This document shows, piece by piece, positions 1 through 64,000 of a DNA stretch of 64,000 bases; within the stretch, counting starts at the first letter, position 1, and each line of letters begins with the position of its first letter. Origin of the DNA: a phage. Position numbers and translations under genes: made by a program. The notes below the pieces were generated by a model that ran no database searches, was not told the DNA's origin, and worked only from the letters and a program-made list of their open reading frames with translations. The stretch lies in sequence record PZ445550.1; one strand, 5' to 3'.

Positions 1-1317
1 ATGGAAGTTTCAAGACCCTATGTTAATACTGTAGATGTTATTGACTTTGGTATAGATAAACGTTTCTTTCGTCTGCCAGTTTCCGGGATACTAGCTCAAG
101 AGGGTATTACACCTAATGGTCCTCAAATAGCAATAATTAATGCTTTAGAAGATCCTAGACATCGTTTCGTAACGGCGTGTGTATCACGCCGTGTGGGTAA
201 GTCCTTTATAGCGTATACACTTGGGTTCTTAAAGCTACTGGAACCTAATGTAAAAGTACTGGTAGTTGCACCTAACTACTCGCTAGCAAATATCGGCTGG
301 TCTCAGATTCGTGGGCTTATTAAAAAATATGGACTACAAACCGAACGTGAGAATGCTAAAGATAAGGAGATTGAGCTGGCAAACGGCTCGCTCTTCAAAC
401 TAGCTTCTGCAGCTCAGGCTGACTCCGCTGTTGGTCGTTCATACGACTTCATCATTTTTGACGAAGCAGCAATTTCCGATGTTGGGGGTGATGCCTTCCG
501 AGTTCAGTTACGCCCTACTCTAGATAAACCTAATTCTAAAGCTCTATTTATTTCTACTCCTCGTGGTGGTAACTGGTTTAAAGAGTTCTACGCGTATGGG
601 TTTGATGATACTTTACCTAACTGGGTATCTATACATGGTACATATCGTGACAACCCACGTGCTGACCTTAACGATATCGAAGAAGCTCGTCGTACTGTTA
701 GTAAAAACTACTTCCGCCAAGAATATGAGGCTGACTTCTCCGTATTCGAAGGACAGATCTTTGACACCTTCAATGCTATCGAGCATGTTAAAGATCTTAA
801 AGGTATGCGTCACTTCTTTAAAGACGATGAAGCATTTGAAACCCTACTTGGTATTGACGTTGGTTATCGAGATCCTACAGCAGTTCTCACTATTAAGTAC
901 CATTACGATACCGATACATACTTTGTTCTAGAAGAGTACCAGCAAGCTGAGAAGACTACAGCCCAACATGCAGCGTATATTCAACATTGTATAGATCGTT
1001 ATAATGTTGATCGTATCTTTGTTGACTCTGCAGCAGCTCAGTTCCGACAGGATTTAGCGTATGAGCATGAAATTGCATCTGCTCCAGCTAAAAAGTCTGT
1101 CCTAGATGGTTTGGCATGTTTGCAAGCTTTATTCCAGCAAGGAAAAATCATTGTAGATGCGTCTTGCTCCTCATTAATTCATGCACTGCAGAACTACAAG
1201 TGGGACTTCCAAGAAGGCGAAGAGAAATTATCACGTGAAAAACCACGTCATGATGCTAACTCTCACCTTTGTGATGCTCTGCGCTATGGAATTTACTCAA
1301 TTTCCCGTGGTAAATAA
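1..1317 (+). CDS. terL: Terminase large subunit (ATPase/nuclease)
   Basis: 438-aa ORF, same length as T5 large terminase; Walker B-like FIIFDEAA; sits directly upstream of the portal gene. Confidence 0.85.
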   Translation: MEVSRPYVNTVDVIDFGIDKRFFRLPVSGILAQEGITPNGPQIAIINALEDPRHRFVTACVSRRVGKSFIAYTLGFLKLLEPNVKVLVVAPNYSLANIGWSQIRGLIKKYGLQTERENAKDKEIELANGSLFKLASAAQADSAVGRSYDFIIFDEAAISDVGGDAFRVQLRPTLDKPNSKALFISTPRGGNWFKEFYAYGFDDTLPNWVSIHGTYRDNPRADLNDIEEARRTVSKNYFRQEYEADFSVFEGQIFDTFNAIEHVKDLKGMRHFFKDDEAFETLLGIDVGYRDPTAVLTIKYHYDTDTYFVLEEYQQAEKTTAQHAAYIQHCIDRYNVDRIFVDSAAAQFRQDLAYEHEIASAPAKKSVLDGLACLQALFQQGKIIVDASCSSLIHALQNYKWDFQEGEEKLSREKPRHDANSHLCDALRYGIYSISRGK

Positions 1318-1431
1318 GTAAGTATAGGATGGGATACTACTCAGTTGGTATCCCATTCCTGTATTTTAAAATCCCCTTTACAAATTCGATACGATTATGT
1401 ATACTATATTCATACAGTTGAGGAGAACACT

Positions 1432-1866
1432 ATGGCAAGCAATATAAAATATAAACGCGATGCTATATCTCTTATGAGAGACGGAATAAAAAGTCAATAT
1501 AAAAAAGACTCTCACTGCGCTATCTGCGGTTGTGAAGAAGAATTAGAGCTTCATCACTACCATACGGTGTCTCTACTAGTTAAAAAATTTGCTAAAGAAC
1601 TCCAATTGGATTTCACTGATGAAGAAACAGTCCTCTCAAATAGGACGGCATTCTATGATCGATATAGGCATGAGCTAGTAGAAGACACTGTTACCCTTTG
1701 TGTACACCATCACCAACTATTACATAAGGTTTACACAAAAGAACCTCCATTATTTTCTGCTGAAAAGCAAAAAATGTGGGTTCAAAAGCAGAAAGAAAAG
1801 CTAGAGAATCCTCAAGAAAAGACACAAGTCAAGACTGAAAAATCAGGATTCGCAAGGTTCTTATAA
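1432..1866 (+). CDS. HNH endonuclease (zinc-finger type)
   Basis: Cys/His motifs CAICGC...HHYH...CVHHHQLLH; start placed at ATG 1432 behind GAGGAG; stop overlaps portal ATG (TAATG). Confidence 0.7.
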   Translation: MASNIKYKRDAISLMRDGIKSQYKKDSHCAICGCEEELELHHYHTVSLLVKKFAKELQLDFTDEETVLSNRTAFYDRYRHELVEDTVTLCVHHHQLLHKVYTKEPPLFSAEKQKMWVQKQKEKLENPQEKTQVKTEKSGFARFL

Positions 1867-3083
1867 TGGGTTTTAAAAGCTGGATTACTGAAAAGCTAAA
1901 TCCGGGTCAACGTATTATAAGAGACATGGAACCAGTTAGTCATCGCACTAACCGTAAGCCTTTTACCACTGGACAAGCCTACAGTAAAATTGAGATTCTC
2001 AATCGAACTGCTAATATGGTTATAGATAGTGCGGCGGAGTGTTCTTATACTGTCGGAGATAAATATAATATTGTTACGTACGCTAATGGCGTCAAAACAA
2101 AGACTCTAGACACTCTCTTAAATGTACGACCTAATCCATTCATGGATATAAGCACATTCCGTAGACTTGTAGTCACTGACCTACTATTTGAAGGTTGTGC
2201 ATATATCTATTGGGATGGCACAGCACTTTATCATGTCCCCGCGGCATTAATGCAAGTGGAGGCAGATGCCAATAAGTTTATCAAAAAATTCATATTTAAT
2301 AACCAGATAGACTATCGCGTAGATGAGATTATCTTCATTAAAGATAACAGTTACGTGTGTGGCACAAATTCTCAAATTTCTGGACAATCTCGTGTTGCTA
2401 CAGTTATAGACTCTCTTGAGAAGCGTTCTAAAATGCTTAACTTTAAAGAGAAATTCTTAGACAATGGCACTGTGATTGGTCTTATTCTTGAGACGGATGA
2501 AATCCTGAACAAGAAATTGCGTGAGCGTAAACAAGAAGAATTACAATTAGATTATAATCCTAGTACTGGACAATCAACAGTCCTGATTCTAGATGGTGGT
2601 ATGAAAGCAAAACCGTACTCCCAAATATCCTCATTCAAAGACCTAGACTTTAAAGATGATATTGAACGTTTTGATAAAAGCGTTTGTCTAGCCTTTGGTG
2701 TTCCTCAGGTACTTATTGATGGTGGTAATAATGCGAATATTCGACCTAATATCGAATTATTCTATTATATGACTATTATACCTATGTTGAACAAATTGAC
2801 TAGTGCTCTTACTTTCTTCTTTGGTTATAAAATTACTCCAGACACTAAGGAAGTAGTCGCATTAACACCTGACAAAGAATCTGAGGCTAAGCATTTAACC
2901 TCATTGGTTAATAATGGTATTATAACGGGTAATGAAGCTCGTGCAGAGTTAAACCTTGAACCTTTAGATGATGAGCAGATGAATAAGATTCGTATTCCTG
3001 CTAACGTTGCTGGTTCTGCTACAGGTGTATCTGGTCAAGAAGGTGGTAGACCGCAAGGCTCCACCGAAGGAGATAAAGAATGA
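1866..3083 (+). CDS. Portal protein
   Basis: 405-aa ORF between terminase/HNH and prohead protease; size and position match T5-type portal. Confidence 0.8.
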   Translation: MGFKSWITEKLNPGQRIIRDMEPVSHRTNRKPFTTGQAYSKIEILNRTANMVIDSAAECSYTVGDKYNIVTYANGVKTKTLDTLLNVRPNPFMDISTFRRLVVTDLLFEGCAYIYWDGTALYHVPAALMQVEADANKFIKKFIFNNQIDYRVDEIIFIKDNSYVCGTNSQISGQSRVATVIDSLEKRSKMLNFKEKFLDNGTVIGLILETDEILNKKLRERKQEELQLDYNPSTGQSTVLILDGGMKAKPYSQISSFKDLDFKDDIERFDKSVCLAFGVPQVLIDGGNNANIRPNIELFYYMTIIPMLNKLTSALTFFFGYKITPDTKEVVALTPDKESEAKHLTSLVNNGIITGNEARAELNLEPLDDEQMNKIRIPANVAGSATGVSGQEGGRPQGSTEGDKE

Positions 3084-3568
3084 TTGATTATAATGGTCTA
3101 AAGACCATTTTTGGTGAGAAGTTACCAGAATCTCATATCTTCTTTGCTACGGTTGCTGCTCATAAATATGTTCCTAGTTATGCTTTTTTGCGTAAAGAAC
3201 TAGGACTTTCATCTGCGCATACTAATCGTAAAGTATGGAAGAAATTTAAAGAAGCTTATGCTTCTGCTGGTCCTGTTGATGTAGTTCCTGGTGCCCCTAC
3301 TTTGCAGGTAACTCCGGGTGAAAATTCAGTAACTTATACAATTACTGATGGTACTAATACTGGTTCACCAATCACTCAGTATAAAGTATACTATACTGAT
3401 GGAACTACTGCGAAAACCCATAACTCAGGTTCTTCAAAAACTGGTACTATCTCAAGTCTAGAAGCAAAAGAATATACCTTCCAGGCAGTAGCTGTTAATG
3501 GGGCTGGAGAATCTCCTAAATCTACAGCAGTAAAAGCTACCCCGACTGCACCTGGTGTTGGAGGCTAA
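3080..3568 (+). CDS. Capsid decoration protein with C-terminal Ig/FN3-like domain (pb10-like)
   Basis: 162 aa; Thr/Gly-rich beta-sandwich-like C-terminus (VTPGENSVTYTITDGTNTGSPITQYKVYYTDG...); sits between portal and protease. Confidence 0.55.
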   Translation: MIDYNGLKTIFGEKLPESHIFFATVAAHKYVPSYAFLRKELGLSSAHTNRKVWKKFKEAYASAGPVDVVPGAPTLQVTPGENSVTYTITDGTNTGSPITQYKVYYTDGTTAKTHNSGSSKTGTISSLEAKEYTFQAVAVNGAGESPKSTAVKATPTAPGVGG

Positions 3569-3571
3569 TAA

Positions 3572-4204
3572 ATGACAAATGCTGCTATTGACTATAATAA
3601 GTTAAAATCAGCACCCGTTCATTTAGACGCTTATGTTAAGTCTATTGATAGTGAATCCAAAGAAGGGGTTATAAAAATCCGTGGATTCGCTAATACAATT
3701 AGCAAAGATCGCGCTGGTGATGTAATCCCTGCTTCTGCTTGGAAAACATCTAACGCACTTTCCAATTATATGAAGAATCCTATTATTCTTTTCGGACACG
3801 ACCATCGTCGTCCTATTGGTAAGTGCATTGATCTCAACCCTACAGAAATGGGTCTTGAGATTGAGTGTGAGATTTATGAAGGCTCAGATCCTGCGATCTT
3901 TTCTCTAATTAAAAACGGTGTACTGAAAACTTTTAGTATTGGATTCCGCTGTCTAGATGCAGAATGGGATGAAGCTACTGATATATTTATTATTAAAGAT
4001 TTAGAACTATACGAAGTTTCGGTAGTTTCTGTACCTTGTAATCAGGATTCAACTTTTAGTGTAGCTAAAGGTATGAATGGAGCTGAATTTACTGAATGGA
4101 AAAAATCTTTTACTGCAACAAGTTCTAAAGCTGTCCCAGCTCAAGAACGTAATCTTTCTGAACTAGAAAAACTTGCGATAGCTTTAGGCTACGTTAAAGA
4201 ATAA
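3572..4204 (+). CDS. Prohead maturation protease
   Basis: 210 aa, same length as T5 pb11; motif GHDHRRPIGK; immediately upstream of major capsid gene. Confidence 0.8.
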   Translation: MTNAAIDYNKLKSAPVHLDAYVKSIDSESKEGVIKIRGFANTISKDRAGDVIPASAWKTSNALSNYMKNPIILFGHDHRRPIGKCIDLNPTEMGLEIECEIYEGSDPAIFSLIKNGVLKTFSIGFRCLDAEWDEATDIFIIKDLELYEVSVVSVPCNQDSTFSVAKGMNGAEFTEWKKSFTATSSKAVPAQERNLSELEKLAIALGYVKE

Positions 4205-4221
4205 CGGAGAATTATTTAAAA

Positions 4222-5598
4222 ATGACTATTGATATTAATAAGCTGAAAGAAGAACTTGGTCTGGGTGATCTGGCTAAATCTCTGGAAGGTCTTACCGCTG
4301 CTCAGAAAGCTGCAGAAGCTAAGCGCCTACGTGAAGAGCAGGAAGAAAAAGAACTGGCTCGTATGAATGACCTGGTTTCCAAAGCTGTTGGTGAAGATCG
4401 TAAAAAACTGGAAGAAGCTCTGGACTTGGTTAAGTCTCTGGATGAAAAATCTAAGAAGAGCGCAGAACTGTTTGCACAGACGGTAGAAAAACAACAGGAA
4501 ACCATCGTTGGTCTTCAGGATGAAATTAAATCTCTGTTGGCAGCTCGTGAAGGTCGTTCCTTCGTTGGTGACAGTGTAGCTAAAGCACTGTATGGTACTC
4601 AGGAAGCTTTTGAAGATGAAGTTGAAAAACTTGTACTGTTAGCTTATGTAACAGAGAAGGGCGTATTTGAAACTGAACACGGTAAAAACCACCTTAAAGC
4701 AGTAAATAACTCTTCTTCAGTAGAAGTTTCTAGCGAATCTTACGAAACTATTTTCTCCCAGCGTATCATTCGTGACCTTCAGAAGGAACTGGTAGTTGGT
4801 GCACTGTTTGAAGAACTGCCAATGTCCAGCAAGCTGCTGACTATGCTAGTAGAGCCAGAAGCTGGTAAAGCTACTTGGGTAGATGCTTCTACTTATGGTA
4901 CTGATGCTACTACTGGTAATGAAGTTAAAGGTGCTCTGACTGAGATTCAGTTTAAGACCTACAAACTAGCTGCTAAATCCTTCATTACTGATGAAACTGA
5001 AGAAGATGCAATCTTCTCCCTGCTGCCACTGTTACGCAAGCGTCTGATTGAAGCACATGCTGTTTCTATCGAAGAAGCCTTCATGACTGGTGATGGTTCT
5101 GGTAAGCCGAAAGGTTTGCTGACTCTTGCTAGTGAAGATAGTGCTAAAGTTACTACTGAAGCTAAAGCTGATGGTTCTGTTCTGGTAACTGCTAAAACTA
5201 TTTCTAAGCTACGTCGTAAACTGGGTCGTCATGGTCTGAAACTGAGCAAACTGGTACTGATCGTATCTATGGATGCTTACTACGATCTGCTGGAAGATGA
5301 AGAATGGCAGGATGTTGCCCAGGTTGGTAATGATGCTGTTAAACTGCAGGGTCAGGTTGGTCGTATTTACGGTCTGCCGGTTGTAGTTTCTGAATACTTC
5401 CCAGCTAAAGCTAATTCTGCAGAGTTCGCAGTTATTGTCTATAAAGATAATTTCGTAATGCCGCGTCAGCGTGCTGTTACTGTTGAACGTGAGCGCCAAG
5501 CTGGTAAACAGCGTGATGCATACTATGTTACTCAGCGTGTTAACCTGCAACGTTACTTTGCAAATGGCGTTGTATCTGGTGCCTACGCTGCATCTTAA
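4222..5598 (+). CDS. Major capsid protein precursor
   Basis: 458 aa, same length as T5 pb8; coiled-coil scaffold-like N-terminus; E. coli-optimal codon usage; followed by a strong terminator. Confidence 0.85.
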   Translation: MTIDINKLKEELGLGDLAKSLEGLTAAQKAAEAKRLREEQEEKELARMNDLVSKAVGEDRKKLEEALDLVKSLDEKSKKSAELFAQTVEKQQETIVGLQDEIKSLLAAREGRSFVGDSVAKALYGTQEAFEDEVEKLVLLAYVTEKGVFETEHGKNHLKAVNNSSSVEVSSESYETIFSQRIIRDLQKELVVGALFEELPMSSKLLTMLVEPEAGKATWVDASTYGTDATTGNEVKGALTEIQFKTYKLAAKSFITDETEEDAIFSLLPLLRKRLIEAHAVSIEEAFMTGDGSGKPKGLLTLASEDSAKVTTEAKADGSVLVTAKTISKLRRKLGRHGLKLSKLVLIVSMDAYYDLLEDEEWQDVAQVGNDAVKLQGQVGRIYGLPVVVSEYFPAKANSAEFAVIVYKDNFVMPRQRAVTVERERQAGKQRDAYYVTQRVNLQRYFANGVVSGAYAAS

Positions 5599-5617
5599 TA
5601 CAGGCTTTTCAGCCGAT

Positions 5618-5647
5618 AAGGAGAGCTTCGGCTCTCCTTTTTTATTG
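5618..5647 (+). terminator. Rho-independent terminator after capsid gene
   Basis: Hairpin AAGGAGAGC-TTCG-GCTCTCCTT followed by a T-run. Confidence 0.7.
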
Positions 5648-5657
5648 GGAAAAATAA

Positions 5658-6170
5658 ATGCAAATCATCACAGCTGAAGATTATAGATTATATGGTGGTT
5701 TAAAACGACCTGAGTTAGAATCTGGTGTAGAAATGATGATTACTGCTGCCAATGCATTAATTACTAGCCTTCTAGGCATGGATGATGCTGATGCTGTAGA
5801 CCAATTAATCAATACAAAACCTACACGTAGAAAATATTTTTTAAGTTCACCCTCCGCTACTTCTATTACAAAGATTACTATTAATGATAAGGAAATAGAG
5901 TCAGAGCAGTATAAATTATACTCTGATGGTGTTATACTTCTTAAATTTAATCCTCCAGAAGGTTATATGGACGTAGCGTATACACAAGGTGGATTTAATC
6001 CAATGCCTGAAGACCTTAAATTAGCAGCATGTATGCTAGTAGACCATTGGCATAAGCAGGATTATCGTCAAGCTAAAACAATTGGCGGTGAAACAATAAC
6101 TTTCAATAACACTAAGTCTGGTATACCAGAACATATTCGTACCATTATTGAAGTGTATAGGAGAGTATAA
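5658..6170 (+). CDS. Head completion / head-tail connector protein (putative)
   Basis: 170-aa ORF directly after capsid gene in conserved late order. Confidence 0.45.
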   Translation: MQIITAEDYRLYGGLKRPELESGVEMMITAANALITSLLGMDDADAVDQLINTKPTRRKYFLSSPSATSITKITINDKEIESEQYKLYSDGVILLKFNPPEGYMDVAYTQGGFNPMPEDLKLAACMLVDHWHKQDYRQAKTIGGETITFNNTKSGIPEHIRTIIEVYRRV

Positions 6171-6938
6171 ATGTCTCTTTCAGATTTAGCCAGGCAAATT
6201 ATTAAGGAACAGTTAGATTCTGCCGGACGTTCTGAAAATAATAAGAATACAGTGGTATACTCCGTGGAAACAGGATTGAAAGATCCTACTAGAGATGGTA
6301 CTATTGCTCAAGTATCATTTAAATTCTCTAAACCAGTATCCCAAGATTTACTTAATATTAGAACAGCTTCTATACTAAAAGCAGTATCTTCTAATTTAGA
6401 TCTTTCTGGAGACTTAGGTGCTTTAGAGAGCCTAATACAGGCAACCGCTGGTAAAAAATCCTCTGTAGGTAAAAAACGTTCTACAGGTAGAGTACAGGTA
6501 AACTTTGGTGATCCTAGCGATGTTGAAGATGGTTATTCAGGCGCAGTAACAGGAGCTTCTGGACGCTTTGTCTCTAATAGTAACATGAAAGTTATTCTTG
6601 AACTAGTTGCTAAGGAATATCTAATTAAGGATATGAAGAAAGCAGGGGCTCCACTAAAATTTAGAACGGGTAGATTTGCTAACTCTTTAAAAATTAAAGA
6701 TGTCATGCTTAGGGATGCCGAAACTAGTAAAGGTTCCCCAGAATTAAGTGTAACATATAACTATATGACTCGTCCTTATTCAGTATTTAATCCTGCAGTA
6801 TCTACATACAGAAGGTTATCTCTAAGACCATACCCCGGTGCTAGAAATCCTCAAAAATTAATTGGGGAGGCAATAGCAAAAGCAGCACGAGACCTGATTC
6901 ATTCCAGATATAAAATTAAGGTCAATCAAGGAACCTAG
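6171..6938 (+). CDS. Head-tail joining / tail completion protein (putative)
   Basis: 255-aa ORF, abuts the upstream gene, between capsid and tail tube genes. Confidence 0.4.
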   Translation: MSLSDLARQIIKEQLDSAGRSENNKNTVVYSVETGLKDPTRDGTIAQVSFKFSKPVSQDLLNIRTASILKAVSSNLDLSGDLGALESLIQATAGKKSSVGKKRSTGRVQVNFGDPSDVEDGYSGAVTGASGRFVSNSNMKVILELVAKEYLIKDMKKAGAPLKFRTGRFANSLKIKDVMLRDAETSKGSPELSVTYNYMTRPYSVFNPAVSTYRRLSLRPYPGARNPQKLIGEAIAKAARDLIHSRYKIKVNQGT

Positions 6939-6941
6939 TAA

Positions 6942-7427
6942 ATGGATCATAGAACAAGTATTGCACAAGCCCTGGTGGACCGAATCTCTAAACAAATGGA
7001 TGGTTCTCAACCAGATGAATATTTTAATAACCTCTATGGAAATGTTTCTCGTCAAACTTATAAATTTGAAGAGATACGAGAGTTTCCTTATGTAGCAGTT
7101 CATATAGGAACTGAAACTGGTCAATATCTTCCATCAGGTCAACAGTGGATGTTTTTAGAACTTCCAATACTGGTGTACGATAAAGAAAAAACAGATATCC
7201 AAGAGCAACTTGAAAAACTCGTAGCGGATATAAAAACCGTTATTGACACAGGTGGAAATTTAGAATATACTGTTAGTAAACCTAATGGATCGACCTTCCC
7301 ATGTGAAGCAACTGATATGGTAATTACATCAGTTAGTACAGATGAGGGTCTACTGGCCCCATACGGTTTAGCGGAAATAAATGTAACAGTGCGCTATATG
7401 CCCCCTAAACGTGCATTACGCAGATAA
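6942..7427 (+). CDS. Tail terminator protein (putative)
   Basis: 161-aa ORF immediately upstream of the tail tube gene. Confidence 0.4.
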   Translation: MDHRTSIAQALVDRISKQMDGSQPDEYFNNLYGNVSRQTYKFEEIREFPYVAVHIGTETGQYLPSGQQWMFLELPILVYDKEKTDIQEQLEKLVADIKTVIDTGGNLEYTVSKPNGSTFPCEATDMVITSVSTDEGLLAPYGLAEINVTVRYMPPKRALRR

Positions 7428-7453
7428 GTTACAGATTAGGAGAATATAAATAA

Positions 7454-8863
7454 ATGTCTTTACAACTATTACGTAATACTCGAATCTTCGTGTCTACTGT
7501 TAAGACTGGTCATACCAAAGAAAACACGCAAGAGATTCTAGTTCAGGATGATATTTCTTGGGGTCAGGACAGTAATTCCACAGATATTACTGTTAACGAA
7601 GCAGGTCCACGACCAACTCGTGGTTCAAAACGTTTCAATGACTCCTTAAATGCTGCTGAATGGAGTTTCTCAACATATATCCTCCCATATAAGGATAAAA
7701 CCACTAATAAGCAAATAGTTCCTGACTATATGTTATGGCATGCTCTTTCTAGTGGTAAAGCTCTAAACTTAGATGGTGACACTGGGGCACATAATAACGA
7801 AACTAACTTCATGGTTAACTTTAAAGATAATTCTTATCATGAGTTAGCTATGTTGCATATTTACATCCTTACTGATAAAGCATGGAGTTATATTGACTCT
7901 TGCCAGATTAATCAGGCAGAAGTAAACGTTGATATCGAGGATATTGGTCGTGTAACTTGGTCTGGTAATGGTAATCAGCTAATTCCACTGGATACTCAGC
8001 CCTTTGATCCAGATGTGGTAGGTATTGATGATGAAACTTATATGACTATTCAGAGTTCTTATATTAAGAATAAGTTAACTATCCTAAAAATTAAGGATAT
8101 GGATTCTGATAAGGCATATGACATTCCTATTACTGGCGGTACTTTTACCATTAATAACAATATCACGTACCTAACTCCAAATATTATGTCTCGTGTAAAT
8201 ATTCCAATTGGTTCATTTACGGGTGCATTTGAATTAACTGGCTCTCTAACGGCGTATCTTAATGATAAAGCTCTCGGATCTATGGATTTATATAAAGATC
8301 TGATTAAAACCCTTAAGGTAGTTAACAAGTTTGAGATTGCACTCATTCTTGGTGGTGAATATGATGATGAGCGTCCAGCAGCTGTACTAGTTGCTAAACA
8401 AGCCCACGTTAACATTCCTACTATTGAGACTGATGATGTACTTGGTACTTCAGTAGAGTTTAAGGCTATCCCTACAGATTTGGATACTGGTGATGAAGGT
8501 TATCTTGGATTTTCTAACAAGTATACAAAAACTACTGTAGCTAATCTGATTGCTACAGGAGATGGTGCTAAAACCCCACCAAAACTGGTGGAGTCAATCA
8601 CAGTTAAATCTGCTAGTGATGCTACTTCTGTAGAAAATAGTAATACTCTACAGATGTCTGTCGAAGTAACTCCATCGGATGCCACTAATAGCGCAGTAAC
8701 TTGGTCTATTTCTAGTGGTAACGCAGCTACAATTGATGCAGAATCTGGACTATTAACTGCTGATGCCTCTAAAACAGGCGCTGTTACTGTAAAAGCTGTA
8801 GCTAAAGACGGTTCTGGTGTAGAAGGTACTAAGAGCATTACAGTTACTACTTCTGGTGGCTAA
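7454..8863 (+). CDS. Major tail tube protein (pb6-like) with C-terminal Ig-like domain
   Basis: 469 aa (T5 pb6 is 464); C-terminal Big2-like segment (TVKSASDATSVENSNTLQMSVEVTPSDATNSAVTWSISSG...). Confidence 0.75.
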   Translation: MSLQLLRNTRIFVSTVKTGHTKENTQEILVQDDISWGQDSNSTDITVNEAGPRPTRGSKRFNDSLNAAEWSFSTYILPYKDKTTNKQIVPDYMLWHALSSGKALNLDGDTGAHNNETNFMVNFKDNSYHELAMLHIYILTDKAWSYIDSCQINQAEVNVDIEDIGRVTWSGNGNQLIPLDTQPFDPDVVGIDDETYMTIQSSYIKNKLTILKIKDMDSDKAYDIPITGGTFTINNNITYLTPNIMSRVNIPIGSFTGAFELTGSLTAYLNDKALGSMDLYKDLIKTLKVVNKFEIALILGGEYDDERPAAVLVAKQAHVNIPTIETDDVLGTSVEFKAIPTDLDTGDEGYLGFSNKYTKTTVANLIATGDGAKTPPKLVESITVKSASDATSVENSNTLQMSVEVTPSDATNSAVTWSISSGNAATIDAESGLLTADASKTGAVTVKAVAKDGSGVEGTKSITVTTSGG

Positions 8864-8867
8864 TTAA

Positions 8868-9770
8868 ATGTACTACTCTCTAATGCGAGAGTCAAAAGTT
8901 ATAGTTGAGTATGATGGTAGGGCATTTCATTTTGATGCCCTATCAAACTATGATATACAGACTTCCTACGAGGAATTCAAGACTCTTCGTAGGACTGTAC
9001 ATCGTAGAACTAACTATGCAGACTCTATTATAAATGCCCAAACTCCTTCCTCTATTTCACTAGCAGTAAATTTTAGTAATACTCTTACTGAAGCTAACTT
9101 TTTTGAGTGGTTAGGATTTGATAGGAAGGGCAATACTTTTTTATTACCATTATATAGTATTAATATTGAGCCTATTATGTTCAATATTTATATAGTGAAT
9201 AAAGATAACAACTGCGTATACTTTGAAAACTGCTATGTATCTACGATAGATTTTTCTTTAGACAAAAATATACCAATTCTTAATATTGGTATTGAATCGG
9301 GGAAATTCTCTGAAGTATCCACATTCACAGAGGCAGCTTCTATTATACAAGGTGAAGTAATGTCTTATAGCCCAGTAATAGCATATACCAATGGCAGTAC
9401 ATTACCTGGTCTTATTTCTGCTTCTCTATCTTTCCAGCAGCAATGTTCCTGGAGAGAAGATAAGAGTGTTTTCGACATAAATAAAATTTATAATAATAAA
9501 AGAGCCTATGTAAACGAAATGAATGCTTCGGCAACCATTTCCCTATACTACTTAAAACGTTTTGCGGGAGATATGGTTTACAATATTGAACCGGAAACAG
9601 ACGTACCTTTAACTATAAGAAATAATAATATTTCTATAGATTTTCCTTCAGCACGTATTACAAAACGCCTAGATTTCTCAGATGTGTATAGAGTTGAGTG
9701 GGATATTATACCTACTGCTTCTTCGGACCCAGTGAGAATAGATTTCTTTGGAGAAACTAAAAATGATTAA
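8868..9770 (+). CDS. Hypothetical tail-associated protein
   Basis: 300-aa ORF between tail tube and chaperone genes. Confidence 0.4.
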   Translation: MYYSLMRESKVIVEYDGRAFHFDALSNYDIQTSYEEFKTLRRTVHRRTNYADSIINAQTPSSISLAVNFSNTLTEANFFEWLGFDRKGNTFLLPLYSINIEPIMFNIYIVNKDNNCVYFENCYVSTIDFSLDKNIPILNIGIESGKFSEVSTFTEAASIIQGEVMSYSPVIAYTNGSTLPGLISASLSFQQQCSWREDKSVFDINKIYNNKRAYVNEMNASATISLYYLKRFAGDMVYNIEPETDVPLTIRNNNISIDFPSARITKRLDFSDVYRVEWDIIPTASSDPVRIDFFGETKND

Positions 9771-10167
9771 TTTAAAAGATATTACTCTTGATACCCGTAC
9801 TATTACTCTTTCTTACCCAGGTATGCCTAACTTTAAATTAGAACTCAATTATATGTCTCGTGCTACCTCTAAACGTGTTATTTCTTCTGCTAAACGCGAT
9901 GAATGGGTTAATGGTACACTGATGCAAGTACAAGATGATGACAAGTTCATTGAAGCATTTGTTGATGCAGCTATTAAAGGCTGGACTGGCCTAACAGTAG
10001 GTGATGTTGAAAAACTAATGTTAATTGAAACTGATGCTGACCCTGCTACTGAAGTTCCTTTTACCCGCGATAATGCTGTAATGCTTATGCAGAACTCTGC
10101 TGCGTTTGATTCTTGGATCAACCAGACAGTGTTCCACTTAGACACTTTTCGTAGCTCAAAAGCGTAA
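9763..10167 (+). CDS. Tail assembly chaperone (putative)
   Basis: ORF just upstream of tape measure; start taken at ATG 9763, overlapping the upstream stop. Confidence 0.45.
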   Translation: MINLKDITLDTRTITLSYPGMPNFKLELNYMSRATSKRVISSAKRDEWVNGTLMQVQDDDKFIEAFVDAAIKGWTGLTVGDVEKLMLIETDADPATEVPFTRDNAVMLMQNSAAFDSWINQTVFHLDTFRSSKA

Positions 10168-10228
10168 AGAACTCCTAGATGCTGTTGCTGATTTTGCAGA
10201 TAAATGTATTAAAAGCTCAGCATCTAAA

Positions 10229-10597
10229 ATGACTAAACAACAATATTTAATACTTTGTGAGTCGATGGGTATTGAGCCTGATCCTAAAGCTATGCCTGTC
10301 GAACTTGAAGATTTTCCTCCTATTGTAGCTATTAGCATGAATATTTATAATAGTCTAGTTGACTGCTTCATACCAGGTGACTTTCCTATTTTTATAGGTA
10401 AAGACAAAGCTGCTTTAGGTGTTTTATTTGATATTTATGGGATCACTGACCCTATAGAAAAAGAATTCGTTCTACACATTATCAATATATTTGATGCTAA
10501 AGCTGTAGATGCTGCACGTAAACGCGCCGAGAAGCATAAACCGCAAAACGGAAGAATACCTAACGTTAAGCCACATGCTAGATCTCGAGCACGGTAA
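10229..10597 (+). CDS. Tail assembly chaperone, second ORF (possible frameshift partner)
   Basis: Reading frame is open from 10142, overlapping the end of the preceding chaperone ORF with no in-frame ATG; position before tape measure. Confidence 0.4.
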   Translation: MTKQQYLILCESMGIEPDPKAMPVELEDFPPIVAISMNIYNSLVDCFIPGDFPIFIGKDKAALGVLFDIYGITDPIEKEFVLHIINIFDAKAVDAARKRAEKHKPQNGRIPNVKPHARSRAR

Positions 10598-10632
10598 AAG
10601 TTTCCTCCAATGGGCGTTCCACGATGAGGCTT

Positions 10633-10665
10633 GGCTCTGGGTGATTTGCCCAGAGCCTTTTTTAT
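10633..10665 (+). terminator. Rho-independent terminator before tape measure gene
   Basis: Hairpin GGCTCTGGG-TGATTTG-CCCAGAGCC followed by TTTTTT. Confidence 0.65.
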
Positions 10666-10680
10666 TGGGAAAAATAAAAT

Positions 10681-13600
10681 ATGACTGATAAGCTAATACG
10701 AGAATTATTAATAGACGTTAAACAGAAGGGGGCAACTCGTACTGCAAAGTCTATTGAAAACGTAGCTGATGCATTAGAGAACGCTGCTGCTGCTTCTGAA
10801 CTAACAAATGAACAGTTAGGTAAAATGCCCAAAACTCTATACTCCATTGAGAGGGCAGCAGATAGAGCAGCAAAAAGTCTTACTAAAATGCAAGCTAGTA
10901 GAGGTATGGCTGGTATCACTAAATCCATTGATGGTATTGGTGATAAGCTAGATTACCTGGCTATCCAACTTATTGAAGTAACAGATAAACTAGAAATTGG
11001 ATTCGACGGAGTTTCTAGATCTGTTAAAGCAATGGGTAATGATGTTGCAGCTGCAACAGAGAAAGTTCAAGATAGATTGTATGATACCAATAGAGTTTTA
11101 GGGGGTACAACTAGAGGTTTTAATGATACTGCGGGTGCTGCTGGTAGAGCCTCTAGAGCTATTGGTAATACTTCTGGTTCAGCACGTGGTGCTACTCGTG
11201 ACTTTGCGGCAATGGCTAAAGTTGGCGGTGGCTTACCATTATTATATGCTGCTATAGCTTCTAACATCTTCGTTCTGCAATCTGCATTTGAACAACTTAA
11301 ACTAGGTGATCAGTTAAATCGTCTAGAAAAATTTGGTGTTATAGTTGGTACTCAGACTGGTACTCCAGTACAAACTCTAGCTAGATCCTTACAAGAAGCT
11401 GCTGGATATGCAATATCCTTTGAAGAAGCAATGAGACAGGCGTCCTCTGCTTCCGCTTATGGGTTTGATGCAGAACAACTTAATAAATTTGGTCTAGTAG
11501 CTCGCCGTGCTGCTGCTGTTCTTGGTGTTGATATGACTGATGCACTTAATCGTGTAATCAAAGGTGTATCTAAACAAGAAATTGAACTTCTGGATGAACT
11601 TGGCGTTACTATCCGTCTTAATGATGCTTATGCCGATTATGTTAAACAATTAAATGCGGCAAATACTGGTATAACATATAATGTTAATAGCCTTACTACT
11701 TTCCAGAAACAGCAAGCGTACGCCAACGCTGTTATAGCGGAGTCTACCAAACGCTTTGGATATCTAGATCAAGTATTGCGTGCTACCCCATGGGAACAGT
11801 TTGCTGCTAATGCTGATGCTGCATTAAGAACTATACAACAAGCTGCTGCTAAATATTTGGGTCCAGTCATTGATGCTATTAATACAGTGTTCTATACTTC
11901 ACAAGCCTCTGTATCAGCAGAAGCTGCTAGGGCACAGGAAAAAACCAATAGGCAGATAGATCCTACTAATGTGGGTGCTGTTGCTTTAAGTTTGGCTGCT
12001 TCTGAGGAAGGGTATAACAAAGCCTTAGATATGTATAAGGAATCGCTTGATAAGCGTAATAAACTTAAATCAGAATTTGACAAACGAATGGAGCAGGCAG
12101 ATTTTTACACAAAACTAGCAATACGACAAGTGGGAGAAGGTATTCCTATTGGTATTGCTGCTGCTGGTGCCTCTGAGGCTAATAAAAAATTCGTAGAAGA
12201 AACTGCCGCTATGGGTCTGCAAGTAACCAGATTAGGCAAAGAAGTAGAAGATTCTACCGAAAACCTTAATGCCTGGAAATCAGCCTATCAAGCTGCTGGA
12301 GCTGCTGCTGCAAAAGCTAATCCAGAGTTCCAAAAACAGATTAATCTACAAAAAGATACTACAGATCCAGATGCTGTATATGACTTTAACTCTACAGTAT
12401 TAAAAGGATTAACTGAACAACAGAAGGCATACAATCAAACTAAGAAAACTGCTAGTGATTTAGCTAATGATATACAGAACGTTGCACAGAATACAGATAC
12501 TGCCGCAAAAACTAGTGCTACTTTAGCAGATGCTATAAAAAATATAGAATCCTTGTCTCAGGGTACTGGAAAGAGTGCCGATGAGTACGTTAAGAATCTT
12601 AACTTAGGTTATAACACACTGTCTGAAATGAAAACTGCTTCTCAAGCCCTGTCTGAATATGTTAAATTAACAGGTAATGAGACTAAAAACCAACTAGCGG
12701 TCCAACAAAAGATAGCAGATGTATATAACCAGACTAAGGACAAGGAAAAAGCCCAAGAAGCTGGTAGACGTTTAGAGCTACAACAGTTAGAAGAACAAGA
12801 GGCTGCCCTACGTCGTGTTCTTCAAACAAACCAGGGAAATAAAGCTATTGAAGGTGAAATAGCTAAGTTACAGTTAGAAAAGCTCAAACTTACTAATCAG
12901 GGTATGGAAGCCCAGAAGAAGGTTAAAGACTATACAGATAAGATTCTAGGGGTAGATCGTGAAATAGCACTATTAAACGATCGTACTATGACTACTACAC
13001 AATATAGATTAGCCCAACTAAAACTGGAACTAACTATAGAGAAAGAGAAGTATGAATGGTATTCAAAACAAGCTGATAAGCAGAAGGAAGCTGAACAGTC
13101 TAGACGTGCTCAAGCGCAAATAAGTAGAGAACTATGGGAAGCAGAAAAGCAGGCTACTGCCACTCACGTATCTGCTCTTATGGAAGCTCTAGAGGTTAGC
13201 CAGACATCACGAAATGTTACTGGTCAGGCTCAGATTCTCACTGAAAGATTATCTGTTCTGCAAGAACAATTAGAGTTATCCAAGGGTAATACTGAGGAGG
13301 AAATTAAATATCGTAATGAGATCTATAAAACTTCAGCTGCTTTAGAACAACTTAGAAAACAAAGAGATAGCCAGATGCAGCAACAGGTAGGATCTTCAGT
13401 AGGTGCTGTATACACTCCTACAACTGGACTATCTGGAGAAGATAAAGATTTTGCCGATATGCAAAATAGACTGGCCTCTTATGATCAAGCAATCTCTAAA
13501 CTATCTGAGTTAAACTCTGAAGCAACTGCCGTAGCTCAAAGCATGGGTAATCTCACTAATGCTATGATCCAGTTCTCTCAGGGATCTCTAGATACTACTT

Positions 13601-14361
13601 CTCTAATTGCTTCTGGTATGCAGACTGTATCTTCTATGATTCAGTTCAGTACTAGTCAACAAGTTAGTGCTATTGATGCAGCTATTGCAGCAGAACAAAA
13701 ACGAGATGGTAAATCAGAAGCATCTAAAGCTAAATTGAAGAAGTTAGAAGCGGAAAAGCTGAAAATCCAGCAAGATGCGGCTAAGAAGCAGATTATCATC
13801 CAAACTGCAGTAGCAGTTATGCAGGCAGCCACAGCCGTTCCGTATCCGTTCTCTATTCCGTTAATGGTGGCGGCTGGATTAGCAGGTGCGTTGGCACTAG
13901 CACAAGCATCTTCTGCTTCTGGCATGTCAAGTATTGCTGATTCTGGAGCTGATACAACTAGTTACTTAACCCTGGGAGAGCGACAGAAAAACATAGATGT
14001 ATCTATGTCTGCTAATGCTGGAGAGTTATCCTATATTCGAGGTGATCAGGGTATAGGAGGTGCTAACTCTTTTGTACCTCGTGCCGAGGGCGGTAATATG
14101 TATCCAGGAGTTAGTTATCAGATGGGTGAACATGGTACGGAAGTAATTACCCCTATGGTTCCTATGAAAGCTACACCTAACGATGAGCTTAAAAACTCGT
14201 CTAGCTCAACTTCAGGAAGACCTATCGTCCTGAATATTAGTGCTATGGATGCTGCAAGTTTTAGGGAGTTTGCCTCTAGTAATAGCGGTGCTCTGAGAGA
14301 CGCAGTAGAATTAGCTTTAAATGAAAATGGTGCTAGTCTTAAAACATTAGGAAATTCTTAA
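10681..14361 (+). CDS. Tail tape measure protein (pb2-like)
   Basis: 1226 aa (T5 pb2 is 1219); long coiled-coil-rich ORF with hydrophobic segment near the C-terminus. Confidence 0.9.
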   Translation: MTDKLIRELLIDVKQKGATRTAKSIENVADALENAAAASELTNEQLGKMPKTLYSIERAADRAAKSLTKMQASRGMAGITKSIDGIGDKLDYLAIQLIEVTDKLEIGFDGVSRSVKAMGNDVAAATEKVQDRLYDTNRVLGGTTRGFNDTAGAAGRASRAIGNTSGSARGATRDFAAMAKVGGGLPLLYAAIASNIFVLQSAFEQLKLGDQLNRLEKFGVIVGTQTGTPVQTLARSLQEAAGYAISFEEAMRQASSASAYGFDAEQLNKFGLVARRAAAVLGVDMTDALNRVIKGVSKQEIELLDELGVTIRLNDAYADYVKQLNAANTGITYNVNSLTTFQKQQAYANAVIAESTKRFGYLDQVLRATPWEQFAANADAALRTIQQAAAKYLGPVIDAINTVFYTSQASVSAEAARAQEKTNRQIDPTNVGAVALSLAASEEGYNKALDMYKESLDKRNKLKSEFDKRMEQADFYTKLAIRQVGEGIPIGIAAAGASEANKKFVEETAAMGLQVTRLGKEVEDSTENLNAWKSAYQAAGAAAAKANPEFQKQINLQKDTTDPDAVYDFNSTVLKGLTEQQKAYNQTKKTASDLANDIQNVAQNTDTAAKTSATLADAIKNIESLSQGTGKSADEYVKNLNLGYNTLSEMKTASQALSEYVKLTGNETKNQLAVQQKIADVYNQTKDKEKAQEAGRRLELQQLEEQEAALRRVLQTNQGNKAIEGEIAKLQLEKLKLTNQGMEAQKKVKDYTDKILGVDREIALLNDRTMTTTQYRLAQLKLELTIEKEKYEWYSKQADKQKEAEQSRRAQAQISRELWEAEKQATATHVSALMEALEVSQTSRNVTGQAQILTERLSVLQEQLELSKGNTEEEIKYRNEIYKTSAALEQLRKQRDSQMQQQVGSSVGAVYTPTTGLSGEDKDFADMQNRLASYDQAISKLSELNSEATAVAQSMGNLTNAMIQFSQGSLDTTSLIASGMQTVSSMIQFSTSQQVSAIDAAIAAEQKRDGKSEASKAKLKKLEAEKLKIQQDAAKKQIIIQTAVAVMQAATAVPYPFSIPLMVAAGLAGALALAQASSASGMSSIADSGADTTSYLTLGERQKNIDVSMSANAGELSYIRGDQGIGGANSFVPRAEGGNMYPGVSYQMGEHGTEVITPMVPMKATPNDELKNSSSSTSGRPIVLNISAMDAASFREFASSNSGALRDAVELALNENGASLKTLGNS

Positions 14362-14364
14362 AAC

Positions 14365-14396
14365 TGGAGGAGGACTTTGAGTCCTCCTTTTCTTTA
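14365..14396 (+). terminator. Rho-independent terminator after tape measure gene
   Basis: Hairpin AGGAGGACT-TTG-AGTCCTCCT followed by a T-run. Confidence 0.65.
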
Positions 14397-14414
14397 TGGA
14401 AAAATAAAAATTTC

Positions 14415-14443
14415 TTGATAAAATTTTCTAATACTATTATAAT
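14415..14443 (+). promoter_or_regulatory. Sigma70-like promoter upstream of distal tail protein gene
   Basis: TTGATA, 17-bp spacer, TATAAT; then AGGAG ribosome-binding site and ATG at 14471. Confidence 0.45.
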
Positions 14444-14470
14444 AATCATATCTAAGAGGAGAAATTAACT

Positions 14471-15085
14471 ATGAGATTACCAGACCCATACACGAATCCA
14501 GAACTTTCAGGCTTAGGATTCGAAAGTGTTAACCTGATTGATAATGACCCCGTAATTCGTGATGAGTTACCAAATGGTAAAGTTAACGAAGTTAAGGTAT
14601 CCGCTCAATACTGGGGTATAAATATTTCTTATCCAGAATTATTTCCAGATGAATATAGTGTTCTAGATGCTTTTATTCTAGAATACAAAAGGACTGGTAG
14701 TTATATAGATGTTATACTACCACAATATGAGGCCTTTAGAGTTAGAGGTAATACTAGTCTAGTAAATATACCTGCTGGGCAGAAGGGTTCTAATATAACT
14801 ATGGATACTAAAGGGATCCTCACAGGTACTCCAAAACCTGGAGACCTATTTAAGCTGTCCAACCACCCAAAAGTGTATAAAATAACATCATTTAACAAAT
14901 CAGGTAACACATGGTCTATAAATTTATACCCTGATTTATTTGTAACTACTACTGGAGCTGAGAAGCCAGTATTTAATGGAATACTCTTTAGAACAAAACT
15001 CATGAATGGTGATGCTTTCGGATCTACATTAAATAATAACGGGACATATTCCGGCATCTCATTAAACTTACGGGAAAGTCTATGA
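14471..15085 (+). CDS. Distal tail protein (pb9-like)
   Basis: 204 aa, same length as T5 pb9; directly follows tape measure. Confidence 0.75.
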   Translation: MRLPDPYTNPELSGLGFESVNLIDNDPVIRDELPNGKVNEVKVSAQYWGINISYPELFPDEYSVLDAFILEYKRTGSYIDVILPQYEAFRVRGNTSLVNIPAGQKGSNITMDTKGILTGTPKPGDLFKLSNHPKVYKITSFNKSGNTWSINLYPDLFVTTTGAEKPVFNGILFRTKLMNGDAFGSTLNNNGTYSGISLNLRESL

Positions 15086-17931
15086 AAAAAATACTAGATA
15101 GTGCTAGAAACTACTTAAAAAATAATAGTAGAATAAAAACTGCTAGTCTAATTTCTCTAGAGTTGCCTGGCTCTACTGGTACTAGTACTGCTTTTATTTA
15201 TTTAACTGATTATTTTAGAGATGTATTATATAACGGTATTCTATATCAGGCTGGTAAGGTTAAGTCTATTAGCTCTCATAAACAAAATAGAGATTTATCT
15301 ATTGGTAGTCTATCTTTTACTATTACTGGTACAGCACAGGATGAGGTACTAAAACTAGTACAGAATGGCGTATCCTTCTTAGATAGAACAGTATCAATTC
15401 ACCAAGCAATTATTACCGAGGATGGTTCTATTTTACCAGTAGATCCAGATACAAATGGCCCTTTACTATATTTTAGAGGGAAAATTACTGGTGGAGGTAT
15501 TAAGGACAACGTTAGTACCTCTGGAGTCGGAACCTCTACAATTACTTGGAATTGTTCTAACCAGTTCTATGACTTCGATAGAGTTAATGGTAGATATACT
15601 GATGATGCTTCCCATAGAGGACTTGAAGTTGTAGCAGGACAATTAGTTCCGTCTAACGGTGCTAAAAGACCTGAGTACCAAGAAGACTATGGGTTCTTTC
15701 ATGCCAATAAAAGTATATCTATACTAGCAAAGTATCAGGTACAGGAAGAAAGATATAAGCTAAAGTCTAAGAAAAAACTATTTGGTTTATCTAGAAGCTA
15801 TAGTCTTAAAAAATACTATGAGACTGTTACTAAAGAAGTAGATATAGATTTTAACCTTGCTGCTAAATATATACCAGTAGTTTATGGTGTACAGAAAATA
15901 CCTGGAATACCTGTTTTTGCTGATACAGAACTACACAATCCTAATATAGTTTACGTAGTGTATGCCTTTGCTGAGGGGGAAATAGACGGTTTTCTTGACT
16001 TTTCCTTTGGCGATAATCCTATGATTTGTATGGATGCTAATGATAGCTCTGCCAGAACCTGCTTTGGAGTTAAAAAAGTAGCCGGAGATACCATGCAAAG
16101 AATAGCATCCGGAACATCTTCTAGTAGTCCTTCCGTACATGGACAAGAGTATAAATACAACGATGGTAATGGTGATATAAGAATTTGGACTTATCATGGA
16201 AAATCTAATCAAACGGCTTCTGAAGTATTAGTAAACATAGCGAAAGAACGTGGGTTCTACCTTCAAAACATGAATGGCAATGGACCTGAATACTGGGATG
16301 CTAGGTATAAGCTACTAGATACTGCATACGCGGTAGTGCGCTTTACTATTAATGAAAATAGAACTGAGATTCCAGAAGTTAGTGCTGAGATTCAGGGTAA
16401 GAAGATAAAAATCTATCATTCTGATGGTAGAGTAACTGCTAATAGTACTAGTTTAAATGGTATCTGGCAAACACTTGATTACTTAACTTCAGATAGATAC
16501 GGCGCTAACATTACTATTGATCAGTTCCCACTTCAGCAATTGATACAAGAAGCAGCTATCTTAGATATTATAGATGAATCCTACCAAGTATCTTGGCAGC
16601 CATACTGGAGATACGTTGGGTGGACTGATCCATTAGCAGAAAATAGACAAATAGTACAAATGAATACTATTCTAGATACATCTGAATCAGTATTTAAAAA
16701 TGTGCAAGGTTTGTTAGAGTCCTATGGTGGGGCTATTAACAACTTATCTGGCCAGTATAGGGTTACTGTAGAAAAATACTCTAATACTCCATTAGAGATT
16801 AATTTTCTGGATACTTACGGTGATTTGGAGCTATCAGATACTACTGGTAGAAATAAATTCAACTCAGTTCAAGCATCTATCGTAGATCCTGCCCTTAGCT
16901 GGAAAACTAATGCTATTACTTTTTACAACTCTAAATATAAAGAGCAAGATAAAAATCTAGACAAAAAATTACAGTTATCTTTTGCAAATATAACTAACTA
17001 CTACACCGCTAGAAGTTTTGCAGATAGAGAGCTTAAAAAATCTAGATATTCTAGAACCCTCTCATTTTCTTTACCATATCAATTCATTGGTATTGAGCCT
17101 AACGATGCTATTGCATTTACGTATGACCGTTACGGATGGAATAAGAAGTACTTTCTAGTAGATGAAGTTGAAAATTCTAGAGAAGGAAAGATAAACGTTA
17201 CCCTACAGGAGTATGGAGAAGATGTATTTATCAACTCCGATCAAGTAGATAACAGTGGTAATGATATACCAGATATTAGTAATAACGTTCTTCCTCCTAG
17301 AGACTTTAAATATACTCCTACTCCTGGCGGCTTAGTTGGGTCTATAGGGAAAAATGGTGAACTATCTTGGCTTCCAAGTTTAACCAATAATGTAGTTTAC
17401 TATTCCATAGTACATTCTGGCCATGCTGAGCCTTATATAGTACAACAACTAGAAACCAACCCTAATGAGAGGATGATTCAAGAGATAATTGGTGAACCTG
17501 CTGGCTTAGCAATATTTGAGATAAGAGCTGTAGATATTAATGGTAGAAGAAGCTCTCCTGTAACATTATCTATAGAACTTAACTCTGCTAAAAACCTAAG
17601 TGTGGTATCTAATTTTAGGGTAACTAATACGGCTTCTGGGGACGTGACTGAATTTGTTGGTCCAGATGTAAAACTAGCTTGGGATAGGATACCAGAAGAA
17701 GATATAATAGAAAGTATATTCTATACTCTGGAAATCTATGATTCTCAAAATAGAATGTTAAGAAGTGTACGTATTGAAAACCAGTATACTTATGACTATT
17801 TATTAATATATAATAAGGCAGATTTCGCTCTCCATAATAGTGGTGCTCTAGGAATTAACAGGAAACTATACTTCCGTATTAGAGCAGAAGGAGATGATGG
17901 AGAACAGTCTGTTAGTTGGGCTACTATTTAA
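15082..17931 (+). CDS. Baseplate hub protein (pb3-like)
   Basis: 949 aa, same length as T5 pb3; conserved position. Confidence 0.8.
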   Translation: MKKILDSARNYLKNNSRIKTASLISLELPGSTGTSTAFIYLTDYFRDVLYNGILYQAGKVKSISSHKQNRDLSIGSLSFTITGTAQDEVLKLVQNGVSFLDRTVSIHQAIITEDGSILPVDPDTNGPLLYFRGKITGGGIKDNVSTSGVGTSTITWNCSNQFYDFDRVNGRYTDDASHRGLEVVAGQLVPSNGAKRPEYQEDYGFFHANKSISILAKYQVQEERYKLKSKKKLFGLSRSYSLKKYYETVTKEVDIDFNLAAKYIPVVYGVQKIPGIPVFADTELHNPNIVYVVYAFAEGEIDGFLDFSFGDNPMICMDANDSSARTCFGVKKVAGDTMQRIASGTSSSSPSVHGQEYKYNDGNGDIRIWTYHGKSNQTASEVLVNIAKERGFYLQNMNGNGPEYWDARYKLLDTAYAVVRFTINENRTEIPEVSAEIQGKKIKIYHSDGRVTANSTSLNGIWQTLDYLTSDRYGANITIDQFPLQQLIQEAAILDIIDESYQVSWQPYWRYVGWTDPLAENRQIVQMNTILDTSESVFKNVQGLLESYGGAINNLSGQYRVTVEKYSNTPLEINFLDTYGDLELSDTTGRNKFNSVQASIVDPALSWKTNAITFYNSKYKEQDKNLDKKLQLSFANITNYYTARSFADRELKKSRYSRTLSFSLPYQFIGIEPNDAIAFTYDRYGWNKKYFLVDEVENSREGKINVTLQEYGEDVFINSDQVDNSGNDIPDISNNVLPPRDFKYTPTPGGLVGSIGKNGELSWLPSLTNNVVYYSIVHSGHAEPYIVQQLETNPNERMIQEIIGEPAGLAIFEIRAVDINGRRSSPVTLSIELNSAKNLSVVSNFRVTNTASGDVTEFVGPDVKLAWDRIPEEDIIESIFYTLEIYDSQNRMLRSVRIENQYTYDYLLIYNKADFALHNSGALGINRKLYFRIRAEGDDGEQSVSWATI

Positions 17932-19989
17932 ATGATTTCAAATAATGCACCAGCTAAAATGGTTCTAAATAGCGTCTTAACTGGATATACGATGGCGTAT
18001 ATCCAGCATTCTATTTACTCAGATTATGACGTTATAGGTAGATCTTTTTGGCTAAAAGAAGGCAGTAATATTACTCGTAGAGACTTCGCGGGAATTGATA
18101 CCTTTTCTGTAACTATTAATAATCTAAAACCTACAACAACCTATGAAGTTCAGGGTGCATTTTATGACTCGATAATAGACTCTGAACTACTTAATGCCCA
18201 GATAGGTATTAATCTATCTGATAAGCAAACCTTTAAAATGAAATCTGCACCTAGAATTACCAGTGCTAGGTGTGAATCTGAACCTGTAGATGTAGGTGTT
18301 GGTGCCCCAATAGTTTATATTGATACTACAGGTGAAGCTGATTACTGCACTGTAGAATTAAAAGATAACTCTAGTGCTAATAATCCTTGGGTTAAATATT
18401 ACGTTGGTGCATTAATGCCAACTATCATGTTTGGTGGTGTGCCAATTGGATTCTATAAAGTCAGAATTTCGGGGCAGGTAAGTCTACCAGATGGTGTTAC
18501 TATAGATTCCTCTGGCTATTATGAATATCCTACTGTTTTTGAGGTTAAATATAATTTTGTACCACCTACTGCTCCCACCAATATTGTTTTTAAGGCTGCA
18601 AGAATTGCGGATGGTAAAGAAAGGTATGATTTACGAGTTCAATGGGATTGGAATAGAGGTGCTGGAGCTAATGTTCGTGAGTTTGTTCTTTCCTATATAA
18701 ATTCTGCTGAATATGCAAAAAGCGGATGGACTAAGGCTCAAAAAATAAACGTTGGGGCTGCCCAGGCTGCAACTATTATTTCCTTTCCGTGGAAAGTAGA
18801 ACATAAGTTTAAGGTATCTTCTATAGCTTGGGGGCCAGATGCCCAAGACGTTACTGATTCAGCTGTACAAACTTTTGTACTAAATGAAGATACTCCTTTA
18901 GATAATAGTTTTGTAAATGAAACCGGAATAGAAGTAAACTACGCATATATTAAGGGTAAGATCAAAGATGGTTCAACTTGGAAACAAACGTTCTTAATCG
19001 ATGCTGCTACCGGTGCAATTAATATTGGGCTCTTAGATTCTGAGGGAAAATCACCCATCTCTTTTGACCCCATTAAAAAGATAGTTAACGTTGATGGTAG
19101 TGTAATAACTAAAACTATTAATGCTGCTAATTTCGTTATGACCAATTTAACTGGTCAAGATAATCCGGCTATTTACACTCAAGGTAAAACTTGGGGAGAT
19201 ACAAAATCTGGTATCTGGATGGGGATGGATAATGTAACTGCTAAACCTAAGTTAGATATTGGTAATGCTACGCAGTATATTCGCTATGATGGTACTACCC
19301 TACGTATTTCCAGTGGAGTAGTTATAGGTACTCCTAATGGTGATGTTGATCTTGGTACTGGTATGCAAGGTAAGCAAACAGTATTTATCTATAAACTTGG
19401 TAAAAGCCTACCTGCTAAACCATTAGAGCAGGATTATCCTCCTCCTGGCTGGTCTAAAACACCACCTAATCGTTCTGATATGACTCAGAATATCTATGCT
19501 ACTACTGGTACTCTAGATCCTGTTACAAATAAGTTATTGGAAGGTACTAGTTGGGCGGATGTTGTTCAGTGGAGTGGTACTGAAGGTACTATTGGTGCAG
19601 ATGGACAGCGAGGTCCTGGCATGTATTCTCTTGGAGTAGCAGGACTAGGTGGTTGGGACGACAGCCGTGCTAACTCCTTTTTCCAAAGTAACTTTGGCTC
19701 TCCGCCAGTTAAATATGATGTATTAACTCAATTTAATAGCAATTCTCCTCAAACGGCATTTACTAGACAATGGAATGGTTCATCGTGGGTTAGTCCTGCT
19801 ATGGTTTTACACGGTGATATGATAGTTAACGGTACAGTAACTGCAAGTAAAATTGTTGCCAGTAACGCTTTCTTATCACAAATTGGTGTAAATATTATAT
19901 ATGATCGTGCAGCAGCACTATCCTCTAACCCGGAGGGATCTTACAAAATGAAGATAGACCTGCAAAACGGGTATATCCATATAAGGTAA
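17932..19989 (+). CDS. Central straight-fibre / tail tip protein (pb4-like)
   Basis: 685 aa (T5 pb4 is 688); follows the hub gene. Confidence 0.7.
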   Translation: MISNNAPAKMVLNSVLTGYTMAYIQHSIYSDYDVIGRSFWLKEGSNITRRDFAGIDTFSVTINNLKPTTTYEVQGAFYDSIIDSELLNAQIGINLSDKQTFKMKSAPRITSARCESEPVDVGVGAPIVYIDTTGEADYCTVELKDNSSANNPWVKYYVGALMPTIMFGGVPIGFYKVRISGQVSLPDGVTIDSSGYYEYPTVFEVKYNFVPPTAPTNIVFKAARIADGKERYDLRVQWDWNRGAGANVREFVLSYINSAEYAKSGWTKAQKINVGAAQAATIISFPWKVEHKFKVSSIAWGPDAQDVTDSAVQTFVLNEDTPLDNSFVNETGIEVNYAYIKGKIKDGSTWKQTFLIDAATGAINIGLLDSEGKSPISFDPIKKIVNVDGSVITKTINAANFVMTNLTGQDNPAIYTQGKTWGDTKSGIWMGMDNVTAKPKLDIGNATQYIRYDGTTLRISSGVVIGTPNGDVDLGTGMQGKQTVFIYKLGKSLPAKPLEQDYPPPGWSKTPPNRSDMTQNIYATTGTLDPVTNKLLEGTSWADVVQWSGTEGTIGADGQRGPGMYSLGVAGLGGWDDSRANSFFQSNFGSPPVKYDVLTQFNSNSPQTAFTRQWNGSSWVSPAMVLHGDMIVNGTVTASKIVASNAFLSQIGVNIIYDRAAALSSNPEGSYKMKIDLQNGYIHIR

Positions 19990-19996
19990 TTAAATA

Positions 19997-20419
19997 ATGA
20001 GTACTGAAAATAGAGTTATAGATCTAGTAATAGATGAAAAAGTACCTTATGGTTTAATGATGCAATTCCTAGACGTTGATGATAGTACTTATCCACCAAC
20101 TAATACTCCAGTTAATCTAACTGGATACTCTCTAAGGGGGACTATAAAAAGTAGCTTAGATGAGAATGCGGAAACCTTAGCATCATTCACTACTAAAATT
20201 ATTGATGCTGCTCAAGGGGCTGTGGCTATAAGTTTACCTGTAGAATCCGTGGAAAATATAGGAGCTAAAGCATCTAAAGATAGGGATAAATATAACCCTC
20301 GTCAGCGATTCGCAGGATACTATGATATAATTATGACTAGAGATGTTATAGGATCTGCAATTAGCTCCTTTCGTATAATGGAGGGTAAAGTATTTATCAG
20401 TGATGGGGTAACTAAATAA
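19997..20419 (+). CDS. Collar protein (p132-like)
   Basis: 140 aa, same length as T5 p132; immediately upstream of tail fibre gene. Confidence 0.55.
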
Positions 20420-22773
20420 TGGCAGTAACTACTAAGATTATTGTACAACAGATATTAAATATTGATGATACTAAAGCTACTGCTAGTAAATTTCCTAGAT
20501 ACACTGTAACTCTAGGTAACTCTATTAGCTCTATTACTGCAAGTGAATTAGTATCCTCTATTGAGGCTGCGGCTAAATCAGCAGCAGCTGCAAAAGACTC
20601 TGAGATAGCTGCTAAGACTTCAGAGCTTAACGCTAAAGAGTCTGAGCAGGAAGCTGCTATTTCTGCTGGAGCTTCCGAAGCTTCTGCTACTCAGTCCGCT
20701 ACGTCTGCTACTCAGTCCGCTACGTCTGCTACTCAGTCCGCTACGTCTGCTACTAAATCTGCAGAATCAGCAGCCGCAGCAAAAACATCTGAGACTAATG
20801 CTAAGGCTAGTGAAACTAAGGCTAAAACTTCGGATACTAATGCTAAGACTAGTGAGACTAATACTAAGGCTAGTGAAACTAAGGCTAAAACTTCGGAGAC
20901 TAATGCTAAGACTAGTGAGACTAATGCTGCTGCCTCAGCTGCTGCTGCAAAAATTAGTGAAACTAAGGCCGCTGAATCTGCTGCCTCTGCTGCAGACTCT
21001 AAGGAGTTTAGAGATGAAGCAGAGACATTTGCTAGACAAGCTGCAGCATCTGCATCAGCTGCTAAGACTAGTGAGACTAATGCAAAAACGTCGGAAACTA
21101 GCGCAAAGTCTAGTGAGACAAAGGCTAAAGCTAGTGAAACTAATGCAGCTAGTTCTGCAACCTCAGCTAGCCAATCAGTAACCACTATTCAAGGTTTAAA
21201 ATCAGATGTTGAGAAACTAAAATCTGATACCCAAACCATCAAGAATAGTGCTGTGTCCGAAACAACCGCGTTAAAAGATCAAGCAGCTACTTCTGCAACT
21301 AATGCTGCAAACTCTGCTACTGAAGCTGGAAAACAAGCTACTAATGCTGCTATTAGTGCTAAAACTGCTAAGACCGAGGCTGATCGTTCGAAAACTGAAG
21401 CTGATAGATCAGAAGCTGCTGCCAATGCTACTCCTGATATTCAGCCTCTTCCAGATGTTTGGGCACCCCTTAATGACTCTCTAGATATGATTACTGGTTT
21501 TTCTCCTTCATATAAAAAGATAGTAATTGGAGATGATGAAATAACCATCCCTAGTGATAAAGCTATAAAATTTAAACGTGCTTCTGCTGCTACATACGTA
21601 GATAAATCTGGCATGTATAGTGTAGCAGAAACTGATGAACCTAGATTTGAGAAATTAGGTATGCTAATAGAGGGGCAACGAACTAACCTTCTAATTAATA
21701 GTACTAACCCAAGTAAATGGAATAAATCCTCAAACCTTGAACTATCAGCATCTGGTAACGATACTTATGGCTTTCCTTTCGGTAAGTTTACAGTAAAACC
21801 TGCTTTAATAGGACAAACATCAGCTATTAATATAGTAACAGTATCTGGAAGTAAGGGTTTTGATGTTACTGGAAGTGAAAAGTATGTAACTATATCCTGT
21901 AGGGTACAAAGTGGTACTGCAAATTTAAGATGCAGACTTAGATTTGAAAACTATGACGGGTCTGTTTATACTTTTTTAGGTGATGCATACCTGAACCTAT
22001 CTACTCTCGAGATTGAATACACTGGGACTAGGGCTAGCGATATAACAGCTAGTGCAGTAAAGGATTATGGTAGTAAGTGGATATACTACCAGGCTACAAT
22101 TAAATCCCAAGATACTGATAGTATGATTGGTGCTATGGTTCAGTATGCACCTGCTAAGGGTCTTGGTACATTAGAAGGTGATTATATTTACGTATCTACT
22201 CCCCAAGTAGAAGGAGGTCTACGTGCGTCGTCTTTTATTATAACAGAAACTGTACCTGTTACAAGAGCTAGTGATATAGTTACTTTTCCTATTAAAAATA
22301 ATTGGTGTTCACCAGCATTAAGTGCTTTAGTAGAGGTTAATACTAATTGGGATGGTGGAGATATGCCAAATAGAACTGGTGCAGCAAGAATATTAAATGT
22401 ATCAACCGTCGGAGACGCTACAAATATAACAGATGAAAGTTATATGTACTTGGGCTTTGTTTCCTACGGTAATAAAGCAATTATTACAAATGGTAAAGGT
22501 ACAGCTCCAGAGATCAAAAGTGACTTAGCAAGATCTGGTAGGCATAATATCATTGGGTTTATATTTAAAGATAATAGAGAATTACAGGTTGTAGTTGATG
22601 GTGCTCTAGGCCCGGTGGCTACATCTCCCTATTATAGACAAAAATATAGTGATGGATTAATAAATATAGGCGGACAAACCACAGCAGGTACACGTCATAT
22701 GTTTGGACATATAAGAAACCTTCGTATTTGGCACAGGGCTCTTACTGCTAAACAGGTAAAGGAGTATATATGA
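20419..22773 (+). CDS. ltfA: L-shaped tail fibre protein A (no C-terminal chaperone domain)
   Basis: N-terminus resembles T5 pb1 (ITASKFPRYTV...SSITASE...); long Ala/Thr/Ser repeat block (SATQSAT..., AKTSETNAK...); 784 aa versus about 1396 for T5 pb1. Confidence 0.75.
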   Translation: MAVTTKIIVQQILNIDDTKATASKFPRYTVTLGNSISSITASELVSSIEAAAKSAAAAKDSEIAAKTSELNAKESEQEAAISAGASEASATQSATSATQSATSATQSATSATKSAESAAAAKTSETNAKASETKAKTSDTNAKTSETNTKASETKAKTSETNAKTSETNAAASAAAAKISETKAAESAASAADSKEFRDEAETFARQAAASASAAKTSETNAKTSETSAKSSETKAKASETNAASSATSASQSVTTIQGLKSDVEKLKSDTQTIKNSAVSETTALKDQAATSATNAANSATEAGKQATNAAISAKTAKTEADRSKTEADRSEAAANATPDIQPLPDVWAPLNDSLDMITGFSPSYKKIVIGDDEITIPSDKAIKFKRASAATYVDKSGMYSVAETDEPRFEKLGMLIEGQRTNLLINSTNPSKWNKSSNLELSASGNDTYGFPFGKFTVKPALIGQTSAINIVTVSGSKGFDVTGSEKYVTISCRVQSGTANLRCRLRFENYDGSVYTFLGDAYLNLSTLEIEYTGTRASDITASAVKDYGSKWIYYQATIKSQDTDSMIGAMVQYAPAKGLGTLEGDYIYVSTPQVEGGLRASSFIITETVPVTRASDIVTFPIKNNWCSPALSALVEVNTNWDGGDMPNRTGAARILNVSTVGDATNITDESYMYLGFVSYGNKAIITNGKGTAPEIKSDLARSGRHNIIGFIFKDNRELQVVVDGALGPVATSPYYRQKYSDGLINIGGQTTAGTRHMFGHIRNLRIWHRALTAKQVKEYI
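20693..20765 (+). repeat. 21-bp direct tandem repeat (3 copies plus partial) inside ltfA
   Basis: TCTGCTACTCAGTCCGCTACG repeated head-to-tail; encodes SATQSAT heptads. Confidence 0.85.
20806..20931 (+). repeat. 63-bp direct tandem repeat (2 copies) inside ltfA
   Basis: GCTAGTGAAACTAAGGCTAAAACTTCGGA(T/G)ACTAATGCTAAGACTAGTGAGACTAAT... duplicated with a few mismatches. Confidence 0.8.
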
Positions 22774-23048
22774 AAGATATTACTTTAAGATTTAAGGATA
22801 AGGCAACGTACAAAAATTTCCTTATCCAAATAGAGTGGGATACTAATGAAAATCTTCAAAACTATATAATGCTAGATGAGATTGGCTACACGTATACTGA
22901 AACTTCCCAGCCAGGTGACGAGGAGCCGACATATATTCGTAATGAAGGATATTATGTTAATGTAAGGATTCTTGATGAATCCTTTACTTACTCATACTTT
23001 GAGCCTTTTATAGTTCAATTAGATCAGCCACTTCGTGAGTGGGCATAA
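22770..23048 (+). CDS. Hypothetical small protein between the two tail fibre genes
   Basis: 92-aa ORF overlapping the ltfA stop. Confidence 0.4.
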   Translation: MKDITLRFKDKATYKNFLIQIEWDTNENLQNYIMLDEIGYTYTETSQPGDEEPTYIRNEGYYVNVRILDESFTYSYFEPFIVQLDQPLREWA

Positions 23049-23057
23049 GGAGGTATT

Positions 23058-24806
23058 ATGGCCACAATAACTAATATACCAGCTGATATAACCAATCTTA
23101 AGGCTAATCAGTTAAATAAAAATAATAACTTAAGCGACTTAGCAGATAGGGCTGCTGCATGGTTAAACGTCCGGCCCATCGGATCTACTCCACTTGCCGG
23201 AGACCCTGTTGCCGATTATGATGCTGCGACTAAGCGTTGGGTCGAGAACTTAGTAAATATAGGTACTGTTGGCCCAACTATGAATGGTGTTATGAACTAT
23301 GGAGTTGGTGATTTCCACTTACGAGATAGTCGAGCATATAAGCAGCCGTATGAAGTTTTTTCGGACGGTCAATTACTCAACCGTGCAGACTGGCCTGAGC
23401 TTTGGGCTTACGCGCAGATGCTATCGCCTATTGCCGATGCCGACTGGCTTGCGGACCCTTTAAAACGTGGGAAGTATTCGCTTGGTAATGGAACCACAAC
23501 ATTTCGTGTACCAGACCGTAACGGTGTTCAGACAGGAAGTGTTCGTGCACTATTTGCGCGTGGTGATGGCGGGAATTCTTCAATCAACGGCACTATAATG
23601 GAGTCATTCGCGCCTAACATCATTGGCGCAATTGGATTTCACGGAAGTCAATCAGATGGAAGTGGTGCGACTGTTCTGGCATCAGCATCAGGCAGTGCAT
23701 ATGTGGATAGCACGCAAAACAAGTATGTTAACGCTGCAACGCTGTATAACCCTGCGGCAAAATCTTATGGTTCAGTAAGAATTGATGCATCAAGATCAAG
23801 TCCTGCATATGGTCGCAACAATCTTAATACTGACGAGATATTGCCGCGCAACTTCACTGGTGTGTGGGTAATTCGCGCATCCGGTGGATTTGTGGCCGCA
23901 AATACATCTTGGTCTGTTATTGATTCAGATAGCGTAAGACCAAGCTCGTCTACTAGAGTCAGTTCTGGTAAAGTTTTAGCACAGTACAAAATAGGGCAAA
24001 GTCTTGAAGCACAAGCAGAGTTCCGTTCAGATGCTTATATAGATGGCATGTATTACGCCATTATATCTACATATAATAAAACAAAAGGTGTAACAAAAGA
24101 ACTAGCATTTGATGATTCGGGGTTATTAAATTCTGACAGATATAGGGCTCGCTACGGGACTATGATGGCTTGGAGTGAAACAGGTCGTGTTAAAGGTACA
24201 TTTAGTATTGAAGACCAGGCTATTGGCGCGAACTACGCTTTTAACAGCCTTCTTAGTGGTGCTCAATCCAGTCAAGGAGGCTATAAAACTTCGTGTCATT
24301 GGGGGATGATTCACCATAATGCGACATCTTTTGCGCAATCTGTATGGCATATTAGTGGAGATGCTGATAATGCTTATGGTGTTCGTGTTGGTATCCAACC
24401 ATTGAATTCTGATATTTATTTTCACAAATGGCAGCCCGGATCTGAAGAAACATATACTTTACAAAAGAATGCAACTTCAGATAAACGCCTTAAACATTCT
24501 ATAGAAAATACAACTGTTGAAAAAGCTTTAGAAAACATCAAAAATCTAAACTTTGTAACATTTATATATAATAACGACAGTCTACAACGTGTAAGAAGAG
24601 GTGTTATTGCTCAGGAAACAGAAGTCATAGAACCTCTTTATGTTAAAACCAGAAAATTTTATGATAACAGTGGGATAGAACAGGAACAAAAAGAACTTGA
24701 TACAACTCCAATGTTGCTTGATACCATACATGTCGTACAAGCACTTATAGAAAGGATTGAAGATTTAGAGGAAGAACTCAAACAATTAAAAGTACAACTA
24801 GTATAG
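23058..24806 (+). CDS. ltfB: Tail fibre protein B with C-terminal intramolecular chaperone (S74-like) domain
   Basis: N-terminus ATITNIPADITNLKANQLNKNNNLSDLADRAAAWLNVRP; C-terminus has SDKRLKH motif and coiled coil typical of self-cleaving chaperone domains. Confidence 0.7.
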   Translation: MATITNIPADITNLKANQLNKNNNLSDLADRAAAWLNVRPIGSTPLAGDPVADYDAATKRWVENLVNIGTVGPTMNGVMNYGVGDFHLRDSRAYKQPYEVFSDGQLLNRADWPELWAYAQMLSPIADADWLADPLKRGKYSLGNGTTTFRVPDRNGVQTGSVRALFARGDGGNSSINGTIMESFAPNIIGAIGFHGSQSDGSGATVLASASGSAYVDSTQNKYVNAATLYNPAAKSYGSVRIDASRSSPAYGRNNLNTDEILPRNFTGVWVIRASGGFVAANTSWSVIDSDSVRPSSSTRVSSGKVLAQYKIGQSLEAQAEFRSDAYIDGMYYAIISTYNKTKGVTKELAFDDSGLLNSDRYRARYGTMMAWSETGRVKGTFSIEDQAIGANYAFNSLLSGAQSSQGGYKTSCHWGMIHHNATSFAQSVWHISGDADNAYGVRVGIQPLNSDIYFHKWQPGSEETYTLQKNATSDKRLKHSIENTTVEKALENIKNLNFVTFIYNNDSLQRVRRGVIAQETEVIEPLYVKTRKFYDNSGIEQEQKELDTTPMLLDTIHVVQALIERIEDLEEELKQLKVQLV

Positions 24807-24815
24807 TAATAAAAG

Positions 24816-24848
24816 AAAACCCCAGTGAATAATTCACTGGGGTTTATT
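24816..24848. terminator. Bidirectional rho-independent terminator between convergent late and early modules
   Basis: Perfect palindrome AACCCCAGTGAAT/AATTCACTGGGGTT with A-run upstream and T-run downstream. Confidence 0.75.
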
Positions 24849-24850
24849 GT

Positions 24851-25114
24851 TTATCCCTTACAACTTTCTATAATACCAAGATTATAAATGGCTAATAGTA
24901 GTTTTAAATGCTCATTGTTGCTATTAGTACAAAGCTCTATAAAACCTTCGGCATCCCAAAAAATAACATTACCTTCTTTATCTGTTTTTAACACAATCTT
25001 TTCAGGTTCAATAGTTTTAATCGTATAATAGCTTGGCTTAATAGTATCAATGCCTACCATACTAGGATCAGTAAGATTATTTGCTTCCTGAACTTCCAAA
25101 CCCGCCTTCCCCAC
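24851..25114 (-). CDS. Hypothetical protein
   Basis: 87-aa ORF; alternative start at 25060 with AGGAAG ribosome-binding site avoids overlap with dut. Confidence 0.35.
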   Translation of the reverse strand: MGKAGLEVQEANNLTDPSMVGIDTIKPSYYTIKTIEPEKIVLKTDKEGNVIFWDAEGFIELCTNSNNEHLKLLLAIYNLGIIESCKG

Positions 25115-25523
25115 GATAGGTCTCCTCTAGCTTATCAACTATTTCAAAATTATGAGTTGAGTAGTGTGGTACTACTACTAATTGACAAAGTCTTTCGAAA
25201 TTCTCTAAAGTTTGAATTTCAGAACCGTAATTGAACAGATTCATCTTAATAGTTCCACGGTAGTCTGAGTCGATCACTCCTGCGGTATTTGCAATCATCA
25301 AATGACGTTTACCTAAAGAACTACGAGGAACTACTAAACCGAACCAGCCTCGCGGAATTTCTACCGCGACACCGGTGTCAATCATTAGGGATTTGCCTGG
25401 AGCAATAGCACGTAAATCTGCTGCTGGATTAGTACCAAAAAATGCTCGTAAATCCATACCTGCTGCATCATCAGAACCAATTTTAGGCATACAATCTGGA
25501 TGGGTTAGTTTAATTTTAATCAT
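25077..25523 (-). CDS. dut: dUTP pyrophosphatase
   Basis: 148 aa; dUTPase motifs AGMDLRA, IANTAGVIDSDYRG, RGEGGFGSSG. Confidence 0.9.
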   Translation of the reverse strand: MIKIKLTHPDCMPKIGSDDAAGMDLRAFFGTNPAADLRAIAPGKSLMIDTGVAVEIPRGWFGLVVPRSSLGKRHLMIANTAGVIDSDYRGTIKMNLFNYGSEIQTLENFERLCQLVVVPHYSTHNFEIVDKLEETYRGEGGFGSSGSK

Positions 25524-26395
25524 TGTCCTGCAATCTCCAAAATATCTTTTGTAAATTTATCTAATACATCTTGTCCTACAGCAGCAATAGCATCTACACA
25601 GTAGGTTGGTAAATCAACTAAAATCAAGTTTCGGAATAGTAGTTCTTCCGATGCATTTAGATTTTGAATATATTTCTGTTTCCCAGGGAGTGGAAGTTGG
25701 TCTATAATATCTAATACATTACCAAACTCACGTATAATATTATATCCACGTTTTGCACCTATACCTTCTACTCCGCGAATATTATCTCCAAGATCTCCCA
25801 TAATTGCTTTTAAGGAAATGAACTGCTCAACATCATCAACATTATGATGTTCATACATATCACGTAAGTGATACTCACGACGAGTGGTAAAGGAGAAACG
25901 AGAAACTTTATCTGTTAATAATGTATCCCAGTCACCATCAGTAGAGATTAACCAAACATGATCATATAGATGACCTATGAGCTTAACAATATAAGCAGCC
26001 ATATCATCTGCTTCTACACCACGAATAGTAAAAGTTGGGAATGTAGTTTCACACAGCTCAAAAGCATCTCGTAGATACTCGAAGAATTGTTCATCTAGTG
26101 CTTTCTCTTCTTCGGTGCGCTGTGCATATTTTTCATCACGATTTCCTTTATACTCTGGCAGATGTTCTAGGCGAAATACAGATTTACCCTTATCACCAAG
26201 AACAATAGTAGTTCTAGCAGAATAAGACTTCGCTAGAGATTGGATAGTTGAAACGTAACTAGAAGCAAACGGTTTCTTACTATTATTATGCTTAAAACGG
26301 AAACCTAAGTTAGTTCCATCAACAATCATGAGATTACGACGAGAGGCCATTTCAGCCTCCTCTTCTTCAATAAATTTTCCCCAGGATTTGCTCAT
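25520..26395 (-). CDS. Flap endonuclease / 5'-3' exonuclease (T5 D15-like)
   Basis: 291 aa, same length as T5 D15; motifs MIVDGTNLGFR, GDKGKSVFR, helix-hairpin-helix GIGAKRG. Confidence 0.9.
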   Translation of the reverse strand: MSKSWGKFIEEEEAEMASRRNLMIVDGTNLGFRFKHNNSKKPFASSYVSTIQSLAKSYSARTTIVLGDKGKSVFRLEHLPEYKGNRDEKYAQRTEEEKALDEQFFEYLRDAFELCETTFPTFTIRGVEADDMAAYIVKLIGHLYDHVWLISTDGDWDTLLTDKVSRFSFTTRREYHLRDMYEHHNVDDVEQFISLKAIMGDLGDNIRGVEGIGAKRGYNIIREFGNVLDIIDQLPLPGKQKYIQNLNASEELLFRNLILVDLPTYCVDAIAAVGQDVLDKFTKDILEIAGQ

Positions 26396-26877
26396 TATTT
26401 AATTAAGTCCTCAACAGATGCATGATGTAGCCACGGCTCAAATAAACCAATTACGATTTCCATGTCCTTCTTATTTAACACCATATGGGTACGACTCATT
26501 AAGTTGTCTACCATCGGGTCAGAACTATCTAAAGCAATTAACCACTGCCCTCTGTCTTTTTTAAATATTAATGCAGGTTTGGAGTTCATCTGCTCACCTT
26601 CACGCGAGCATTGCTGCCACCACTTCTCAAGAGTGGATTCCCCAACATTAAATAAATTACTTGATATATTATCATCTTTATACCACTTAACTTCGAAGCA
26701 GTATTTACTAATGTGTCCGCTTTGTGGTGGAAGGTAGATATCACCCTTCAGTCCATGGCTCTGGCCAAAAGCACCAGAGCCAGGAACACGTTCCCACTCA
26801 AGACCTGTACGTTCGCGTAAAATATCTCTTACTTGATATTCTCCACGTTTACCTTTCTCTCTACTGTCTACAGCCAT
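26395..26877 (-). CDS. D14-like protein, putative PD-(D/E)xK nuclease
   Basis: 160 aa; D...EVK arrangement (GDIY...CFEVKWYKD) compatible with a restriction-endonuclease-like fold. Confidence 0.45.
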   Translation of the reverse strand: MAVDSREKGKRGEYQVRDILRERTGLEWERVPGSGAFGQSHGLKGDIYLPPQSGHISKYCFEVKWYKDDNISSNLFNVGESTLEKWWQQCSREGEQMNSKPALIFKKDRGQWLIALDSSDPMVDNLMSRTHMVLNKKDMEIVIGLFEPWLHHASVEDLIK

Positions 26878-26880
26878 ATT

Positions 26881-28719
26881 TTATTCTAAGTAGGAAAATC
26901 CTTCTGCATCTTTTTTGACAGTAATCTTATGAGCTAATGGATGCGTATGCCCATGAGAAACAATGATAGAGTTTAGACTTTCTTCTTCGTTTAGCAACTC
27001 AACAAGGGTATCGAGTCCTTTTGTATCAATAAAGCTAATTACTTCGTCAAGGAACAGAAGATTAATATTAACTTTACTAATAGATGTTAACAACATTCTA
27101 ATAGCTAACAGAGTTGCTAGATTGATTCTACTTTGCTGACCAGTAGAGCAGTTCTCCATGCTGGTACGGTTTCCATCATTGAAGATTACTACTTGTAATT
27201 TCGTTTCATCAAGTTCAAATCCAAGTGCGAACTTACCACCAGTCATAATAGAAAGATATTTATTAATTAATTCCTCAAATACTTTCACACTATGCTCTAG
27301 TTTATATCCTACCAAATTTTTCAGTGCAGCAATTAAAACATCAAGATCAGCAACAGCTTCTGATACTTCATTCAATTTGGAAGTAATCTCAGACATTTCT
27401 GCTTCAGCTTTCTCAATTTGTTCTAATCTTGCTTTATACTTTGCATTGGCTAACTCGACATTTGCATTATGCTCTTTAGCAATTGCAACCCTAGAACGTC
27501 CATCTGCTATTTCTTTTTCTAATTGTCGGATTTGCACCAGTAGGTTCTGCACATTGAGTTCTTCAAAAGAAACATCACTCATTGAATTTTTAAACTCATC
27601 TCTAGCCGCTACTGCTCTATCTAAGGAATCCTTAGCCCTATTATATGCAGTATACTCAAGTTGCTCTTTCTTCAACTGCTCGAGTTTAGCTTCAAGAGAT
27701 TGTTTCTCTTTGAACAGAGGATCATATTCTGTTCTAGCCATATCCATTGCTTTTTGAGCAGCAGTTGTATCTAGATGAGTACCACAAGTAGGACATTCAG
27801 TATTTGAAGCCTCTTGTTTAAATTTCTGATAACGTTTCTTGACTTCTCCCGCACGTGAGGTCACAATCGTTAGGTCACGCGTAACACTCGAGATTTCTTC
27901 GTTTTGGTCGGTGGGCGCAAGTAAATTTTTGAAGGGTTCGAAAGATTGTTCGGCAACTTGTACAGCTTTGTCCAAATTACGCAATTTAGTAATATTAGCC
28001 TCTTGTGCTTTGGCTAATGCCGCCTTAATTTTCGATTCAGTAAGCTCTTGTGCTAACGGTTCTTCATCAAACTCTGGAACTTCAACAGGCTCCTGTAAAC
28101 TTCCTAGACTATTTTTATTACTAAGGATTTTCGTAATTACAGCCATTTGGCCTTGCAAGTTATTTAAAGTATTTGCTACTTCTTTACGATCGGCCTTAAT
28201 AGTTTCCGACATTTCTTTGTACTGTTCTTGATTGAACAGATTAACAAGAAAAGCCTTACGCGTTGCATCTGTTGCTTTTAAGAAGTCTAGGTTTGAACCC
28301 ACGGATTGATAAATTAGTTTGGTGAATGTTTGGAAATCACCGCCCATAATCTCTTCAATCATCTTGTATGTTTGGGTTGCCGTGTGCCCACTAATATCTT
28401 CCCCGTTCTTAATAAGAGTGACTTTAGCGGTTGATTTAACTACTTTATGCAGTTCATACTCATCTTCATCCTTAGAAAAGTAAGCATGCATATCGTACTC
28501 TTTCTTAGGAGAAGACCAAGAAAATAAAGCGTCCTTCTTAATACCACGAGAGTTTTTATTATAAAATAACTCTTCAATAACAGTGGCAATAGTAGACTTT
28601 CCTAGTCCATTTCCGCCAATTAATTGAGTAACTGGATTTTTATCGAAATGAATTACGATGTCCTTACCGTAAGACATAACATTACTAAATTTTAGTGTCT
28701 TAATTGTAATCTTTGACAT
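26881..28719 (-). CDS. sbcC: SbcC/Rad50-like ATPase (T5 D13-like)
   Basis: Walker A GGNGLGKST, long central coiled coil with CxxC hook (CPTCG), D-loop LLFLDEVISFID; start at internal ATG 28719. Confidence 0.8.
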   Translation of the reverse strand: MSKITIKTLKFSNVMSYGKDIVIHFDKNPVTQLIGGNGLGKSTIATVIEELFYNKNSRGIKKDALFSWSSPKKEYDMHAYFSKDEDEYELHKVVKSTAKVTLIKNGEDISGHTATQTYKMIEEIMGGDFQTFTKLIYQSVGSNLDFLKATDATRKAFLVNLFNQEQYKEMSETIKADRKEVANTLNNLQGQMAVITKILSNKNSLGSLQEPVEVPEFDEEPLAQELTESKIKAALAKAQEANITKLRNLDKAVQVAEQSFEPFKNLLAPTDQNEEISSVTRDLTIVTSRAGEVKKRYQKFKQEASNTECPTCGTHLDTTAAQKAMDMARTEYDPLFKEKQSLEAKLEQLKKEQLEYTAYNRAKDSLDRAVAARDEFKNSMSDVSFEELNVQNLLVQIRQLEKEIADGRSRVAIAKEHNANVELANAKYKARLEQIEKAEAEMSEITSKLNEVSEAVADLDVLIAALKNLVGYKLEHSVKVFEELINKYLSIMTGGKFALGFELDETKLQVVIFNDGNRTSMENCSTGQQSRINLATLLAIRMLLTSISKVNINLLFLDEVISFIDTKGLDTLVELLNEEESLNSIIVSHGHTHPLAHKITVKKDAEGFSYLE

Positions 28720-29677
28720 ATTTCGCAGCTCTAGCCAAGATTCGATCAATGTCGTCCTGAGATAGCTTCTCGACCTCACGGAAGTAAAGTTCAAGTTCGC
28801 CCAACATATCAAGATCAACAAGATTTAACTTAGCGTCTTTAGTAACTCGATGATTAATCTTCTTATCTAATAAATCAGAGTCTTTGATAGACTTTAATTG
28901 AACAACATCACCAGTAACTTCATAGATTACGCGATCATAATCACTAGGTTCCATTTCTTCACCAACCCCGATTGTTTTACGAATCAGTTGTGGCAAATCA
29001 CCAAGTTCAATCCATTCTACTTTTAACGTATCAGTATCAATGATAAAGCAACCATTTGTACCTTTTGTGCGTTCTCTGTGGAACGATGTAGTTAATGGGG
29101 AGCCTGGGTAAAGAAGTCTAGTAGATCCTATAGTCTGGCTATTAGTATAAGAATGTAAATCGCCAGCAATTACAGTATCATAACAGTTGTACTTAGTTAG
29201 ATCGATTTCTGGTTTTACATGTGGAGGGATTTCACCACGAACATGCGTGAAACATAGTTTTGATTTAGATGGTTTCCATTTAGATTTATGGACTTCATCA
29301 TAGGGAACAATATCAAATTCAGGAGAGCGATAGGGTTTGGTAATTACTTCCCATTTTCCACTAGTTACTTTATTAATAACTCCCGCATAATGATATAGAC
29401 ATGAAATAGTTTTAGTTAACATTTCATGGTTTCCCGTGAAGATTTTACCTGGATGATCAAGTCTTGACATGAACTGTTCTAACAGTTCTATTTCTTCCGA
29501 CGATGGGTCGGCAACATCAAGTATATCACCACCAGCAATATGAAGATCACAGTTATGATTATGGAATATATCATTTAACCGTTCTCCTAGCATCAAGAAG
29601 CGACGCTTCTGCCATTCTTTAGGTATCTTATCTTGGCCCAGCTTAATATGATGATCAGCACTAAATAGTATTTTCAC
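28700..29677 (-). CDS. sbcD: SbcD/Mre11-like nuclease (T5 D12-like)
   Basis: Calcineurin-like phosphoesterase motifs SADHH, GGDILD, GNHE; immediately upstream of the SbcC-like gene. Confidence 0.85.
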   Translation of the reverse strand: MKILFSADHHIKLGQDKIPKEWQKRRFLMLGERLNDIFHNHNCDLHIAGGDILDVADPSSEEIELLEQFMSRLDHPGKIFTGNHEMLTKTISCLYHYAGVINKVTSGKWEVITKPYRSPEFDIVPYDEVHKSKWKPSKSKLCFTHVRGEIPPHVKPEIDLTKYNCYDTVIAGDLHSYTNSQTIGSTRLLYPGSPLTTSFHRERTKGTNGCFIIDTDTLKVEWIELGDLPQLIRKTIGVGEEMEPSDYDRVIYEVTGDVVQLKSIKDSDLLDKKINHRVTKDAKLNLVDLDMLGELELYFREVEKLSQDDIDRILARAAKYVKDYN

Positions 29678-30137
29678 TTAATAGACTATCATATACTGCA
29701 TTTGCTACAGTCTCTGCTTCATGTATGGAATCTGTGTACCCATAATGCTTACCTTTAATTTGAACAAAATATCTACCAGTTGAATGTTTTAAGAAAACAC
29801 CTTTTGGTAATTCTTTATTACTATTCTTGTTTCTATTCAACTGATTGCGTGACTTAGAAGAGTCTAGTAAATTATCTATGGCATTATTTAATGGATTCCT
29901 ATCCTTGTGGTCAATTTCTTCTGGAATATATCCATACACATATAAGAAAGCTAGCTGATGTGCTTTGTACCTTTTACCATCAATTCGGATTTCCAATCTG
30001 ATATAGTTATCAGATACCCATACTTCCGTCCCTGCTATGGAGCCTTTTGATACTCTTCCCCTTGAGACTTTCCATCTAAATATACCAGTTGGAGGGTCAT
30101 AGTCCAATAACTCTTTAAGTCTATCTTGTGTAATCAT
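29661..30137 (-). CDS. HNH homing endonuclease (NUMOD4-like N-terminus plus HNH_3)
   Basis: LDYDPPTGIFRWK and IDHKDRNPLNNAIDNL motifs; inserted between D11-like and sbcD; preceded by a terminator. Confidence 0.75.
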   Translation of the reverse strand: MITQDRLKELLDYDPPTGIFRWKVSRGRVSKGSIAGTEVWVSDNYIRLEIRIDGKRYKAHQLAFLYVYGYIPEEIDHKDRNPLNNAIDNLLDSSKSRNQLNRNKNSNKELPKGVFLKHSTGRYFVQIKGKHYGYTDSIHEAETVANAVYDSLLSENTI

Positions 30138-30140
30138 AAA

Positions 30141-30168
30141 GATATAAGAAAAGGGGCCGAAGCCCCTC
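30141..30168 (-). terminator. Rho-independent terminator after D11-like gene
   Basis: Minus-strand hairpin AGGGGC-TTCG-GCCCCT followed by a T-run. Confidence 0.6.
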
Positions 30169-30174
30169 TATTTA

Positions 30175-30948
30175 TTAATCATCCAGATCGCTTGCAGCTT
30201 CTGGGTCAATACCTTTCTGGGCTCCAGCATTGCTATTACCAGACTTAGCATCATCATCTTTATTCTCACGACCTTCCATGAATGCTTGAATTGCTTCTTT
30301 CTGCTCTTCATAGGTAGGAACCGGATAAGTATTTTCCAGAGAAGGAACTTTTTCGAACTTGATGATGTCACCATCTTCATCACACATAGCTTCACCAATC
30401 AGGTCAGTATCTACAACATACTGCTTAGCTTCAGCACTGTTAGGATCTTGAAGTTTCATCTGGAACTGCATAGCGGCAATCTGCTGTACATCATATTCAG
30501 TATCAAAGCCTTTACCTTTTTTCTCGATAGAAATATCAATATCGAACGGAGTTGCCAGACTCAACTGCTTCATAATAGACTGGATGCCTTTCAGAATAGT
30601 AGCCTTAACTTCCATTACTTTCAGTTTGTTATCAGAACGGTCAATAACAAAAGCGATATAGTTTTTCTTCGGTTTCAGCGGAACACGATTACCGTCTTTA
30701 TCCAGTTCTTTTTCAAAGAAACCCATGTCATGGACCGGATCAGCTTTACCACGAACAAAACTCTCTTTGTCACGGTTAAAACGTAGACACTCGAACGGAG
30801 CTACTCCACCATCTTTATTAGTCAGCCAATAGACATAACGCGGAAGAACACCAGAAACGATACGAACACGAGTGATGCCGTTGTTGAACTTCAGGAATTC
30901 GATTTTATCGTTAGAACCGCCAGTAGTTTCGCCCCAAGACTTAGCCAT
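30175..30948 (-). CDS. D11-like early protein
   Basis: 257-aa ORF in conserved position between sbcD and the D10-like helicase; E. coli-optimal codons. Confidence 0.5.
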   Translation of the reverse strand: MAKSWGETTGGSNDKIEFLKFNNGITRVRIVSGVLPRYVYWLTNKDGGVAPFECLRFNRDKESFVRGKADPVHDMGFFEKELDKDGNRVPLKPKKNYIAFVIDRSDNKLKVMEVKATILKGIQSIMKQLSLATPFDIDISIEKKGKGFDTEYDVQQIAAMQFQMKLQDPNSAEAKQYVVDTDLIGEAMCDEDGDIIKFEKVPSLENTYPVPTYEEQKEAIQAFMEGRENKDDDAKSGNSNAGAQKGIDPEAASDLDD

Positions 30949-31225
30949 ATTTTATTTCCTCTTTAAAGATTAATTTCGATTTATTAATTGCGATTAGTGG
31001 GTTAGTGTCGATTACTAAACGTGGTATCCATACTGGAACATACTGTATGTCCAAACTAGGATCGTTTGTAAACTTGTATTCGGCATAATTTCGTAGACTT
31101 AAAATCCCTAGATATTCTGCCAGTTGTCTATTAGACAATTTATTTGGATTATCAACAATCGTTGATTTATTCAAAATGAATGAGGGGCCGACTAATAATT
31201 GGTGAGCATCAGGCTCTGTAAGCAT
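30941..31225 (-). CDS. Hypothetical protein
   Basis: 94-aa ORF; no obvious Shine-Dalgarno sequence. Confidence 0.3.
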   Translation of the reverse strand: MLTEPDAHQLLVGPSFILNKSTIVDNPNKLSNRQLAEYLGILSLRNYAEYKFTNDPSLDIQYVPVWIPRLVIDTNPLIAINKSKLIFKEEIKYG

Positions 31226-31332
31226 TCTTTTAAAGAGCTTAATAATTAAGTCGGAATTTCCCCTAGCTAGTAAGTATAGCCTTTCATAATCGAAGAATTT
31301 AATTTTTGTTTTCTCCTCGAATTTATGTATAT

Positions 31333-31362
31333 ATTATACTAGATTTCGAGAGAATTTAGCAA
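31333..31362 (-). promoter_or_regulatory. Early promoter (proximal copy of a tandem pair)
   Basis: Minus strand reads TTGCTA, 18-bp spacer, TATAAT, followed by a P_N25-like leader. Confidence 0.5.
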
Positions 31363-31433
31363 CTAAAATTTTTATTTTTCTGCTTCGGACTTTCTTATCA
31401 ATCCGAAACTTTCTCTCTCAAATTTATGTATAT

Positions 31434-31462
31434 ATTATACATCATTTATGGGCTGTTGCCAA
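31434..31462 (-). promoter_or_regulatory. Early promoter (distal copy of a tandem pair)
   Basis: Minus strand reads TTGGCA, 17-bp spacer, TATAAT; the -35 lies in the 3' end of the helicase gene. Confidence 0.5.
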
Positions 31463-32798
31463 ATGCAACTTTAGCTAATTGAACTGCTTTCTCAGGTGTC
31501 ATAGCAATAGTTTTCCACCCATTGTTACGATATACTGCCATACGCCCAGAAGCCTGTCTTAATCCAGTGCCTCCTTTCATAATTAGATCTACAACAATAG
31601 GATCTAGTTTACCATCAACAATACGTTGAACGCGACCTGCAAGCTGCTCAATAAGAGATTCATTATTAATGAGGCTTCCCATTATTAAGCAAGATAGTTC
31701 ATTAAGGGAGATACCTTCAGAGAAAATACTCTGAGCAGCCGCGAGTACACAGGGGTCTCCTTTTGCTATATCTTCCTGGATTTTTAATCGTTCATCTAAT
31801 GGAGTTGCTCCTATAATTTCATATGTTGTAACCCCTCGTTGCGCTAGTGCTTCCAGTACTATTTGGATTAACTCTGTCCTGTCACTCACAATGAGTACTT
31901 TGTGTCCCATACTTACATACAAATGTGCTAGATTTATAATAGTCTCTCGGTATTCAGGATGGTTATACACATCATTAGCACGCAACGCCCACGGTACATT
32001 CTGGTTTCCTGATAATTCAACAGGAACTGAATACCTATGGATTGTAGGTGCAACAGTATTATTAACTGGAGGACTAAAGATCTTATATCCAAAGAAATCT
32101 TTGAACATAACTTGTAGACCATCTTTACGTTTTAGCGTACCAGATAGGCCAATCTTGTATCGAGCACACGATATTTCTAGGAAATTAGTGAAAGTTGTAG
32201 CCACACAATGGTGGACTTCATCAACTATAACAGTACCGAATACTTTAGAAAGATTATTCGCATGTTTATTCACTGTTTGAATATTACTAACCACAATTGG
32301 TGGGTCAATATTATATTTCCCGGAGCCTATAATACCTGGCTCAAACCCAAACCATTTACGAACTTCTGCCGCCCACATTTCACGGATGGATGTATTCGTA
32401 CAGATTACCAAAGTTTTCTGGCCAAATTTATACGCAAGTGCAAGAGCTAGGATAGTTTTACCAAATCCAGGCTTACCATTAATAATACAGGTATCATCAC
32501 ATTCCTCGTATATTGGAAGCTGATCTTCTTTACGTAGCTTGAACTTAGGTTTTGGTATATCTACTGGAGCTAACGTGCGTTTGTCAACTAACTCATACTT
32601 TACTCCCTTAGCATCTAATAAGTCTAGACGCGTAATAGGAATCCACTTGATCTCTTTAGCAACAACACCACTATTCTTATACATAATAGGGTATTTACTG
32701 GTCATTGTCTCTATGTGATAAGTGGTTTGTTTACTACAGTAGTCCCAGAGTTCTTCATCGGGCTTGAAATAGGCTTTGTTAGATATAACAACCTTCAT
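31446..32798 (-). CDS. SF2 DNA helicase (T5 D10-like)
   Basis: Walker A GKPGFGKT, DExH box VIVDEVHH, helicase C-terminal motifs. Confidence 0.8.
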   Translation of the reverse strand: MKVVISNKAYFKPDEELWDYCSKQTTYHIETMTSKYPIMYKNSGVVAKEIKWIPITRLDLLDAKGVKYELVDKRTLAPVDIPKPKFKLRKEDQLPIYEECDDTCIINGKPGFGKTILALALAYKFGQKTLVICTNTSIREMWAAEVRKWFGFEPGIIGSGKYNIDPPIVVSNIQTVNKHANNLSKVFGTVIVDEVHHCVATTFTNFLEISCARYKIGLSGTLKRKDGLQVMFKDFFGYKIFSPPVNNTVAPTIHRYSVPVELSGNQNVPWALRANDVYNHPEYRETIINLAHLYVSMGHKVLIVSDRTELIQIVLEALAQRGVTTYEIIGATPLDERLKIQEDIAKGDPCVLAAAQSIFSEGISLNELSCLIMGSLINNESLIEQLAGRVQRIVDGKLDPIVVDLIMKGGTGLRQASGRMAVYRNNGWKTIAMTPEKAVQLAKVAFGNSP

Positions 32799-33292
32799 AA
32801 TTTTATTCTAAGTCTAGGAATTTCAGGCTCCTCTTGATGGACTTGGTAAATAACAGGGCTATTATTTACCAGAATATAACTTATATAGGCGGGAACATAT
32901 GGTAATACAAATGGGTACGGTACTTTAGCCACGTAACATTGATATTTTCCATTATAAATTCTAGCTGAATGTAGAACTTTAGAGGTGACAATATCATAGA
33001 ACGTAGTTTTCTTCCAATTAATAAGATTTCCATCAGAATCTATAAACTGGCTACGTTTTGACCCAACTAATTGAGACAACATTGATATTCTGCCACGAAT
33101 GGGATAGAGCTTGTAGGGTAATTCTTTCCGCTTCTCAAATAGAATAAGTCTACGTTGAGAAAATGTGCCAGGCAACTTCCTGTTATCTAGCACATATTTA
33201 TTATATCTTGTTGTAATTATGGAATAATCCCCTTCTTGCTCAATTGATACAAACGCCCGTAAAGCATATACGGGCAGTTTGAAATCAAGCAC
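32795..33292 (-). CDS. Hypothetical protein
   Basis: 165-aa ORF between DNA polymerase and helicase, with overlapping start/stop codons. Confidence 0.4.
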   Translation of the reverse strand: MLDFKLPVYALRAFVSIEQEGDYSIITTRYNKYVLDNRKLPGTFSQRRLILFEKRKELPYKLYPIRGRISMLSQLVGSKRSQFIDSDGNLINWKKTTFYDIVTSKVLHSARIYNGKYQCYVAKVPYPFVLPYVPAYISYILVNNSPVIYQVHQEEPEIPRLRIKL

Positions 33293-35852
33293 CTAAAATC
33301 CTCTTCACATTATCCAGATCTTTACATACAGCAATAAATTTATCATCCTTGTATTTATTGTGCTCTGGATGCTCTTTATCCATTGCAGCTAATTTCTTAT
33401 ACTCAAAATCTGCATCAAGTAGTACACCCTTGACATAACGAGTATATTCATCATCGTCAATACAAGCGATTGACGGGTGTTGTTTCTTCATCTTACCACA
33501 AGAGTAATCACGAGAACCACCTTTTTCAGAGTCAGAATCAATACCAATCGGGCAGCCAGGGATGCTAATACCACGATCTTTCTGAATATTACGAATCAGA
33601 ATTTCGTTGTACTGGTCAATTAAATCTTCACGAACAATAGCAACCACGGAGTCATGGACTAGCATAACAATCTTCATCTCTTGCTCTAACCCAAGAGAAA
33701 TGATCTCATTATCCGCGTCCACAGCACCTAAAAGGAGGCTATCAGAAGAGGCAGACTGAATGATTGCGTTAAATCCAGAACGGATTTCTTCACCCTGAAC
33801 TCCACGGTCTTCAGAATGGATGTTGTGCAAACGACGTTTACGACCAAAATGACTATAGATAAATCCAAAGTTCTTGATTTGGTCATGGCACTTATCAATC
33901 CAGCGCTTAAGCTGAGGGAACTGACCGAAGTAAGTTTCGATGTAGTCCTTCGCATCTGCAACGGTACATTCAACAAACGGTTCACCAGTTTTAGCAGCCT
34001 GTTCTAGAAGAGCTTCGTTAACAGAATGAGCTACCTTAGCTGGACCAGAACCGTACAAAATACCAAAGGTAATTGCTTTAGCTGCTTGACGTAGAGCTGG
34101 GAATAGCTTTTTAACATCACGCGGTTCACATTGCAGTTTAAATACCATATGTGCGATGTTAGAGTGGAAGTCAGGGTATTTATCAGGTTCATTTCTCATA
34201 TTGATAAATACTTGCTGCATATTTCTATCTCCAGATAGAACAGCAGCATAATAAACTTCCGCAGTTGTTAAGTCCCATGCAATTACACGGTATCCTTTGG
34301 GAGCTACTACACAACCTTTGATAATTGATTCATCACGAGGTAGCTGTTGCAGGTTTAGTTTACCGGAAGAACTCAGACGACCTGAAGTAGTCATATGTTC
34401 ATGGAAACCTGTACGAATGCAACCATCTGCATCAATACTCAGTAGAATCTTCTCTACATAAGTTGAGATTAGCTTAGTCAATTTACGAATCTCTAGCAGA
34501 GTCTTAGCTATTGGATGTTGCGTAGCTAATTCATTCAGAGCTTCTGCATCAGTGGAATCCGCTCCAGTATCCGTAAGTTTACCTGTTGGGGTTAAACCAA
34601 CATAATCAAACAGAAGAACACGTAGTTGTTTAACAGAGTTAGGATTAAATGCTTCATTCTGGTCTTTCTCTAGCTGAACTACTTCTGGATAAGTATACAG
34701 TTTCTCACGAGCTTTATTCAGATTATGGGTTAACTGATACTGAGCTTCTTTTAGACGATCAACAGAAATTGGTACTCCACGGTCTTCAACACGTTGTAGG
34801 AATACACAACCAGGCATTAGAACGTCGTAATACAGACTGCAAAGTTTTTCATTCTTCTCAATTTTCGGTAAGAAGAAGTTATGCAAACGTATAGTAGCAT
34901 CCGTATCTTTTGCAGCATACGGCCACATAATATCAAATGGAATTAAATCATAGGTGAAATCTTCTTTCTTGATTTTATGCGCTTTGCAGTAATCATCTTT
35001 AAACTTATCTAGTTCAAAATCATAATCACCCATATCGGTGTACTTCATTGCTAGTGATTTCAAGCCATGAGTACCACGACGTTCATCTAGAACATAGTGC
35101 TGTAACATGGTATCGTGAAGTCTACGTTCTTTATGCGCTTTATCAAAAGTAAGTCCCAGATGATACTTATAAAAGTGCATATCAAACTTCAAGTTATGAA
35201 AAACAATAGTGTGTTTTTCACTGTCCAGAATTTTCTGGAGATAGTACACTGCAACTTCCGTAAGGCAATCAGAATCGATATAAACACCTTGATACTCTTG
35301 GTGAGACATAGAAACACCAAGCAGATAACCATCACGACAGTATAATGCTGAGGTTTCGGAGTCGAATGCTACAGGTCCGATAACCATGTTGTATACCATT
35401 TTGATATATTCTTCAGCTTCGTCTGGATCTGTAATAGGACGATAATCACCAGCTTTTGCAATCTTCTCACGACCATTGATAATATCGTGGATGTTTTCTA
35501 CTGTTGCATCGAAAACTGGTTTCATTTCAGGTTTAAAGTGTAACTGGGCTGGACTAATACTTGCAATCCAGTTAGCATATCCGTTATATTCTACACGTTT
35601 ACCAGTATAATCACCAATGCCTTTTTTGCCTGCAAAGTACAGAAAAGGTTCAGCACCTACTAGTATAACAAAATCATAATCGTTCGGATTAAATGGGTTT
35701 TCTGGTGTTCCGATAGTAATGTGCTTTTTCAGCAAACGTCCAGATAACTTCTCGTTACACATATGAAATACATCAACTTCTTCACCATAAAGCTGGAAGT
35801 GCTTGTCATAACGAGTATTATTTAGTGCTTTGTCAACTACTGCGATTTTCAA
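33285..35852 (-). CDS. DNA polymerase (family A, T5 D9-like)
   Basis: 855 aa, same length as T5 polymerase; 3'-5' exonuclease motif VAFDSET, polymerase motifs DLTTAEVYY and MLVHDS. Confidence 0.9.
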   Translation of the reverse strand: MKIAVVDKALNNTRYDKHFQLYGEEVDVFHMCNEKLSGRLLKKHITIGTPENPFNPNDYDFVILVGAEPFLYFAGKKGIGDYTGKRVEYNGYANWIASISPAQLHFKPEMKPVFDATVENIHDIINGREKIAKAGDYRPITDPDEAEEYIKMVYNMVIGPVAFDSETSALYCRDGYLLGVSMSHQEYQGVYIDSDCLTEVAVYYLQKILDSEKHTIVFHNLKFDMHFYKYHLGLTFDKAHKERRLHDTMLQHYVLDERRGTHGLKSLAMKYTDMGDYDFELDKFKDDYCKAHKIKKEDFTYDLIPFDIMWPYAAKDTDATIRLHNFFLPKIEKNEKLCSLYYDVLMPGCVFLQRVEDRGVPISVDRLKEAQYQLTHNLNKAREKLYTYPEVVQLEKDQNEAFNPNSVKQLRVLLFDYVGLTPTGKLTDTGADSTDAEALNELATQHPIAKTLLEIRKLTKLISTYVEKILLSIDADGCIRTGFHEHMTTSGRLSSSGKLNLQQLPRDESIIKGCVVAPKGYRVIAWDLTTAEVYYAAVLSGDRNMQQVFINMRNEPDKYPDFHSNIAHMVFKLQCEPRDVKKLFPALRQAAKAITFGILYGSGPAKVAHSVNEALLEQAAKTGEPFVECTVADAKDYIETYFGQFPQLKRWIDKCHDQIKNFGFIYSHFGRKRRLHNIHSEDRGVQGEEIRSGFNAIIQSASSDSLLLGAVDADNEIISLGLEQEMKIVMLVHDSVVAIVREDLIDQYNEILIRNIQKDRGISIPGCPIGIDSDSEKGGSRDYSCGKMKKQHPSIACIDDDEYTRYVKGVLLDADFEYKKLAAMDKEHPEHNKYKDDKFIAVCKDLDNVKRILGA

Positions 35853-35913
35853 ATTTAATCTCCTCTTGGTAAGTAAGTATAACTTCAGTGTTTCTTCTCT
35901 AACTTACCAATAT

Positions 35914-35943
35914 ATTATACCAAATCTTTAAGCGATTCAGCAA
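35914..35943 (-). promoter_or_regulatory. Early promoter upstream of DNA polymerase
   Basis: Minus strand reads TTGCTG, 18-bp spacer, TATAAT; overlaps the primase stop codon. Confidence 0.5.
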
Positions 35944-36805
35944 CTAAAATTTCAATACGTTTTGCTAACATATCAATTTCTTCTTTGTTTAAATCACCGG
36001 GGTCTTTACCTTCAGGCAGAAGAAAGTTAGCAACTACAGGCGTTAAACGTGTTTTTGTACGAATTAGCTTAGCCAATGCTTGTGCAGCTTTATTACCAGA
36101 AGTATCATTATCTAGTAAGATAACAACAACTTTAACGCCAGAAATAATATAAGGACTGAACTTATCTGCAATGTTATCAGAAGTAAACTGATGTGTACCA
36201 AAGCAACAAGAAGCATAGTCTATACCATTATCTTCTAGATTCAGCATATCAAAGATACCTTCAACTAGAACAAGAACTGGTGTATTATATCGTATAGGAA
36301 AAATCGGTGGTGAAACTTGTTTTGGTTTTACTAAGTATTTAGGAGGGGCAGAACTGTTTATAGAACGTCCCAGGAATAGGATATTGCGTCCAACAGCATC
36401 TGTTATTGGGAATACAATTCTGCCCTCCCAATCTGCTTGATGTTGGAAAGCAAAATATTTCTTCAAGGTCTTAGAGCTTATACCTCGGAAATCACCTTCG
36501 AAAAGGTAAGCAGATTCAGGAATTGCAAGATTCATAGAACCATTCCTAATCTCAGAAATCTTTTTACGTACTTGAGACAATCTTGGAGATTGTCTATATT
36601 GAGTTTCATTAAAATAGTGATAAATGCTCGGTATACCTTTACCAAAGCCACAACTCAAGCAGTGCATAATACCTGTTTCAGGGTCAATACGCAAACTTGG
36701 ATGTTTATCATCATGATCTGGATTGAGACAACAGATGAGGATGTCCCCACCTGTGTCCTTATATTCAATGCCTTTCAGATCAAGTAGTTCTGTTATTCTA
36801 CTCAT
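35915..36805 (-). CDS. DNA primase (zinc-binding plus TOPRIM-like)
   Basis: Cys/His cluster CCLNPDHDDKHPS...CLSCGFGKG near the N-terminus; acidic TOPRIM-like VLVEGIFD and LLDND. Confidence 0.75.
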   Translation of the reverse strand: MSRITELLDLKGIEYKDTGGDILICCLNPDHDDKHPSLRIDPETGIMHCLSCGFGKGIPSIYHYFNETQYRQSPRLSQVRKKISEIRNGSMNLAIPESAYLFEGDFRGISSKTLKKYFAFQHQADWEGRIVFPITDAVGRNILFLGRSINSSAPPKYLVKPKQVSPPIFPIRYNTPVLVLVEGIFDMLNLEDNGIDYASCCFGTHQFTSDNIADKFSPYIISGVKVVVILLDNDTSGNKAAQALAKLIRTKTRLTPVVANFLLPEGKDPGDLNKEEIDMLAKRIEILVAESLKDLV

Positions 36806-38325
36806 ATATCACTGGCCTGTTCACCTGTTGAATTTTCTGGTTTCTCTTTCTTAGCACGTTTTGGTTGAGCTGGCTTATCCTTTTCTATCGGGATAACGAA
36901 TTCTGCTTCCATTTGAGATATATCTTCCATTGCTAAGTTGGTAGTATTATCCATTCGCAGAGTCTCCCAATTCATTTTAGGCATAAACTTCACGCCATCA
37001 GAAGAACGAGTCTTAACAAAGTCAAACATAATTGCTCCTTGACCATTGTCAGCTTTAGCAGCATTAAGATTAGCAGCCATATCTGCGGAATCAAGAATCC
37101 CTTTTGACATACGTGTTCTACCGTCTTGGTCAATCTGATAAGGAGCTACACCAGCCACATTATGCTTCTGGCAGATAGATTTGAAAGATGAGCTAACAAC
37201 CATCTGTTCTTTCCAATCATACATATCGATGGTTTTGGAATCTGGAAGTCGAGTTTGGTTGATATAGTCTAGTAAAGCTACGGTAACTTTATCTCCATAT
37301 CTAGCAACTAATTTATTTAGCTCTACATCAACTGTTGTGATGGATAATTCTGGATCGTACACTATAATCATAGGAGTATGAAGTTCATACCCTTCAATGA
37401 GCTTACTTTCCATATCATAGAAATCGCTCATTTTTGCCATAGTATACTGTTTGACAAAATTATCAAAAAGTTCCTCACCACCGTTAAACATTCTGGCTCT
37501 GGTTCTAGCTAATCTTAGAAGAGCTGCCCCTTCTAATGTATTATTACGCATTGCTAGAGCAGATACCCCAGCTAACATAGCTAAATTACGTCTAAATACT
37601 TCGTGCTCTTTCATCTCAATTGAGAAATATGGAGCAATATCTCCATTTAAATACTGCTGAACCTGTATGTTTGAACAGATAATGGATTTACCAGTACCAC
37701 GCCAACCACCAAGTAGTAACGTTTCTGTACGAGCTAAGCCTATTTGAGCATCAAACTCATTACAAATACCAAGAGCGATTAAATTTAGTTTGGTATCTTC
37801 TTCTCTCTGGAAAATACGCATATTGTCTGCGTTGAATACCTTTCCAGTATTCGTTACTTTCTCTTCTAATTTTAAGTGAAGGGAGGCAACTCGATTGAGA
37901 ATTTCTCCCTGATCCAGCATTGTTAAATCTTGAAGCACATCTGTTTCCAGAAGCTTCAGGAATAAATCCTGTGTATATTCGGCTTCTAGGACTTCAAGTG
38001 CCTGTTCCATGCTCACTTCTGGGATTTGAGTGTTAGCTAAGACGACTAGAGCTTGAGAAAGGCGGGCGTTCCTATTGGCCTCAAGCATAAGTGCGTCAAT
38101 GGACGGCATTGCGTTATATTTTTTATAATAATTCTGGACGGCTTGGTAAATTGAGGAGAAAGCGTCATTAAAATGATCTTTATGCAGTTTTGAGAATGTT
38201 TCCAATGCTATTTGTTTCTGTTCAGAAGCCAGAAGCATCTTCAACACTACAGCTTGCACGTTAAACAAGGTCATTCTCCTTTGCACGCTTTCGTGCCTTC
38301 TAAATGCAAAAAGGGGAAGGAGCAT
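36802..38325 (-). CDS. DnaB-like replicative helicase
   Basis: Walker A LGGWRGTGKS; RecA-like core; longest ORF starts inside the upstream terminator hairpin, so the true start may be near 38274. Confidence 0.75.
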   Translation of the reverse strand: MLLPLFAFRRHESVQRRMTLFNVQAVVLKMLLASEQKQIALETFSKLHKDHFNDAFSSIYQAVQNYYKKYNAMPSIDALMLEANRNARLSQALVVLANTQIPEVSMEQALEVLEAEYTQDLFLKLLETDVLQDLTMLDQGEILNRVASLHLKLEEKVTNTGKVFNADNMRIFQREEDTKLNLIALGICNEFDAQIGLARTETLLLGGWRGTGKSIICSNIQVQQYLNGDIAPYFSIEMKEHEVFRRNLAMLAGVSALAMRNNTLEGAALLRLARTRARMFNGGEELFDNFVKQYTMAKMSDFYDMESKLIEGYELHTPMIIVYDPELSITTVDVELNKLVARYGDKVTVALLDYINQTRLPDSKTIDMYDWKEQMVVSSSFKSICQKHNVAGVAPYQIDQDGRTRMSKGILDSADMAANLNAAKADNGQGAIMFDFVKTRSSDGVKFMPKMNWETLRMDNTTNLAMEDISQMEAEFVIPIEKDKPAQPKRAKKEKPENSTGEQASDI

Positions 38326-38342
38326 AGCCCCCTCCCCTTAGG
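38305..38342 (-). terminator. Rho-independent terminator after D5-like gene
   Basis: Minus-strand hairpin AAGGGGAGGG-loop-CCTTCCCCTT followed by TTTTTGC. Confidence 0.55.
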
Positions 38343-38356
38343 TTTAATTTACCAGA

Positions 38357-39124
38357 TTATTCAGTAGCCGCAGCTTTTGCATCCAGTTTAGCACGCTTAG
38401 CGGCACCATCATAGTCTTTAGCAACCAGACCACGACGAGACAGCATAGATTTAGCACCGCGCTCAGATTTACCAGTTTTCTCAGCGATTTCAGCAACAGT
38501 CATGTTAGCTAGATCCAAACCTTCTAGCAGATCTTCACGAGTTTTAGCACTTGAAGTTTCCTGTACCGGCATAGCAGCGATACGGCCTTCACGCAGCAGG
38601 CTAAGAGCTTTACCACGAATCTGCTTAATATTACGACCGAAATGTTCGGCAATAGCTTCAATAGTAGCACCAGCAACAACCTGATTTACAAAGTCGGTTT
38701 CTTCATCAGGAGTGAAGGAGCGAACAGCGGCAGCTTTTTCAGTCGGCTTAACAGATGCAGTCATTTCCAGACTCAGAATTTTACCCTGTACCTGCTTAGC
38801 ACCAAATTGACCACCAGCTACAGCAGCAGCAATTTCAGCGTAAGTATACTGACCAGCATGAGCGTTCAGGAAATCAACCAGTTCAGCTTCCTGCTCAGGA
38901 GTCCACGGGGATTTCTGTACTTCGTTAGCTTTCTGTACTTCAAAACCTTCTTTACGCAGTTTGGAGCCAACAGAGCGTGCAGTAACATCTTTACCCGTTT
39001 CAGCAGCCAGTTCAGCAGCGATAGCAGCTACTTGTTCTTGAGAGATTACAGTAACACCCAGAGCAGTGGCTTTTGCTTTCAGAGACTCGGTTACACCTTC
39101 TACGTTCCAGTTCAGTTTAGACAT
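38357..39124 (-). CDS. Putative DNA-binding protein with three internal repeats (T5 D5-like)
   Basis: 255 aa, Ala/Lys-rich; three repeats of a ...AEIA...G...K...GK.LSL... module; strongly biased codon usage. Confidence 0.45.
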   Translation of the reverse strand: MSKLNWNVEGVTESLKAKATALGVTVISQEQVAAIAAELAAETGKDVTARSVGSKLRKEGFEVQKANEVQKSPWTPEQEAELVDFLNAHAGQYTYAEIAAAVAGGQFGAKQVQGKILSLEMTASVKPTEKAAAVRSFTPDEETDFVNQVVAGATIEAIAEHFGRNIKQIRGKALSLLREGRIAAMPVQETSSAKTREDLLEGLDLANMTVAEIAEKTGKSERGAKSMLSRRGLVAKDYDGAAKRAKLDAKAAATE

Positions 39125-39899
39125 TATTATTTTTCTCCAATAGTTCTTTAATCGACAGGATTTCTATCCCATTCGTTTCGGCTTTCTTATAAGATGAGGA
39201 GGAACGCTTCGATTCATCCTCACAGATTAGGTATTTGACGTCTTTGGTAACAGATTTCTTAACCGTATACCCTAGACTTTCTAAATAGTTTGTTGCATCC
39301 GTTCTGTTTGCAAAATCTTGCAAAGATCCGGTAATACATACTGTGATTCCATTTGGTTGGGCTACTAGACCATCAGTAATAATGGTCTCAGCTTTAGTGC
39401 CTCTAATACCAGTTGAGAATTTCCACGGTAATTCGATTACATCCTTGCCTTGTGGGGAATTTAGCCAGGCTTTGTAGTTTTCTCCAGCTTTGCCATCAGC
39501 TCTCACATCTTGAAAGCTAGTGCAATTTTGGGATAATTTCTTTGCTGCAACCTCTCCAATTAGAGGAATTCCTAAAGAACCGAGAACTGAACCAAAGTCA
39601 ATGTCTCCGCGAACTTTAGTATTTAATTCGCTAATTAACTTAGCGGCAACCTTGCTACCCACTGCTCTAACCAAATCTTCTTCGGTTAGGTAAAATAGTT
39701 CTGAAATCTTCGTCAGCTCCAGCTTCTCAATAGTTTTTGGGCCAAAGCCCTTTAACTTCATTTTTGTACAGAAGTTCTCAATTAACTTACTTGATTGCGC
39801 TGGACAGTTGGACTTATTCCTACAGAATAATTGTCCATTGACAAGATCTAGTTTAGAACCACAAGAGGGACATTGTGTTGGAATTTCGATTTTCATCAA
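39117..39899 (-). CDS. ligB: NAD-dependent DNA ligase, C-terminal subunit (Zn finger, HhH, BRCT)
   Basis: CPSCGSKL...CRNKSNCPAQ zinc finger, helix-hairpin-helix region, BRCT-like ITVCITGSL...YLICED. Confidence 0.85.
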   Translation of the reverse strand: MMKIEIPTQCPSCGSKLDLVNGQLFCRNKSNCPAQSSKLIENFCTKMKLKGFGPKTIEKLELTKISELFYLTEEDLVRAVGSKVAAKLISELNTKVRGDIDFGSVLGSLGIPLIGEVAAKKLSQNCTSFQDVRADGKAGENYKAWLNSPQGKDVIELPWKFSTGIRGTKAETIITDGLVAQPNGITVCITGSLQDFANRTDATNYLESLGYTVKKSVTKDVKYLICEDESKRSSSSYKKAETNGIEILSIKELLEKNNNV

Positions 39900-39926
39900 A
39901 TTTCTTCCTTATCAATTTATATAAAT

Positions 39927-39955
39927 ATTATAGCAAGTATTTAAGCATTTAGCAA
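39927..39955 (-). promoter_or_regulatory. Early promoter in the ligA-ligB spacer
   Basis: Minus strand reads TTGCTA, 17-bp spacer, TATAAT. Confidence 0.55.
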
Positions 39956-40098
39956 CTACAATTTTAACTAACTTTGCTTACCCTCGCCATAACTTTCTAT
40001 CCCTCAACTGAATGATAATAGTATATACCTAAGCGGCGAAAATGTCAATAACCACTTTATAATTCCGATATGGTAGATGGGTAGCAAAGGGTTGTGAA

Positions 40099-41070
40099 TT
40101 AATCGTATACTCGCTCTACTATACATGGGATTACACCACCAGCACGAATCACTCTAATCTGGCAACCAATCTCTAAATCAAGAGAGTTAATATAATCAAC
40201 GTTATTAAGAGTTGCTTTAATAATTGTAGCATCATCAATAATTACTGGTTCGAAATAACCAACTGGAGTTACTTTACCAGAAGCCCCTACTTGCCATTCA
40301 ACTTTAGTAAGAGTTGTAATCTCACCTTCTTCGTCCTCTTTAATAGCAAATGCTCCGCGTGGGAATTTATTAGTCCATCCCTCACGGAAGAATTTATTAT
40401 TATCATTAATACGAACAACTTTACCGTCTGTTGGAATCCATTTAAAAAAGGACCGCACATTAACAACTGTTAAAAAGTTTTCATTTTCTAGCCAAAGCAT
40501 ATCTTTTAAATATGCTTCTGTAATACCTACAGATTCGGAAGAGCACTGAATACCGTAAGCAACAAAAATTAAACCACCTTCCCCTATACGTTGTACGAAA
40601 TCATCACTATCTTTAAGATTAATAGCACCAGAGGCAAAGTTACGTTTATTTTCTACTTCTTTTGTAATTAGAACTTCACCAGTGATTTGGGTTGGTACTT
40701 TTTGAGAAATCTTTTTAGGTATGTTCAGCAATCTTACGTTGCTTGTGACATCATTTCCTAAAATACCGTTACCACGGGTTAGTGCTTGAACAAACTCACC
40801 ATCAATATATAGTAGAGAAATTGCACACCCATCCAGTTTATCTGTTTCTACTTGTCCTAGTGGATTGAATGGTGGTTTGTCTCCACGATTATAGTAAACT
40901 TTCTGCAAAGAATACATACGATATAGATGTGGAATATCACCCTTAGGACCAATCTCTTCTTCCAATGGGAAGCGTTTTACTAGGCAATCATACTCTTCAT
41001 CCGAGATGAGAGACATACCCTGATAATATGCTTCTTGACAACGTTTGATAAATTCTCTTATATTAGTCAT
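40099..41070 (-). CDS. ligA: NAD-dependent DNA ligase, N-terminal subunit (adenylation plus OB fold)
   Basis: KxDG adenylation motif (ETDKLDGCAISLLY); ORF ends where full-length LigA would continue into the zinc finger. Confidence 0.85.
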   Translation of the reverse strand: MTNIREFIKRCQEAYYQGMSLISDEEYDCLVKRFPLEEEIGPKGDIPHLYRMYSLQKVYYNRGDKPPFNPLGQVETDKLDGCAISLLYIDGEFVQALTRGNGILGNDVTSNVRLLNIPKKISQKVPTQITGEVLITKEVENKRNFASGAINLKDSDDFVQRIGEGGLIFVAYGIQCSSESVGITEAYLKDMLWLENENFLTVVNVRSFFKWIPTDGKVVRINDNNKFFREGWTNKFPRGAFAIKEDEEGEITTLTKVEWQVGASGKVTPVGYFEPVIIDDATIIKATLNNVDYINSLDLEIGCQIRVIRAGGVIPCIVERVYD

Positions 41071-41343
41071 TTATTTCACCTCGTAATACATAGGTTGTCT
41101 AGTGGACCCGTGCCATGTATAATTCTTGCACAGATGTAGGTATGTAGTTTTTACTAGCCTATCTGATAGAGGAGAGTATATCTCGGCTATTAGAGTACCT
41201 TTTTCATAGAAGATAGAAACAAACCTATATCCACACCTGGTTTTGGTATATTTCTCTCCGTTAACCTTTTCCTCCCACATAAGAATAAGAGGTTGCCCTA
41301 TGTATGGAAAAGGTTTAAGTGTGCTTATTTTTATCTTTTTCAC
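41071..41343 (-). CDS. Hypothetical early protein
   Basis: 90-aa ORF with GTG start behind GAGAGGG; own promoter upstream. Confidence 0.4.
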   Translation of the reverse strand: MKKIKISTLKPFPYIGQPLILMWEEKVNGEKYTKTRCGYRFVSIFYEKGTLIAEIYSPLSDRLVKTTYLHLCKNYTWHGSTRQPMYYEVK

Positions 41344-41373
41344 TTTACAACCCTCTCATTAATTTATATAAAT

Positions 41374-41402
41374 ATTATATAATAAAATTGGGATGAAAGC
41401 AA
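41374..41402 (-). promoter_or_regulatory. Early promoter
   Basis: Minus strand reads TTGCTT, 17-bp spacer, TATAAT. Confidence 0.55.
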
Positions 41403-41410
41403 GAACATTT

Positions 41411-41446
41411 ATAAAGAAAAAGCCAAGAACTAGGCATTCTTGGCTT
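41411..41446 (-). terminator. Rho-independent terminator
   Basis: Minus-strand hairpin GCCAAGAA-loop-TTCTTGGC followed by TTTTTCTTT. Confidence 0.55.
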
Positions 41447-41738
41447 TGAGTTCTTCAGCTCGTTTCTGTACTTCTTGTAGAACCTCAGATTCACTAAGGA
41501 TCTGTGTAAATGCATAGAAAAGCTGTGATGTTGTTTCTAGGGTGTAAGGGAAAGAGAAACCAGATTTCGTTGGAAACCATTCATCATTAATATCAAGAAG
41601 CCAGTAACGAATACCCATGTATAGATTCCCACGAAATTCAGATACTGTTAATCTTACTTGTTCTCCCTCCTTTTCCCAAAGTATGATAGACTGGTCATCA
41701 ACATGTCCATCGTAGTTTTGATTTACCTGTTCGCTCAT
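41430..41738 (-). CDS. Hypothetical early protein
   Basis: 102-aa ORF. Confidence 0.4.
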   Translation of the reverse strand: MSEQVNQNYDGHVDDQSIILWEKEGEQVRLTVSEFRGNLYMGIRYWLLDINDEWFPTKSGFSFPYTLETTSQLFYAFTQILSESEVLQEVQKRAEELKAKNA

Positions 41739-41788
41739 TTACATATCCCAAATACACAAAAAGCCCCATATAGGGGCTAATTGGTTTC

Positions 41789-42085
41789 TTATCGGCCTAC
41801 TGGAGAAGCACGATCTAACTCTGACTGGAGACTAGTCACACGGCGGACTTTCTCAACAGGAATAAAACGGAAGCTATCATTAGTACGAGAGAAGACAAGA
41901 ATTTCATTATCTTTCGCCTTACGAATACGTTCACGTTTAATACGCTCAGCCAAATATTTATCTTGGGCTGGATCAAATTCCATCGTACCCTGAAGGTACG
42001 TGGTTCCTTTCTGACGAAGTTTTTCGTAATGAAGATAAAACTCACCAAATTTTTCGCACTGTGCAATAATTTCAGCTTTGGTCAT
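41789..42085 (-). CDS. Hypothetical early protein
   Basis: 98-aa ORF, basic and coiled-coil-like. Confidence 0.4.
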   Translation of the reverse strand: MTKAEIIAQCEKFGEFYLHYEKLRQKGTTYLQGTMEFDPAQDKYLAERIKRERIRKAKDNEILVFSRTNDSFRFIPVEKVRRVTSLQSELDRASPVGR

Positions 42086-42122
42086 AACTGTAGTTCCTTT
42101 TGTTGGTGGATTTATCTAGAAA

Positions 42123-42533
42123 TTACTTAGTGATAGCTCGGATTGCTTCTGCTAGGTGAGCAGCCGCTTTACCAGTCAATTTATCAATAATTGCATCATC
42201 CAAGAAGTCAGATGCTAGACCTGCATCAGAGAATGCAGCACGAAGATCTGAGTGGGCCTGGGCTTTAGAAGTACGGGAACCGCCAGAAGATTTTTCTCCA
42301 GTAGATGCACTTGATTTAGCCGTAGAACCAGCAGCTTTCTTAATATACAGACCTGCTTTGGTTAACTTCATACGGAATCCGTTCGGAGTTACACCATTTT
42401 CCTGGGCAATTTCGCTAACAATTTCCATGCTAACACCAGGACGTTCATCCTCTGGGAATTGTTCCATACGAGCAACATATTCGGAAGACATTTTTTCAAA
42501 CAGTTCATCAGTCCACTGAGTTGGGGTAGTCAT
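42123..42533 (-). CDS. Hypothetical early protein (Ala/Ser-rich)
   Basis: 136-aa ORF with E. coli-optimal codons; ATG sits about 55 nt downstream of a promoter. Confidence 0.45.
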   Translation of the reverse strand: MTTPTQWTDELFEKMSSEYVARMEQFPEDERPGVSMEIVSEIAQENGVTPNGFRMKLTKAGLYIKKAAGSTAKSSASTGEKSSGGSRTSKAQAHSDLRAAFSDAGLASDFLDDAIIDKLTGKAAAHLAEAIRAITK

Positions 42534-42590
42534 ATTTTATATTTCCTTAATTAAGAATTAAACAGAATAGTTCTTTCAAACTATGAGAAT

Positions 42591-42619
42591 ATTATATCAA
42601 GAATTATAGGATTAAGCAA
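42591..42619 (-). promoter_or_regulatory. Early promoter
   Basis: Minus strand reads TTGCTT, 17-bp spacer, TATAAT. Confidence 0.55.
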
Positions 42620-42636
42620 CTGAAATTTTTCAGTAA

Positions 42637-42888
42637 TTACTCCACTAGGCCTACAGCGAGCATATCATCAATGCTGGCAATCTCCCAATCATCAGCAATA
42701 GCTTCACATACTGTTATATTAACAACCTCACTGTACGGATAATTACCCGCTACCCAAATATGTTGAGTAGCTACATCTAAATCAGCATCTAAAGTTAGCA
42801 GCACTAAGCCATAGTTATCATTATTCCAGCTTTTTCTGTATAGTGTTTTTGTTTCACCATCCTTTAACAGCTCTGTTAATTTACTCAC
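42637..42888 (-). CDS. Hypothetical early protein
   Basis: ORF with probable GTG start at 42888 overlapping the upstream stop codon. Confidence 0.35.
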   Translation of the reverse strand: MSKLTELLKDGETKTLYRKSWNNDNYGLVLLTLDADLDVATQHIWVAGNYPYSEVVNITVCEAIADDWEIASIDDMLAVGLVE

Positions 42889-43585
42889 GGCGTTTTCCTT
42901 TCTCTTTATCAAGTTTCAGAGCAGCTTTGACAGCTTCATTAATCAACGTGATTACTTCTTCTCGAGTCCATTTATATCCTAAGGATTTTACATCAACCCC
43001 TAGCTTTTCCAGATGCTTTACAGAAGCTAATTCATAATTCATATAATGAACGTTCTGCTGTTTACCTTCCGATAGTAGCCAAACTCGATAACAACCAACA
43101 GGATTATCCATTGCTTTTTTGATTTCACCGATACATTGATAGCCAGGAACCCAAACTAGTTCTCCGACTTCAAATTCTTCAGCTACTGCATCATCAGGGA
43201 TGATTGGCGGATTTAATGGGTCTACAATATCGTTAAGACGAAGCAGAGCACCATAGCGTTCCAAAACTGATTTAACCATTGCTACCGAACGATAATTACG
43301 ATCTGCAATCTCTTCAAAAGAATCACCAGATAGATACTGTTCAATAACGTTGGCTAACTCGATGCCTTCAATGAGTGTACCACGTTTCTTTTTCTTCATC
43401 TCGGCAACTTGAATCTGACGGTCTTGCCATTCTTCAATCATCCTTTCCATAGTCGGATTAGAAGAAACACCGAGCATTTCACACGCTGCTTTCTTAGTAC
43501 CACCGTTCTCCAGATGCTCTATAACCTTTTTAAAGACTTCATCCGGGATTTCATGGATATGTTTCTTTCTGCGAGAACCAGCCAT
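42881..43585 (-). CDS. Putative HTH DNA-binding early protein
   Basis: 234 aa; predicted helix-turn-helix (GGTKKAACEMLGVSSNPTMERMI); first gene behind a P_N25-like promoter. Confidence 0.45.
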   Translation of the reverse strand: MAGSRRKKHIHEIPDEVFKKVIEHLENGGTKKAACEMLGVSSNPTMERMIEEWQDRQIQVAEMKKKKRGTLIEGIELANVIEQYLSGDSFEEIADRNYRSVAMVKSVLERYGALLRLNDIVDPLNPPIIPDDAVAEEFEVGELVWVPGYQCIGEIKKAMDNPVGCYRVWLLSEGKQQNVHYMNYELASVKHLEKLGVDVKSLGYKWTREEVITLINEAVKAALKLDKEKGKRRE

Positions 43586-43626
43586 ATTTAAACTCCTCTC
43601 TCAAATTTATGAATCTATTATACAGA

Positions 43627-43655
43627 AATTTTTTGCATTATGCAAATAAATTTTT
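43627..43655 (-). promoter_or_regulatory. Strong early promoter, T5 P_N25-like
   Basis: Minus strand: TTGCAT, 17-bp spacer, TATAAT, then AGATTCATAAATTTGAGAGAGGAG leader, which matches the T5 P_N25 promoter as recalled. Confidence 0.65.
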
Positions 43656-43896
43656 ACGATTCCTTGAGCAAAGAAGCAAGTTCAGCATAGACTTTATCTA
43701 ACTCAAAGCCGATGCGAAGAGACACGTTAGTTTTCCGTTGTTTAAGTAACCACTCGGATATGTTAGGGATACCAGCTAATCTATGTGGTACCACCCTACA
43801 TAGCTTTTCCGAAGTATCGTAAACAGGAACTTTACGCTCTTTTACTGGAAACTTCCTTGTTTCCCATTTTTTATTCTTCGCTGTCATTCCTAGCAC
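43654..43896 (-). CDS. Hypothetical early protein
   Basis: 80-aa ORF overlapping the 3' end of the large helicase gene. Confidence 0.35.
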   Translation of the reverse strand: MLGMTAKNKKWETRKFPVKERKVPVYDTSEKLCRVVPHRLAGIPNISEWLLKQRKTNVSLRIGFELDKVYAELASLLKES

Positions 43897-46738
43897 CTAA
43901 CTCTGCCATTGCTTCATCATGCATATGTTTCTCCTCATCGGTCATAAACTTATAAGGAATTGGCATACACTCGATTTTACAATAGGTTCTGTACCAGTCT
44001 ATAATATTCTCCGTGTTCATATCCTTACCAATACCCATCATACCAAGATACATTCTCGCATATTTTGGGTTAGCACTCTGACCTGTTTTAAGAAAGAAAT
44101 CTTTTTTCTTACCTTTCAGAGCTTCTATGAAGGGTTTGATAGTGACATTTGAACACTTCTTAATATCTTCCCAAAACATCTCGTGCATTTTATGAAAGAA
44201 TGCAGCTCGATCATTTGGTTTATCTTTGATATACTGCTCAACATGCTCTACTGTTACGTCTTTAATAGACTCAAGATGGTAGTAGCGAACAAGGAGTAGT
44301 TTAGCTTCATATGCATCCGCATGGCGTGGAGCACAGTAATCAGGGGTTGAGTGCAGGATAGCTTTAATTCGCTCTTCTGTATATTCTTTACCCGCACCTT
44401 CAATAGTTCCCCAGCTTTCACTGAAAATATCAATAGTTGCTCCCTGATCTAGCAGATAATAACGTAAAGTACTGGTATAATTCCTAGATTCAAGCTCCCT
44501 ACGACGTGCGTATAATTGTTGGGCTAATTCTAACCAACCTTCATCAATATTATACTGTTCAGAACCTGCTGAGAATCCACTAGTGGATTTATCTATAAAA
44601 TAATAGATATTCTGAGCACCACGGTCGCGCCTAATTGCTTGAAAACGCATGTTTGGTGCTTGGTTACTAGTTCTAGTAATAACGAATACGTTATCAAAAT
44701 AATTAAAGTCAACCCCACTCGTTACTGATGGACTACATAATAAACAATCAATCTGTTGATCAATTAGCTCATTAGTTGTGTAATCCAGAATACGTCTAAT
44801 ATCCACATCAGACGTAGAGTTTGAGTGGATTTCCTTAACTAACGCACCAGTATTACGACGCAGTGCCATACCTTTTTCGTTAAGTTCATCAGGCCCACAA
44901 TCAGATACTAGAATTGATTTCTCACCCATCTCTAAAGATGTTTGAAGTGCAACCCAAATACTGGATTCATCGGGAAACTCATACGCATGAGCCTTTGATA
45001 GCATTTTACGGTGATGGTTATAAAATGCTACTGGTTTATCAAAATCAATAAGAGAACCATAAGCTTCAATCGTCTCAGCACTAATATCGCCATCCGATAA
45101 TATTACAGTTTTAGCTGTCATGAGAATATCACGAAGAACCTGAATACACTCACGGCGTTGTTTAACAACTGGAGCGAACAGCAGATCATTCATTACAGCG
45201 TCGCATTCATCAATAAAAATGGTGTCTATTTGACCAATGAAACTCTTAAATTTGTGCAAAGAATGGATAGTTGTAGACATACGATCAATAGCGCCGCGCT
45301 TAAAATTAAGCATATCAACTGATTTATCATACTGTCCCGCACTAAACTTTTTGGCATTTGAGGATACAAGTGCTCTAGTATTTGTAACTGCCAAAAAATT
45401 TCCTGGAAGAACGCCAGCATCAAGCCATTTAGTTACTGCCGTAGTTTTACCCGTACCAAGACTTGCCTTAACAAATGTTATATGATTTTTTGGAGGCACA
45501 ATGTTAATCTTCAGATATGGGACTTCTGGGGGAGAATCAGTATCTAGACGTTTTAATGGTACACCTTTTAGATTTGGTGGAATCTCACGTTTGGAATTGT
45601 TCACAAACGCTTTAAGAGCTTGCTTACGACCATTATTAAAATAATCTTGAATATTACGACTGTTATCTTTTGTTGCAATATATTCGGATAAAGCAGGTTT
45701 AATCTCACGTTCTAACCATGCAAAATCAACACCATCCTCTAGTGCTCTGTGATAAAGCTTTGGTATAATACGTAGATACACCCCATCCTCAGCTTCTTCT
45801 AATTCGCTGATGGTTTCTTCTACTTTATCAGATGCGATCTTTTTACCTTTAATTTGGTCAAGTAAAGAATAGAACTCTTCCTTAAACTCCCCTCTAGTTG
45901 TTTCATAGTCAACTAGATTATTAGGCAGATTTATTTTCGAACCTTTAACATACACTAGACGTGGTTTATTCTCCGCTTTAAACGGATCAACTATACCATC
46001 ATTAAATAAAGGATCAGCAAAATAGTGAAGCTGTACAGAAGAGTAATAAGCTAAGTCGGCAATATCAAAGCCATACTTTTGTTTACTACTGTCATTGATA
46101 GATGTAAATAAGAACTTTAATTGCCCTTGTGTTACCTTAACATTAGATTCTAGTATTAAGTGCATTCGGATACCTGGTTTTAGTCCAGCCGAAGACGATG
46201 CATGAGCAATAAACCCTGCATCAAGAGGAAACATATCCTCACTAATACTATTCAACATCTTAATAATATGCCGCGCCATACCAACAAGATTAAACTTGTC
46301 ATAGCCACCAGTATCTATAATACCATCCACATCCATAGCGACTATATGGCTAGGGTTGGAAACATTAAAGTTACCTCGGATACGACGAACATTATCTTTT
46401 GGAGCTAAACATTTACCACGAATAGCTACAATATGCGGATCCCTTGTGAGACGACGCATAATAGGCAACATTTCAGCAAGATTCTGTGGGTCAAGTTCTT
46501 CAAGTACATCAAATTTGAAGGGCATGGAAGCTGGTTTACCTTCTGGATGCTCTTTAGAGAATCTCTTTGCAAAGGTATAATCTTCCGCTTTGATCTCTTT
46601 CCAGATACCTGTGGCTTTATCTCTGGAAAATCCTGCATGACCTTGTAGGATTGAGAACACAACAGTACTCCTATGTTGGTTATTCGGATATTTTTCTCTA
46701 GGACTATTCAGAAAGAATAGAACAACTATTACTACCAT
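43871..46738 (-). CDS. Large SF2-type ATPase/helicase, putative replication origin-binding protein
   Basis: Walker A SLGTGKTT, Walker B IFIDECD, helicase C motifs; N-terminal start uncertain. Confidence 0.6.
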   Translation of the reverse strand: MVVIVVLFFLNSPREKYPNNQHRSTVVFSILQGHAGFSRDKATGIWKEIKAEDYTFAKRFSKEHPEGKPASMPFKFDVLEELDPQNLAEMLPIMRRLTRDPHIVAIRGKCLAPKDNVRRIRGNFNVSNPSHIVAMDVDGIIDTGGYDKFNLVGMARHIIKMLNSISEDMFPLDAGFIAHASSSAGLKPGIRMHLILESNVKVTQGQLKFLFTSINDSSKQKYGFDIADLAYYSSVQLHYFADPLFNDGIVDPFKAENKPRLVYVKGSKINLPNNLVDYETTRGEFKEEFYSLLDQIKGKKIASDKVEETISELEEAEDGVYLRIIPKLYHRALEDGVDFAWLEREIKPALSEYIATKDNSRNIQDYFNNGRKQALKAFVNNSKREIPPNLKGVPLKRLDTDSPPEVPYLKINIVPPKNHITFVKASLGTGKTTAVTKWLDAGVLPGNFLAVTNTRALVSSNAKKFSAGQYDKSVDMLNFKRGAIDRMSTTIHSLHKFKSFIGQIDTIFIDECDAVMNDLLFAPVVKQRRECIQVLRDILMTAKTVILSDGDISAETIEAYGSLIDFDKPVAFYNHHRKMLSKAHAYEFPDESSIWVALQTSLEMGEKSILVSDCGPDELNEKGMALRRNTGALVKEIHSNSTSDVDIRRILDYTTNELIDQQIDCLLCSPSVTSGVDFNYFDNVFVITRTSNQAPNMRFQAIRRDRGAQNIYYFIDKSTSGFSAGSEQYNIDEGWLELAQQLYARRRELESRNYTSTLRYYLLDQGATIDIFSESWGTIEGAGKEYTEERIKAILHSTPDYCAPRHADAYEAKLLLVRYYHLESIKDVTVEHVEQYIKDKPNDRAAFFHKMHEMFWEDIKKCSNVTIKPFIEALKGKKKDFFLKTGQSANPKYARMYLGMMGIGKDMNTENIIDWYRTYCKIECMPIPYKFMTDEEKHMHDEAMAELGARNDSEE

Positions 46739-47158
46739 CTATACAAAACATTAATTATCATCAAGCAGTATGAATAAGTTATCATACCTCAGTGCTACAC
46801 TCTCTTAACTCTTATCCAGACCAGAACCTAGGTCATTGGCCGCTAAGCCGATTCTGATTGCCCTCACTATCCTATTGGTAGGTGGCTACTGGACGTGTCA
46901 CCATTCGCTGCTCTTTTCGTTCGCACCCCCATATAAAGCTCTGCCTATATAACGAGCTAAATATGCACGGTTTGGATTTACCTTTCCGAATTCAGGGTAT
47001 GCAGATCACTTAATTGATAATTAACTAATGTAGTATAAACACTAGTAATAGTTAAAACAACCCTTAATGGGGCAGCCTAACTGTTCCGTATCGCGGATTG
47101 TAAACAAGAAAAATTAGCAAAATCAATTTTTACTAATGTCTCTCACTTCAATATAAAT

Positions 47159-47187
47159 ATTATATCAAGATTTTGAGCATCGTGCAA
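47159..47187 (-). promoter_or_regulatory. Early promoter with about 400-nt leader
   Basis: Minus strand reads TTGCAC, 17-bp spacer, TATAAT. Confidence 0.5.
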
Positions 47188-47227
47188 CAAAAATTTTAAA
47201 GATGGTGCTATCAGTGTCTTTGAGCAC

Positions 47228-47256
47228 AGTGAAAACCGAGTCATTTTGACTCGGTA
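47228..47256 (-). terminator. Rho-independent terminator ending the Sir2 operon
   Basis: Minus-strand hairpin ACCGAGTCA-AAA-TGACTCGGT followed by TTTTCAC. Confidence 0.6.
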
Positions 47257-47278
47257 ATCAGTATTGGGCTAAGGAAAA

Positions 47279-47677
47279 TCAATTATCATTCAGACCTGGG
47301 ATGTAAATCCCAATGCGATTTAATTGATCTTTAGCTTCTTCAAGAATATCTTCGGTGTATTCCCAAATATCATCTTCTACTTGCAAAAGATAATGGGATT
47401 CTCCAGTTTCTGGGTCACGCGTAATAGCTAAACCACGTGGATGGAATACAGAGAAATTAAGGGCAACAATCAACCCCATACCTGATAATTCATTCCAGTC
47501 GGCTTCCCACCCATCCATCTCATCTTCATCTACAAAGATTCCAGTACTGGAATCTGTTATATCCATAAAGGGAAATACTACACTAACTTTCTCAGCTCCA
47601 AGCCAGCGTGCGAGCAATCCTTCAGCACGCTCCACTAAACTAGGATCGATCTGACGCCAATATACTTGTTCCATCAT
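47279..47677 (-). CDS. Hypothetical protein, paralog A
   Basis: 132 aa; shares GMGL(I/V)(V/F)ALN and C-terminal G(I/Y)(Y/Q)IPGL motifs with the adjacent ORF. Confidence 0.5.
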   Translation of the reverse strand: MMEQVYWRQIDPSLVERAEGLLARWLGAEKVSVVFPFMDITDSSTGIFVDEDEMDGWEADWNELSGMGLIVALNFSVFHPRGLAITRDPETGESHYLLQVEDDIWEYTEDILEEAKDQLNRIGIYIPGLNDN

Positions 47678-47683
47678 GCCTCC

Positions 47684-48112
47684 TTAGGCAGTTAAACCCG
47701 GAATTTGATAACCAAAACGGCGAAGTTTTTGGATACCCTCATTTACTTCTTCTGGTGAATAAGACCAACCATACTGTTCATTAACCTGAAAACCAGGAGA
47801 TTCACTAGTCTTATAGTTAATTACAATTCGATGCTTAACAGGCATAAATAGTTTATAGTTTAATGCAAAGACTAACCCCATTTCATCTAACTCTTTCCAG
47901 CCAATAATCTCCTCCACACCATCCTCTAGTTGTACTACTAGTCCCATGCATGAAGTTTCTTCTATATCATCCTTAAATGCAAAAGAAATATCATTATTTT
48001 CACACCAAACCTTTAAGGAGTTAATAGCTTCATTATACAAGTTATTAGGAAGAGTTCGCCAAAAATTGACCAGTACCGGATTAGTTTCCTTAAAAAATAC
48101 ATTATTAAACAT
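47684..48112 (-). CDS. Hypothetical protein, paralog B
   Basis: 142 aa; tandem paralog of 47279-47677. Confidence 0.5.
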   Translation of the reverse strand: MFNNVFFKETNPVLVNFWRTLPNNLYNEAINSLKVWCENNDISFAFKDDIEETSCMGLVVQLEDGVEEIIGWKELDEMGLVFALNYKLFMPVKHRIVINYKTSESPGFQVNEQYGWSYSPEEVNEGIQKLRRFGYQIPGLTA

Positions 48113-48114
48113 AC

Positions 48115-48621
48115 TTATACCTTAAATTGTTGTAATGATTTACACATCTCAAGCTCTGGACTAAACTCCAGCATATAGCGAGCAGCCATTAGATCTTGAA
48201 GATTTATACCAGTCTTACCATTGACTATAACTGTAGGATACTGATACATCATAGCGCCAGCGTCATCCAATACACACCAGTGCTTAAGTTTGTGTTTTTC
48301 TACAAACCTAAGTACAGAATTACCCCTAGATAATCCACCACCAGTAAAATCCGTTGTACCTAAAAAACGATCGATAAGACCTAATCCGGTCATAATCCGA
48401 ACGTTCTCCATCTCATTTTTAACAGAAAACCATGAAGATACCCCAACAATCATTATTGAAGAGGGACGAATAAAATCCTGAAAAGCCTTGAGAAGCGGTT
48501 TAAAAACCCAATCACCCCCGAAGAAGATCTTTTCATCGTCAGGTGCATGGTGGTGAGAGATGCTAGAATTGAGCACCCCATCAATGTCTAGAAAAATAAT
48601 CGGAGTATTACTTATTTCCAT
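48115..48621 (-). CDS. HAD-like hydrolase/phosphatase (putative)
   Basis: N-terminal IIFLDIDGVLNS matches HAD motif I (DxDG[TV]). Confidence 0.5.
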   Translation of the reverse strand: MEISNTPIIFLDIDGVLNSSISHHHAPDDEKIFFGGDWVFKPLLKAFQDFIRPSSIMIVGVSSWFSVKNEMENVRIMTGLGLIDRFLGTTDFTGGGLSRGNSVLRFVEKHKLKHWCVLDDAGAMMYQYPTVIVNGKTGINLQDLMAARYMLEFSPELEMCKSLQQFKV

Positions 48622-48823
48622 TTTTGTTCCTTTCTAAGAACTTATCATACTCAACCGTATCAGTATATATGACACCATAGTCATCAGATTTATAATCCAT
48701 TTCCCATAGTTCACAGCGATAACACCAACTACCATCCGCCCATACAAATATATCATCAGGGTGTGTATACACAGATTTAACTATGGACATATTTGTTTTC
48801 CCCCCTCTCCGGAGGATAACCAT
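48608..48823 (-). CDS. Hypothetical small protein (WCYR motif)
   Basis: Shares DIF...G.WCYR motif with 48781-48966. Confidence 0.35.
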   Translation of the reverse strand: MVILRRGGKTNMSIVKSVYTHPDDIFVWADGSWCYRCELWEMDYKSDDYGVIYTDTVEYDKFLERNKNGNK

Positions 48824-48966
48824 ATATCCTCCGTAGTATAGATAATTTTATATGTATTGCCCAATCTTTCTTTTACACTAGCAAATCTATAGGCAAACCT
48901 ATAACACCAAATACCAGATTCGGTTATAAAAATATCCCATTCATTATTTATTGCTTCCTGGCACAT
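48781..48966 (-). CDS. Hypothetical small protein (WCYR motif)
   Basis: 61-aa ORF, paralogous motif to 48608-48823. Confidence 0.35.
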   Translation of the reverse strand: MCQEAINNEWDIFITESGIWCYRFAYRFASVKERLGNTYKIIYTTEDIWLSSGEGGKQICP

Positions 48967-49762
48967 AAGGTCTATCCTCTAAATGAGCTTCCACACGAGC
49001 AATAAAATCAGGGTCACTGAAAGCATCCACCGCACCTTTACTCCAGTAAGGGACACCACGTTCTTCCAACTGGTACATCTCACTACGAGTCATACCTTGA
49101 TAGCCTGGCTCTGCCGCTAGGGCACTATCATAGTAGTTAACTACCATTAATTTGGCAGCAGTCAAATTAAGAACAGGAAATAATTCCCAATAGAAGTTAA
49201 TTACTTGGTTAGAGCAACCAACCACAATGATCATATCTTGATTGGTAATACCATCAAAAACATTGTACATTTCTGCATATGCTGGAGCATGCTCCCCAAA
49301 GAAGATTACATTAGGTTTAACCCATTTATAATCATCTGGGTCAATAGAATTGTACCCTACATTAATAATCCGTTTATTGCTACTATTGTAGCTATCAGCT
49401 ACAACAACCTCTTTTAAATATCCATGAATGTGCAGAATGTCACTATGTGGAACGCCAGCACGCTCAATAAGGTCATCAACGTTGGTAGTAAGGTTTACTA
49501 CTTGATTTGGATACCGTTTATACCACTCACCAATACGAAGGTGGGCAAGATTAGGTTCAACAGTTTCTAGTTCTTCACGGCGTTTATTATAGAACTCATG
49601 AGTTTTGTGGTAGCAATCTCCTAAAAAGGTATGAATATTGCATACTTCTTCAATATTAAACTCGTCCCACATCGCTTTACCAGTACTGGAGTCAGTACGA
49701 AATGCGCGTACGCCGCTTTCAACACTTAAACCTGCACCACTAATAATAATTAGCCTACGCAT
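48944..49762 (-). CDS. Sir2-family protein (NAD-dependent deacylase / ADP-ribosyltransferase-like)
   Basis: GAGLSVESGVRAFR (Sir2 GAGIS...SGIP.FR), TTNVDDL (TQNID-like), HIHG catalytic His; no CxxC zinc ribbon. Confidence 0.6.
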   Translation of the reverse strand: MRRLIIISGAGLSVESGVRAFRTDSSTGKAMWDEFNIEEVCNIHTFLGDCYHKTHEFYNKRREELETVEPNLAHLRIGEWYKRYPNQVVNLTTNVDDLIERAGVPHSDILHIHGYLKEVVVADSYNSSNKRIINVGYNSIDPDDYKWVKPNVIFFGEHAPAYAEMYNVFDGITNQDMIIVVGCSNQVINFYWELFPVLNLTAAKLMVVNYYDSALAAEPGYQGMTRSEMYQLEERGVPYWSKGAVDAFSDPDFIARVEAHLEDRPYVPGSNK

Positions 49763-49956
49763 TATACTACCCCCCGCTTAAATCCCTCGATAATATCTCG
49801 GAGTAAAATTGCTTCTTCAGGACGTACCCTTTCTTGTTTAATAAGCATGTCTAATCCAGCAATACAAGCAGATACTCCAGCATTATATCCAGAGTTCCAT
49901 TGCTCTATAAGCATATTTTCTAGATTACTTTTTAGATTCTGATTCAAGAAGTCCAT
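49762..49956 (-). CDS. Hypothetical small protein
   Basis: 64-aa ORF translationally coupled to neighbours. Confidence 0.35.
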   Translation of the reverse strand: MDFLNQNLKSNLENMLIEQWNSGYNAGVSACIAGLDMLIKQERVRPEEAILLRDIIEGFKRGVV

Positions 49957-50149
49957 ACAGCTTATCCTCTAATTCCATAATACGATTTTCATAAGAAGCA
50001 CGCAACTTTTCAATTGCTAACGCGCGAATAGTAACTTCATTAGCATTAATAGCTAGCTGGGCCAGGTCTTCCGTTTCCATACGTCCATTGTAAATTAAGC
50101 GATATTTAAGATGTTTTACATTTTTAGCCATTATTAAACTCCACTGCAA
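49925..50149 (-). CDS. Hypothetical small protein
   Basis: 74-aa ORF. Confidence 0.35.
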   Translation of the reverse strand: MQWSLIMAKNVKHLKYRLIYNGRMETEDLAQLAINANEVTIRALAIEKLRASYENRIMELEDKLYGLLESESKK

Positions 50150-50504
50150 CTGTTTCTAGATCTTCGTCAAACAAATTAGAATATATATCTTTAAGATATT
50201 GTTTAATATCTTTAGTAATATCTTCGTATCCCTCGGGACTACGTTGGTATACTTTTAGTACTCTATTATAGACAAATTCAAGAGTATATTCTACCTCATC
50301 TTCATCCTCGTCAAACAAGCAATTTGAGCTATATGGTGATACATCTAGATTTGTTTCTACCCAATCACCAATAATGGTGGAGTATGCAACACCCTCTATT
50401 TGAGAGTAATCCCCTGTAGCCGCAAAAATAGCTTCCTGAATGTTTTCAACGCCAAGATGAAAACCGCCACATGTAGACTCAATTATATATGGTTTTAATT
50501 TCAT
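50124..50504 (-). CDS. Hypothetical acidic protein
   Basis: 126 aa, strongly acidic (FDEDEDEVEY, SNLFDEDLE). Confidence 0.4.
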   Translation of the reverse strand: MKLKPYIIESTCGGFHLGVENIQEAIFAATGDYSQIEGVAYSTIIGDWVETNLDVSPYSSNCLFDEDEDEVEYTLEFVYNRVLKVYQRSPEGYEDITKDIKQYLKDIYSNLFDEDLETVAVEFNNG

Positions 50505-50740
50505 TCCTTAACCCTATAGATTGTTTCTGTAGAAATACTACCAGCTTTCTCGATATAGTTAATTATTACACAGCCAAACTTCTTACGAGTATAACGAATT
50601 CTAAAATGTTTAGCCTTACCTTTCATGACCGAACGTAGTACTCTACGTTCATCAAAGTATCCGAGCCAGTCGAGAGCCTTACGTTCTTCACTAGGCTCTC
50701 CAAGATGAGAAACATCTACCTTCGGAAGTAATTCGCTCAT
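50501..50740 (-). CDS. Hypothetical small protein (first gene of operon)
   Basis: 79-aa ORF just downstream of a P_N25-like promoter and leader. Confidence 0.4.
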   Translation of the reverse strand: MSELLPKVDVSHLGEPSEERKALDWLGYFDERRVLRSVMKGKAKHFRIRYTRKKFGCVIINYIEKAGSISTETIYRVKE

Positions 50741-50768
50741 ATCTTTCTCCTCTCAAATTTATAGATCT

Positions 50769-50797
50769 ATTATACATAAATTTTTGGCTGAAAGCAA
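50769..50797 (-). promoter_or_regulatory. Strong early promoter, T5 P_N25-like, driving the Sir2 operon
   Basis: Minus strand: TTTATTTGCTTTCAG...TATAATAGATCTATAAATTTGAGAGGAG; TTGCTT, 17-bp spacer, TATAAT. Confidence 0.65.
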
Positions 50798-50833
50798 ATA
50801 AAATAAAAGCCGGGTTGCTAGTCGACCCGGCTG
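50797..50833 (-). terminator. Rho-independent terminator after nrdD
   Basis: Minus-strand hairpin AGCCGGGT-loop-ACCCGGCT followed by TTTTATTTTATTT. Confidence 0.6.
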
Positions 50834-50839
50834 ATTAAC

Positions 50840-52714
50840 TTATTTAGCTCGAATATCCTGATGTTTCACCCTACCCATAACCTCATGCTGTTTACCTGGG
50901 TTAAATGGACGAGCACCTGGATTTCCAAGGTATCCACAAACTCGGCGAGTTACTTCAAGAGTTTCAGGATCATGATTGCCACAAATCGGACACTTAAATC
51001 CATCTTCAGAAGCTATTGTCTCGCCTAAGAATCCACATTTACCGCAAGAATCCACAGGGGTATTAATACCAAAATAGTGAACTTTACTTGCAGCATAATT
51101 AATAACCCATTCTAAGGCATCAGGAAATCGTTTCATGTCTGGTAATTCCACGTAGGAAATACACCCACCAGATGCAATTGGAGTAAAATTAGACTCATAG
51201 TCAAACTTCACATTAGGAGCAACTTTACGCTCTACATCAAGATGATGAGAGTTAGTATAATATCCTTTGGCTAAAATATCTTCATGCTCCGGGAAATATT
51301 GACGATCTAGACGACAGAAACGGTCACACAAAGATTCAGATGGTGTAGCATACAGACTATAACCTAACTGGGTTTCTTCTTTCCTCTGATCAACCCTATC
51401 CCGCATATACTGCAATACACGTTGGACAAACTTGATACATGTTTCAGACATCGTATCAACATCTTTACCAAACATGAACTGTAACATTTCATGACAGCCA
51501 ATATACCCTAGAGATACAGAAGCACGATTGTAGAAATGATCGAATACATATTCATCAGGCTCTAAACGTAATCCGAAGGCTCCTGACATATAGAGAATAG
51601 GCGCGGCTTTGGCTTGAATGTATTTTAAGCGATCAACTCTCCACTCCAATGCTTTTAATGCAGTATCCACACGCAGCTCAAGTAGATCAAAGAATAGGTC
51701 GATATTTCCTTCAGCTTCGATAGCAATTCTAGGTAAGTTTACAGAAACAACACCTAAGTTATTACGACCGGCAGTTTCACCATCTTCTGTAGCAGCTAGG
51801 AATGAGCGACATCCCATAGAAACTTTGTAGTCTCCAGTAACCTCTACAACTTTATCATAGCTAATATAATCAGGGTACATACGTTCAGCAGTACACTTCA
51901 TAGCTAACTTCTTGATGTCATAATTAACATCTCCAGGTTTCATATTAACACCGTCTCTAAGTACAAATACTAGCTTAGGAAATATTGCAGTACGTTTATT
52001 AATACCCAAGCCATCCATACGTACTTTCAGTATTGCTTTCTGTACTAAACGTGCTTCCCAAGAAGTTCCCAGACCAAAACCAAAAGTAATAAATGGACTC
52101 TGACCATTAGAGTTAAACATCGTATTGATTTCATACTCTAGACCCTGACAAGCATCATAGACTTCTTTTTCAGTCATTTCAGTAGCCATTACAGATGCTT
52201 TGGCTTCATCCTTAGTCCAACGCTTTGCAAACGCATGGTTTTTGTCATAGGATTTACGTACATAAGGAGCAAGAACTTCATCAAGACGATCTACAGAAGT
52301 ACCACCGTACTGATAGGAACTAACCTGAGTAATAATCTGGGCTGTAATAGCTGCTGCAGTAGTAATAGAGTTTGGTGTACTAATTTCAGCATTACCAACT
52401 TTCATACCATTCTTTAGCATATCTTCCAGAGCTACTAGACAACAGTTAGTCATACCTAAAGCAGCGTAATCAGCATCATGAAAGTGAATATCACCAATCA
52501 TATGAGCATTTCGAATCTGAATTGGCATTTCTTCTAAAATCAGATATTTACTCAATTCCCCTGCAAGCATATCCCTTTGTGTAGGGAAACGCTCAGAGGG
52601 TTTATTCGCATTATTAAAGAGAAGCTCTTCGTCAGCAGAACCCTCAATAATTTCTTTGCAGTTTCTAATCAAGGACTGCATTTCCTTGTATTTTAGTTCA
52701 TCATTGCGATTCAT
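50840..52714 (-). CDS. nrdD: Anaerobic ribonucleoside-triphosphate reductase (class III)
   Basis: Glycyl-radical motif TRRVCGYLG near the C-terminus; Cys cluster CGKCG...CPICG. Confidence 0.9.
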   Translation of the reverse strand: MNRNDELKYKEMQSLIRNCKEIIEGSADEELLFNNANKPSERFPTQRDMLAGELSKYLILEEMPIQIRNAHMIGDIHFHDADYAALGMTNCCLVALEDMLKNGMKVGNAEISTPNSITTAAAITAQIITQVSSYQYGGTSVDRLDEVLAPYVRKSYDKNHAFAKRWTKDEAKASVMATEMTEKEVYDACQGLEYEINTMFNSNGQSPFITFGFGLGTSWEARLVQKAILKVRMDGLGINKRTAIFPKLVFVLRDGVNMKPGDVNYDIKKLAMKCTAERMYPDYISYDKVVEVTGDYKVSMGCRSFLAATEDGETAGRNNLGVVSVNLPRIAIEAEGNIDLFFDLLELRVDTALKALEWRVDRLKYIQAKAAPILYMSGAFGLRLEPDEYVFDHFYNRASVSLGYIGCHEMLQFMFGKDVDTMSETCIKFVQRVLQYMRDRVDQRKEETQLGYSLYATPSESLCDRFCRLDRQYFPEHEDILAKGYYTNSHHLDVERKVAPNVKFDYESNFTPIASGGCISYVELPDMKRFPDALEWVINYAASKVHYFGINTPVDSCGKCGFLGETIASEDGFKCPICGNHDPETLEVTRRVCGYLGNPGARPFNPGKQHEVMGRVKHQDIRAK

Positions 52715-52743
52715 TATACCCTCCTTTTCTAACTAAGACTACT

Positions 52744-52772
52744 ATTATAACGTATTCAAGGGCAAATGTCAA
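52744..52772 (-). promoter_or_regulatory. Promoter for nrdD
   Basis: Minus strand reads TTGACA, 17-bp spacer, TATAAT, then GGAGG and ATG. Confidence 0.6.
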
Positions 52773-52841
52773 TATAATTTTTCTCTTAGATATTGTATTT
52801 TGACCTGTGCTAAAAGGTTAGCAAATTGTTAAAAAATTTAT

Positions 52842-52870
52842 TTGCTACTTTGTACTTAAAATAGTATAAT
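52842..52870 (+). promoter_or_regulatory. Early promoter (divergent region)
   Basis: TTGCTA, 17-bp spacer, TATAAT. Confidence 0.5.
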
Positions 52871-52981
52871 CACGCGCCTATGTACGCGGTATAAAATGAT
52901 TATCTAATACCACACATTTCCCATTAAAAGCAAGCAAATTTTTTATTTAAATGCAATATCATAGGCTTATTTAAAATTGTA

Positions 52982-53010
52982 GTTGCTTTTTACTGTATAT
53001 ATTGGTATAA
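52982..53010 (+). promoter_or_regulatory. Early promoter upstream of phoH
   Basis: TTGCTT, 17-bp spacer, TATAAT. Confidence 0.55.
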
Positions 53011-53084
53011 TATATTTGTAAGTTGATAAACAAGATCTTTTTGTTGATCCTCTGTTAGCGAAGTACACTATAGGAGTGTTATTT

Positions 53085-53837
53085 ATGGGAAAAGCACGTC
53101 AAAAAAGAGAGAACCGCAATGGTTCAAGAAAGCGTGGCAACAAATATGAGAATAACGTAATTCAGGCTGATTTTTCTAATGATTACGCTAATCCAGTTGC
53201 TAAATCCCTAGTAGGTAAAAATCGAGAGCAAAAATCATATATCAATATGATCAAGAACAATACAGTGACAGTGGGTATTGGAGAGCCCGGTACTGGTAAA
53301 ACTTTCATCCCCTCTGTTCTTGCAGCTCAGGAACTAGTTGACTTACACTCAGATATTGAGCAAGTTATTCTAGTACGTCCTAATGAACCTCTAGGTAAGT
53401 CTCTTGGTATGCTTCCTGGTGATCTAGCAGAAAAGCTAGAGCCTTGGTTGGAACCAATAGCTGATGGTATGAAATGGGCCATTGGTGATCATGCCTATAA
53501 GGGATATGTTGAGCGTCAGAAAATTAAATTCCTGGCTATCGAACATGCTCGTGGCAGAACTTTCAACAACTCCTATGTAATTGTCGATGAAGCTCAGAAT
53601 ATCTCCGTTGAAGCAATGATTTGTCTCCTAACCCGTGTAGGACAAGACTGCCGTTTAATTATCTGTGGAGATATAGCTCAGAAAGACATTAAGGGTGACT
53701 CAGGTCTAGCACTTCTTATGGAAGTCTATGAGAAATACGAAAACGCTCCATTCTCAATGATCGAATTGATTGATAACGTTCGTTCTGTTGAATCCAAAGC
53801 ATTTTACGATATTTTTAAAGACATGGGGAAGGTGTAA
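53085..53837 (+). CDS. phoH: PhoH-like ATPase
   Basis: Walker A GEPGTGKTF, Walker B VIVDEAQN; start at ATG 53085 behind AGGAG. Confidence 0.8.
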   Translation: MGKARQKRENRNGSRKRGNKYENNVIQADFSNDYANPVAKSLVGKNREQKSYINMIKNNTVTVGIGEPGTGKTFIPSVLAAQELVDLHSDIEQVILVRPNEPLGKSLGMLPGDLAEKLEPWLEPIADGMKWAIGDHAYKGYVERQKIKFLAIEHARGRTFNNSYVIVDEAQNISVEAMICLLTRVGQDCRLIICGDIAQKDIKGDSGLALLMEVYEKYENAPFSMIELIDNVRSVESKAFYDIFKDMGKV

Positions 53838-53838
53838 T

Positions 53839-54081
53839 ATGGGAAACGTCGTTCATTTACACCGCAAAACTAAAATACATCGTACTTCACTGAGTGCTGC
53901 TAATATGATTACACGTAAGGAAGGGGAAGAGAGTCCTAAGACTACCCTAGCGTGGAAAATTGTAACCTCAAATCCAAATAAACCATTTAATTATAGTGAG
54001 TTAAGCACTTCCATAGATATTCTATTAAAAGAAGTAGCTAAAGCTAAAGTAATTGAACAAGCTAAAAAGCTAGACTGGTAA
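53839..54081 (+). CDS. Hypothetical small protein
   Basis: ATG 53839 behind GGGGAAGG; followed by a terminator. Confidence 0.4.
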   Translation: MGNVVHLHRKTKIHRTSLSAANMITRKEGEESPKTTLAWKIVTSNPNKPFNYSELSTSIDILLKEVAKAKVIEQAKKLDW

Positions 54082-54086
54082 TAAAT

Positions 54087-54121
54087 AAGGCCTGGGTATG
54101 AAAATACTCGGGCCTTTTCTA
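54087..54121 (+). terminator. Rho-independent terminator
   Basis: Hairpin AGGCCTGGGTA-loop-TACTCGGGCCT followed by TTTTCT. Confidence 0.55.
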
Positions 54122-54202
54122 TCAGAAAATTTTATTTGCCTAATGACTAATAATAAAGTAGAATATTCCTTAAATCCTGATAACTATAAAAAGGAAAGCC
54201 AA

Positions 54203-56533
54203 ATGAGCCATCGCATAGAAAAAGTAATTAAACGTGACGGTACAGTAGAAGACTTTGCTCCTGAAAAACTCAATGGTTGGGCAGAGTATGGTTGCAAAAC
54301 AGTCGATGTAAGCTGGTCAGCCATTACTATGGCTGCTCAAAAAACTCTGCCTAAAGGGGTTGTAGATTCCGATACCCTGATGGATGCGTTAATTAAAGCT
54401 GCTGAAAGTCTTATCAAAGATAATCCAGCTTATGATGTACCAGCGAAGGAATTACGTCTTGCGCAGATGCGTAAACGACTTTATGATTCTTTCGAACCAC
54501 CTTCTCTACGCTTTTTCCATGACCATATGGTTAGTGTAGGAGCATGGGAAGATATGAGTGCATGGATTACCGATGAACAATTTGAAGCTCTGAACCAAGT
54601 TATCGACCATGATCGTGATCGTCTTTTCACTAGTGGTGGATTGAAGCAGTTCTTCGATAAGTATTCTCGTCGTAACATTGCAACTGGCGAAATTTACGAA
54701 ACTCCGCAATTTACCTACATGGGCATGGCAATGGCGATGTTATCACAACCTAACTGGACAATTCTAGATGCAATCGACCTCTATAACGCAATGTCACTCC
54801 ATAAAATCAACGTTCCTACGCCGCCACTGGTTGGTTTGCGCTCTAGTGATCGTGGATTTGCTAGTTGCTGCCTCGTGGATTCCACTGACACATTGGATTC
54901 TATCGACACAGCCGAACACATTGTCTTCAAAATGGTCGCAGCAAGAGCGGGAATCGGGTATCATCTTGAAAGTAGATCAATTGCTGATCCGGTGCGAAAT
55001 GGGGCATTCCCGCATTCCGGAAAACTGCCATATTATCGACACATTGACAGGTCAGTAAAAGCTAATACTCAGCAAACCCGTGGTGGTTCTGCTACAGTTT
55101 CATATCCATACTTCGACCCTGAAATCATTCAATTGATGCAGGTTAAACAGCAACGTGCTACAGACGAGAATAAAATCGATAAGATGGATTATTCTCTGAG
55201 CTTCAACAATCTTTTATTAAAACGTTATCTGAAAAACGAAGATATTACGCTAATGTCATACTTCTATGCTCCAGAAGTTCATGAAGCGTTTTATAGTGAT
55301 GACGAGGCCAAATTTGAAGAAATCTATGTGGCAGCGGAGAAACGTGTGGCGTCTCTTACAAAGATCGACCACGAAGGAAAAACAGTTCCAGCAGCTCCTA
55401 AAGTCTCTGCAAAAGAAATCCTAGATACCTGGCTACGTATCCGCATGGAAACAGGACGTATGTATGCACACCACATTGCAGAATCTAATCGTCATGGTAA
55501 CTTCCTTGACCCGATTCGTATGACTAACCTTTGTGTTGAAATTACTCAACCTACGCGCCCATTCCATCACATCACAGAACTGTATAAGACAAAAGAGCAG
55601 CTTGACCAAATGAAGCCAGAGGACATTGGAGAAGTATCTCTATGTAACTTAGGCGGAGTTGTACTTGGACGTATGGAATCTCTAGCTGAATGGGAGAAAA
55701 CTTGTTATATCCTTCTGAAATTCGTTGATACAATCATTGAGATTCAGGACTATCCATTCCCGACTATGGAGTACACAGCGAAGAAACGTCGCAACGTGGG
55801 TATTGGTCTGATGAACGCAGCTGGTGCAATGGCAGCAGAAGGTTTGGCTTATGAAGGTGTTGAAGCCCGTAATTGGATTCACCGTGAGGCTGAAAAACTG
55901 TCTTACTTCCTGCATAAAGCCTCCGTACGTCTGGCCAAAGAGCAAGGTGCATGCGAGTGGTTTGATCGTACTAAACCTTCACAAGGAACTCTAGTAATTG
56001 ACACATATAAGAAAACTGTTGACGAGCTAGTAACTGTAGGCCTAGAAATGGATTGGGAATCTTTGCGTGCAGATATTCTAAAATATGGTATGCGTAATTC
56101 CGTTTTGACAGCGCAGATGCCGGGAGAAAGTTCCTCTGTTCTGTTAGGTGTTACCAACTCTATCGAACCACCTCGTAAGATTGTGTCTATCAAGGGCAGT
56201 GCAGTGAATAAAGTAATTGCAATTGCTCCAGGTGCAACTGATTGGGAAACATTAATGAGTTATAAGCTGGCTTATGATGTAGATCGTATCGAGTGGATTA
56301 AATGGGTAGCAACCATGCAGAAGTTCTTCAGCCAGTCTATTAGTACGAATATGTATTATGACTACACCAAGTTTGAGAATGAAATCATTCCTGGCCCAAT
56401 AGTAGTTCGTGATTTCATGACTGCTGTTAAGTATGGGTGGAAAACCTTCTACTATGCTAACTTCAATACCGCAAATGGTGGCGGAGCTGGAGAAGAAGCA
56501 GCGGGTTGCGCTTCTGGTGGCTGTACTATCTAA
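54203..56533 (+). CDS. nrdA: Ribonucleoside-diphosphate reductase large subunit (class I)
   Basis: ATP-cone N-terminus (IKRDGTVEDF), catalytic NLCVEI and SLCNLG motifs; start at ATG 54203 behind AAGGAAAG. Confidence 0.9.
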   Translation: MSHRIEKVIKRDGTVEDFAPEKLNGWAEYGCKTVDVSWSAITMAAQKTLPKGVVDSDTLMDALIKAAESLIKDNPAYDVPAKELRLAQMRKRLYDSFEPPSLRFFHDHMVSVGAWEDMSAWITDEQFEALNQVIDHDRDRLFTSGGLKQFFDKYSRRNIATGEIYETPQFTYMGMAMAMLSQPNWTILDAIDLYNAMSLHKINVPTPPLVGLRSSDRGFASCCLVDSTDTLDSIDTAEHIVFKMVAARAGIGYHLESRSIADPVRNGAFPHSGKLPYYRHIDRSVKANTQQTRGGSATVSYPYFDPEIIQLMQVKQQRATDENKIDKMDYSLSFNNLLLKRYLKNEDITLMSYFYAPEVHEAFYSDDEAKFEEIYVAAEKRVASLTKIDHEGKTVPAAPKVSAKEILDTWLRIRMETGRMYAHHIAESNRHGNFLDPIRMTNLCVEITQPTRPFHHITELYKTKEQLDQMKPEDIGEVSLCNLGGVVLGRMESLAEWEKTCYILLKFVDTIIEIQDYPFPTMEYTAKKRRNVGIGLMNAAGAMAAEGLAYEGVEARNWIHREAEKLSYFLHKASVRLAKEQGACEWFDRTKPSQGTLVIDTYKKTVDELVTVGLEMDWESLRADILKYGMRNSVLTAQMPGESSSVLLGVTNSIEPPRKIVSIKGSAVNKVIAIAPGATDWETLMSYKLAYDVDRIEWIKWVATMQKFFSQSISTNMYYDYTKFENEIIPGPIVVRDFMTAVKYGWKTFYYANFNTANGGGAGEEAAGCASGGCTI

Positions 56534-56540
56534 TGAAAAT

Positions 56541-56568
56541 AAGGAGATCTTTAGGTCTCCTTTTTCTT
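56541..56568 (+). terminator. Rho-independent terminator after nrdA
   Basis: Hairpin AAGGAGA-loop-TCTCCTT followed by TTTTCTTT. Confidence 0.6.
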
Positions 56569-56579
56569 TGAAATTTTAC

Positions 56580-56608
56580 TTGCTAATCGCCACCTGATTT
56601 GCTATAAT
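56580..56608 (+). promoter_or_regulatory. Promoter upstream of nrdB
   Basis: TTGCTA, 17-bp spacer, TATAAT. Confidence 0.55.
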
Positions 56609-56640
56609 ATTCCTGAAATAGTGAGAAAGAGGAAAAATTA

Positions 56641-57786
56641 ATGACTACTTTACTAAATCTGAATTGGGATCATACTAATGCCGACCTTTTCCTGGGAGAC
56701 TCTCTTGGTATCGCAGATTACGTGCGTGTAGCCCATCCAGAATTGGAACGTTTAGCGCTATTACAGCGTTCGCAATTTTGGACGGAGACAGAAATCAGTC
56801 TAGAAGCTGATAAGAAACAATGGCCTAATCTCCCACGTGAGATTCAGGAAATTACACTTCTGAACTTAGCATGGCAGACCCAAACAGATTCTTTTATCAG
56901 TCGTGCTCCTGAAGCAGCTATTATGCCTCTTGTAAGTCGTCCAGAACTAGAAGGTATGCTCAAGCAGTGGAGCTATTTTGAAGACCTGCATAGTCGTGCT
57001 TATAGCAACATAATTCGTAATGTGCTGACTGACCCAGCAGAATTTATTGATTCTGTAACTAAAAACCAAGAAGCATTCGCACGTATCGCAGATTCCATTG
57101 AACTATTTGATGAATTGTACCAGTTAGGTCAGTATTTCATCGCGGTTCGCGATAACAGAGGTAATAATGTTTATCCAGAAACCGAGTTCCCAGAAGTTAA
57201 ACGTGAGACTCAGGCTAAACTGTTAGATGCTTACTTTGCAATCTATGGTTTGGAAGCAATGCAGTTCTACGCATCTTTTGCGTGTACCTTTGCTCTAGCA
57301 GAAAATGATATTCTGCAAGGTATTGCTAAAAACCTGCAATTGATTGCTAAAGATGAAGCCCTACATACTCAGATGTCTAAAGCAATCATCCAGATTATGT
57401 TCCAGCAGTTTGACAAAGACCTGGTAGATGAGGCCTTAGCTAAAGCACCAGCACAACTCCTGAAAACTCTAAAAACTGAGATTGAATGGGGACATTTTAT
57501 TTTCAAAGGTCGCAGTCTGATTGGTCTGAATGCAGAACTTCTAGAAGAATACCTATATTTTGTAGGACGCAACGCATTTATGCACATTGGTGTAGAATGG
57601 CCAAGTAATCTGCCTGTAATTACTAAGAACCCGATTCCGTGGATTATGAACTGGCTAGACACAACATCCCTGCAACCAGCCCCACAAGAAATCCAAATTG
57701 GTGCAGCCTATCGTGTAGGTCAAGTTACTGAAACTTCTACTGATACCCTGAAAGATTTAGGTGATGAATTTGGAGACTTTTTATGA
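56641..57786 (+). CDS. nrdB: Ribonucleoside-diphosphate reductase small subunit (class I)
   Basis: 381 aa; di-iron ligand region (EDLHSRAYS, EALHT); immediately follows nrdA. Confidence 0.85.
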   Translation: MTTLLNLNWDHTNADLFLGDSLGIADYVRVAHPELERLALLQRSQFWTETEISLEADKKQWPNLPREIQEITLLNLAWQTQTDSFISRAPEAAIMPLVSRPELEGMLKQWSYFEDLHSRAYSNIIRNVLTDPAEFIDSVTKNQEAFARIADSIELFDELYQLGQYFIAVRDNRGNNVYPETEFPEVKRETQAKLLDAYFAIYGLEAMQFYASFACTFALAENDILQGIAKNLQLIAKDEALHTQMSKAIIQIMFQQFDKDLVDEALAKAPAQLLKTLKTEIEWGHFIFKGRSLIGLNAELLEEYLYFVGRNAFMHIGVEWPSNLPVITKNPIPWIMNWLDTTSLQPAPQEIQIGAAYRVGQVTETSTDTLKDLGDEFGDFL

Positions 57787-58316
57787 TCACAGCTATGTAT
57801 GCAGTTGGGCCGAATGGGGAGTTCGGCCTCCATGGTAAACTTCCCTGGGGTTCTTTTAAGGAAGAACTAGATGCCTTTTATTCACAATTAGACGTACTAA
57901 ATCCAGATAATATTATTATTGGTGCAGGTACTTATTTAGCATTACCACAAGCAGTACGTGTACGAATGCTTGGAGATGCAGAAGTGTTTATCCATGCTAA
58001 CCGACCTCTGCCAGATGGTGAAGAACATGAAGTATATACTCCTATCTCAAATATAGGGTATGCTTTACCATCTTTCTTAAAAGATGATCAGACCGTAGTA
58101 CTAGGTGGTGCTAATCTATTACAGGAAATGTACCAATACGGACATATTGAGAATGCTTTTGTCTCTAAAATATTTAGCACTCAAACCCTAGAGGCAGATG
58201 TATTTTTAGCTCCAGATATTCTAGACTATAACAGTCAATCCACCCGTTTAGTATACGCAACTGGAAATAACTCAGATAGTAGCCTGCGATTTGTGCAGGA
58301 ATTCATTATTTACTAA
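57783..58316 (+). CDS. Dihydrofolate reductase
   Basis: N-terminal MITAMYAVGPNGEFGLHGKLPW; adjacent to thyA. Confidence 0.8.
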   Translation: MITAMYAVGPNGEFGLHGKLPWGSFKEELDAFYSQLDVLNPDNIIIGAGTYLALPQAVRVRMLGDAEVFIHANRPLPDGEEHEVYTPISNIGYALPSFLKDDQTVVLGGANLLQEMYQYGHIENAFVSKIFSTQTLEADVFLAPDILDYNSQSTRLVYATGNNSDSSLRFVQEFIIY

Positions 58317-59155
58317 TGCAACAATATTTAAAAATTCTAACAGATGTAATTTTACTAGGTGAACCACGTAACGATCGTACAGGAACAGGCACAGTTTCAA
58401 TTTTTGATTCCTATGCTAAGTTCGATCTACGTGAGGGATTTCCTGCCGTAACCACTAAACGTCTAGCTTGGAAATCGGTAGTTGGAGAACTCTTATGGTT
58501 CTTGTCCGGATCTACAAATCTCCATGATCTGCGTGTATTCACATTTGGGCGTGACGAAGGACAGTGGACTATTTGGACTCCAAACTATGAAGACCAAGCT
58601 TTAAGTATGGGATACGATAATGGTAATCTAGGGCCAGTATATGGTAAACAATGGCGTAATTTTGGCGGACGAGATCAGATTCTAGAACTCATTGAGGGGC
58701 TTAAGAACGACCCACATGGTCGTAGACATCTAGTATCCGCATGGAACGTTGCTGAACTGGATAAGATGGCGTTACCGCCTTGTCATTATGGTTTCCAGTG
58801 TTATGTAAGTAATGATGGATACTTAGACCTTAAATGGACACAACGTTCTGTAGATTGTTTCCTAGGCCTACCGTTCAATATTGCTAGTTATGCTTTGTTA
58901 ACTCATATATTAGCAAAACTAACTGGATTAAAGCCACGCTATCTCATCTTTAGTGGTGGTGATACTCATATCTATAATGACCATATGGAACAGGTAGAAG
59001 AACAGGTAAAACGTATACCTCGCTGTTTACCAACTCTAGTAATGCCAGAGTTTGTAGACCTTTATGACTTATTAGAAAACAATACAGCAGCTTGGTCATT
59101 CCATTTAGAAGGATATGACCCTCACCCAGCTCTTAAAGCTAAAATGTCTTCTTAA
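58316..59155 (+). CDS. thyA: Thymidylate synthase
   Basis: Active-site motif LPPCHYGFQCYV, plus DLRVFTFG and GDTHIY. Confidence 0.9.
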   Translation: MQQYLKILTDVILLGEPRNDRTGTGTVSIFDSYAKFDLREGFPAVTTKRLAWKSVVGELLWFLSGSTNLHDLRVFTFGRDEGQWTIWTPNYEDQALSMGYDNGNLGPVYGKQWRNFGGRDQILELIEGLKNDPHGRRHLVSAWNVAELDKMALPPCHYGFQCYVSNDGYLDLKWTQRSVDCFLGLPFNIASYALLTHILAKLTGLKPRYLIFSGGDTHIYNDHMEQVEEQVKRIPRCLPTLVMPEFVDLYDLLENNTAAWSFHLEGYDPHPALKAKMSS

Positions 59156-59160
59156 TTCAG

Positions 59161-59185
59161 ATAGCCCTTCGGGGCTATTATATTT
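59161..59185 (+). terminator. Hairpin terminator after thyA
   Basis: ATAGCCC-TTCG-GGGCTAT followed by an AT-rich tract. Confidence 0.45.
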
Positions 59186-59194
59186 AAATTTTAT

Positions 59195-59223
59195 TTGCTT
59201 ATTTAATAAAATTTAAATATAAT
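59195..59223 (+). promoter_or_regulatory. Early promoter
   Basis: TTGCTT, 17-bp spacer, TATAAT, then GGAGG and ATG 59249. Confidence 0.55.
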
Positions 59224-59248
59224 ATATCTTATAAATTGGAGGTATATA

Positions 59249-59530
59249 ATGATTTCAGCCAAAGAAGCCCAAGAACTTGCAGGATTAACAGAAGTACCTG
59301 CATTTCTAAAATTTATAGAAGAAAAGATTGTAGCAGCCGCGAAATCTGGAAATACAGAAGTAATTATCCGTGATAATCCTTATGCTATGTGGTTATATAA
59401 TCCTCGGGAGATGTCAGGAGCAGCTAAATCGGTAATAAAAACTCTAGCCGATAAGGGTTATAACCTATCTCAATATTACCGAGAAGCTGCCTTTGTAGAT
59501 ATGGGTCTTAAAATTAATTGGGAGGTATAA
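59249..59530 (+). CDS. Hypothetical protein
   Basis: 93-aa ORF with good ribosome-binding site. Confidence 0.45.
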   Translation: MISAKEAQELAGLTEVPAFLKFIEEKIVAAAKSGNTEVIIRDNPYAMWLYNPREMSGAAKSVIKTLADKGYNLSQYYREAAFVDMGLKINWEV

Positions 59531-59799
59531 TGTCTATTCTTTTATCTGCAAATGAAGCAAGAAATGCTACTATTGATACTTTAACTCAAGAACTGGCTAT
59601 GCTAGAAGCAAAAGTAGCTGTAGAAATTGATAAGTGTATTAAGAGAAGAGATTTTAAATGTACAATATCTAACATTGGTAGTTTTTCAGAAGCAGCTCGT
59701 ACTAATCTAATTGATAAACTACGAAAACTAGGATATTCAGCCGAAGTTGACTATAATCAGCGCGAAGGTTATTGGGTAACTATTGATTGGAGCAAATAA
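59518..59799 (+). CDS. Hypothetical protein
   Basis: 93-aa ORF; stop overlaps the RNase H start (TAATG). Confidence 0.4.
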   Translation: MGGIMSILLSANEARNATIDTLTQELAMLEAKVAVEIDKCIKRRDFKCTISNIGSFSEAARTNLIDKLRKLGYSAEVDYNQREGYWVTIDWSK

Positions 59800-60275
59800 T
59801 GTCGGTTTTCCACGTATATACAGATGGCGCTTGTAAATCTAATCCTGGCCCAGGAGCTTGGGGATTTATCGTCTATGACGATAATGATGATCGTCTAGGA
59901 TCTAAATCTGGCTATAATCCTAAAACCACTAATAACGAGATGGAACTAACTGCTATAGTAGAGGCTCTTCGCTGGTCAGTTAAAAAGAATAATCGCCCTC
60001 TGTCTATTTATACAGACTCTGCTTATTGTAAAAACGGCATGGAAAGCTGGATGTTTGCCTGGCAGAAGAAAGGTTGGAAGAAAGCAGATGGTGAAGTTCC
60101 TCTTAATCTGGAGCTTTGGCAAGAAGCATTTAAATTAACTCAACAATATATTAACTTTCATAATACTAACCCTACCTTTATAAAAGTTAAGGGGCATTCA
60201 GGAATTAGTGGTAATGAAGCTGTAGATGCTCTATGTAATACAGTTATTACTGAAGCTGAGATGGCTGAGATGTAA
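59799..60275 (+). CDS. rnhA: Ribonuclease H
   Basis: RNase H fold motifs VYTDGAC, ELTAIVEAL, IYTDSAY, KGHSGISGNEAVDAL. Confidence 0.8.
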   Translation: MSVFHVYTDGACKSNPGPGAWGFIVYDDNDDRLGSKSGYNPKTTNNEMELTAIVEALRWSVKKNNRPLSIYTDSAYCKNGMESWMFAWQKKGWKKADGEVPLNLELWQEAFKLTQQYINFHNTNPTFIKVKGHSGISGNEAVDALCNTVITEAEMAEM

Positions 60276-60295
60276 TAAATAAATTAAAAATTCTC

Positions 60296-60324
60296 TTGCT
60301 TAAAGCCCTCTAATTTAGTATAAT
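60296..60324 (+). promoter_or_regulatory. Early promoter
   Basis: TTGCTT, 17-bp spacer, TATAAT; flanked by a 9-bp inverted repeat AAAGCCCTC / GAGGGCTTT. Confidence 0.5.
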
Positions 60325-60351
60325 ATTCATATTGAAAGTGAGGAGGGCTTT

Positions 60352-60630
60352 ATGCGAACTTATAACTCAAATTCATTAGGATTTAAACCATTGAGAAAAC
60401 GTGCACAATCACCTCGCCAAATAAGAAAGGCTAATATTGGTGAACCAGAAACACGTCTTCCACCTCCTCCAGAACAACGTTTAGTTTATCTGGATGAAGA
60501 ATTAGCTGAACGAGAAAGAAAAGCCCAGGAAGAGATTGAGCGTAAGAAAATGTGTACTGCTCCAGCGTACAATAAAGGAGCATACCAATACGTTTCCAAC
60601 ACCGAACAAGCTAAGATGGTTGGTAGATAA
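60352..60630 (+). CDS. Hypothetical protein
   Basis: 92-aa ORF behind GAGGAGGG. Confidence 0.4.
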   Translation: MRTYNSNSLGFKPLRKRAQSPRQIRKANIGEPETRLPPPPEQRLVYLDEELAERERKAQEEIERKKMCTAPAYNKGAYQYVSNTEQAKMVGR

Positions 60631-60646
60631 TTTTTAAAAAATTCAT

Positions 60647-60675
60647 TTGCTAAACGCTTCAAATTCTAGTAAAAT
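60647..60675 (+). promoter_or_regulatory. Early promoter
   Basis: TTGCTA, 17-bp spacer, TAAAAT. Confidence 0.45.
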
Positions 60676-60713
60676 ATATTTTATAAATTGATAAACAAAA
60701 AGGAAAACAAATA

Positions 60714-61229
60714 ATGGCTAAGCAGAAAAACGCAAAAACTCAAGCAGCTACTACAGTTAAAACTTTCCCTCAGACTGAAGCTAATCGTAAAGCTCGTTTG
60801 GAACGTCACCTGCGTAAGCATCCTACTGATACGCAGGCTGCACAAGCACTGAATAATCCGGCTCCAATTCGACAGAAGCCGAAGACTAAAAATGCTACCC
60901 GCCAATTCTACAAAATGGTTATGTTTGTAGAAAACTATGGCCACAAAGCTGTCCCAGTAACACTTAGTTTCAACGCTGGTGCTGAGTTGTTTGCTCGCAA
61001 TGGAATGTCCATGAAAGACTACGAGAAAGCAGTTAACCAGAAGCGTAAACCAACGGCAGATGTACTACGTGATACTCGTGGGCAGTTTGGTTCTGTTAAG
61101 CCAAATATCTTCGGTGTAGAGTATAGCAAGGATAATGTTCGTGCTTTATGTTATGGCGTAGGTATTAAATTCACGGGTGATTCCGCTCGAAAATCTACCA
61201 AACCAGCTCGTAAGCGTAAAGGGAAGTAA
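60714..61229 (+). CDS. Hypothetical basic protein
   Basis: 171 aa, Lys/Arg-rich termini, E. coli-optimal codons. Confidence 0.45.
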   Translation: MAKQKNAKTQAATTVKTFPQTEANRKARLERHLRKHPTDTQAAQALNNPAPIRQKPKTKNATRQFYKMVMFVENYGHKAVPVTLSFNAGAELFARNGMSMKDYEKAVNQKRKPTADVLRDTRGQFGSVKPNIFGVEYSKDNVRALCYGVGIKFTGDSARKSTKPARKRKGK

Positions 61230-61232
61230 TAG

Positions 61233-61252
61233 ATAGGGGCGAAAGCCCCTAC
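61233..61252 (+). other. GNRA-tetraloop hairpin (GGGGC-GAAA-GCCCC)
   Basis: Perfect 6-bp GC stem with GAAA loop, no T-run; same element recurs at 61513-61530. Confidence 0.5.
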
Positions 61253-61288
61253 AATCAACTAATTCTCTAACTAATCAAGGATATTTTT

Positions 61289-61504
61289 ATGTTCTCTAAG
61301 AAACCACGTTCCGTTACTGAAATCGTTGCTTCCTTTACTACTATCACTGATGAACTTCAGGCCCGTATTGAGGCTGATCAGAAAATCGCCGCTGATATTC
61401 AGAAACAGCAGGAAGAACTTGCTCTGAAGTTGGCCGAAACTAATAAGAGTGAAAAATCTGCTCAAACCATTAAGGAAAATATCCTTAAACTGTTGGGCAA
61501 GTAA
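61289..61504 (+). CDS. Hypothetical small coiled-coil protein
   Basis: 71-aa ORF. Confidence 0.4.
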   Translation: MFSKKPRSVTEIVASFTTITDELQARIEADQKIAADIQKQQEELALKLAETNKSEKSAQTIKENILKLLGK

Positions 61505-61512
61505 TTTAAATT

Positions 61513-61537
61513 AGGGGGCGAAAGCCCCTCTTATTTG
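61513..61537 (+). terminator. Hairpin terminator (GGGGC-GAAA-GCCCC plus T-rich tail)
   Basis: GC stem with GAAA loop followed by TCTTATTT. Confidence 0.45.
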
Positions 61538-61545
61538 GAGAAACT

Positions 61546-61782
61546 ATGCGTAATTTTGTTGCAAAAAATGATTTTAACCGTGCTAGCACTCATAAGTCAG
61601 CTAGAGACTACACACGGCTTTCTAGCCATGAGGTAATGGATACTTGTTATGAAGAGCTAGAGGATAGCTGGGATGAATGGCCAGATTTCTTTATGGAAGA
61701 AAACTGGGATGTTAGTGAGGATATGCTTCCTGGTTTTAAAGACCCCAAGAAGTGGGAGTCTATTAAAGAGACAGCTTTTTAA
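61546..61782 (+). CDS. Hypothetical acidic protein
   Basis: 78-aa ORF. Confidence 0.4.
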   Translation: MRNFVAKNDFNRASTHKSARDYTRLSSHEVMDTCYEELEDSWDEWPDFFMEENWDVSEDMLPGFKDPKKWESIKETAF

Positions 61783-61810
61783 TAGATTTCTATACAATAA
61801 AGGATAAGTT

Positions 61811-62512
61811 ATGAAAGTAAAACCATTTGGTATGTTAGATATTGAATCCCTAGGAACTCCAGGAGATTGTGGTACTACTCATATCGCAATGCCTTCTTTC
61901 GCTTTTGTGGCTATGCACGGAATTGATAAAGATCCAGGGCTGGTATTTGTTACTTTAGATGTGCAAGATCAGCTTAATTCTGGAGCTAAAGTTACAGCAT
62001 CTACTCTAGCATTCTGGATGGATCAGGCTAAGAATAGCCCATCTGCTCTCCACATTATGGAAGCTATGAAGGGATGTAACCCAACTCTAACCGCTTTCCA
62101 AGATGGTAAACATCATTGCACTAATAAACTTGGCTCTAACTATGCTGCCTACTCTATGGTTCAAAACATCATGGAGTTAGCATTAGGAGAGAATGCTCTA
62201 TATTATGGTAATGGCCCAGAGTTTGATATGACTATCTACTCTGCAAATACATTCCATGCTGGAACCAATGAAGAAATAGTTCCGTGGAAATTCTGGAACT
62301 TAGGTAATGTTCGATCACTTCGTAATCTTTGGATGCAAGCTGGCTATAGTTATAAAGATTTAGAGTCTGAAGGTATTAGCTGGGCAAAAGCTAAAATGGA
62401 GAAGATGGACACTATTCGTTATGGAATCTATCCGGTTAAGCACGACCCGGCATTCGATGCCTTAGTTGAAAGTTATTGTGTTGCAGCTATGATCGAAAAA
62501 ATCAAAATTTGA
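61811..62512 (+). CDS. Putative DEDDh-type 3'-5' exonuclease (DnaQ-like fold)
   Basis: Motif I GMLDIESLG (D-x-E), motif II region YGNGPEFD, motif III HDPAFDAL (H-x-A-x-x-D). Confidence 0.45.
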   Translation: MKVKPFGMLDIESLGTPGDCGTTHIAMPSFAFVAMHGIDKDPGLVFVTLDVQDQLNSGAKVTASTLAFWMDQAKNSPSALHIMEAMKGCNPTLTAFQDGKHHCTNKLGSNYAAYSMVQNIMELALGENALYYGNGPEFDMTIYSANTFHAGTNEEIVPWKFWNLGNVRSLRNLWMQAGYSYKDLESEGISWAKAKMEKMDTIRYGIYPVKHDPAFDALVESYCVAAMIEKIKI

Positions 62513-62513
62513 T

Positions 62514-62542
62514 TTGCTATTAGCCCCAAAATTCTGTATAAT
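62514..62542 (+). promoter_or_regulatory. Early promoter
   Basis: TTGCTA, 17-bp spacer, TATAAT, followed by P_N25-like leader ATATTCATAAATTTGAGA. Confidence 0.55.
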
Positions 62543-62581
62543 ATATTCATAAATTTGAGAAAACAACAAAAGGAAAACAAT

Positions 62582-62764
62582 ATGCCAGTATCTAAAAATG
62601 TTCGTAAAAATGGTAAGAAAGCTACTCGTAATCTGGGTATTCGTCGTATGGTTGAACGTCAATCAGGTGTCCAGAAAATCTTTGATCTGCTAAATCGTGC
62701 TAATCCTAAAATTGATAACAGTAAAGATACTGTTCTGCGTACCTTACTGGCAATTGGTCTGTAA
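62582..62764 (+). CDS. Hypothetical small basic protein
   Basis: ATG 62582 behind AAAAGGAAAACAAT, the same leader as at 60700. Confidence 0.4.
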   Translation: MPVSKNVRKNGKKATRNLGIRRMVERQSGVQKIFDLLNRANPKIDNSKDTVLRTLLAIGL

Positions 62765-62816
62765 TAGACCAACTTTAAATAAATTCAAATCTTAAACTTC
62801 ATATAAGGAAGAAACA

Positions 62817-63455
62817 ATGACTACTCGTATTTCTAAAACTCGTGCTCTGGCAACCATCAAATCCCTGGAAGCTAAAATCCGCAAAGCTACCGAACAGCAT
62901 CTACTGATTGCTGTTGGTGAGGGTAAGGATAAAAATAAGGTTGTAGTTGGCGCTGCAATCGAAGTAGATGCTCTGTCTACTCGTATTAAGACAGATTTCC
63001 AGTCTCTGCTGGATATGATGTCCCAGCGTGATCGTATCAAAGCTGCCCTGATTAAGAGCAACGCGGAAACAATCGTTGAGATTGGTTCTCGTAAAATGAC
63101 TGTTGCGGAAGCAATTGAAGCTAAACGTTCTATGGAGCTTAAAGCTCAGTTGCTGGCTAATATGCGTAAGCAGTTCCATGCTGCTACTGTTAAATTTAAC
63201 ACGCAAAAAGCACAGTTTGATGCTAAATACGAGCGTTTGCAGGATAGCATGGCTACCCGTGATAAGAAAACTTCCGAAGATGAAGTTAAAATGCAGCTCA
63301 ACCTGTTGGAACTTAAGAATACCCCATTCTTGATTGACCCGCTGGAGCTGGAAAAGCTGATCAAGCAGCATGACGAGGAATACCAGGACTTTGCAACAAA
63401 TGTTGATTTTGTTCTGTCTGAGTCTAATGCTTCTACTTTTATCGAAGTAGAGTAA
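62817..63455 (+). CDS. Hypothetical protein
   Basis: 212-aa ORF, E. coli-optimal codons, AGGAAG ribosome-binding site. Confidence 0.5.
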   Translation: MTTRISKTRALATIKSLEAKIRKATEQHLLIAVGEGKDKNKVVVGAAIEVDALSTRIKTDFQSLLDMMSQRDRIKAALIKSNAETIVEIGSRKMTVAEAIEAKRSMELKAQLLANMRKQFHAATVKFNTQKAQFDAKYERLQDSMATRDKKTSEDEVKMQLNLLELKNTPFLIDPLELEKLIKQHDEEYQDFATNVDFVLSESNASTFIEVE

Positions 63456-63838
63456 TAATTTAAAAGCTAGTAAATCGGTAGACGAAAGCCCAAGCATCTT
63501 ACCTCGCAGCAGCGGTTGAAATACGAGGTTAAATAAGACCGCTGACCATACTATAAAGTATAATCTATTGGAGATTATGTTTATTACATCAGACATTTAA
63601 TCTGACACGTAAAAACAAAGCGTGGTTGGTAGTACCAACACAACTTCAAAGATCAACATTTAAGTATGAAAGCTGAAAAGTTTAAAGAACTCAAACTTCT
63701 AAACTTCTAAAGCTAAAAGATGCAAAGTATTCGTTGATGATTCAAACCCTAGATCAAAGGTACATGGCTCATAAGATATGGCCTGTGGCGCCTCTAGGCT
63801 GTTTATCGGTTTACTAGTTTCATAATTTAAAAATGTAT

Positions 63839-63867
63839 TTGCTAATTTACTAAGTTATCTGTATAAT
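63839..63867 (+). promoter_or_regulatory. Early promoter
   Basis: TTGCTA, 17-bp spacer, TATAAT, then GAGG and ATG 63898. Confidence 0.55.
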
Positions 63868-63897
63868 ATATTTTTAAATTGATGAAACGAGGCTATT

Positions 63898-64000
63898 ATG
63901 ACTTTTCATATTTTGATTGATGATGTACGTAACCTTCACGGAATGGACATTATCATTCGAACCCCCGAAGCCGCTGTCGAGTTTCTGAATAAAACTGATA
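63898..64000 (+). CDS. Hypothetical protein, 5' fragment (runs off window)
   Basis: ATG with promoter and ribosome-binding site upstream; truncated by window end. Confidence 0.35.
   Translation, partial: MTFHILIDDVRNLHGMDIIIRTPEAAVEFLNKTD

Follow-up and report, generated by a model that had tools for sequence, protein, structure and literature searches.

A run of ten phage genes that includes a Sir2-family gene and a HAD phosphatase gene was found to be an annotated T5-like early operon, the orthologue of T5.100-T5.107, and is not new. We tentatively propose that its most likely job is the NAD+-dependent clean-up of phosphates left by host nuclease cuts in tRNA or other RNA. The window, meaning the whole 64,000-nucleotide stretch that was analysed (PZ445550.1), matches Escherichia phage KookSpook with 100% identity.

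A known T5-like early operon

The operon contains ten minus-strand ORFs (47279-50740) between a P_N25-like promoter and a hairpin terminator, and it is located between nrdD and the replication genes (Table 1). For every ORF, PHROGs contains a matching family of phage proteins (E 1e-20 to 1e-119). The genes are tightly packed, with overlaps of 1-32 nt at seven of the nine junctions and gaps of 2 and 6 nt at the remaining two. The original prediction had described such a set of co-oriented ORFs under one promoter, and the promoter lies exactly where it was placed. It aligns nearly base for base with the annotated promoter upstream of T5.100, and also aligns with the upstream region of SuperGirl. 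The match to the P_N25 core is almost base for base as well. A generic promoter scan did not report this promoter because its -35 hexamer fits at only three of six positions. The terminator predicted at the operon end was recovered as a hairpin with a folding z-score of -4.67 (none of 200 shuffled sequences folds as well). Both this terminator and the nrdD terminator (z -4.39) have annotated T5 terminators at the orthologous sites. The nrdD terminator ends the preceding transcript a short distance before the promoter, so that the operon is transcribed as a unit of its own.

Table 1. Genes and transcription signals of the operon
Feature	Coordinates	Strand	Description
nrdD terminator	50799..50832	-	AGCCGGGU...ACCCGGCU then UUUUAUUUU; upstream boundary of the operon
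Promoter	50769..50797	-	sigma-70 early, P_N25 type; TTGCTT (50797-50792), 17-nt spacer, TATAAT (50774-50769)
Gene 1	50501..50740	-	79 aa, basic, pI 9.7, phrog_7953; absent in T5, found in some relatives
Gene 2	50124..50504	-	126 aa, strongly acidic, phrog_11748; T5.100 orthologue
Gene 3	49925..50131	-	68 aa, ATG start, phrog_5236; T5.101 orthologue
Gene 4	49762..49956	-	64 aa, phrog_5827; absent in T5; stop overlaps Sir2 start
Gene 5	48944..49762	-	272 aa, Sir2-family protein; T5.102 orthologue
Gene 6	48781..48966	-	61 aa, phrog_5116; T5.103 orthologue; unannotated in KookSpook record
Gene 7	48608..48790	-	60 aa (71 aa from upstream ATG), phrog_5116, paralog of gene 6; T5.104 orthologue
Gene 8	48115..48621	-	168 aa, stand-alone HAD phosphatase, "Swiss-army-knife" family (HAD_SAK_2); T5.105 orthologue
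Gene 9	47684..48112	-	142 aa, two DUF7415 repeats (Pfam E 8.4e-31); T5.106 orthologue
Gene 10	47279..47677	-	132 aa, acidic, pI 4.05, two DUF7415 repeats; T5.107 orthologue
Operon terminator	47231..47255	-	intrinsic; 9-bp stem ACCGAGUCA/UGACUCGGU, AAA loop, UUUUC

The Sir2-like protein of T5 has been annotated since 2004. The T5 operon (AY543070, 55786-58927) shares the site between nrdD and the origin-binding protein gene, the promoter and the terminator with the operon studied here, and the two align over 88% of the query with 84.5% nucleotide identity. Common to both phages is the gene order acidic, small, Sir2, two small paralogs, HAD and two DUF7415. Two small genes of this phage have no counterpart in T5, namely gene 1 (79 aa) and gene 4 (64 aa); SuperGirl has a 64-aa ORF in the position of gene 4, directly upstream of its Sir2. 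The neighbourhood has also been described previously. Iyer, Burroughs and Aravind (2022) reported a third type of neighbourhood, with a sirtuin and a "Swiss-army-knife" (SAK) HAD, in T5-like Escherichia phage SP15, and predicted KptA-like RNA 2'-phosphate removal for it. The SP15 operon is the same neighbourhood (85% nucleotide identity), and the pairing that defines the third type, a phage-clade sirtuin with a SAK-type HAD in SP15-like phages, was found here. While Iyer et al. (2022) highlight only Sir2 and HAD, the present comparison shows that the DUF7415 and phrog_5116 genes also recur among relatives and that some Demerecviridae lack the HAD. The operon can therefore no longer be presented as unexplored, as it had been in the original prediction. 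We found no experiments on T5.102 in the literature.

The list of proteins given earlier was right for the Sir2, HAD and acidic 126-aa proteins, but its "eight other" proteins would bring the sum to eleven; the actual number of others is seven. The acidic protein, gene 2, has a pI of 4.05 (26 D+E vs 8 K+R), and its family is seen again in two rearranged operons (L014 and L020). Genes 3 and 7 likely start at ATG 50131 (68 aa) and ATG 48790 (60 aa, behind GGAGAGGGGGG), respectively, and both starts agree with those annotated in KookSpook and T5. The two predicted pairs of small paralogs were both recovered. Genes 9 and 10 are 33% identical (E 2e-15), and each has two repeats of DUF7415 (Pfam PF24187; 106 and 93 bits vs a cut-off of 27). 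Gene 10 gave a confident structure model, yet its fold has no match among solved structures. Gene 7, taken from its upstream ATG (48608-48823), and gene 6 (48781-48966) both match phrog_5116, with a BLASTP match of only 13 residues between them. A phrog_5116 gene likewise follows Sir2 in L020 and L021.

The Sir2 and HAD proteins

The HMM and fold comparisons that had been suggested as checks gave significant matches for both enzymes. Gene 5 matches Pfam SIR2 (PF02146; E 1.2e-24) with 87.7 bits vs a cut-off of 24, over 178 of 180 profile positions. The motifs GAGLSVESGVRAFR and HIHG are present, and the sirtuin motifs are GAGxS, SGxRxFR, FYxxRR, TxNxD, the catalytic His113, FGE and GxS. In alignments of 28 phage homologues and CobB, the NAD-binding and catalytic motifs (GAGxS, xFR, TxNxD, catalytic His, FGE, GxS) are invariant. 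The class III Tyr-x-x-Arg motif, F57-Y58-x-x-R61-R62, is also invariant and aligns to FYNARR in CobB. CobB and SIRT5 use this type of motif to bind an anionic group; therefore, Tyr58-x-x-Arg61 could hold phosphate. Gene 5 falls in a phage Sir2 clade (48-91% identity), and no cysteine in the whole clade aligns to the four-cysteine zinc site of CobB. The same loss has been reported for Vibrio phage Sir2 proteins.

The AlphaFold model of gene 5 has a pLDDT of 90, and its top Foldseek match is E. coli CobB (1s5p; E 7.6e-18; TM-score 0.71 normalised to the query and 0.85 to the target). CobB, Sir2Af1 and SIRT5 come closest in sequence and fold, and protein deacylases account for all of the 50 best structural matches. 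Gene 5 shares the fold, the NAD-binding and catalytic residues and YxxR with CobB and SIRT5, but it is about 24% identical, lacks the zinc-binding cysteines and has an extra insertion at 210-235. Neither NCBIfam CobB equivalog cut-off is reached (100 bits vs 243; 88 vs 320). Judged by its sequence and its model, gene 5 is a CobB/SIRT5-like class III sirtuin without the zinc-ribbon cysteines.

The original prediction had compared this protein to the NAD-consuming Sir2 effectors of bacterial defence systems. That analogy was not borne out by the fold matches, and the PADLOC defence models (those for ThsA, DSR, Sir2-HerA and pAgo-Sir2 among them) gave no family for gene 5 at E<=0.01. With the defence Sir2 NADases (ThsA, DSR1/2, Sir2-HerA, short pAgo-Sir2), gene 5 has the superfamily and the use of NAD+ in common. 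In contrast to them, it is phage-encoded rather than host-encoded and is a single-domain protein without an HMM match or a defence-type partner or sensor (SLOG, HerA, pAgo or a long C-terminal domain). Small phage proteins and the HAD surround it.

HAD_SAK_2 is a HAD family of RNA-repair proteins. Gene 8 matches it (Pfam PF18143) with E 2.2e-20, at 73.9 bits vs a cut-off of 27.5 and over 138 of 139 profile positions. The DIDGV sequence named earlier is present, and the catalytic motifs are D12-x-D14-G-V-L-N, S62-S63-W, R99 and D119-D120. All four (DxD, S/T, K/R, DD) are invariant in a 15-sequence alignment that extends down to 29% identity. The group of Iyer, Burroughs and Aravind counts the family among phage RNA-end phosphatases.

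Neighbourhoods in related phages

Gene order and content of the operon differ among relatives. The HAD is absent from the Klebsiella and Serratia relatives, and DUF7415 is absent from the KKP_3711 type; Sir2 is the sole constant gene across the Demerecviridae variants, a new detail. In rearranged operons in which the HAD has moved upstream, HAD and Sir2 are still one to three genes apart, which argues for selection on their linkage. In three related phages, a candidate structured RNA of ~1 kb takes the place of the DUF7415 genes. A T4-like phage has DUF7415 between nrdD and nrdG, with no Sir2 within the 8-kb region examined.

Outside this family, the Sir2 of Vequintavirus phage naswa shares 58% identity with gene 5, and its gene forms a run with those for RNA_lig_T4_1 and cREC_REC, the latter a domain that processes cyclic phosphates. 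The same run occurs in a metagenomic contig (L016), and a P-loop kinase and a calcineurin-like phosphoesterase are divergently transcribed beside it. This V5-like cluster of RNA ligase 1, cREC and Sir2 resembles the present operon in having phosphate-processing neighbours, but the HAD stands here in place of the phosphoesterases. Sir2 was also found with DNA ligase and MazG as neighbours and no RNA ligase. HAD homologues adjoin td and nrdA.1 in Aeromonas phage phiAS5. In two ~150-kb phages (L018 and L019), a Prs-like/NAPRTase-like gene pair is beside HAD_SAK_2, and L018 has an Rnl1 gene ~5 kb from the HAD; in a third ~150-kb phage (L017), the pair is divergent from the Sir2 operon. The pair resembles NARP1 (Adps and Namat), a phage NAD+ reconstitution pathway. 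The adjacency of the HAD to this putative NARP1-like pair, assigned by domain content only, is a new detail. Neither the window nor the rest of KookSpook has an annotated pair of this kind.

Possible function of the operon

The operon structure, the domain identities, the intact catalytic residues and the gene linkage in related phages are direct results; we infer on which substrate and by which chemistry the enzymes would work, what biological role the operon may have and whether the small proteins contribute. [quoted passage not shown] The HAD would then take off a leftover terminal RNA phosphate, or it may dephosphorylate the ADP-ribose phosphate by-product. Sealing would need a host ligase because the phage lacks its own RNA ligase. 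KptA/Tpt1 also works in RNA repair, with NAD+-dependent removal of the 2'-phosphate as ADP-ribose cyclic phosphate. However, it has an ADP-ribosyltransferase fold unrelated to the Rossmann-type sirtuin fold of gene 5, and the likeness would be in the predicted working only.

The runs in naswa and L016, where a Sir2 of the phage clade follows RNA ligase and cREC, point to RNA repair, as does the HAD_SAK_2 partner with its intact catalytic motifs. The recurring enzyme neighbours of Sir2 (HAD, cREC, metallophosphoesterase) are predicted processors of phosphates or cyclic phosphates. None of them is an esterase or macro domain, which would be required for the O-acyl-ADP-ribose made in deacylation, and this may favour phosphate chemistry. 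The prediction published for the SP15-type neighbourhood also counts in favour, as does the Tyr58-x-x-Arg61 motif with its possible hold on a phosphate. On the other side, the RNA ligase, cREC and kinase of naswa have no homologue in the complete KookSpook genome (tblastn, E<=1) and none is annotated, which argues against self-contained RNA repair. To our knowledge, no sirtuin has a demonstrated activity on phosphate. There is also no fixed partner, given the relatives that lack the HAD or DUF7415. Both proteins have other neighbours elsewhere as well: td/nrdA.1 or the NARP1-like pair for the HAD, and DNA ligase/MazG without RNA ligase for Sir2.

The full deacylase signature, with protein deacylases as all of the best matches to the model, further speaks against RNA repair. 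Another possible, though unlikely, explanation is that Sir2 is an ordinary NAD+-dependent lysine deacylase (a CobB-like deacetylase or desuccinylase) that reprograms host or phage proteins early, with the HAD and the small proteins acting independently. Its nearest relatives (CobB, Sir2Af1, SIRT5) and the invariant catalytic residues and YxxR, which in SIRT5/CobB serves succinyl or malonyl groups, agree with this. One paper, in which T5 is named, has also suggested a deacylase role for the Sir2 proteins of Vibrio phages. However, the host already has CobB, the equivalog scores are far under the cut-offs, and the zinc-ribbon cysteines are lost clade-wide. Deacylation also does not explain why RNA ligase, cREC, HAD and phosphoesterases are repeatedly linked to Sir2. 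A further, improbable reading is that the operon is a co-transcribed mosaic of auxiliary early genes in a nucleotide-metabolism region and no functional unit; against it stands the closeness of HAD and Sir2, one to three genes apart even after rearrangement. In such a mosaic, the HAD would act as a nucleotidase or as a phosphatase of NAD metabolites, with Sir2 and each of the small proteins serving roles of their own. Such a mosaic would suit the location between nrdD and replication genes, the variable gene content, the HAD beside td/nrdA.1 or the Prs-like/NAPRTase-like pair, and DUF7415 between nrdD and nrdG without a nearby Sir2.

The host NAD takeover proposed originally fared poorly. Sir2 domains are described as able to hydrolyse NAD+, the NAD-binding residues of gene 5 are intact, and NAD-rebuilding genes are near Sir2 or HAD in some phages. 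Gene 5 could thus be an NADase or a destroyer of NAD-derived signals that takes over host NAD or blunts Thoeris, DSR or Sir2-HerA. We consider this very improbable: no defence Sir2 was found by model or among the top 50 fold matches, and the phage's own DNA ligase is NAD-dependent. Phages answer NAD depletion by rebuilding NAD+ rather than by consuming it, and a neighbouring NARP1-like pair fits the recycling of Sir2 by-products better than depletion. Least probable of all is a macromolecular ADP-ribosyltransferase acting on a host protein or nucleic acid. Some sirtuins do ADP-ribosylate, and Iyer et al. (2022) regard it as what a minority of the viral sirtuins do, namely the ones paired with macro domains or HerA. 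The operon has neither partner, and the same authors put this Sir2 clade in the RNA-repair group instead.

RNA-end clean-up would also bear on phage defence. T5-like phages have about 25 tRNA genes, and T5 tRNAs are described as neutralising tRNA-cleaving defences, both of which favour the proposed clean-up. Counter-defence is possible in this broader sense, as the repair of RNA cut by host nucleases, a role that has already been suggested in print for the neighbourhood.

Identity and signals of the operon

Over positions 47200-50850, the window and Escherichia phage KookSpook (PP925842.1) were 100% identical; the KookSpook record is reversed relative to the window (window position = 108012 - record position). 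The identity to T5, SP15, slur09, FFH_1, and several hundred further T5-like phages was 84-86%, and 447 records matched the region in total. The ten ORFs have T5.100-T5.107 as their counterparts, and in T5 both the operon promoter and its terminator are already annotated, as is T5.102, under the name "putative Sir2-like protein". The original prediction of ten tightly packed minus-strand ORFs was borne out, as all ten are present, each has a PHROG family match, and overlaps occur at 7 of the 9 junctions. Its count of ten stood, but its itemized list of proteins sums to eleven. The start codons of two ORFs are better set at internal ATGs. Both proposed pairs of paralogs are real (a DUF7415 pair, T5.106 and T5.107, and a phrog_5116 pair), and the 126-aa protein described as strongly acidic has a pI of 4.05.

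The promoter described as P_N25-like (TTGCTT-N17-TATAAT) can be aligned both to the promoter annotated in T5 and to the P_N25 core sequence. The proposed terminator was found to be a hairpin with a fold z of -4.67. Both signals were overlooked by generic scans on technical grounds. The nrdD terminator (fold z -4.4), which is distinct from that of the operon, lies upstream of the operon promoter. Since the operon has its own promoter preceded by this separate terminator, it is an autonomous unit. A search for hidden RNA families in window 46500-51500 found none.

Downstream, a second promoter is followed by a relatively GC-rich leader of ~430 nt and then by the origin-binding-protein gene. This leader is almost identical in T5 and SuperGirl. 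As a structured RNA, it gave a fold z of -2.3, a negligible covariation term (-0.19), and no Rfam match. In the KookSpook annotation, a gap separates Sir2 from the following gene because the T5.103 orthologue is missing. T5-like sequence was also seen in "Campylobacter phage C13" (MG065692.1), which is 97.5% identical to the window phage across the whole operon, and in "Listeria phage LM 4-11-1" (OR847565.1). These two records look wrongly labeled for host or contaminated.

Coordinates of features in the window and in comparison loci (L-numbers)
Feature	Locus	Position	Strand	Remarks
Operon promoter	window	50797-50769
Sir2 gene (T5.102)	window	48944-49762	-	compared with L009
Sir2 allele	L009	4001-4852
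T5.103 orthologue	window	48781-48966	-	61 aa; phrog_5116, E 1.4e-20
HAD gene (T5.105)	window	48115-48621	-
Operon terminator hairpin	window	47231-47255	-
Leader	window	46739-47165	-
NAD-dependent DNA ligase	window	39117-41070	-	split, annotated as two ORFs, as in T5
Single-repeat DUF7415 gene	L003, Klebsiella phage vB_KpnM_Lion_ER11 (T4-like)	3980-4213		77 aa; between nrdD and nrdG
Prs-like/NAPRTase-like pair	L017, ~150-kb phage	1-2941		divergent from Sir2 operon
Prs-like/NAPRTase-like pair and HAD_SAK_2 gene	L018, ~150-kb phage	5001-8519		HAD_SAK_2 one gene upstream
Prs-like/NAPRTase-like pair and HAD_SAK_2 gene	L019, ~150-kb phage	5001-8569		HAD_SAK_2 one gene upstream
Candidate structured RNA	L014, metagenomic T5-like contig	5920-7420
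Candidate structured RNA	L021, metagenomic T5-like contig	6789-8252
Candidate structured RNA	L022, Enterobacter phage KKP_3711 (PP579741.1)	3997-5269		~88973-90245 in record

The Sir2 and HAD proteins

The Sir2-family call of the original prediction was upheld by Pfam SIR2 (E 1.2e-24). When 28 phage homologues were aligned with CobB, the motifs GAGxS, SGxRxFR, TxNxD, His113-Gly, PxVxFFGE, and GxS were invariant, as was the class III sirtuin motif F-Y-x-x-R-R. In this alignment, the phage Sir2 has no counterparts of the zinc-ribbon cysteines of CobB, and the protein scores far under the CobB equivalog thresholds. AlphaFold modeled the protein with confidence (pLDDT 90), and the top fold matches of the model are E. 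coli CobB, Sir2Af1, and SIRT5. A defense-type Sir2 was rejected, as there was no match to the PADLOC defense models and no defense Sir2 among the fold matches. Overall, the protein is a divergent and probably active CobB/SIRT5-like sirtuin, not a defense-type NADase.

Two highly different Sir2 alleles occur in T5-like phages, one with at least 80% and the other with only ~50% identity to the window Sir2. The HAD beside either allele is 85-94% identical throughout. Sir2 of V5-like myoviruses (58-60%) is nearer to the window Sir2 than the Epseptimavirus allele is. This pattern of identities suggests that different phage families have exchanged Sir2 genes in a mosaic fashion.

The HAD call was likewise supported, with HAD_SAK_2 matching over the full profile (E 2.2e-20). 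None of the four HAD motifs varies, even at 29% identity, and the homologues are single-domain phage proteins in every case. Searching the PDB by sequence with the HAD and DUF7415 proteins gave no match. In KookSpook and many T5-like records, the HAD gene is labeled "Sir2 NAD-dependent deacetylase" because phrog_18062 carries a Sir2 label but matches the C-terminal half of HAD (E 7.9e-54); it matches the true Sir2 only weakly (E 1.4e-5). By these profile matches, the label is a propagating mis-annotation.

Gene neighbors in related phages

The Vequintavirus phage naswa has RNA_lig_T4_1, cREC_REC, and SIR2 genes in one run, and its Sir2 is 58% identical to the window protein; genes for a calcineurin-like phosphoesterase and an AAA_33 kinase are divergent from the run. 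The same arrangement was found on the metagenomic contig L016. In rearranged T5-like contigs and KKP_3711, HAD is relocated upstream of Sir2, still 1-3 genes away. Sir2 is still followed by a phrog_5116 gene in L020 and L021. Klebsiella phage vB_Kpn13-P3 and Serratia phage Slocum retain Sir2 and DUF7415 without HAD, so HAD was rejected as an obligate Sir2 partner. DUF7415 was rejected as well, being absent from the KKP_3711-type operons (KKP_3711, L014, L021) and present in regions of T4-like phages where no Sir2 was detected (the nrdD-nrdG interval of Klebsiella phage vB_KpnM_Lion_ER11, and Aeromonas phage 65.2). Each operon variant examined has HAD, DUF7415, or both. Since some variants lack HAD and others lack DUF7415, Sir2 is the sole constant gene. 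The DUF7415 genes of T5-like phages also lie downstream of nrdD, and because of this position in both T4-like and T5-like phages, DUF7415 may be tied to the anaerobic ribonucleotide reductase rather than to Sir2.

Judging by domain content, the Prs-like/NAPRTase-like pairs found in three ~150-kb phages would be of the NARP1 type. According to the NARP1 preprint, such pairs are the signature of this pathway, in which ADP-ribose and nicotinamide are converted back to NAD+ through an intermediate that decays to an ADP-ribose cyclic phosphate. The proximity of the SAK HAD to genes for rebuilding NAD+ goes unmentioned in the preprint text searched ("phosphatase" and "sirtuin" had zero occurrences).

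In two metagenomic T5-like contigs and KKP_3711, the DUF7415 genes are replaced by a ~1.0-1.3 kb stretch with its own sigma-70-like promoter and no ORF of more than 90 aa. It is flanked by the Sir2 operon terminator on one side and the origin-binding-protein gene on the other. RNAalifold predicted 239 base pairs, of which 91 show compensatory change on both sides with pairing kept, compared to 6-14 when the partners were slid; 92% of cells were paired, compared to 36-44% in the slid controls. The stretch is absent from the window, has no Rfam match, and gave no further copies in IMG/VR or the JGI metagenomes with two different invariant blocks searched per collection. This candidate structured RNA is a lead rather than a result, as its structure was derived from the same three sequences.

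Possible roles of the operon

Iyer, Burroughs, and Aravind described a distinct clade of phage sirtuins with three kinds of neighborhood (Viruses 2022, PMC9503650). They proposed that these sirtuins remove RNA 2'-phosphates like KptA; on their proposal, the enzymes associated with them would either resolve cyclic phosphates or act on the product, an ADP-ribose cyclic phosphate. The SAK HAD also stands in a list of phage RNA-end phosphatases from the same group. In an earlier paper, which names T5, phage Sir2 proteins were suggested to be deacetylases. The ten genes thus correspond to a conserved T5 operon that had been annotated before, and both the pairing of Sir2 with HAD and the likely role have been published. 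Our literature search found no experimental work on T5.102 and no T5 locus tags of the operon.

KookSpook has 25 tRNA genes. Genes for an RNA ligase, a cREC, or a polynucleotide-kinase-like protein are absent from its annotation, and a six-frame search with the naswa proteins found no homologues of the naswa ligase, cREC, or kinase. Homologues of Rnl1 were found in only 14 Salmonella phage records, compared to ~270 T5-like Salmonella phages. The candidate ORFs tested for NARP3 (PnuC/NadR) in KookSpook had no Pfam match, and T5 is nowhere named in the NARP3 paper.

Of the roles considered, the published one, NAD+-dependent processing of the phosphates of damaged RNA or of the ADP-ribose derivatives that arise from it, is the best supported, and we hold it tentatively, as somewhat short of probable. 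It is favored because the recurrent Sir2 neighbors act on phosphates and cyclic phosphates and include no esterases or macro domains, because a sister Sir2 clade lies in a textbook heal-and-seal cluster, and because T5 is known to take part in conflicts over tRNA. It is disfavored because the phage has no ligase for RNA and because the deacylase signature is wholly intact. The main rival is a plain protein deacylase, which we consider rather unlikely. We know of no biochemical precedent among sirtuins for 2'-phosphate removal, which also counts against the RNA role.

An unlinked mosaic of auxiliary genes ranks after the deacylase and is improbable. The original prediction, takeover of host NAD metabolism or a counter to NAD-based defenses, was weakened and is now very unlikely: the phage DNA ligase is NAD-dependent, and therefore replication needs NAD+; the Sir2 is unlike defense Sir2 proteins; and in some related phages Sir2 or HAD lies near an NAD-rebuilding gene pair. 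An ADP-ribosyltransferase role for Sir2 is highly improbable.

In its most novel form, the RNA-processing proposal would have the phage sirtuin spend NAD+ to remove the 2'-phosphate from damaged RNA, as a functional analogue of Tpt1/KptA with an unrelated fold and as the first enzyme of the sirtuin fold with this activity. The ADP-ribose phosphate by-product would be returned by HAD towards the rebuilding of NAD+, and the DUF7415 and phrog_5116 proteins would serve as substrate adaptors. Taken together, these steps would give T5-like phages a compact means of countering host defenses that cleave tRNA, with sealing left to a host ligase; this combined scheme we consider doubtful.

T5-like phages serve both as models and in therapy, and the operon is kept in ~400 sequenced T5-like genomes. 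Neither the RNA-repair nor the deacylase reading makes it a new object, and the finding is a well-defined, experimentally tractable biochemical question. If the RNA-repair prediction is true, it would mean new chemistry for the sirtuin fold and an extra layer of resistance against tRNA-cleaving defenses, beside the phage tRNA genes. If Sir2 is a plain deacylase, the phage would be rewriting host protein acylation.

What the first reader, a model, noticed from the sequence alone, without database searches (positions are those of the whole stretch)
47279..48112. Adjacent paralogous genes sharing GMGL and C-terminal IPGL motifs
The 132-aa and 142-aa proteins share ...W.EL.(E/G)MGL(I/V)(V/F)ALN(F/Y)..F.P... 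and end in G(I/Y)(Y/Q)IPGL. This is a tandem duplication with divergence inside the Sir2 operon, consistent with a diversifying specificity or antagonist function.
Basis: seen in the sequence. Interest (0 to 1): 0.45.

Follow-up and report, generated by a model that had tools for sequence, protein, structure and literature searches.

The report
Ancient paralogous DUF7415 genes, T5-like phage
The two adjacent genes are real, ancient duplicates of a small acidic phage protein of unknown function (Pfam DUF7415, the T5.106/T5.107 genes of a T5-like phage); both are kept under purifying selection next to the phage sirtuin gene, so this is a confirmed but ordinary finding rather than a fast-diversifying pair.

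Summary
The window is 100% identical to Escherichia phage KookSpook, a T5-like phage. The two ORFs are the orthologues of T5.107 (gene A, 47279-47677) and T5.106 (gene B, 47684-48112).

**Observation: confirmed.**
- BLASTP gives 33% identity over 126 aa, E=2e-15.
- The Smith-Waterman score has z=22.6 against 2000 shuffles.
- Both quoted motifs are present.

**What the proteins are.**
- Both belong to Pfam DUF7415 and PHROG 2502.
- Each half of each protein passes the Pfam threshold on its own.
- AlphaFold models (pLDDT 91 and 88) share one topology, which has no match among solved structures.
- The pair is very acidic (pI 4.05 and 4.63).
- A keeps the canonical DUF7415 motif; B is degenerate.

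**Age of the duplication.** It is old. B-type and A-type lineages are separate (94% bootstrap). The B-then-A pair recurs next to Sir2, upstream of the origin-binding-protein gene, in Sugarland and several metagenomic T5-like lineages.

**Selection.** dN/dS is 0.18 for A and 0.08 for B, and no 15-codon window exceeds 0.64. Selection is purifying, not diversifying.

**Function.** Untested. My best guess is a non-enzymatic protein-binding accessory factor of the early DNA-metabolism programme. In a published CRISPRi screen T5.107 is marginally "Fit".

The parts
47279..47677 (-). Gene A: orthologue of T5.107. 132-aa ORF, probably 131 aa from the ATG at 47674. Two-repeat DUF7415 protein, pI 4.05, net charge -20.
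   Evidence: ORF. Pfam DUF7415 E=1.2e-26 and PHROG 2502 E=5e-54. 66% identical to T5.107 and 87% to the Epseptimavirus orthologues. AF2 pLDDT 91. pI.
47684..48112 (-). Gene B: orthologue of T5.106. 142 aa, two-repeat DUF7415 protein, pI 4.63, net charge -8. Residues 1-11 are predicted disordered.
   Evidence: ORF. Pfam DUF7415 E=8.4e-31 and PHROG 2502 E=1.9e-59. 86% identical to T5.106. AF2 pLDDT 88.
47348..47500 (-). A, C-terminal canonical DUF7415 domain (residues 60-110): DWNELSGMGLIVALNFSVFHPRGLAITRDPETGES...WEY.
   Evidence: 62.4 bits against a profile built only from single-domain family members. 53.9 bits against Pfam when scanned alone. It is the most constrained part of the gene, pN/pS 0.08.
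47528..47668 (-). A, N-terminal divergent DUF7415-like repeat (residues 4-50). Its second half and the linker (about residues 27-60) are the most variable part of the gene and carry indels.
   Evidence: 43.2 bits against Pfam when scanned alone, against a cut-off of 27. Same strand-helix-strand-strand pattern as the C-terminal half. Only weak profile-profile support, hhalign E=0.019. pN/pS 0.4-0.64.
47753..47905 (-). B, C-terminal degenerate DUF7415 domain (residues 70-120). It keeps W, GL, N, P, S and W.Y but has lost the N, H, GLA, R and G of the canonical motif.
   Evidence: 52.2 bits against Pfam but only 12.9 bits against the single-domain profile.
47927..48070 (-). B, N-terminal DUF7415-like repeat (residues 15-62).
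   Evidence: 58.3 bits against Pfam when scanned alone. No direct BLASTP similarity to B's own C-terminal half.
47291..47311 (-). A, C-terminal GIYIPGL motif (residues 123-129). P, G and L are invariant in the T5-like two-repeat alignments but vary in more distant two-repeat proteins.
   Evidence: Regex match. Invariant columns P127 G128 L129. Single-domain family members lack this tail.
47693..47713 (-). B, C-terminal GYQIPGL motif (residues 134-140).
   Evidence: Regex match. Invariant columns P138 G139 L140.
47679..47685 (-). Shine-Dalgarno AAGGAGG for gene A. It overlaps the TAA stop of gene B (47684-47686), which suggests translational coupling of B and A.
   Evidence: Read directly from the sequence.
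47231..47255 (-). Rho-independent terminator-like hairpin (9-bp stem ACCGAGUCA/UGACUCGGU, then UUUU) closing the operon after gene A.
   Evidence: RNA fold -19.9 kcal/mol, z=-4.67, 0 of 200 shuffles as stable. T5 has a terminator annotated at the equivalent place. The simple consensus scan missed it.
48115..48621 (-). Upstream operon neighbour: HAD_SAK_2 phosphatase-like protein, the T5.105 orthologue. Its stop lies 2 nt before the start of B.
   Evidence: Pfam HAD_SAK_2 E=2.2e-20.
48944..49762 (-). Operon neighbour: Sir2-family protein, the T5.102 orthologue. In every T5-like lineage examined where the contig reached far enough, it lies in the same NrdD-to-OBP gene string as the DUF7415 gene(s).
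   Evidence: Pfam SIR2 E=1.2e-24. Contexts.

Best explanation
**Shown.**
- Genes A and B are the T5.107 and T5.106 orthologues of a T5-like phage.
- They are ancient tandem paralogues of the uncharacterised DUF7415 family.
- The duplication predates the split of Sugarlandvirus and Markadamsvirinae, and both copies are kept under purifying selection.
- A retains the canonical DUF7415 motif in its C-terminal domain. B is a degenerate copy.
- The two genes are transcribed together and probably translationally coupled, at the end of the early NrdD-Sir2-(HAD) operon, just upstream of the origin-binding-protein gene.

**Likely.** Each protein is an intramolecular tandem of two strand-helix-strand-strand DUF7415-like units followed by a C-terminal helix and a conserved (I/V)PGL tail.

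**Inferred.**
- They are non-enzymatic, strongly acidic protein-binding modules.
- The single-domain relatives probably act as dimers. The T5-type proteins would then be fused pseudo-dimers.
- A and B work side by side, possibly as a heteromer, as accessory factors of the phage early DNA-replication and nucleotide-metabolism programme.
- They would act by docking onto a phage or host protein, not by binding nucleic acid or catalysing a reaction.
For: **Identity and paralogy**
- The window is 100% identical to phage KookSpook and 85% identical to T5. T5 annotation.
- Paralogy.
- Family membership.

**Structure**
- Each half alone passes the Pfam cut-off.
- The two models have the same predicted topology, at pLDDT 91 and 88.

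**Age and selection**
- Old duplication: the B-type clade has 94% bootstrap support, and A+B never group as sisters.
- B-then-A pairs occur in Sugarland and in loci L107 and L113.
- Purifying selection, dN/dS 0.18 and 0.08.
- A is canonical at 62.4 bits and B degenerate at 12.9 bits.

**Charge**
- pI is 4.05 and 4.63, and 98% of 116 single-domain members have pI below 6.

**Link to replication and nucleotide metabolism**
- The genes are always between NrdD/Sir2 and the origin-binding helicase in T5-like phages.
- 35 of 80 IMG/VR loci with a single-domain member have a P2 gpA-type replication initiator within three genes on the same strand. In 27 of them it is immediately adjacent.
- In Jiaodavirus a single-domain member sits between nrdD and nrdG.
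- Domain fusions include thymidylate kinase and dATP/dGTP pyrophosphohydrolase.

**Fitness**
- T5.107 is one of 17 'Fit' genes in the CRISPRi-ART screen of T5. The score is -2.90 with p=0.0215, which is marginal. T5.106 is not Fit (PMC11879866 supplement).
Against: - No experiment and no structural analogue ties the family to any activity.
- The neighbourhood evidence inside Demerecviridae may simply reflect inherited synteny.
- Fusion partners are heterogeneous: ASCH/DUF3850, Cox, DUF551, PGDYG and a ClpX zinc finger also occur. The nucleotide-metabolism link is therefore not exclusive.
- Homology of the N-terminal halves to the canonical domain rests on the Pfam model and on predicted topology. 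BLASTP of the halves finds nothing. A profile of single-domain members does not detect the N-terminal halves. hhalign gives only E=0.019.
- The CRISPRi signal for T5.107 is weak. In the same screen the origin-binding protein scores 'Not Fit', so the screen has low sensitivity.
- Heteromer formation and dimerisation were not tested.
Confidence: 0.45

Rival explanations
1. The pair is a dedicated partner of the phage sirtuin: a substrate, a regulator or antagonist, or a targeting subunit of the Sir2 protein encoded in the same operon.
For: - Two-repeat DUF7415 genes sit in the same operon as Sir2 in every T5-like lineage examined where the contig extends far enough. These are T5-like phages, Sugarland, DU_PP_V and metagenomic loci L103, L105, L107, L108, L110, L111, L112 and L113.
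- The adjacency survives rearrangement. In L110 the pair lies upstream of Sir2, and in L105 the DUF7415 gene overlaps the Sir2 stop. The HAD gene, by contrast, moves or is absent.
Against: - All these phages belong to one viral lineage, so descent alone can explain the linkage.
- Single-domain relatives occur without any Sir2: next to P2 gpA, between nrdD and nrdG, and after rnlA.
- In the CRISPRi-ART screen Sir2 (T5.102) is Not Fit while T5.107 is marginally Fit, which argues against a strictly shared function.
- No interaction was tested.
Confidence: 0.2
2. They are anti-defence proteins: small, acidic, early-expressed inhibitors, for example DNA mimics, that block host immune or nuclease proteins. 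In this view duplication supplies two specificities.
For: - Very acidic: pI 4.05 with net charge -20, and pI 4.63.
- Small, early-operon genes present as tandem paralogues.
- A has a variable acidic loop with indels, pN/pS up to 0.64.
- In P2-like prophages the family sits at the end of the early operon next to variable cargo.
Against: - The genes are core-like, present in about 450 T5-like records as a two-copy pair.
- They are under purifying selection like their housekeeping neighbours.
- The domain is fused to enzymes.
- T5.107 is marginally Fit on a laboratory E. coli host. The screen's authors note that anti-defence genes irrelevant to the host do not score as Fit.
Confidence: 0.15
3. 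They are KH-like or otherwise nucleic-acid-binding proteins acting in RNA repair or processing together with the HAD_SAK_2 phosphatase.
For: - The C-terminal half has a strand-helix-helix-strand-strand-helix order like a type I KH domain.
- Neighbours or fusions include HAD_SAK_2, RnlA and ASCH.
Against: - There is no GXXG loop.
- The proteins are strongly acidic, which does not suit RNA or DNA binding.
- The HAD linkage is not kept. HAD is absent in Sugarland, DU_PP_V, L105 and L110, and the HAD neighbours in Morganella phage MP1 are not DUF7415.
Confidence: 0.05

Closest known systems
Phage T5 genes T5.106 and T5.107 (AAS77152/AAS77153; YP_006934/YP_006935)
   Same: - Orthologues with the same order, size and operon position: after T5.105 (HAD) and before the terminator and the origin-binding-protein gene.
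- B is 86% identical to T5.106 and A is 66% identical to T5.107.
   Different: - The window's A copy is of the Epseptimavirus type (87% to GreteKellenberger and 85% to bastian), while its B copy is of the Tequintavirus type. The pair is therefore a recombinant mosaic with a junction near 47680.
- The T5 genes themselves have no assigned function.
Pfam DUF7415 (PF24187) / PHROG 2502 (plus PHROGs 3954, 33705, 1812)
   Same: Both proteins, and each half of each protein, score above the Pfam gathering cut-off. Both are near full-length matches to PHROG 2502.
   Different: - Most family members are single-domain proteins of 60-110 aa with the motif DWNxLSxxGLIxRINxEILHPxGLAxxRxPxTGxS...WEY.
- The T5-type proteins carry an extra divergent N-terminal repeat, a C-terminal helix and an (I/V)PGL tail.
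- B has lost much of the canonical motif.
DUF7415-containing ORF immediately downstream of replication gene A in P2-like phages (for example Peduovirus P2_2H4 VUD37958)
   Same: It carries the same ~50-aa domain, is early-expressed, and is adjacent to a replication-initiator gene.
   Different: - It has a single canonical domain at the C-terminus of a 151-aa protein.
- The neighbouring initiator is an HUH rolling-circle protein (gpA), not the herpes-type origin-binding helicase of T5.
- There is no Sir2 nearby.
Sirtuin operons that encode their own small acidic substrate (SirTM / GcvH-L / macrodomain operons; recalled from the literature, not tested here)
   Same: A sirtuin gene is co-transcribed with small acidic proteins of no evident enzymatic function.
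   Different: - No macrodomain or lipoate-ligase gene is in the operon.
- DUF7415 has no detectable similarity to the lipoyl-carrier fold or any other solved fold.
- This is an analogy only.

Membership tests
Pfam DUF7415 (PF24187) | Whole-protein HMM score above the gathering cut-off (27 bits) | tested here: met
   A scores 93.1 bits and B 106.4 bits. The halves scanned alone score 43.2, 53.9, 58.3 and 52.2 bits.
Pfam DUF7415 (PF24187) | Canonical motif of the single-domain members (W-N...G-L...N...H-P-x-G-L-A..R...G-x-S...W-x-Y) | tested here: met
   - The C-terminal domain of A has all of these residues and scores 62.4 bits against a profile of single-domain members.
- The C-terminal domain of B keeps only part of the motif (12.9 bits).
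- The N-terminal halves are not detected by this profile.
PHROG 2502 | Near full-length profile match | tested here: met
   A: E=5.2e-54 over residues 2-131. B: E=1.9e-59 over residues 11-142.
T5.106/T5.107 orthologous pair of Demerecviridae | Reciprocal best similarity, plus conserved position between Sir2/HAD and the origin-binding-protein gene | tested here: met
   The same arrangement is seen in 10 other T5-like phages.
Internal tandem repeat (two homologous DUF7415 units per protein) | Significant similarity between the N-terminal and C-terminal halves | tested here: inconclusive
   - For: the Pfam model matches both halves in the same register, and the predicted topology repeats.
- Against: BLASTP of the halves gives E=10, the single-domain profile misses the N-terminal halves, and hhalign gives E=0.019 with probability 2.5%.
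Type I KH domain | Strand-helix-helix-strand-strand-helix fold with a GXXG loop and significant structural similarity | tested here: not met
Known anti-defence or DNA-mimic proteins (Ocr, Acr and similar) | Structural or sequence similarity to a characterised inhibitor | tested here: not met
Genes under diversifying selection | dN/dS above 1, gene-wide or in a region | tested here: not met
   Median dN/dS is 0.18 for A and 0.08 for B. The maximum 15-codon window is 0.64. Site-level codon models were not run.

The most novel reading that the evidence does not exclude
The two-repeat DUF7415 pair is the dedicated partner of the T5-family phage sirtuin. It would be either the substrate that Sir2 modifies, or a canonical-plus-degenerate heterodimer that directs or restrains Sir2 activity during host takeover. 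That would define a previously unrecognised phage sirtuin module built on a fold with no solved analogue.
Probability: 0.15. Interest if true: 0.6.

Novelty: new member of a known kind. Interest (0 to 1): 0.3.

Why it matters
Taken alone the finding is ordinary. It is a conserved pair of hypothetical genes in a phage whose sequence is already in GenBank, and both genes are already grouped in Pfam DUF7415, PHROG 2502 and VOG3964.

It has some value as a lead, for four reasons:
- DUF7415 is a widespread phage domain, with 155 clusters at 50% identity and over 500 at 90%. No paper in the searched library mentions it.
- Its predicted fold has no solved analogue.
- It sits next to replication initiators of two unrelated types, and in every T5-like lineage examined it lies in the same gene string as the phage sirtuin.
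- The T5 orthologue of gene A is one of the few genes of unknown function flagged as contributing to fitness in a genome-wide T5 knock-down screen.

A canonical-plus-degenerate paralogue pair that is retained for a long time is also a reasonable candidate for an obligate heteromer.

Tried and rejected
**Searches that found nothing**
- The PDB sequence search with the family profile gave no hit at E<=1.
- The afdb50 library was unavailable.
- NCBIfam had no model for A or B.
- Literature searches for DUF7415, T5.106/T5.107 locus tags, accession numbers and T5+Sir2+early genes gave nothing relevant.
- The bNACHT paper concerns T5 orf008 and orf015 only. The HIDEN-SEQ preprint has no T5-like essentiality map.

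**Technical failures**
- The search for related loci with the 140-sequence alignment failed because it had no conserved stretch. I repeated it with a 20-sequence domain alignment.
- One tree script timed out.
- One bootstrap run produced NaN distances and was discarded. It was redone with Poisson distances.

**Ideas tested and rejected**
- A conserved HAD_SAK_2-DUF7415 module across phage families. The HAD neighbours in Morganella phage MP1, and the genes after rnlA in Aeromonas phage phiAS5, are not DUF7415. HAD is also missing or relocated in several T5-like lineages.
- That the 83-90-aa genes at the 'B position' in single-copy lineages are degenerate DUF7415 remnants. They do not match, and they look like membrane proteins.
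- The source names 'tail tube protein' and 'exonuclease' given to some homologues. I treated these as annotation errors, since nothing supports them.

Full report
**Source and identity.** The 3-kb stretch around the finding is 100% identical to Escherichia phage KookSpook (PP925842.1). It is about 85% identical to phage T5, and roughly 450 T5-like phage records match it. The two ORFs are 47279-47677 (gene A here) and 47684-48112 (gene B), both on the minus strand. They correspond to T5.107 and T5.106, annotated as conserved hypothetical proteins. GenBank starts A at its second ATG (47674, 131 aa). This fits the MEQV start of all homologues. It also fits the AAGGAGG Shine-Dalgarno at 47679-47685, which overlaps the TAA stop of B (sequence).

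**Observation.**
- BLASTP of the two products gives 33% identity over 126 residues, E=2e-15.
- The local alignment score is 22.6 standard deviations above 2000 shuffles.

**Family.**
- Both proteins hit Pfam DUF7415 (E=1e-26 and 8e-31) and PHROG 2502 (E=5e-54 and 2e-59). Neither family has an assigned function.
- An exhaustive profile search of 1.84 billion cluster representatives found only 155 clusters at E<=1e-3.
- Their consensus is IDWNxLSxxGLIxRINxEILHPLGLAxxRxPxTGxSxGxLVxxDGxWEY.
- A profile search of the 5.8-billion-protein collection found 526 members. None has a functional name.
- No paper in the searched library mentions DUF7415.

**Architecture and structure.** Scanned alone, each half of each protein exceeds the Pfam cut-off of 27 bits, at 43, 54, 58 and 52 bits. 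AlphaFold2 models are confident, with pLDDT 91.2 for A and 88.2 for B. They share one topology: strand-helix-strand-strand, then strand-helix(-helix)-strand-strand, then a C-terminal helix. So each protein looks like a tandem of two DUF7415-like units.

That internal homology is not independently proven:
- BLASTP of the halves finds nothing.
- A profile of single-domain members does not detect the N-terminal halves.
- hhalign gives only E=0.019.

Against that same single-domain profile, the C-terminal domain of A is fully canonical (62.4 bits). The C-terminal domain of B is degenerate (12.9 bits), having lost the N, H, GLA, R and G of the motif.

The proteins are strongly acidic. A has pI 4.05 and net charge -20; B has pI 4.63. 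So is the family: 98% of 116 single-domain members have pI below 6.

**Operon.** From the gap after nrdD (50840-52714) down to gene A, ten minus-strand ORFs follow one another with overlaps or gaps of a few bases. They include:
- Sir2 (48944-49762);
- two small paralogues of PHROG 5116;
- a HAD_SAK_2 phosphatase-like protein (48115-48621).

T5 has a promoter annotated before T5.100 and a terminator after T5.107. Here a 9-bp GC-rich hairpin followed by UUUU lies at 47231-47255, at -19.9 kcal/mol and z=-4.67. 'Inside the Sir2 operon' is therefore a fair description.

**Age of the duplication.** Every Markadamsvirinae genome sampled has both genes in the order B then A. Klebsiella phage Sugarland also has two adjacent two-repeat DUF7415 genes after Sir2. 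The upstream one is closest to B and the downstream one to A.

In a neighbour-joining tree with 100 bootstraps:
- the B-type clade (T5-like B, Sugarland gp118 and three metagenomic representatives) has 94% support;
- T5-type A and B are never sisters;
- the Sugarland pair is never a sister pair.

Metagenomic T5-like contigs show the following:

| Arrangement | Loci |
|---|---|
| B-type then A-type pair after Sir2 | L107, L113 |
| Two adjacent two-repeat DUF7415 genes after Sir2, not typed (the upstream one lacks a Pfam hit) | L111, L112 |
| Pair upstream of Sir2 | L110 |
| Single copy | DU_PP_V, L103, L105, L108, L109 |

Some of the single copies (those in L103 and L105) score about equally as A-type and B-type. 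The small genes beside some single copies are not degenerate DUF7415 remnants. The duplication is therefore old, and both copies have been retained in several lineages.

**Selection.** Pairwise Nei-Gojobori dN/dS over 11 T5-like phages gives these medians:

| Gene | Median dN/dS |
|---|---|
| A | 0.18 |
| B | 0.08 |
| HAD | 0.06 |
| Sir2 | 0.14 |

No 15-codon window exceeds 0.64. The least constrained region is the N-terminal hairpin and linker of A (residues ~27-60), which also carries indels. The helix bearing the shared motif is the most constrained region in both genes, at 0.05-0.08. This does not support diversifying selection at this resolution. Site models were not run.

**Context of the wider family.**
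- In 35 of 80 IMG/VR loci with a single-domain member, a P2 gpA-type replication initiator lies within three genes on the same strand. In 27 of them it is immediately adjacent.
- In Peduovirus P2_2H4 the DUF7415 ORF overlaps the stop of gene A.
- In Jiaodavirus (T4-like Klebsiella phages) a 77-aa member sits between nrdD and nrdG.
- In an Aeromonas T4-like phage a member follows rnlA.
- Fusion partners among 140 representatives are dATP/dGTP pyrophosphohydrolase (2), DUF3850/ASCH (2), Cox, thymidylate kinase, PGDYG, DUF551 and a ClpX-type zinc finger.
- The two-repeat form was found only in T5-like contexts, always between NrdD/Sir2 and the herpes-type origin-binding helicase.

**Experimental evidence in the literature.** The CRISPRi-ART transcriptome-wide knock-down screen of T5 (Nat Microbiol 2025, PMC11879866, supplementary files) lists T5.107 among 17 'Fit' genes and calls it 'of entirely unknown function'.
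- The T5.107 score is -2.90 with p=0.0215, just above the background of about -3 to -4.
- T5.106 (-3.28, p=0.17), Sir2, HAD and even the origin-binding protein are 'Not Fit'.
- I read this as weak evidence that A contributes to growth on a laboratory host.

**Interpretation.** The descriptive part is solid. These are ancient tandem paralogues of an uncharacterised phage domain family, co-transcribed and constrained.

For mechanism, my best-supported guess (confidence about 0.45 for the whole statement) is that they are non-catalytic, acidic protein-binding modules. They would act as accessory factors of the early replication and nucleotide-metabolism programme, with the canonical A and degenerate B possibly forming a heteromer. 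The arguments are:
- the lack of any enzyme-like fold;
- the acidity, which argues against nucleic-acid binding;
- the modular fusions to enzymes;
- the adjacency to two unrelated kinds of replication initiator;
- core-like conservation.

Rival explanations:
- a dedicated sirtuin partner (0.2), supported by the invariable Sir2 linkage in T5-like phages even after gene-order changes, but weakened by Sir2-free contexts elsewhere;
- anti-defence inhibitors (0.15);
- KH-like nucleic-acid binders (0.05).

**Verdict.** The tandem duplication in the Sir2 operon is real, but it is not recent and not diversifying. It is a member of a known but uncharacterised family. Interest is low to moderate.

Noticed in passing
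window 47000-50000; junction near 47680: The pair is a recombinant mosaic. Gene A and the downstream intergenic region are closest to Epseptimavirus phages (87% aa to GreteKellenberger; 90-99% nt). Gene B, HAD and Sir2 are closest to Tequintavirus phages (86% aa to T5.106). The switch falls at about the B/A boundary.
   Followed up: partly
window 48608-48823 and 48781-48966 (minus strand): There is a second tandem paralogue pair in the same operon. Two small ORFs (71 and 61 aa as listed) both match PHROG 5116 (E=1.5e-29 and 1.4e-20). They are the orthologues of T5.104 and T5.103 and have no known function.
   Followed up: no
window 48115-48621 (minus strand): This gene is a HAD_SAK_2 phosphatase-like protein (Pfam E=2.2e-20). 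GenBank and RefSeq records label it 'Sir2 NAD-dependent deacetylase', apparently because of the label of PHROG 18062. It has no Sir2 domain.
   Followed up: partly
homologues of both genes in public records: Some records name orthologues of A 'tail tube protein', and orthologues of A or B 'exonuclease' or 'Phage exonuclease (ACLAME 70)'. Nothing in sequence, structure or context supports these names.
   Followed up: partly
window 48944-49762 (minus strand): Read by eye, the phage Sir2 keeps the GAGxS...FR NAD motif, TxNxDxL and the catalytic HG histidine. It has no CxxC pairs for the usual zinc module. It scores far below NCBIfam CobB cut-offs (100 bits against 243). It may be an atypical sirtuin.
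   Followed up: no
L016-L019 versus L001, L011-L015 (Sir2 orthologues): Sir2 itself comes in two strongly divergent types among Markadamsvirinae. The window's Sir2 is 88-94% identical to the Tequintavirus type but only about 50% identical to the type in bastian, GreteKellenberger and rutana. AKM_ECS carries the Tequintavirus-like type, at 83%.
   Followed up: no
window 46739-47230: A 0.5-kb intergenic region lies between the terminator after gene A and the origin-binding-protein gene (43871-46738). It is AT-rich and nearly identical (94-99%) across T5-like phages. T5 has an early promoter annotated at the equivalent place, and KookSpook has two tiny annotated ORFs there.
   Followed up: no
L004 (Klebsiella phage KEN25_2) 3986-4219: In Jiaodavirus phages a 77-aa single-domain DUF7415 gene is wedged between nrdD and nrdG and overlaps both. 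This arrangement recurs in many Klebsiella T4-like phage records.
   Followed up: partly

Follow-up and report, generated by a model that had tools for sequence, protein, structure and literature searches.

The early region of T5-like phages contains a core gene whose product goes by different names. Among 30 sampled T5-like records, 21 call it a (putative) metallopeptidase, three an exonuclease, and one a 3'-5' exoribonuclease, which raises the question of what this protein is and what it may do during infection. We address this question for the ORF at 61811-62512 of a 64,000-nucleotide stretch of phage DNA (PZ445550.1; hereafter, the window), which an earlier note had proposed to encode a DEDDh-type 3'-5' exonuclease in an early + strand module. 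The ORF is the orthologue of T5.087 in the T5 RefSeq record, where it is named "exonuclease," and of ORF082 in the T5 record AY587007. Over the surrounding 2.9-kb stretch, the window and Escherichia phage KookSpook (PP925842.1, 111,871 bp) are 100% identical; KookSpook is a T5-like phage in which the same ORF is CDS0124, "exonuclease," and whose minus strand corresponds to the + strand of the window. The same stretch shares 85-98% identity with over 400 T5-like Escherichia and Salmonella phages, and tblastn detected the gene in 578 phage records, including phages of Klebsiella, Pectobacterium, Vibrio, and Erwinia. Between the window and T5, the gene differs at 79 nucleotide and 12 amino acid positions, with a dN/dS of 0.042. 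The gene is real and well conserved in T5-like phages.

Records of this gene differ in where it starts. In the window, a Shine-Dalgarno sequence ahead of the first ATG supports the long start, which keeps the D-x-E motif (Table 1). AY587007 instead places the start of ORF082 (coordinates 4079-4747 in that sequence) 78 nt downstream, so that the catalytic D-x-E is lost. In the same record, the predicted "early promoter T5P24" sits within the true ORF082 coding sequence, and ORF082 as annotated runs 48 nt past the end of the tblastn match.

Table 1. Features of the exonuclease locus. Positions are those of the window unless a contig is named.
Feature	Position	Strand	Remarks
T5.089, 171-aa basic protein, DUF7022 (253.7 bits)	60714-61229	+	conserved trio with DUF7230 and exonuclease
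Second GGGGCGAAAGCCCCT hairpin	61236-61250		identical copy
71-aa ORF, PHROG 2380	61289-61504	+	bracketed by the two hairpins
GC-rich hairpin GGGGCGAAAGCCCCT, then T-rich tract	61515-61529	.	terminator scan; conserved in T5
T5.088 / ORF083, 78 aa, weak DUF7230 match	61546-61782	+	conserved exonuclease neighbour
Shine-Dalgarno AAGGA	61800-61804	+	6 nt 5' of the ATG at 61811; read from sequence
233-aa DEDDh 3'-5' exonuclease CDS	61811-62512	+	ATG to stop, stop codon included
Exo I, LDIESLG (D10, E12)	61835-61855	+	both invariant in 27 homologues
Codon of D10	61838-61840	+	in GMLDIESLG, residues 7-15
Codon of E12	61844-61846	+	in GMLDIESLG, residues 7-15
Exo II, GNGPEFD (D139)	62207-62227	+	G133, N134, G135, F138, and D139 invariant in homologue alignment
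HAGTNEEIVPW, residues 149-159	62255-62287	+	regex match to zinc-carboxypeptidase signature pattern
Exo III, HDPAFD (H211-x4-D216, the "h" of DEDDh)	62441-62458	+	H211 and D216 invariant
Codon of H211	62441-62443	+	in HDPAFDAL, residues 211-218
Codon of D216	62456-62458	+	in HDPAFDAL, residues 211-218
Promoter-like TTGCTA-17-TATAAT	62514-62542	+	directly 3' of exonuclease stop, 5' of a small ORF ending at 62764
212-aa ORF = T5.085, PHROG 1491 (2e-81)	62817-63455	+	syntenic 213-aa gene in L007-L009
NADAR/cREC_REC/Sequestin variable-slot genes	L006 3619-4871, 5498-5695; L008 7020-7565

Profile searches and structure prediction both place the protein among the DEDDh enzymes. As the earlier note had suggested, we compared it with HMMs of DEDD exonuclease families: Pfam PF16473 (Rv2179c-like 3'-5' exoribonuclease) matches residues 8-180 at 36.3 bits, above its curated gathering threshold of 27 bits, and this domain is precomputed for most homologues. 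PHROG 255, "exonuclease," covers the whole protein (E 8e-52). An AlphaFold2 model built from an alignment of 27 homologues, with identities down to 35%, is of high confidence (mean pLDDT 90.9, pTM 0.91) and has an RNase H-like alpha/beta fold, as that note's proposal predicts. In a Foldseek search against the PDB, the top match of this model is T4 DexA (8KEL; 1e-5), followed by RNase T, and 3'hExo is also found. Its neighbours among viral predicted structures comprise T5-like "metallopeptidases," jumbo-phage proteins, and proteins named DexA, exodeoxyribonuclease, or 3'-5' exoribonuclease.

Other searches returned less. A single-sequence search of the PDB gave only spurious matches to repeat proteins (designed armadillo proteins) over residues 151-177, and at E <= 10 the family profile reached no PDB sequence apart from PCNA noise at E > 1. 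Pfam RNase_T (PF00929) does not match at E <= 1, and NCBIfam and PADLOC yielded no match for the exonuclease, its fused form (see below), or T5.088. In a representative library of 1.84 billion proteins, a profile of the T5 clade found 12 proteins at E <= 1e-30, 34 at <= 1e-10, and 867 at <= 1e-3, which indicates that the T5 clade is a small, distinct subfamily within a large family. Membership of the protein in the Rv2179c/DexA family (PF16473, PHROG 255) of the DEDDh superfamily is supported.

The catalytic residues agree with this assignment. Both motifs that the earlier note had picked out are there. The D-x-E of GMLDIESLG holds up, with D10 and E12 invariant in the 27 homologues; HDPAFDAL is likewise present, although its pattern is H-x-x-A-x-D, the canonical H-x4-D, and not the H-x-A-x-x-D that had been written down. 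The middle motif, Exo II with D139, had been missed; hhalign aligns its GNGPEFD to the MSFD motif of T4 DexA. For Exo III, the T4 DexA counterpart is HDSIHD, at the equivalent C-terminal helix. Together, D10, E12, D139, H211, and D216 form a complete DEDDh set that is invariant across the homologues. Short motifs are weak and unspecific evidence by themselves: the regular expression DxE...F[DE]...Hx4D matches three of the 55 long stop-free stretches in the window (the exonuclease and two others) and appears in six of 20,000 shuffles of the exonuclease sequence. What carries the assignment beyond chance is the combination of the invariant residues with PF16473, PHROG 255, the DEDDh fold, and the low dN/dS, and the central proposal of a DEDDh-type 3'-5' exonuclease stands on these grounds.

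How, then, did the "metallopeptidase" label arise? It is used in the majority of the sampled records and traces to InterPro IPR000834 (zinc carboxypeptidase), an entry given in both T5 records. Residues 149-159 fit a carboxypeptidase signature pattern modelled on PROSITE PS00133. This is a chance match and the probable source of the propagated label: the family does not conserve H149 of the pattern, and DexA shares its P-W-K-F-W part as a motif. No Pfam peptidase family matches at E <= 1, the protein folds as a DEDDh exonuclease, and no peptidase is found among the structure matches. The HMM results and the fold refute a zinc metallopeptidase, and we give this reading practically no credence; of a zinc carboxypeptidase of family M14 (Peptidase_M14, with an H-x-x-E...H zinc site), only the 11-residue pattern match is seen. 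The label goes back to a pattern match of the 2004 era, to which one T5 record adds the truncated start. It should read DexA/Rv2179c-family DEDDh 3'-5' exonuclease. Such an assignment is already found in RefSeq, Pfam, and PHROG, and in this respect the exonuclease is known and ordinary.

T4 DexA is the closest solved structural relative, and it is remote by sequence. The T4 protein (from NC_000866) hits PF16473 at 79.9 bits and PHROG 255 at 3.6e-91, so both groups are common to the two enzymes. Direct comparison is less clear: hhalign gives 61% probability (E 8e-5) over 136 columns that cover the first two motifs only, and with HMMER the T5-clade profile fails to reach T4 DexA, the profiles of one clade missing the other. 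Short Rv2179c-like proteins are matched by both the T5 clade and DexA, and the sequence link between these two is transitive through them. Judged by sequence, the T5 clade is isolated, and its similarity to characterised members is remote. Structure-based identity between the exonuclease and T4 DexA (PDB 8KEL; PMC12153337) is only about 15%. Unlike T4 DexA, the T5 clade carries an additional beta-hairpin/helix element (about residues 75-125) that is inserted between Exo I and Exo II; the two also differ at the C-terminus, and T4 DexA has no DUF7230 partner.

Mycobacterium tuberculosis Rv2179c (PDB 4HEC), the founder of PF16473, is a bacterial exoribonuclease with a shorter, 155-residue chain, and DexA, ERI1, RNase T, and Orn are all structurally more similar to the exonuclease than it is. 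RNase T, Orn, REXO2, and Pol III epsilon show no significant sequence match to the exonuclease, which is not a member of those families.

T5 DNA is unmodified. T4 DexA acts on DNA and discriminates 5hmC-DNA by a dimer/tetramer switch (PMC12153337), and this discrimination between 5hmC and C has no counterpart in T5 since there is no modified DNA to distinguish. The T4 gene is reported to be essential only in optA-mutant hosts (PMC12153337). In a CRISPRi-ART knock-down screen of T5, T5.087, annotated there as "exonuclease, phrog_255, Ambiguous," scored "Not Fit" (PMC11879866, supplementary files 8 and 16). This indicates that the exonuclease is dispensable on the laboratory host, which would parallel T4 dexA. 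In the literature, we found no main-text mention of T5.087, T5.088, or DUF7230; the gene is listed only in the CRISPRi-ART supplement, and the HIDEN-SEQ preprint does not cover T5 genes.

Altogether, the best explanation, and one that we consider likely, is that the ORF encodes an active, metal-dependent DEDDh 3'->5' exonuclease of the Rv2179c/DexA family with an accessory, DexA-like role. While family, fold, catalytic residues, conservation, and laboratory dispensability are observed, we infer the catalytic activity, the substrate, and any cooperation with T5.088. As in other family members, D10, E12, D139, and D216 would hold two divalent cations and H211 would serve as the general base, so that a free single-stranded 3' end would be shortened one nucleotide at a time to release 5'-mononucleotides. 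The enzyme would be expressed in the early (second-step-transfer) phase, jointly with T5.088. Its most likely role would be to trim 3' ends or to convert short ssDNA or oligonucleotides to mononucleotides; by-products of replication or recombination are candidate substrates, and RNA 3' ends may be as well. That this role would be accessory is suggested by the genomic setting, the relationship to DexA, and the dispensability.

The Pfam family takes its name from an exoribonuclease, so RNA can be defended as a substrate just as well as DNA. With Rv2179c, RNase T, and Orn among the relatives, RNA 3' ends are a serious alternative, and an enzyme acting in the manner of these relatives could process the 3' trailers of phage tRNAs, primer fragments left by RNase H, or nanoRNAs. 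As the main function, we regard this as possible but unlikely: the tRNA genes are linked by proximity only, the sequence offers no discriminator for 2'-OH recognition, and the best structural match is a DNA exonuclease, the sole phage enzyme of the family that has been characterised (PMC12153337).

Two further roles had been raised speculatively in the earlier note, and neither fares well. One is the clearing of nucleotide second messengers. DEDDh exonucleases require a free 3' end, which cyclic messengers do not have, so clearing of the cyclic kind is mechanistically unlikely. An anti-defence enzyme could instead destroy ssDNA of the retron/DRT type or linear oligonucleotide messengers, possibly guided by the DUF7230 peptide, and we consider this improbable too. 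No PADLOC family matches at E <= 0.1, and profiles of defence and counter-defence exonucleases (Cap18, CRISPR-associated DEDDh) gave no family match: the Cap18 score is no better than that of generic DEDDh enzymes, which makes Cap18 a generic fold neighbour. Furthermore, the exonuclease is a syntenic core gene in a block of nucleotide and DNA metabolism rather than part of a variable island.

The other is host DNA degradation. T4 DexA contributes to host-DNA scavenging (PMC12153337), and by analogy with this closest solved structural relative, the T5 enzyme could take part in breaking down the host chromosome. This is very unlikely. In T5, the process requires first-step-transfer genes only, taking place within the first minutes and depending on the pre-early gene A1, and it proceeds in A2 mutants, which never inject second-step DNA (10.1101/866236); the A2 phenotype by itself largely refutes this role. 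Because T5.087 lies in the second-step DNA, it cannot be required. In addition, host DNA is not salvaged in T5, unlike in T4; the breakdown products are excreted and not reused (10.1101/866236), so the "scavenging" rationale of T4 is not directly transferable. The accessory role in end trimming or oligonucleotide turnover remains our preferred reading.

The surrounding genes bear out the placement in an early + strand module. In T5, the exonuclease lies in the early region, 3' of nrdB, frd, thy, and rnh and on the same strand, sharing a block with the genes for ribonucleotide reductase, DHFR, thymidylate synthase, and RNase H. Its position is kept in divergent metagenomic T5-like contigs (synteny was compared in L005-L009), where it comes after RNR small subunit, DHFR, thymidylate synthase, RNase H, DUF7022, and DUF7230 and before a 213-aa protein, cREC_REC, and endolysin, in this order. 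The hairpin upstream of T5.088 resembles a terminator and bounds the T5.088-T5.087 pair on its upstream side. Of the DUF7022-DUF7230-exonuclease trio, T5.089 is the sole member that scored "Fit" in the T5 CRISPRi-ART screen (PMC11879866).

Several small features around this block deserve description in their own right. The second hairpin lies 279 bp from the first, and the two copies bracket the 71-aa ORF; at this site, T5 has a single hairpin and no ORF. The 71-aa ORF looks like a small inserted gene cassette with a duplicated terminator-like hairpin. Relatives carry other small genes in this slot, e.g., "Sequestin" (PF21825) in L006, to which the 71-aa ORF shows no similarity; Sequestin was not found at this slot in the window. 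More broadly, divergent T5-like relatives have NADAR, cREC_REC, and Sequestin genes in variable slots around the exonuclease block, and these family names suggest nucleotide- or NAD-related conflict functions. On the downstream side, the T5 RefSeq record has a promoter at the place equivalent to our promoter-like sequence, overlapping the 3' end of T5.087. Farther on, KookSpook CDS0121 is annotated as a 231-aa ORF on the - strand (62901-63596); since the 212-aa ORF on the + strand is conserved, the minus-strand call is probably wrong. The PHROG and RefSeq name "tail fiber protein" looks doubtful for T5.085, an early-region gene. In one T5-like sequence, L012 (MG969412.1, 68942-77061), the exonuclease region is split into many tiny ORFs of 29-109 aa, among them fragments of RNR, cREC_REC, and endolysin and a 39-aa DUF7230 piece, which is typical of a frameshift-rich assembly and not of real gene decay.

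The upstream neighbour T5.088 adds one new detail: in T5-like phages of Klebsiella, it is fused to the exonuclease, whereas the window has them as separate genes 28 nt apart. In the Klebsiella phages, a 334-aa "exonuclease" (e.g., vB_Kpn_K7_rec14 gp69) occupies the same genomic position; its nuclease domain is orthologous (~41% identity), and the T5.088-like DUF7230 region forms a covalent N-terminal extension. Such N-terminal fusions occur in five homologue clusters of 324-334 aa (P0015, P0019, P0020, P0022, and P0025) and also in Klebsiella phage L005 (as a 1005-nt CDS) and contig L006. The genes are adjacent in L008 and L009, and L007 has an unassigned 92-aa ORF at the position of T5.088. 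T5.088 itself matches positions 75-147 of PHROG 255, an N-terminal extension of that profile.

The first 26 residues of T5.088, MRNFVAKNDFNRASTHKSARDYTRLS, are nearly invariant; a variable, acidic linker comes next, and then a P-[LF]-K-D-P motif. The N-terminal peptide of DUF7230 has the almost invariant consensus MRNFVAKNDFNRASTHKSxxDYTR and is predicted to be intrinsically disordered. When the 334-aa fusion was modelled, this conserved motif came out with a pLDDT < 50, and the model gives no ground for claiming that it docks onto the nuclease domain. As modelled, the DUF7230 segment behaves like a disordered peptide motif and not like a domain packed on the nuclease. The T5.088 N-terminus also matches the starts of the small-protein PHROGs 5724, 1359, and 15229. 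An ArfA-like reading of the basic N-terminal motif, as a ribosome-rescue tail, was rejected (0.1% hhalign probability).

DUF7230 genes are also found apart from the exonuclease: beside DUF7022 alone in L013 and L014, and by themselves in the Kuttervirus L010. Stand-alone versions of 37-76 aa occur in contigs of non-T5 phages. This weakens the case for an obligatory partnership of DUF7230 with the exonuclease, and the functional link between T5.088 and the exonuclease is therefore suggestive, not established. Like T5.087, T5.088 scored "Not Fit" in the CRISPRi-ART screen (PMC11879866). It is conceivable, though a long shot, that T5.088 and T5.087 make up a two-part nuclease (one-part in the Klebsiella phages) in which the DUF7230 peptide would anchor the exonuclease to a specific partner of host or phage origin, or direct it there. 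If so, the enzyme would have a dedicated job, such as counter-defence or processing one particular nucleic acid, and not a generic part in clearing oligonucleotides. The natural fusion offers a concrete handle for finding such a partner.

The practical value of these results lies in annotation hygiene, as a core early gene of T5-like phages is mislabelled in about two-thirds of the sampled GenBank records. For the biology of these phages, T5-like genomes encode a structural counterpart of T4 DexA although T5 salvages no host DNA, which suggests that phages may use enzymes of this class for more than host DNA scavenging.
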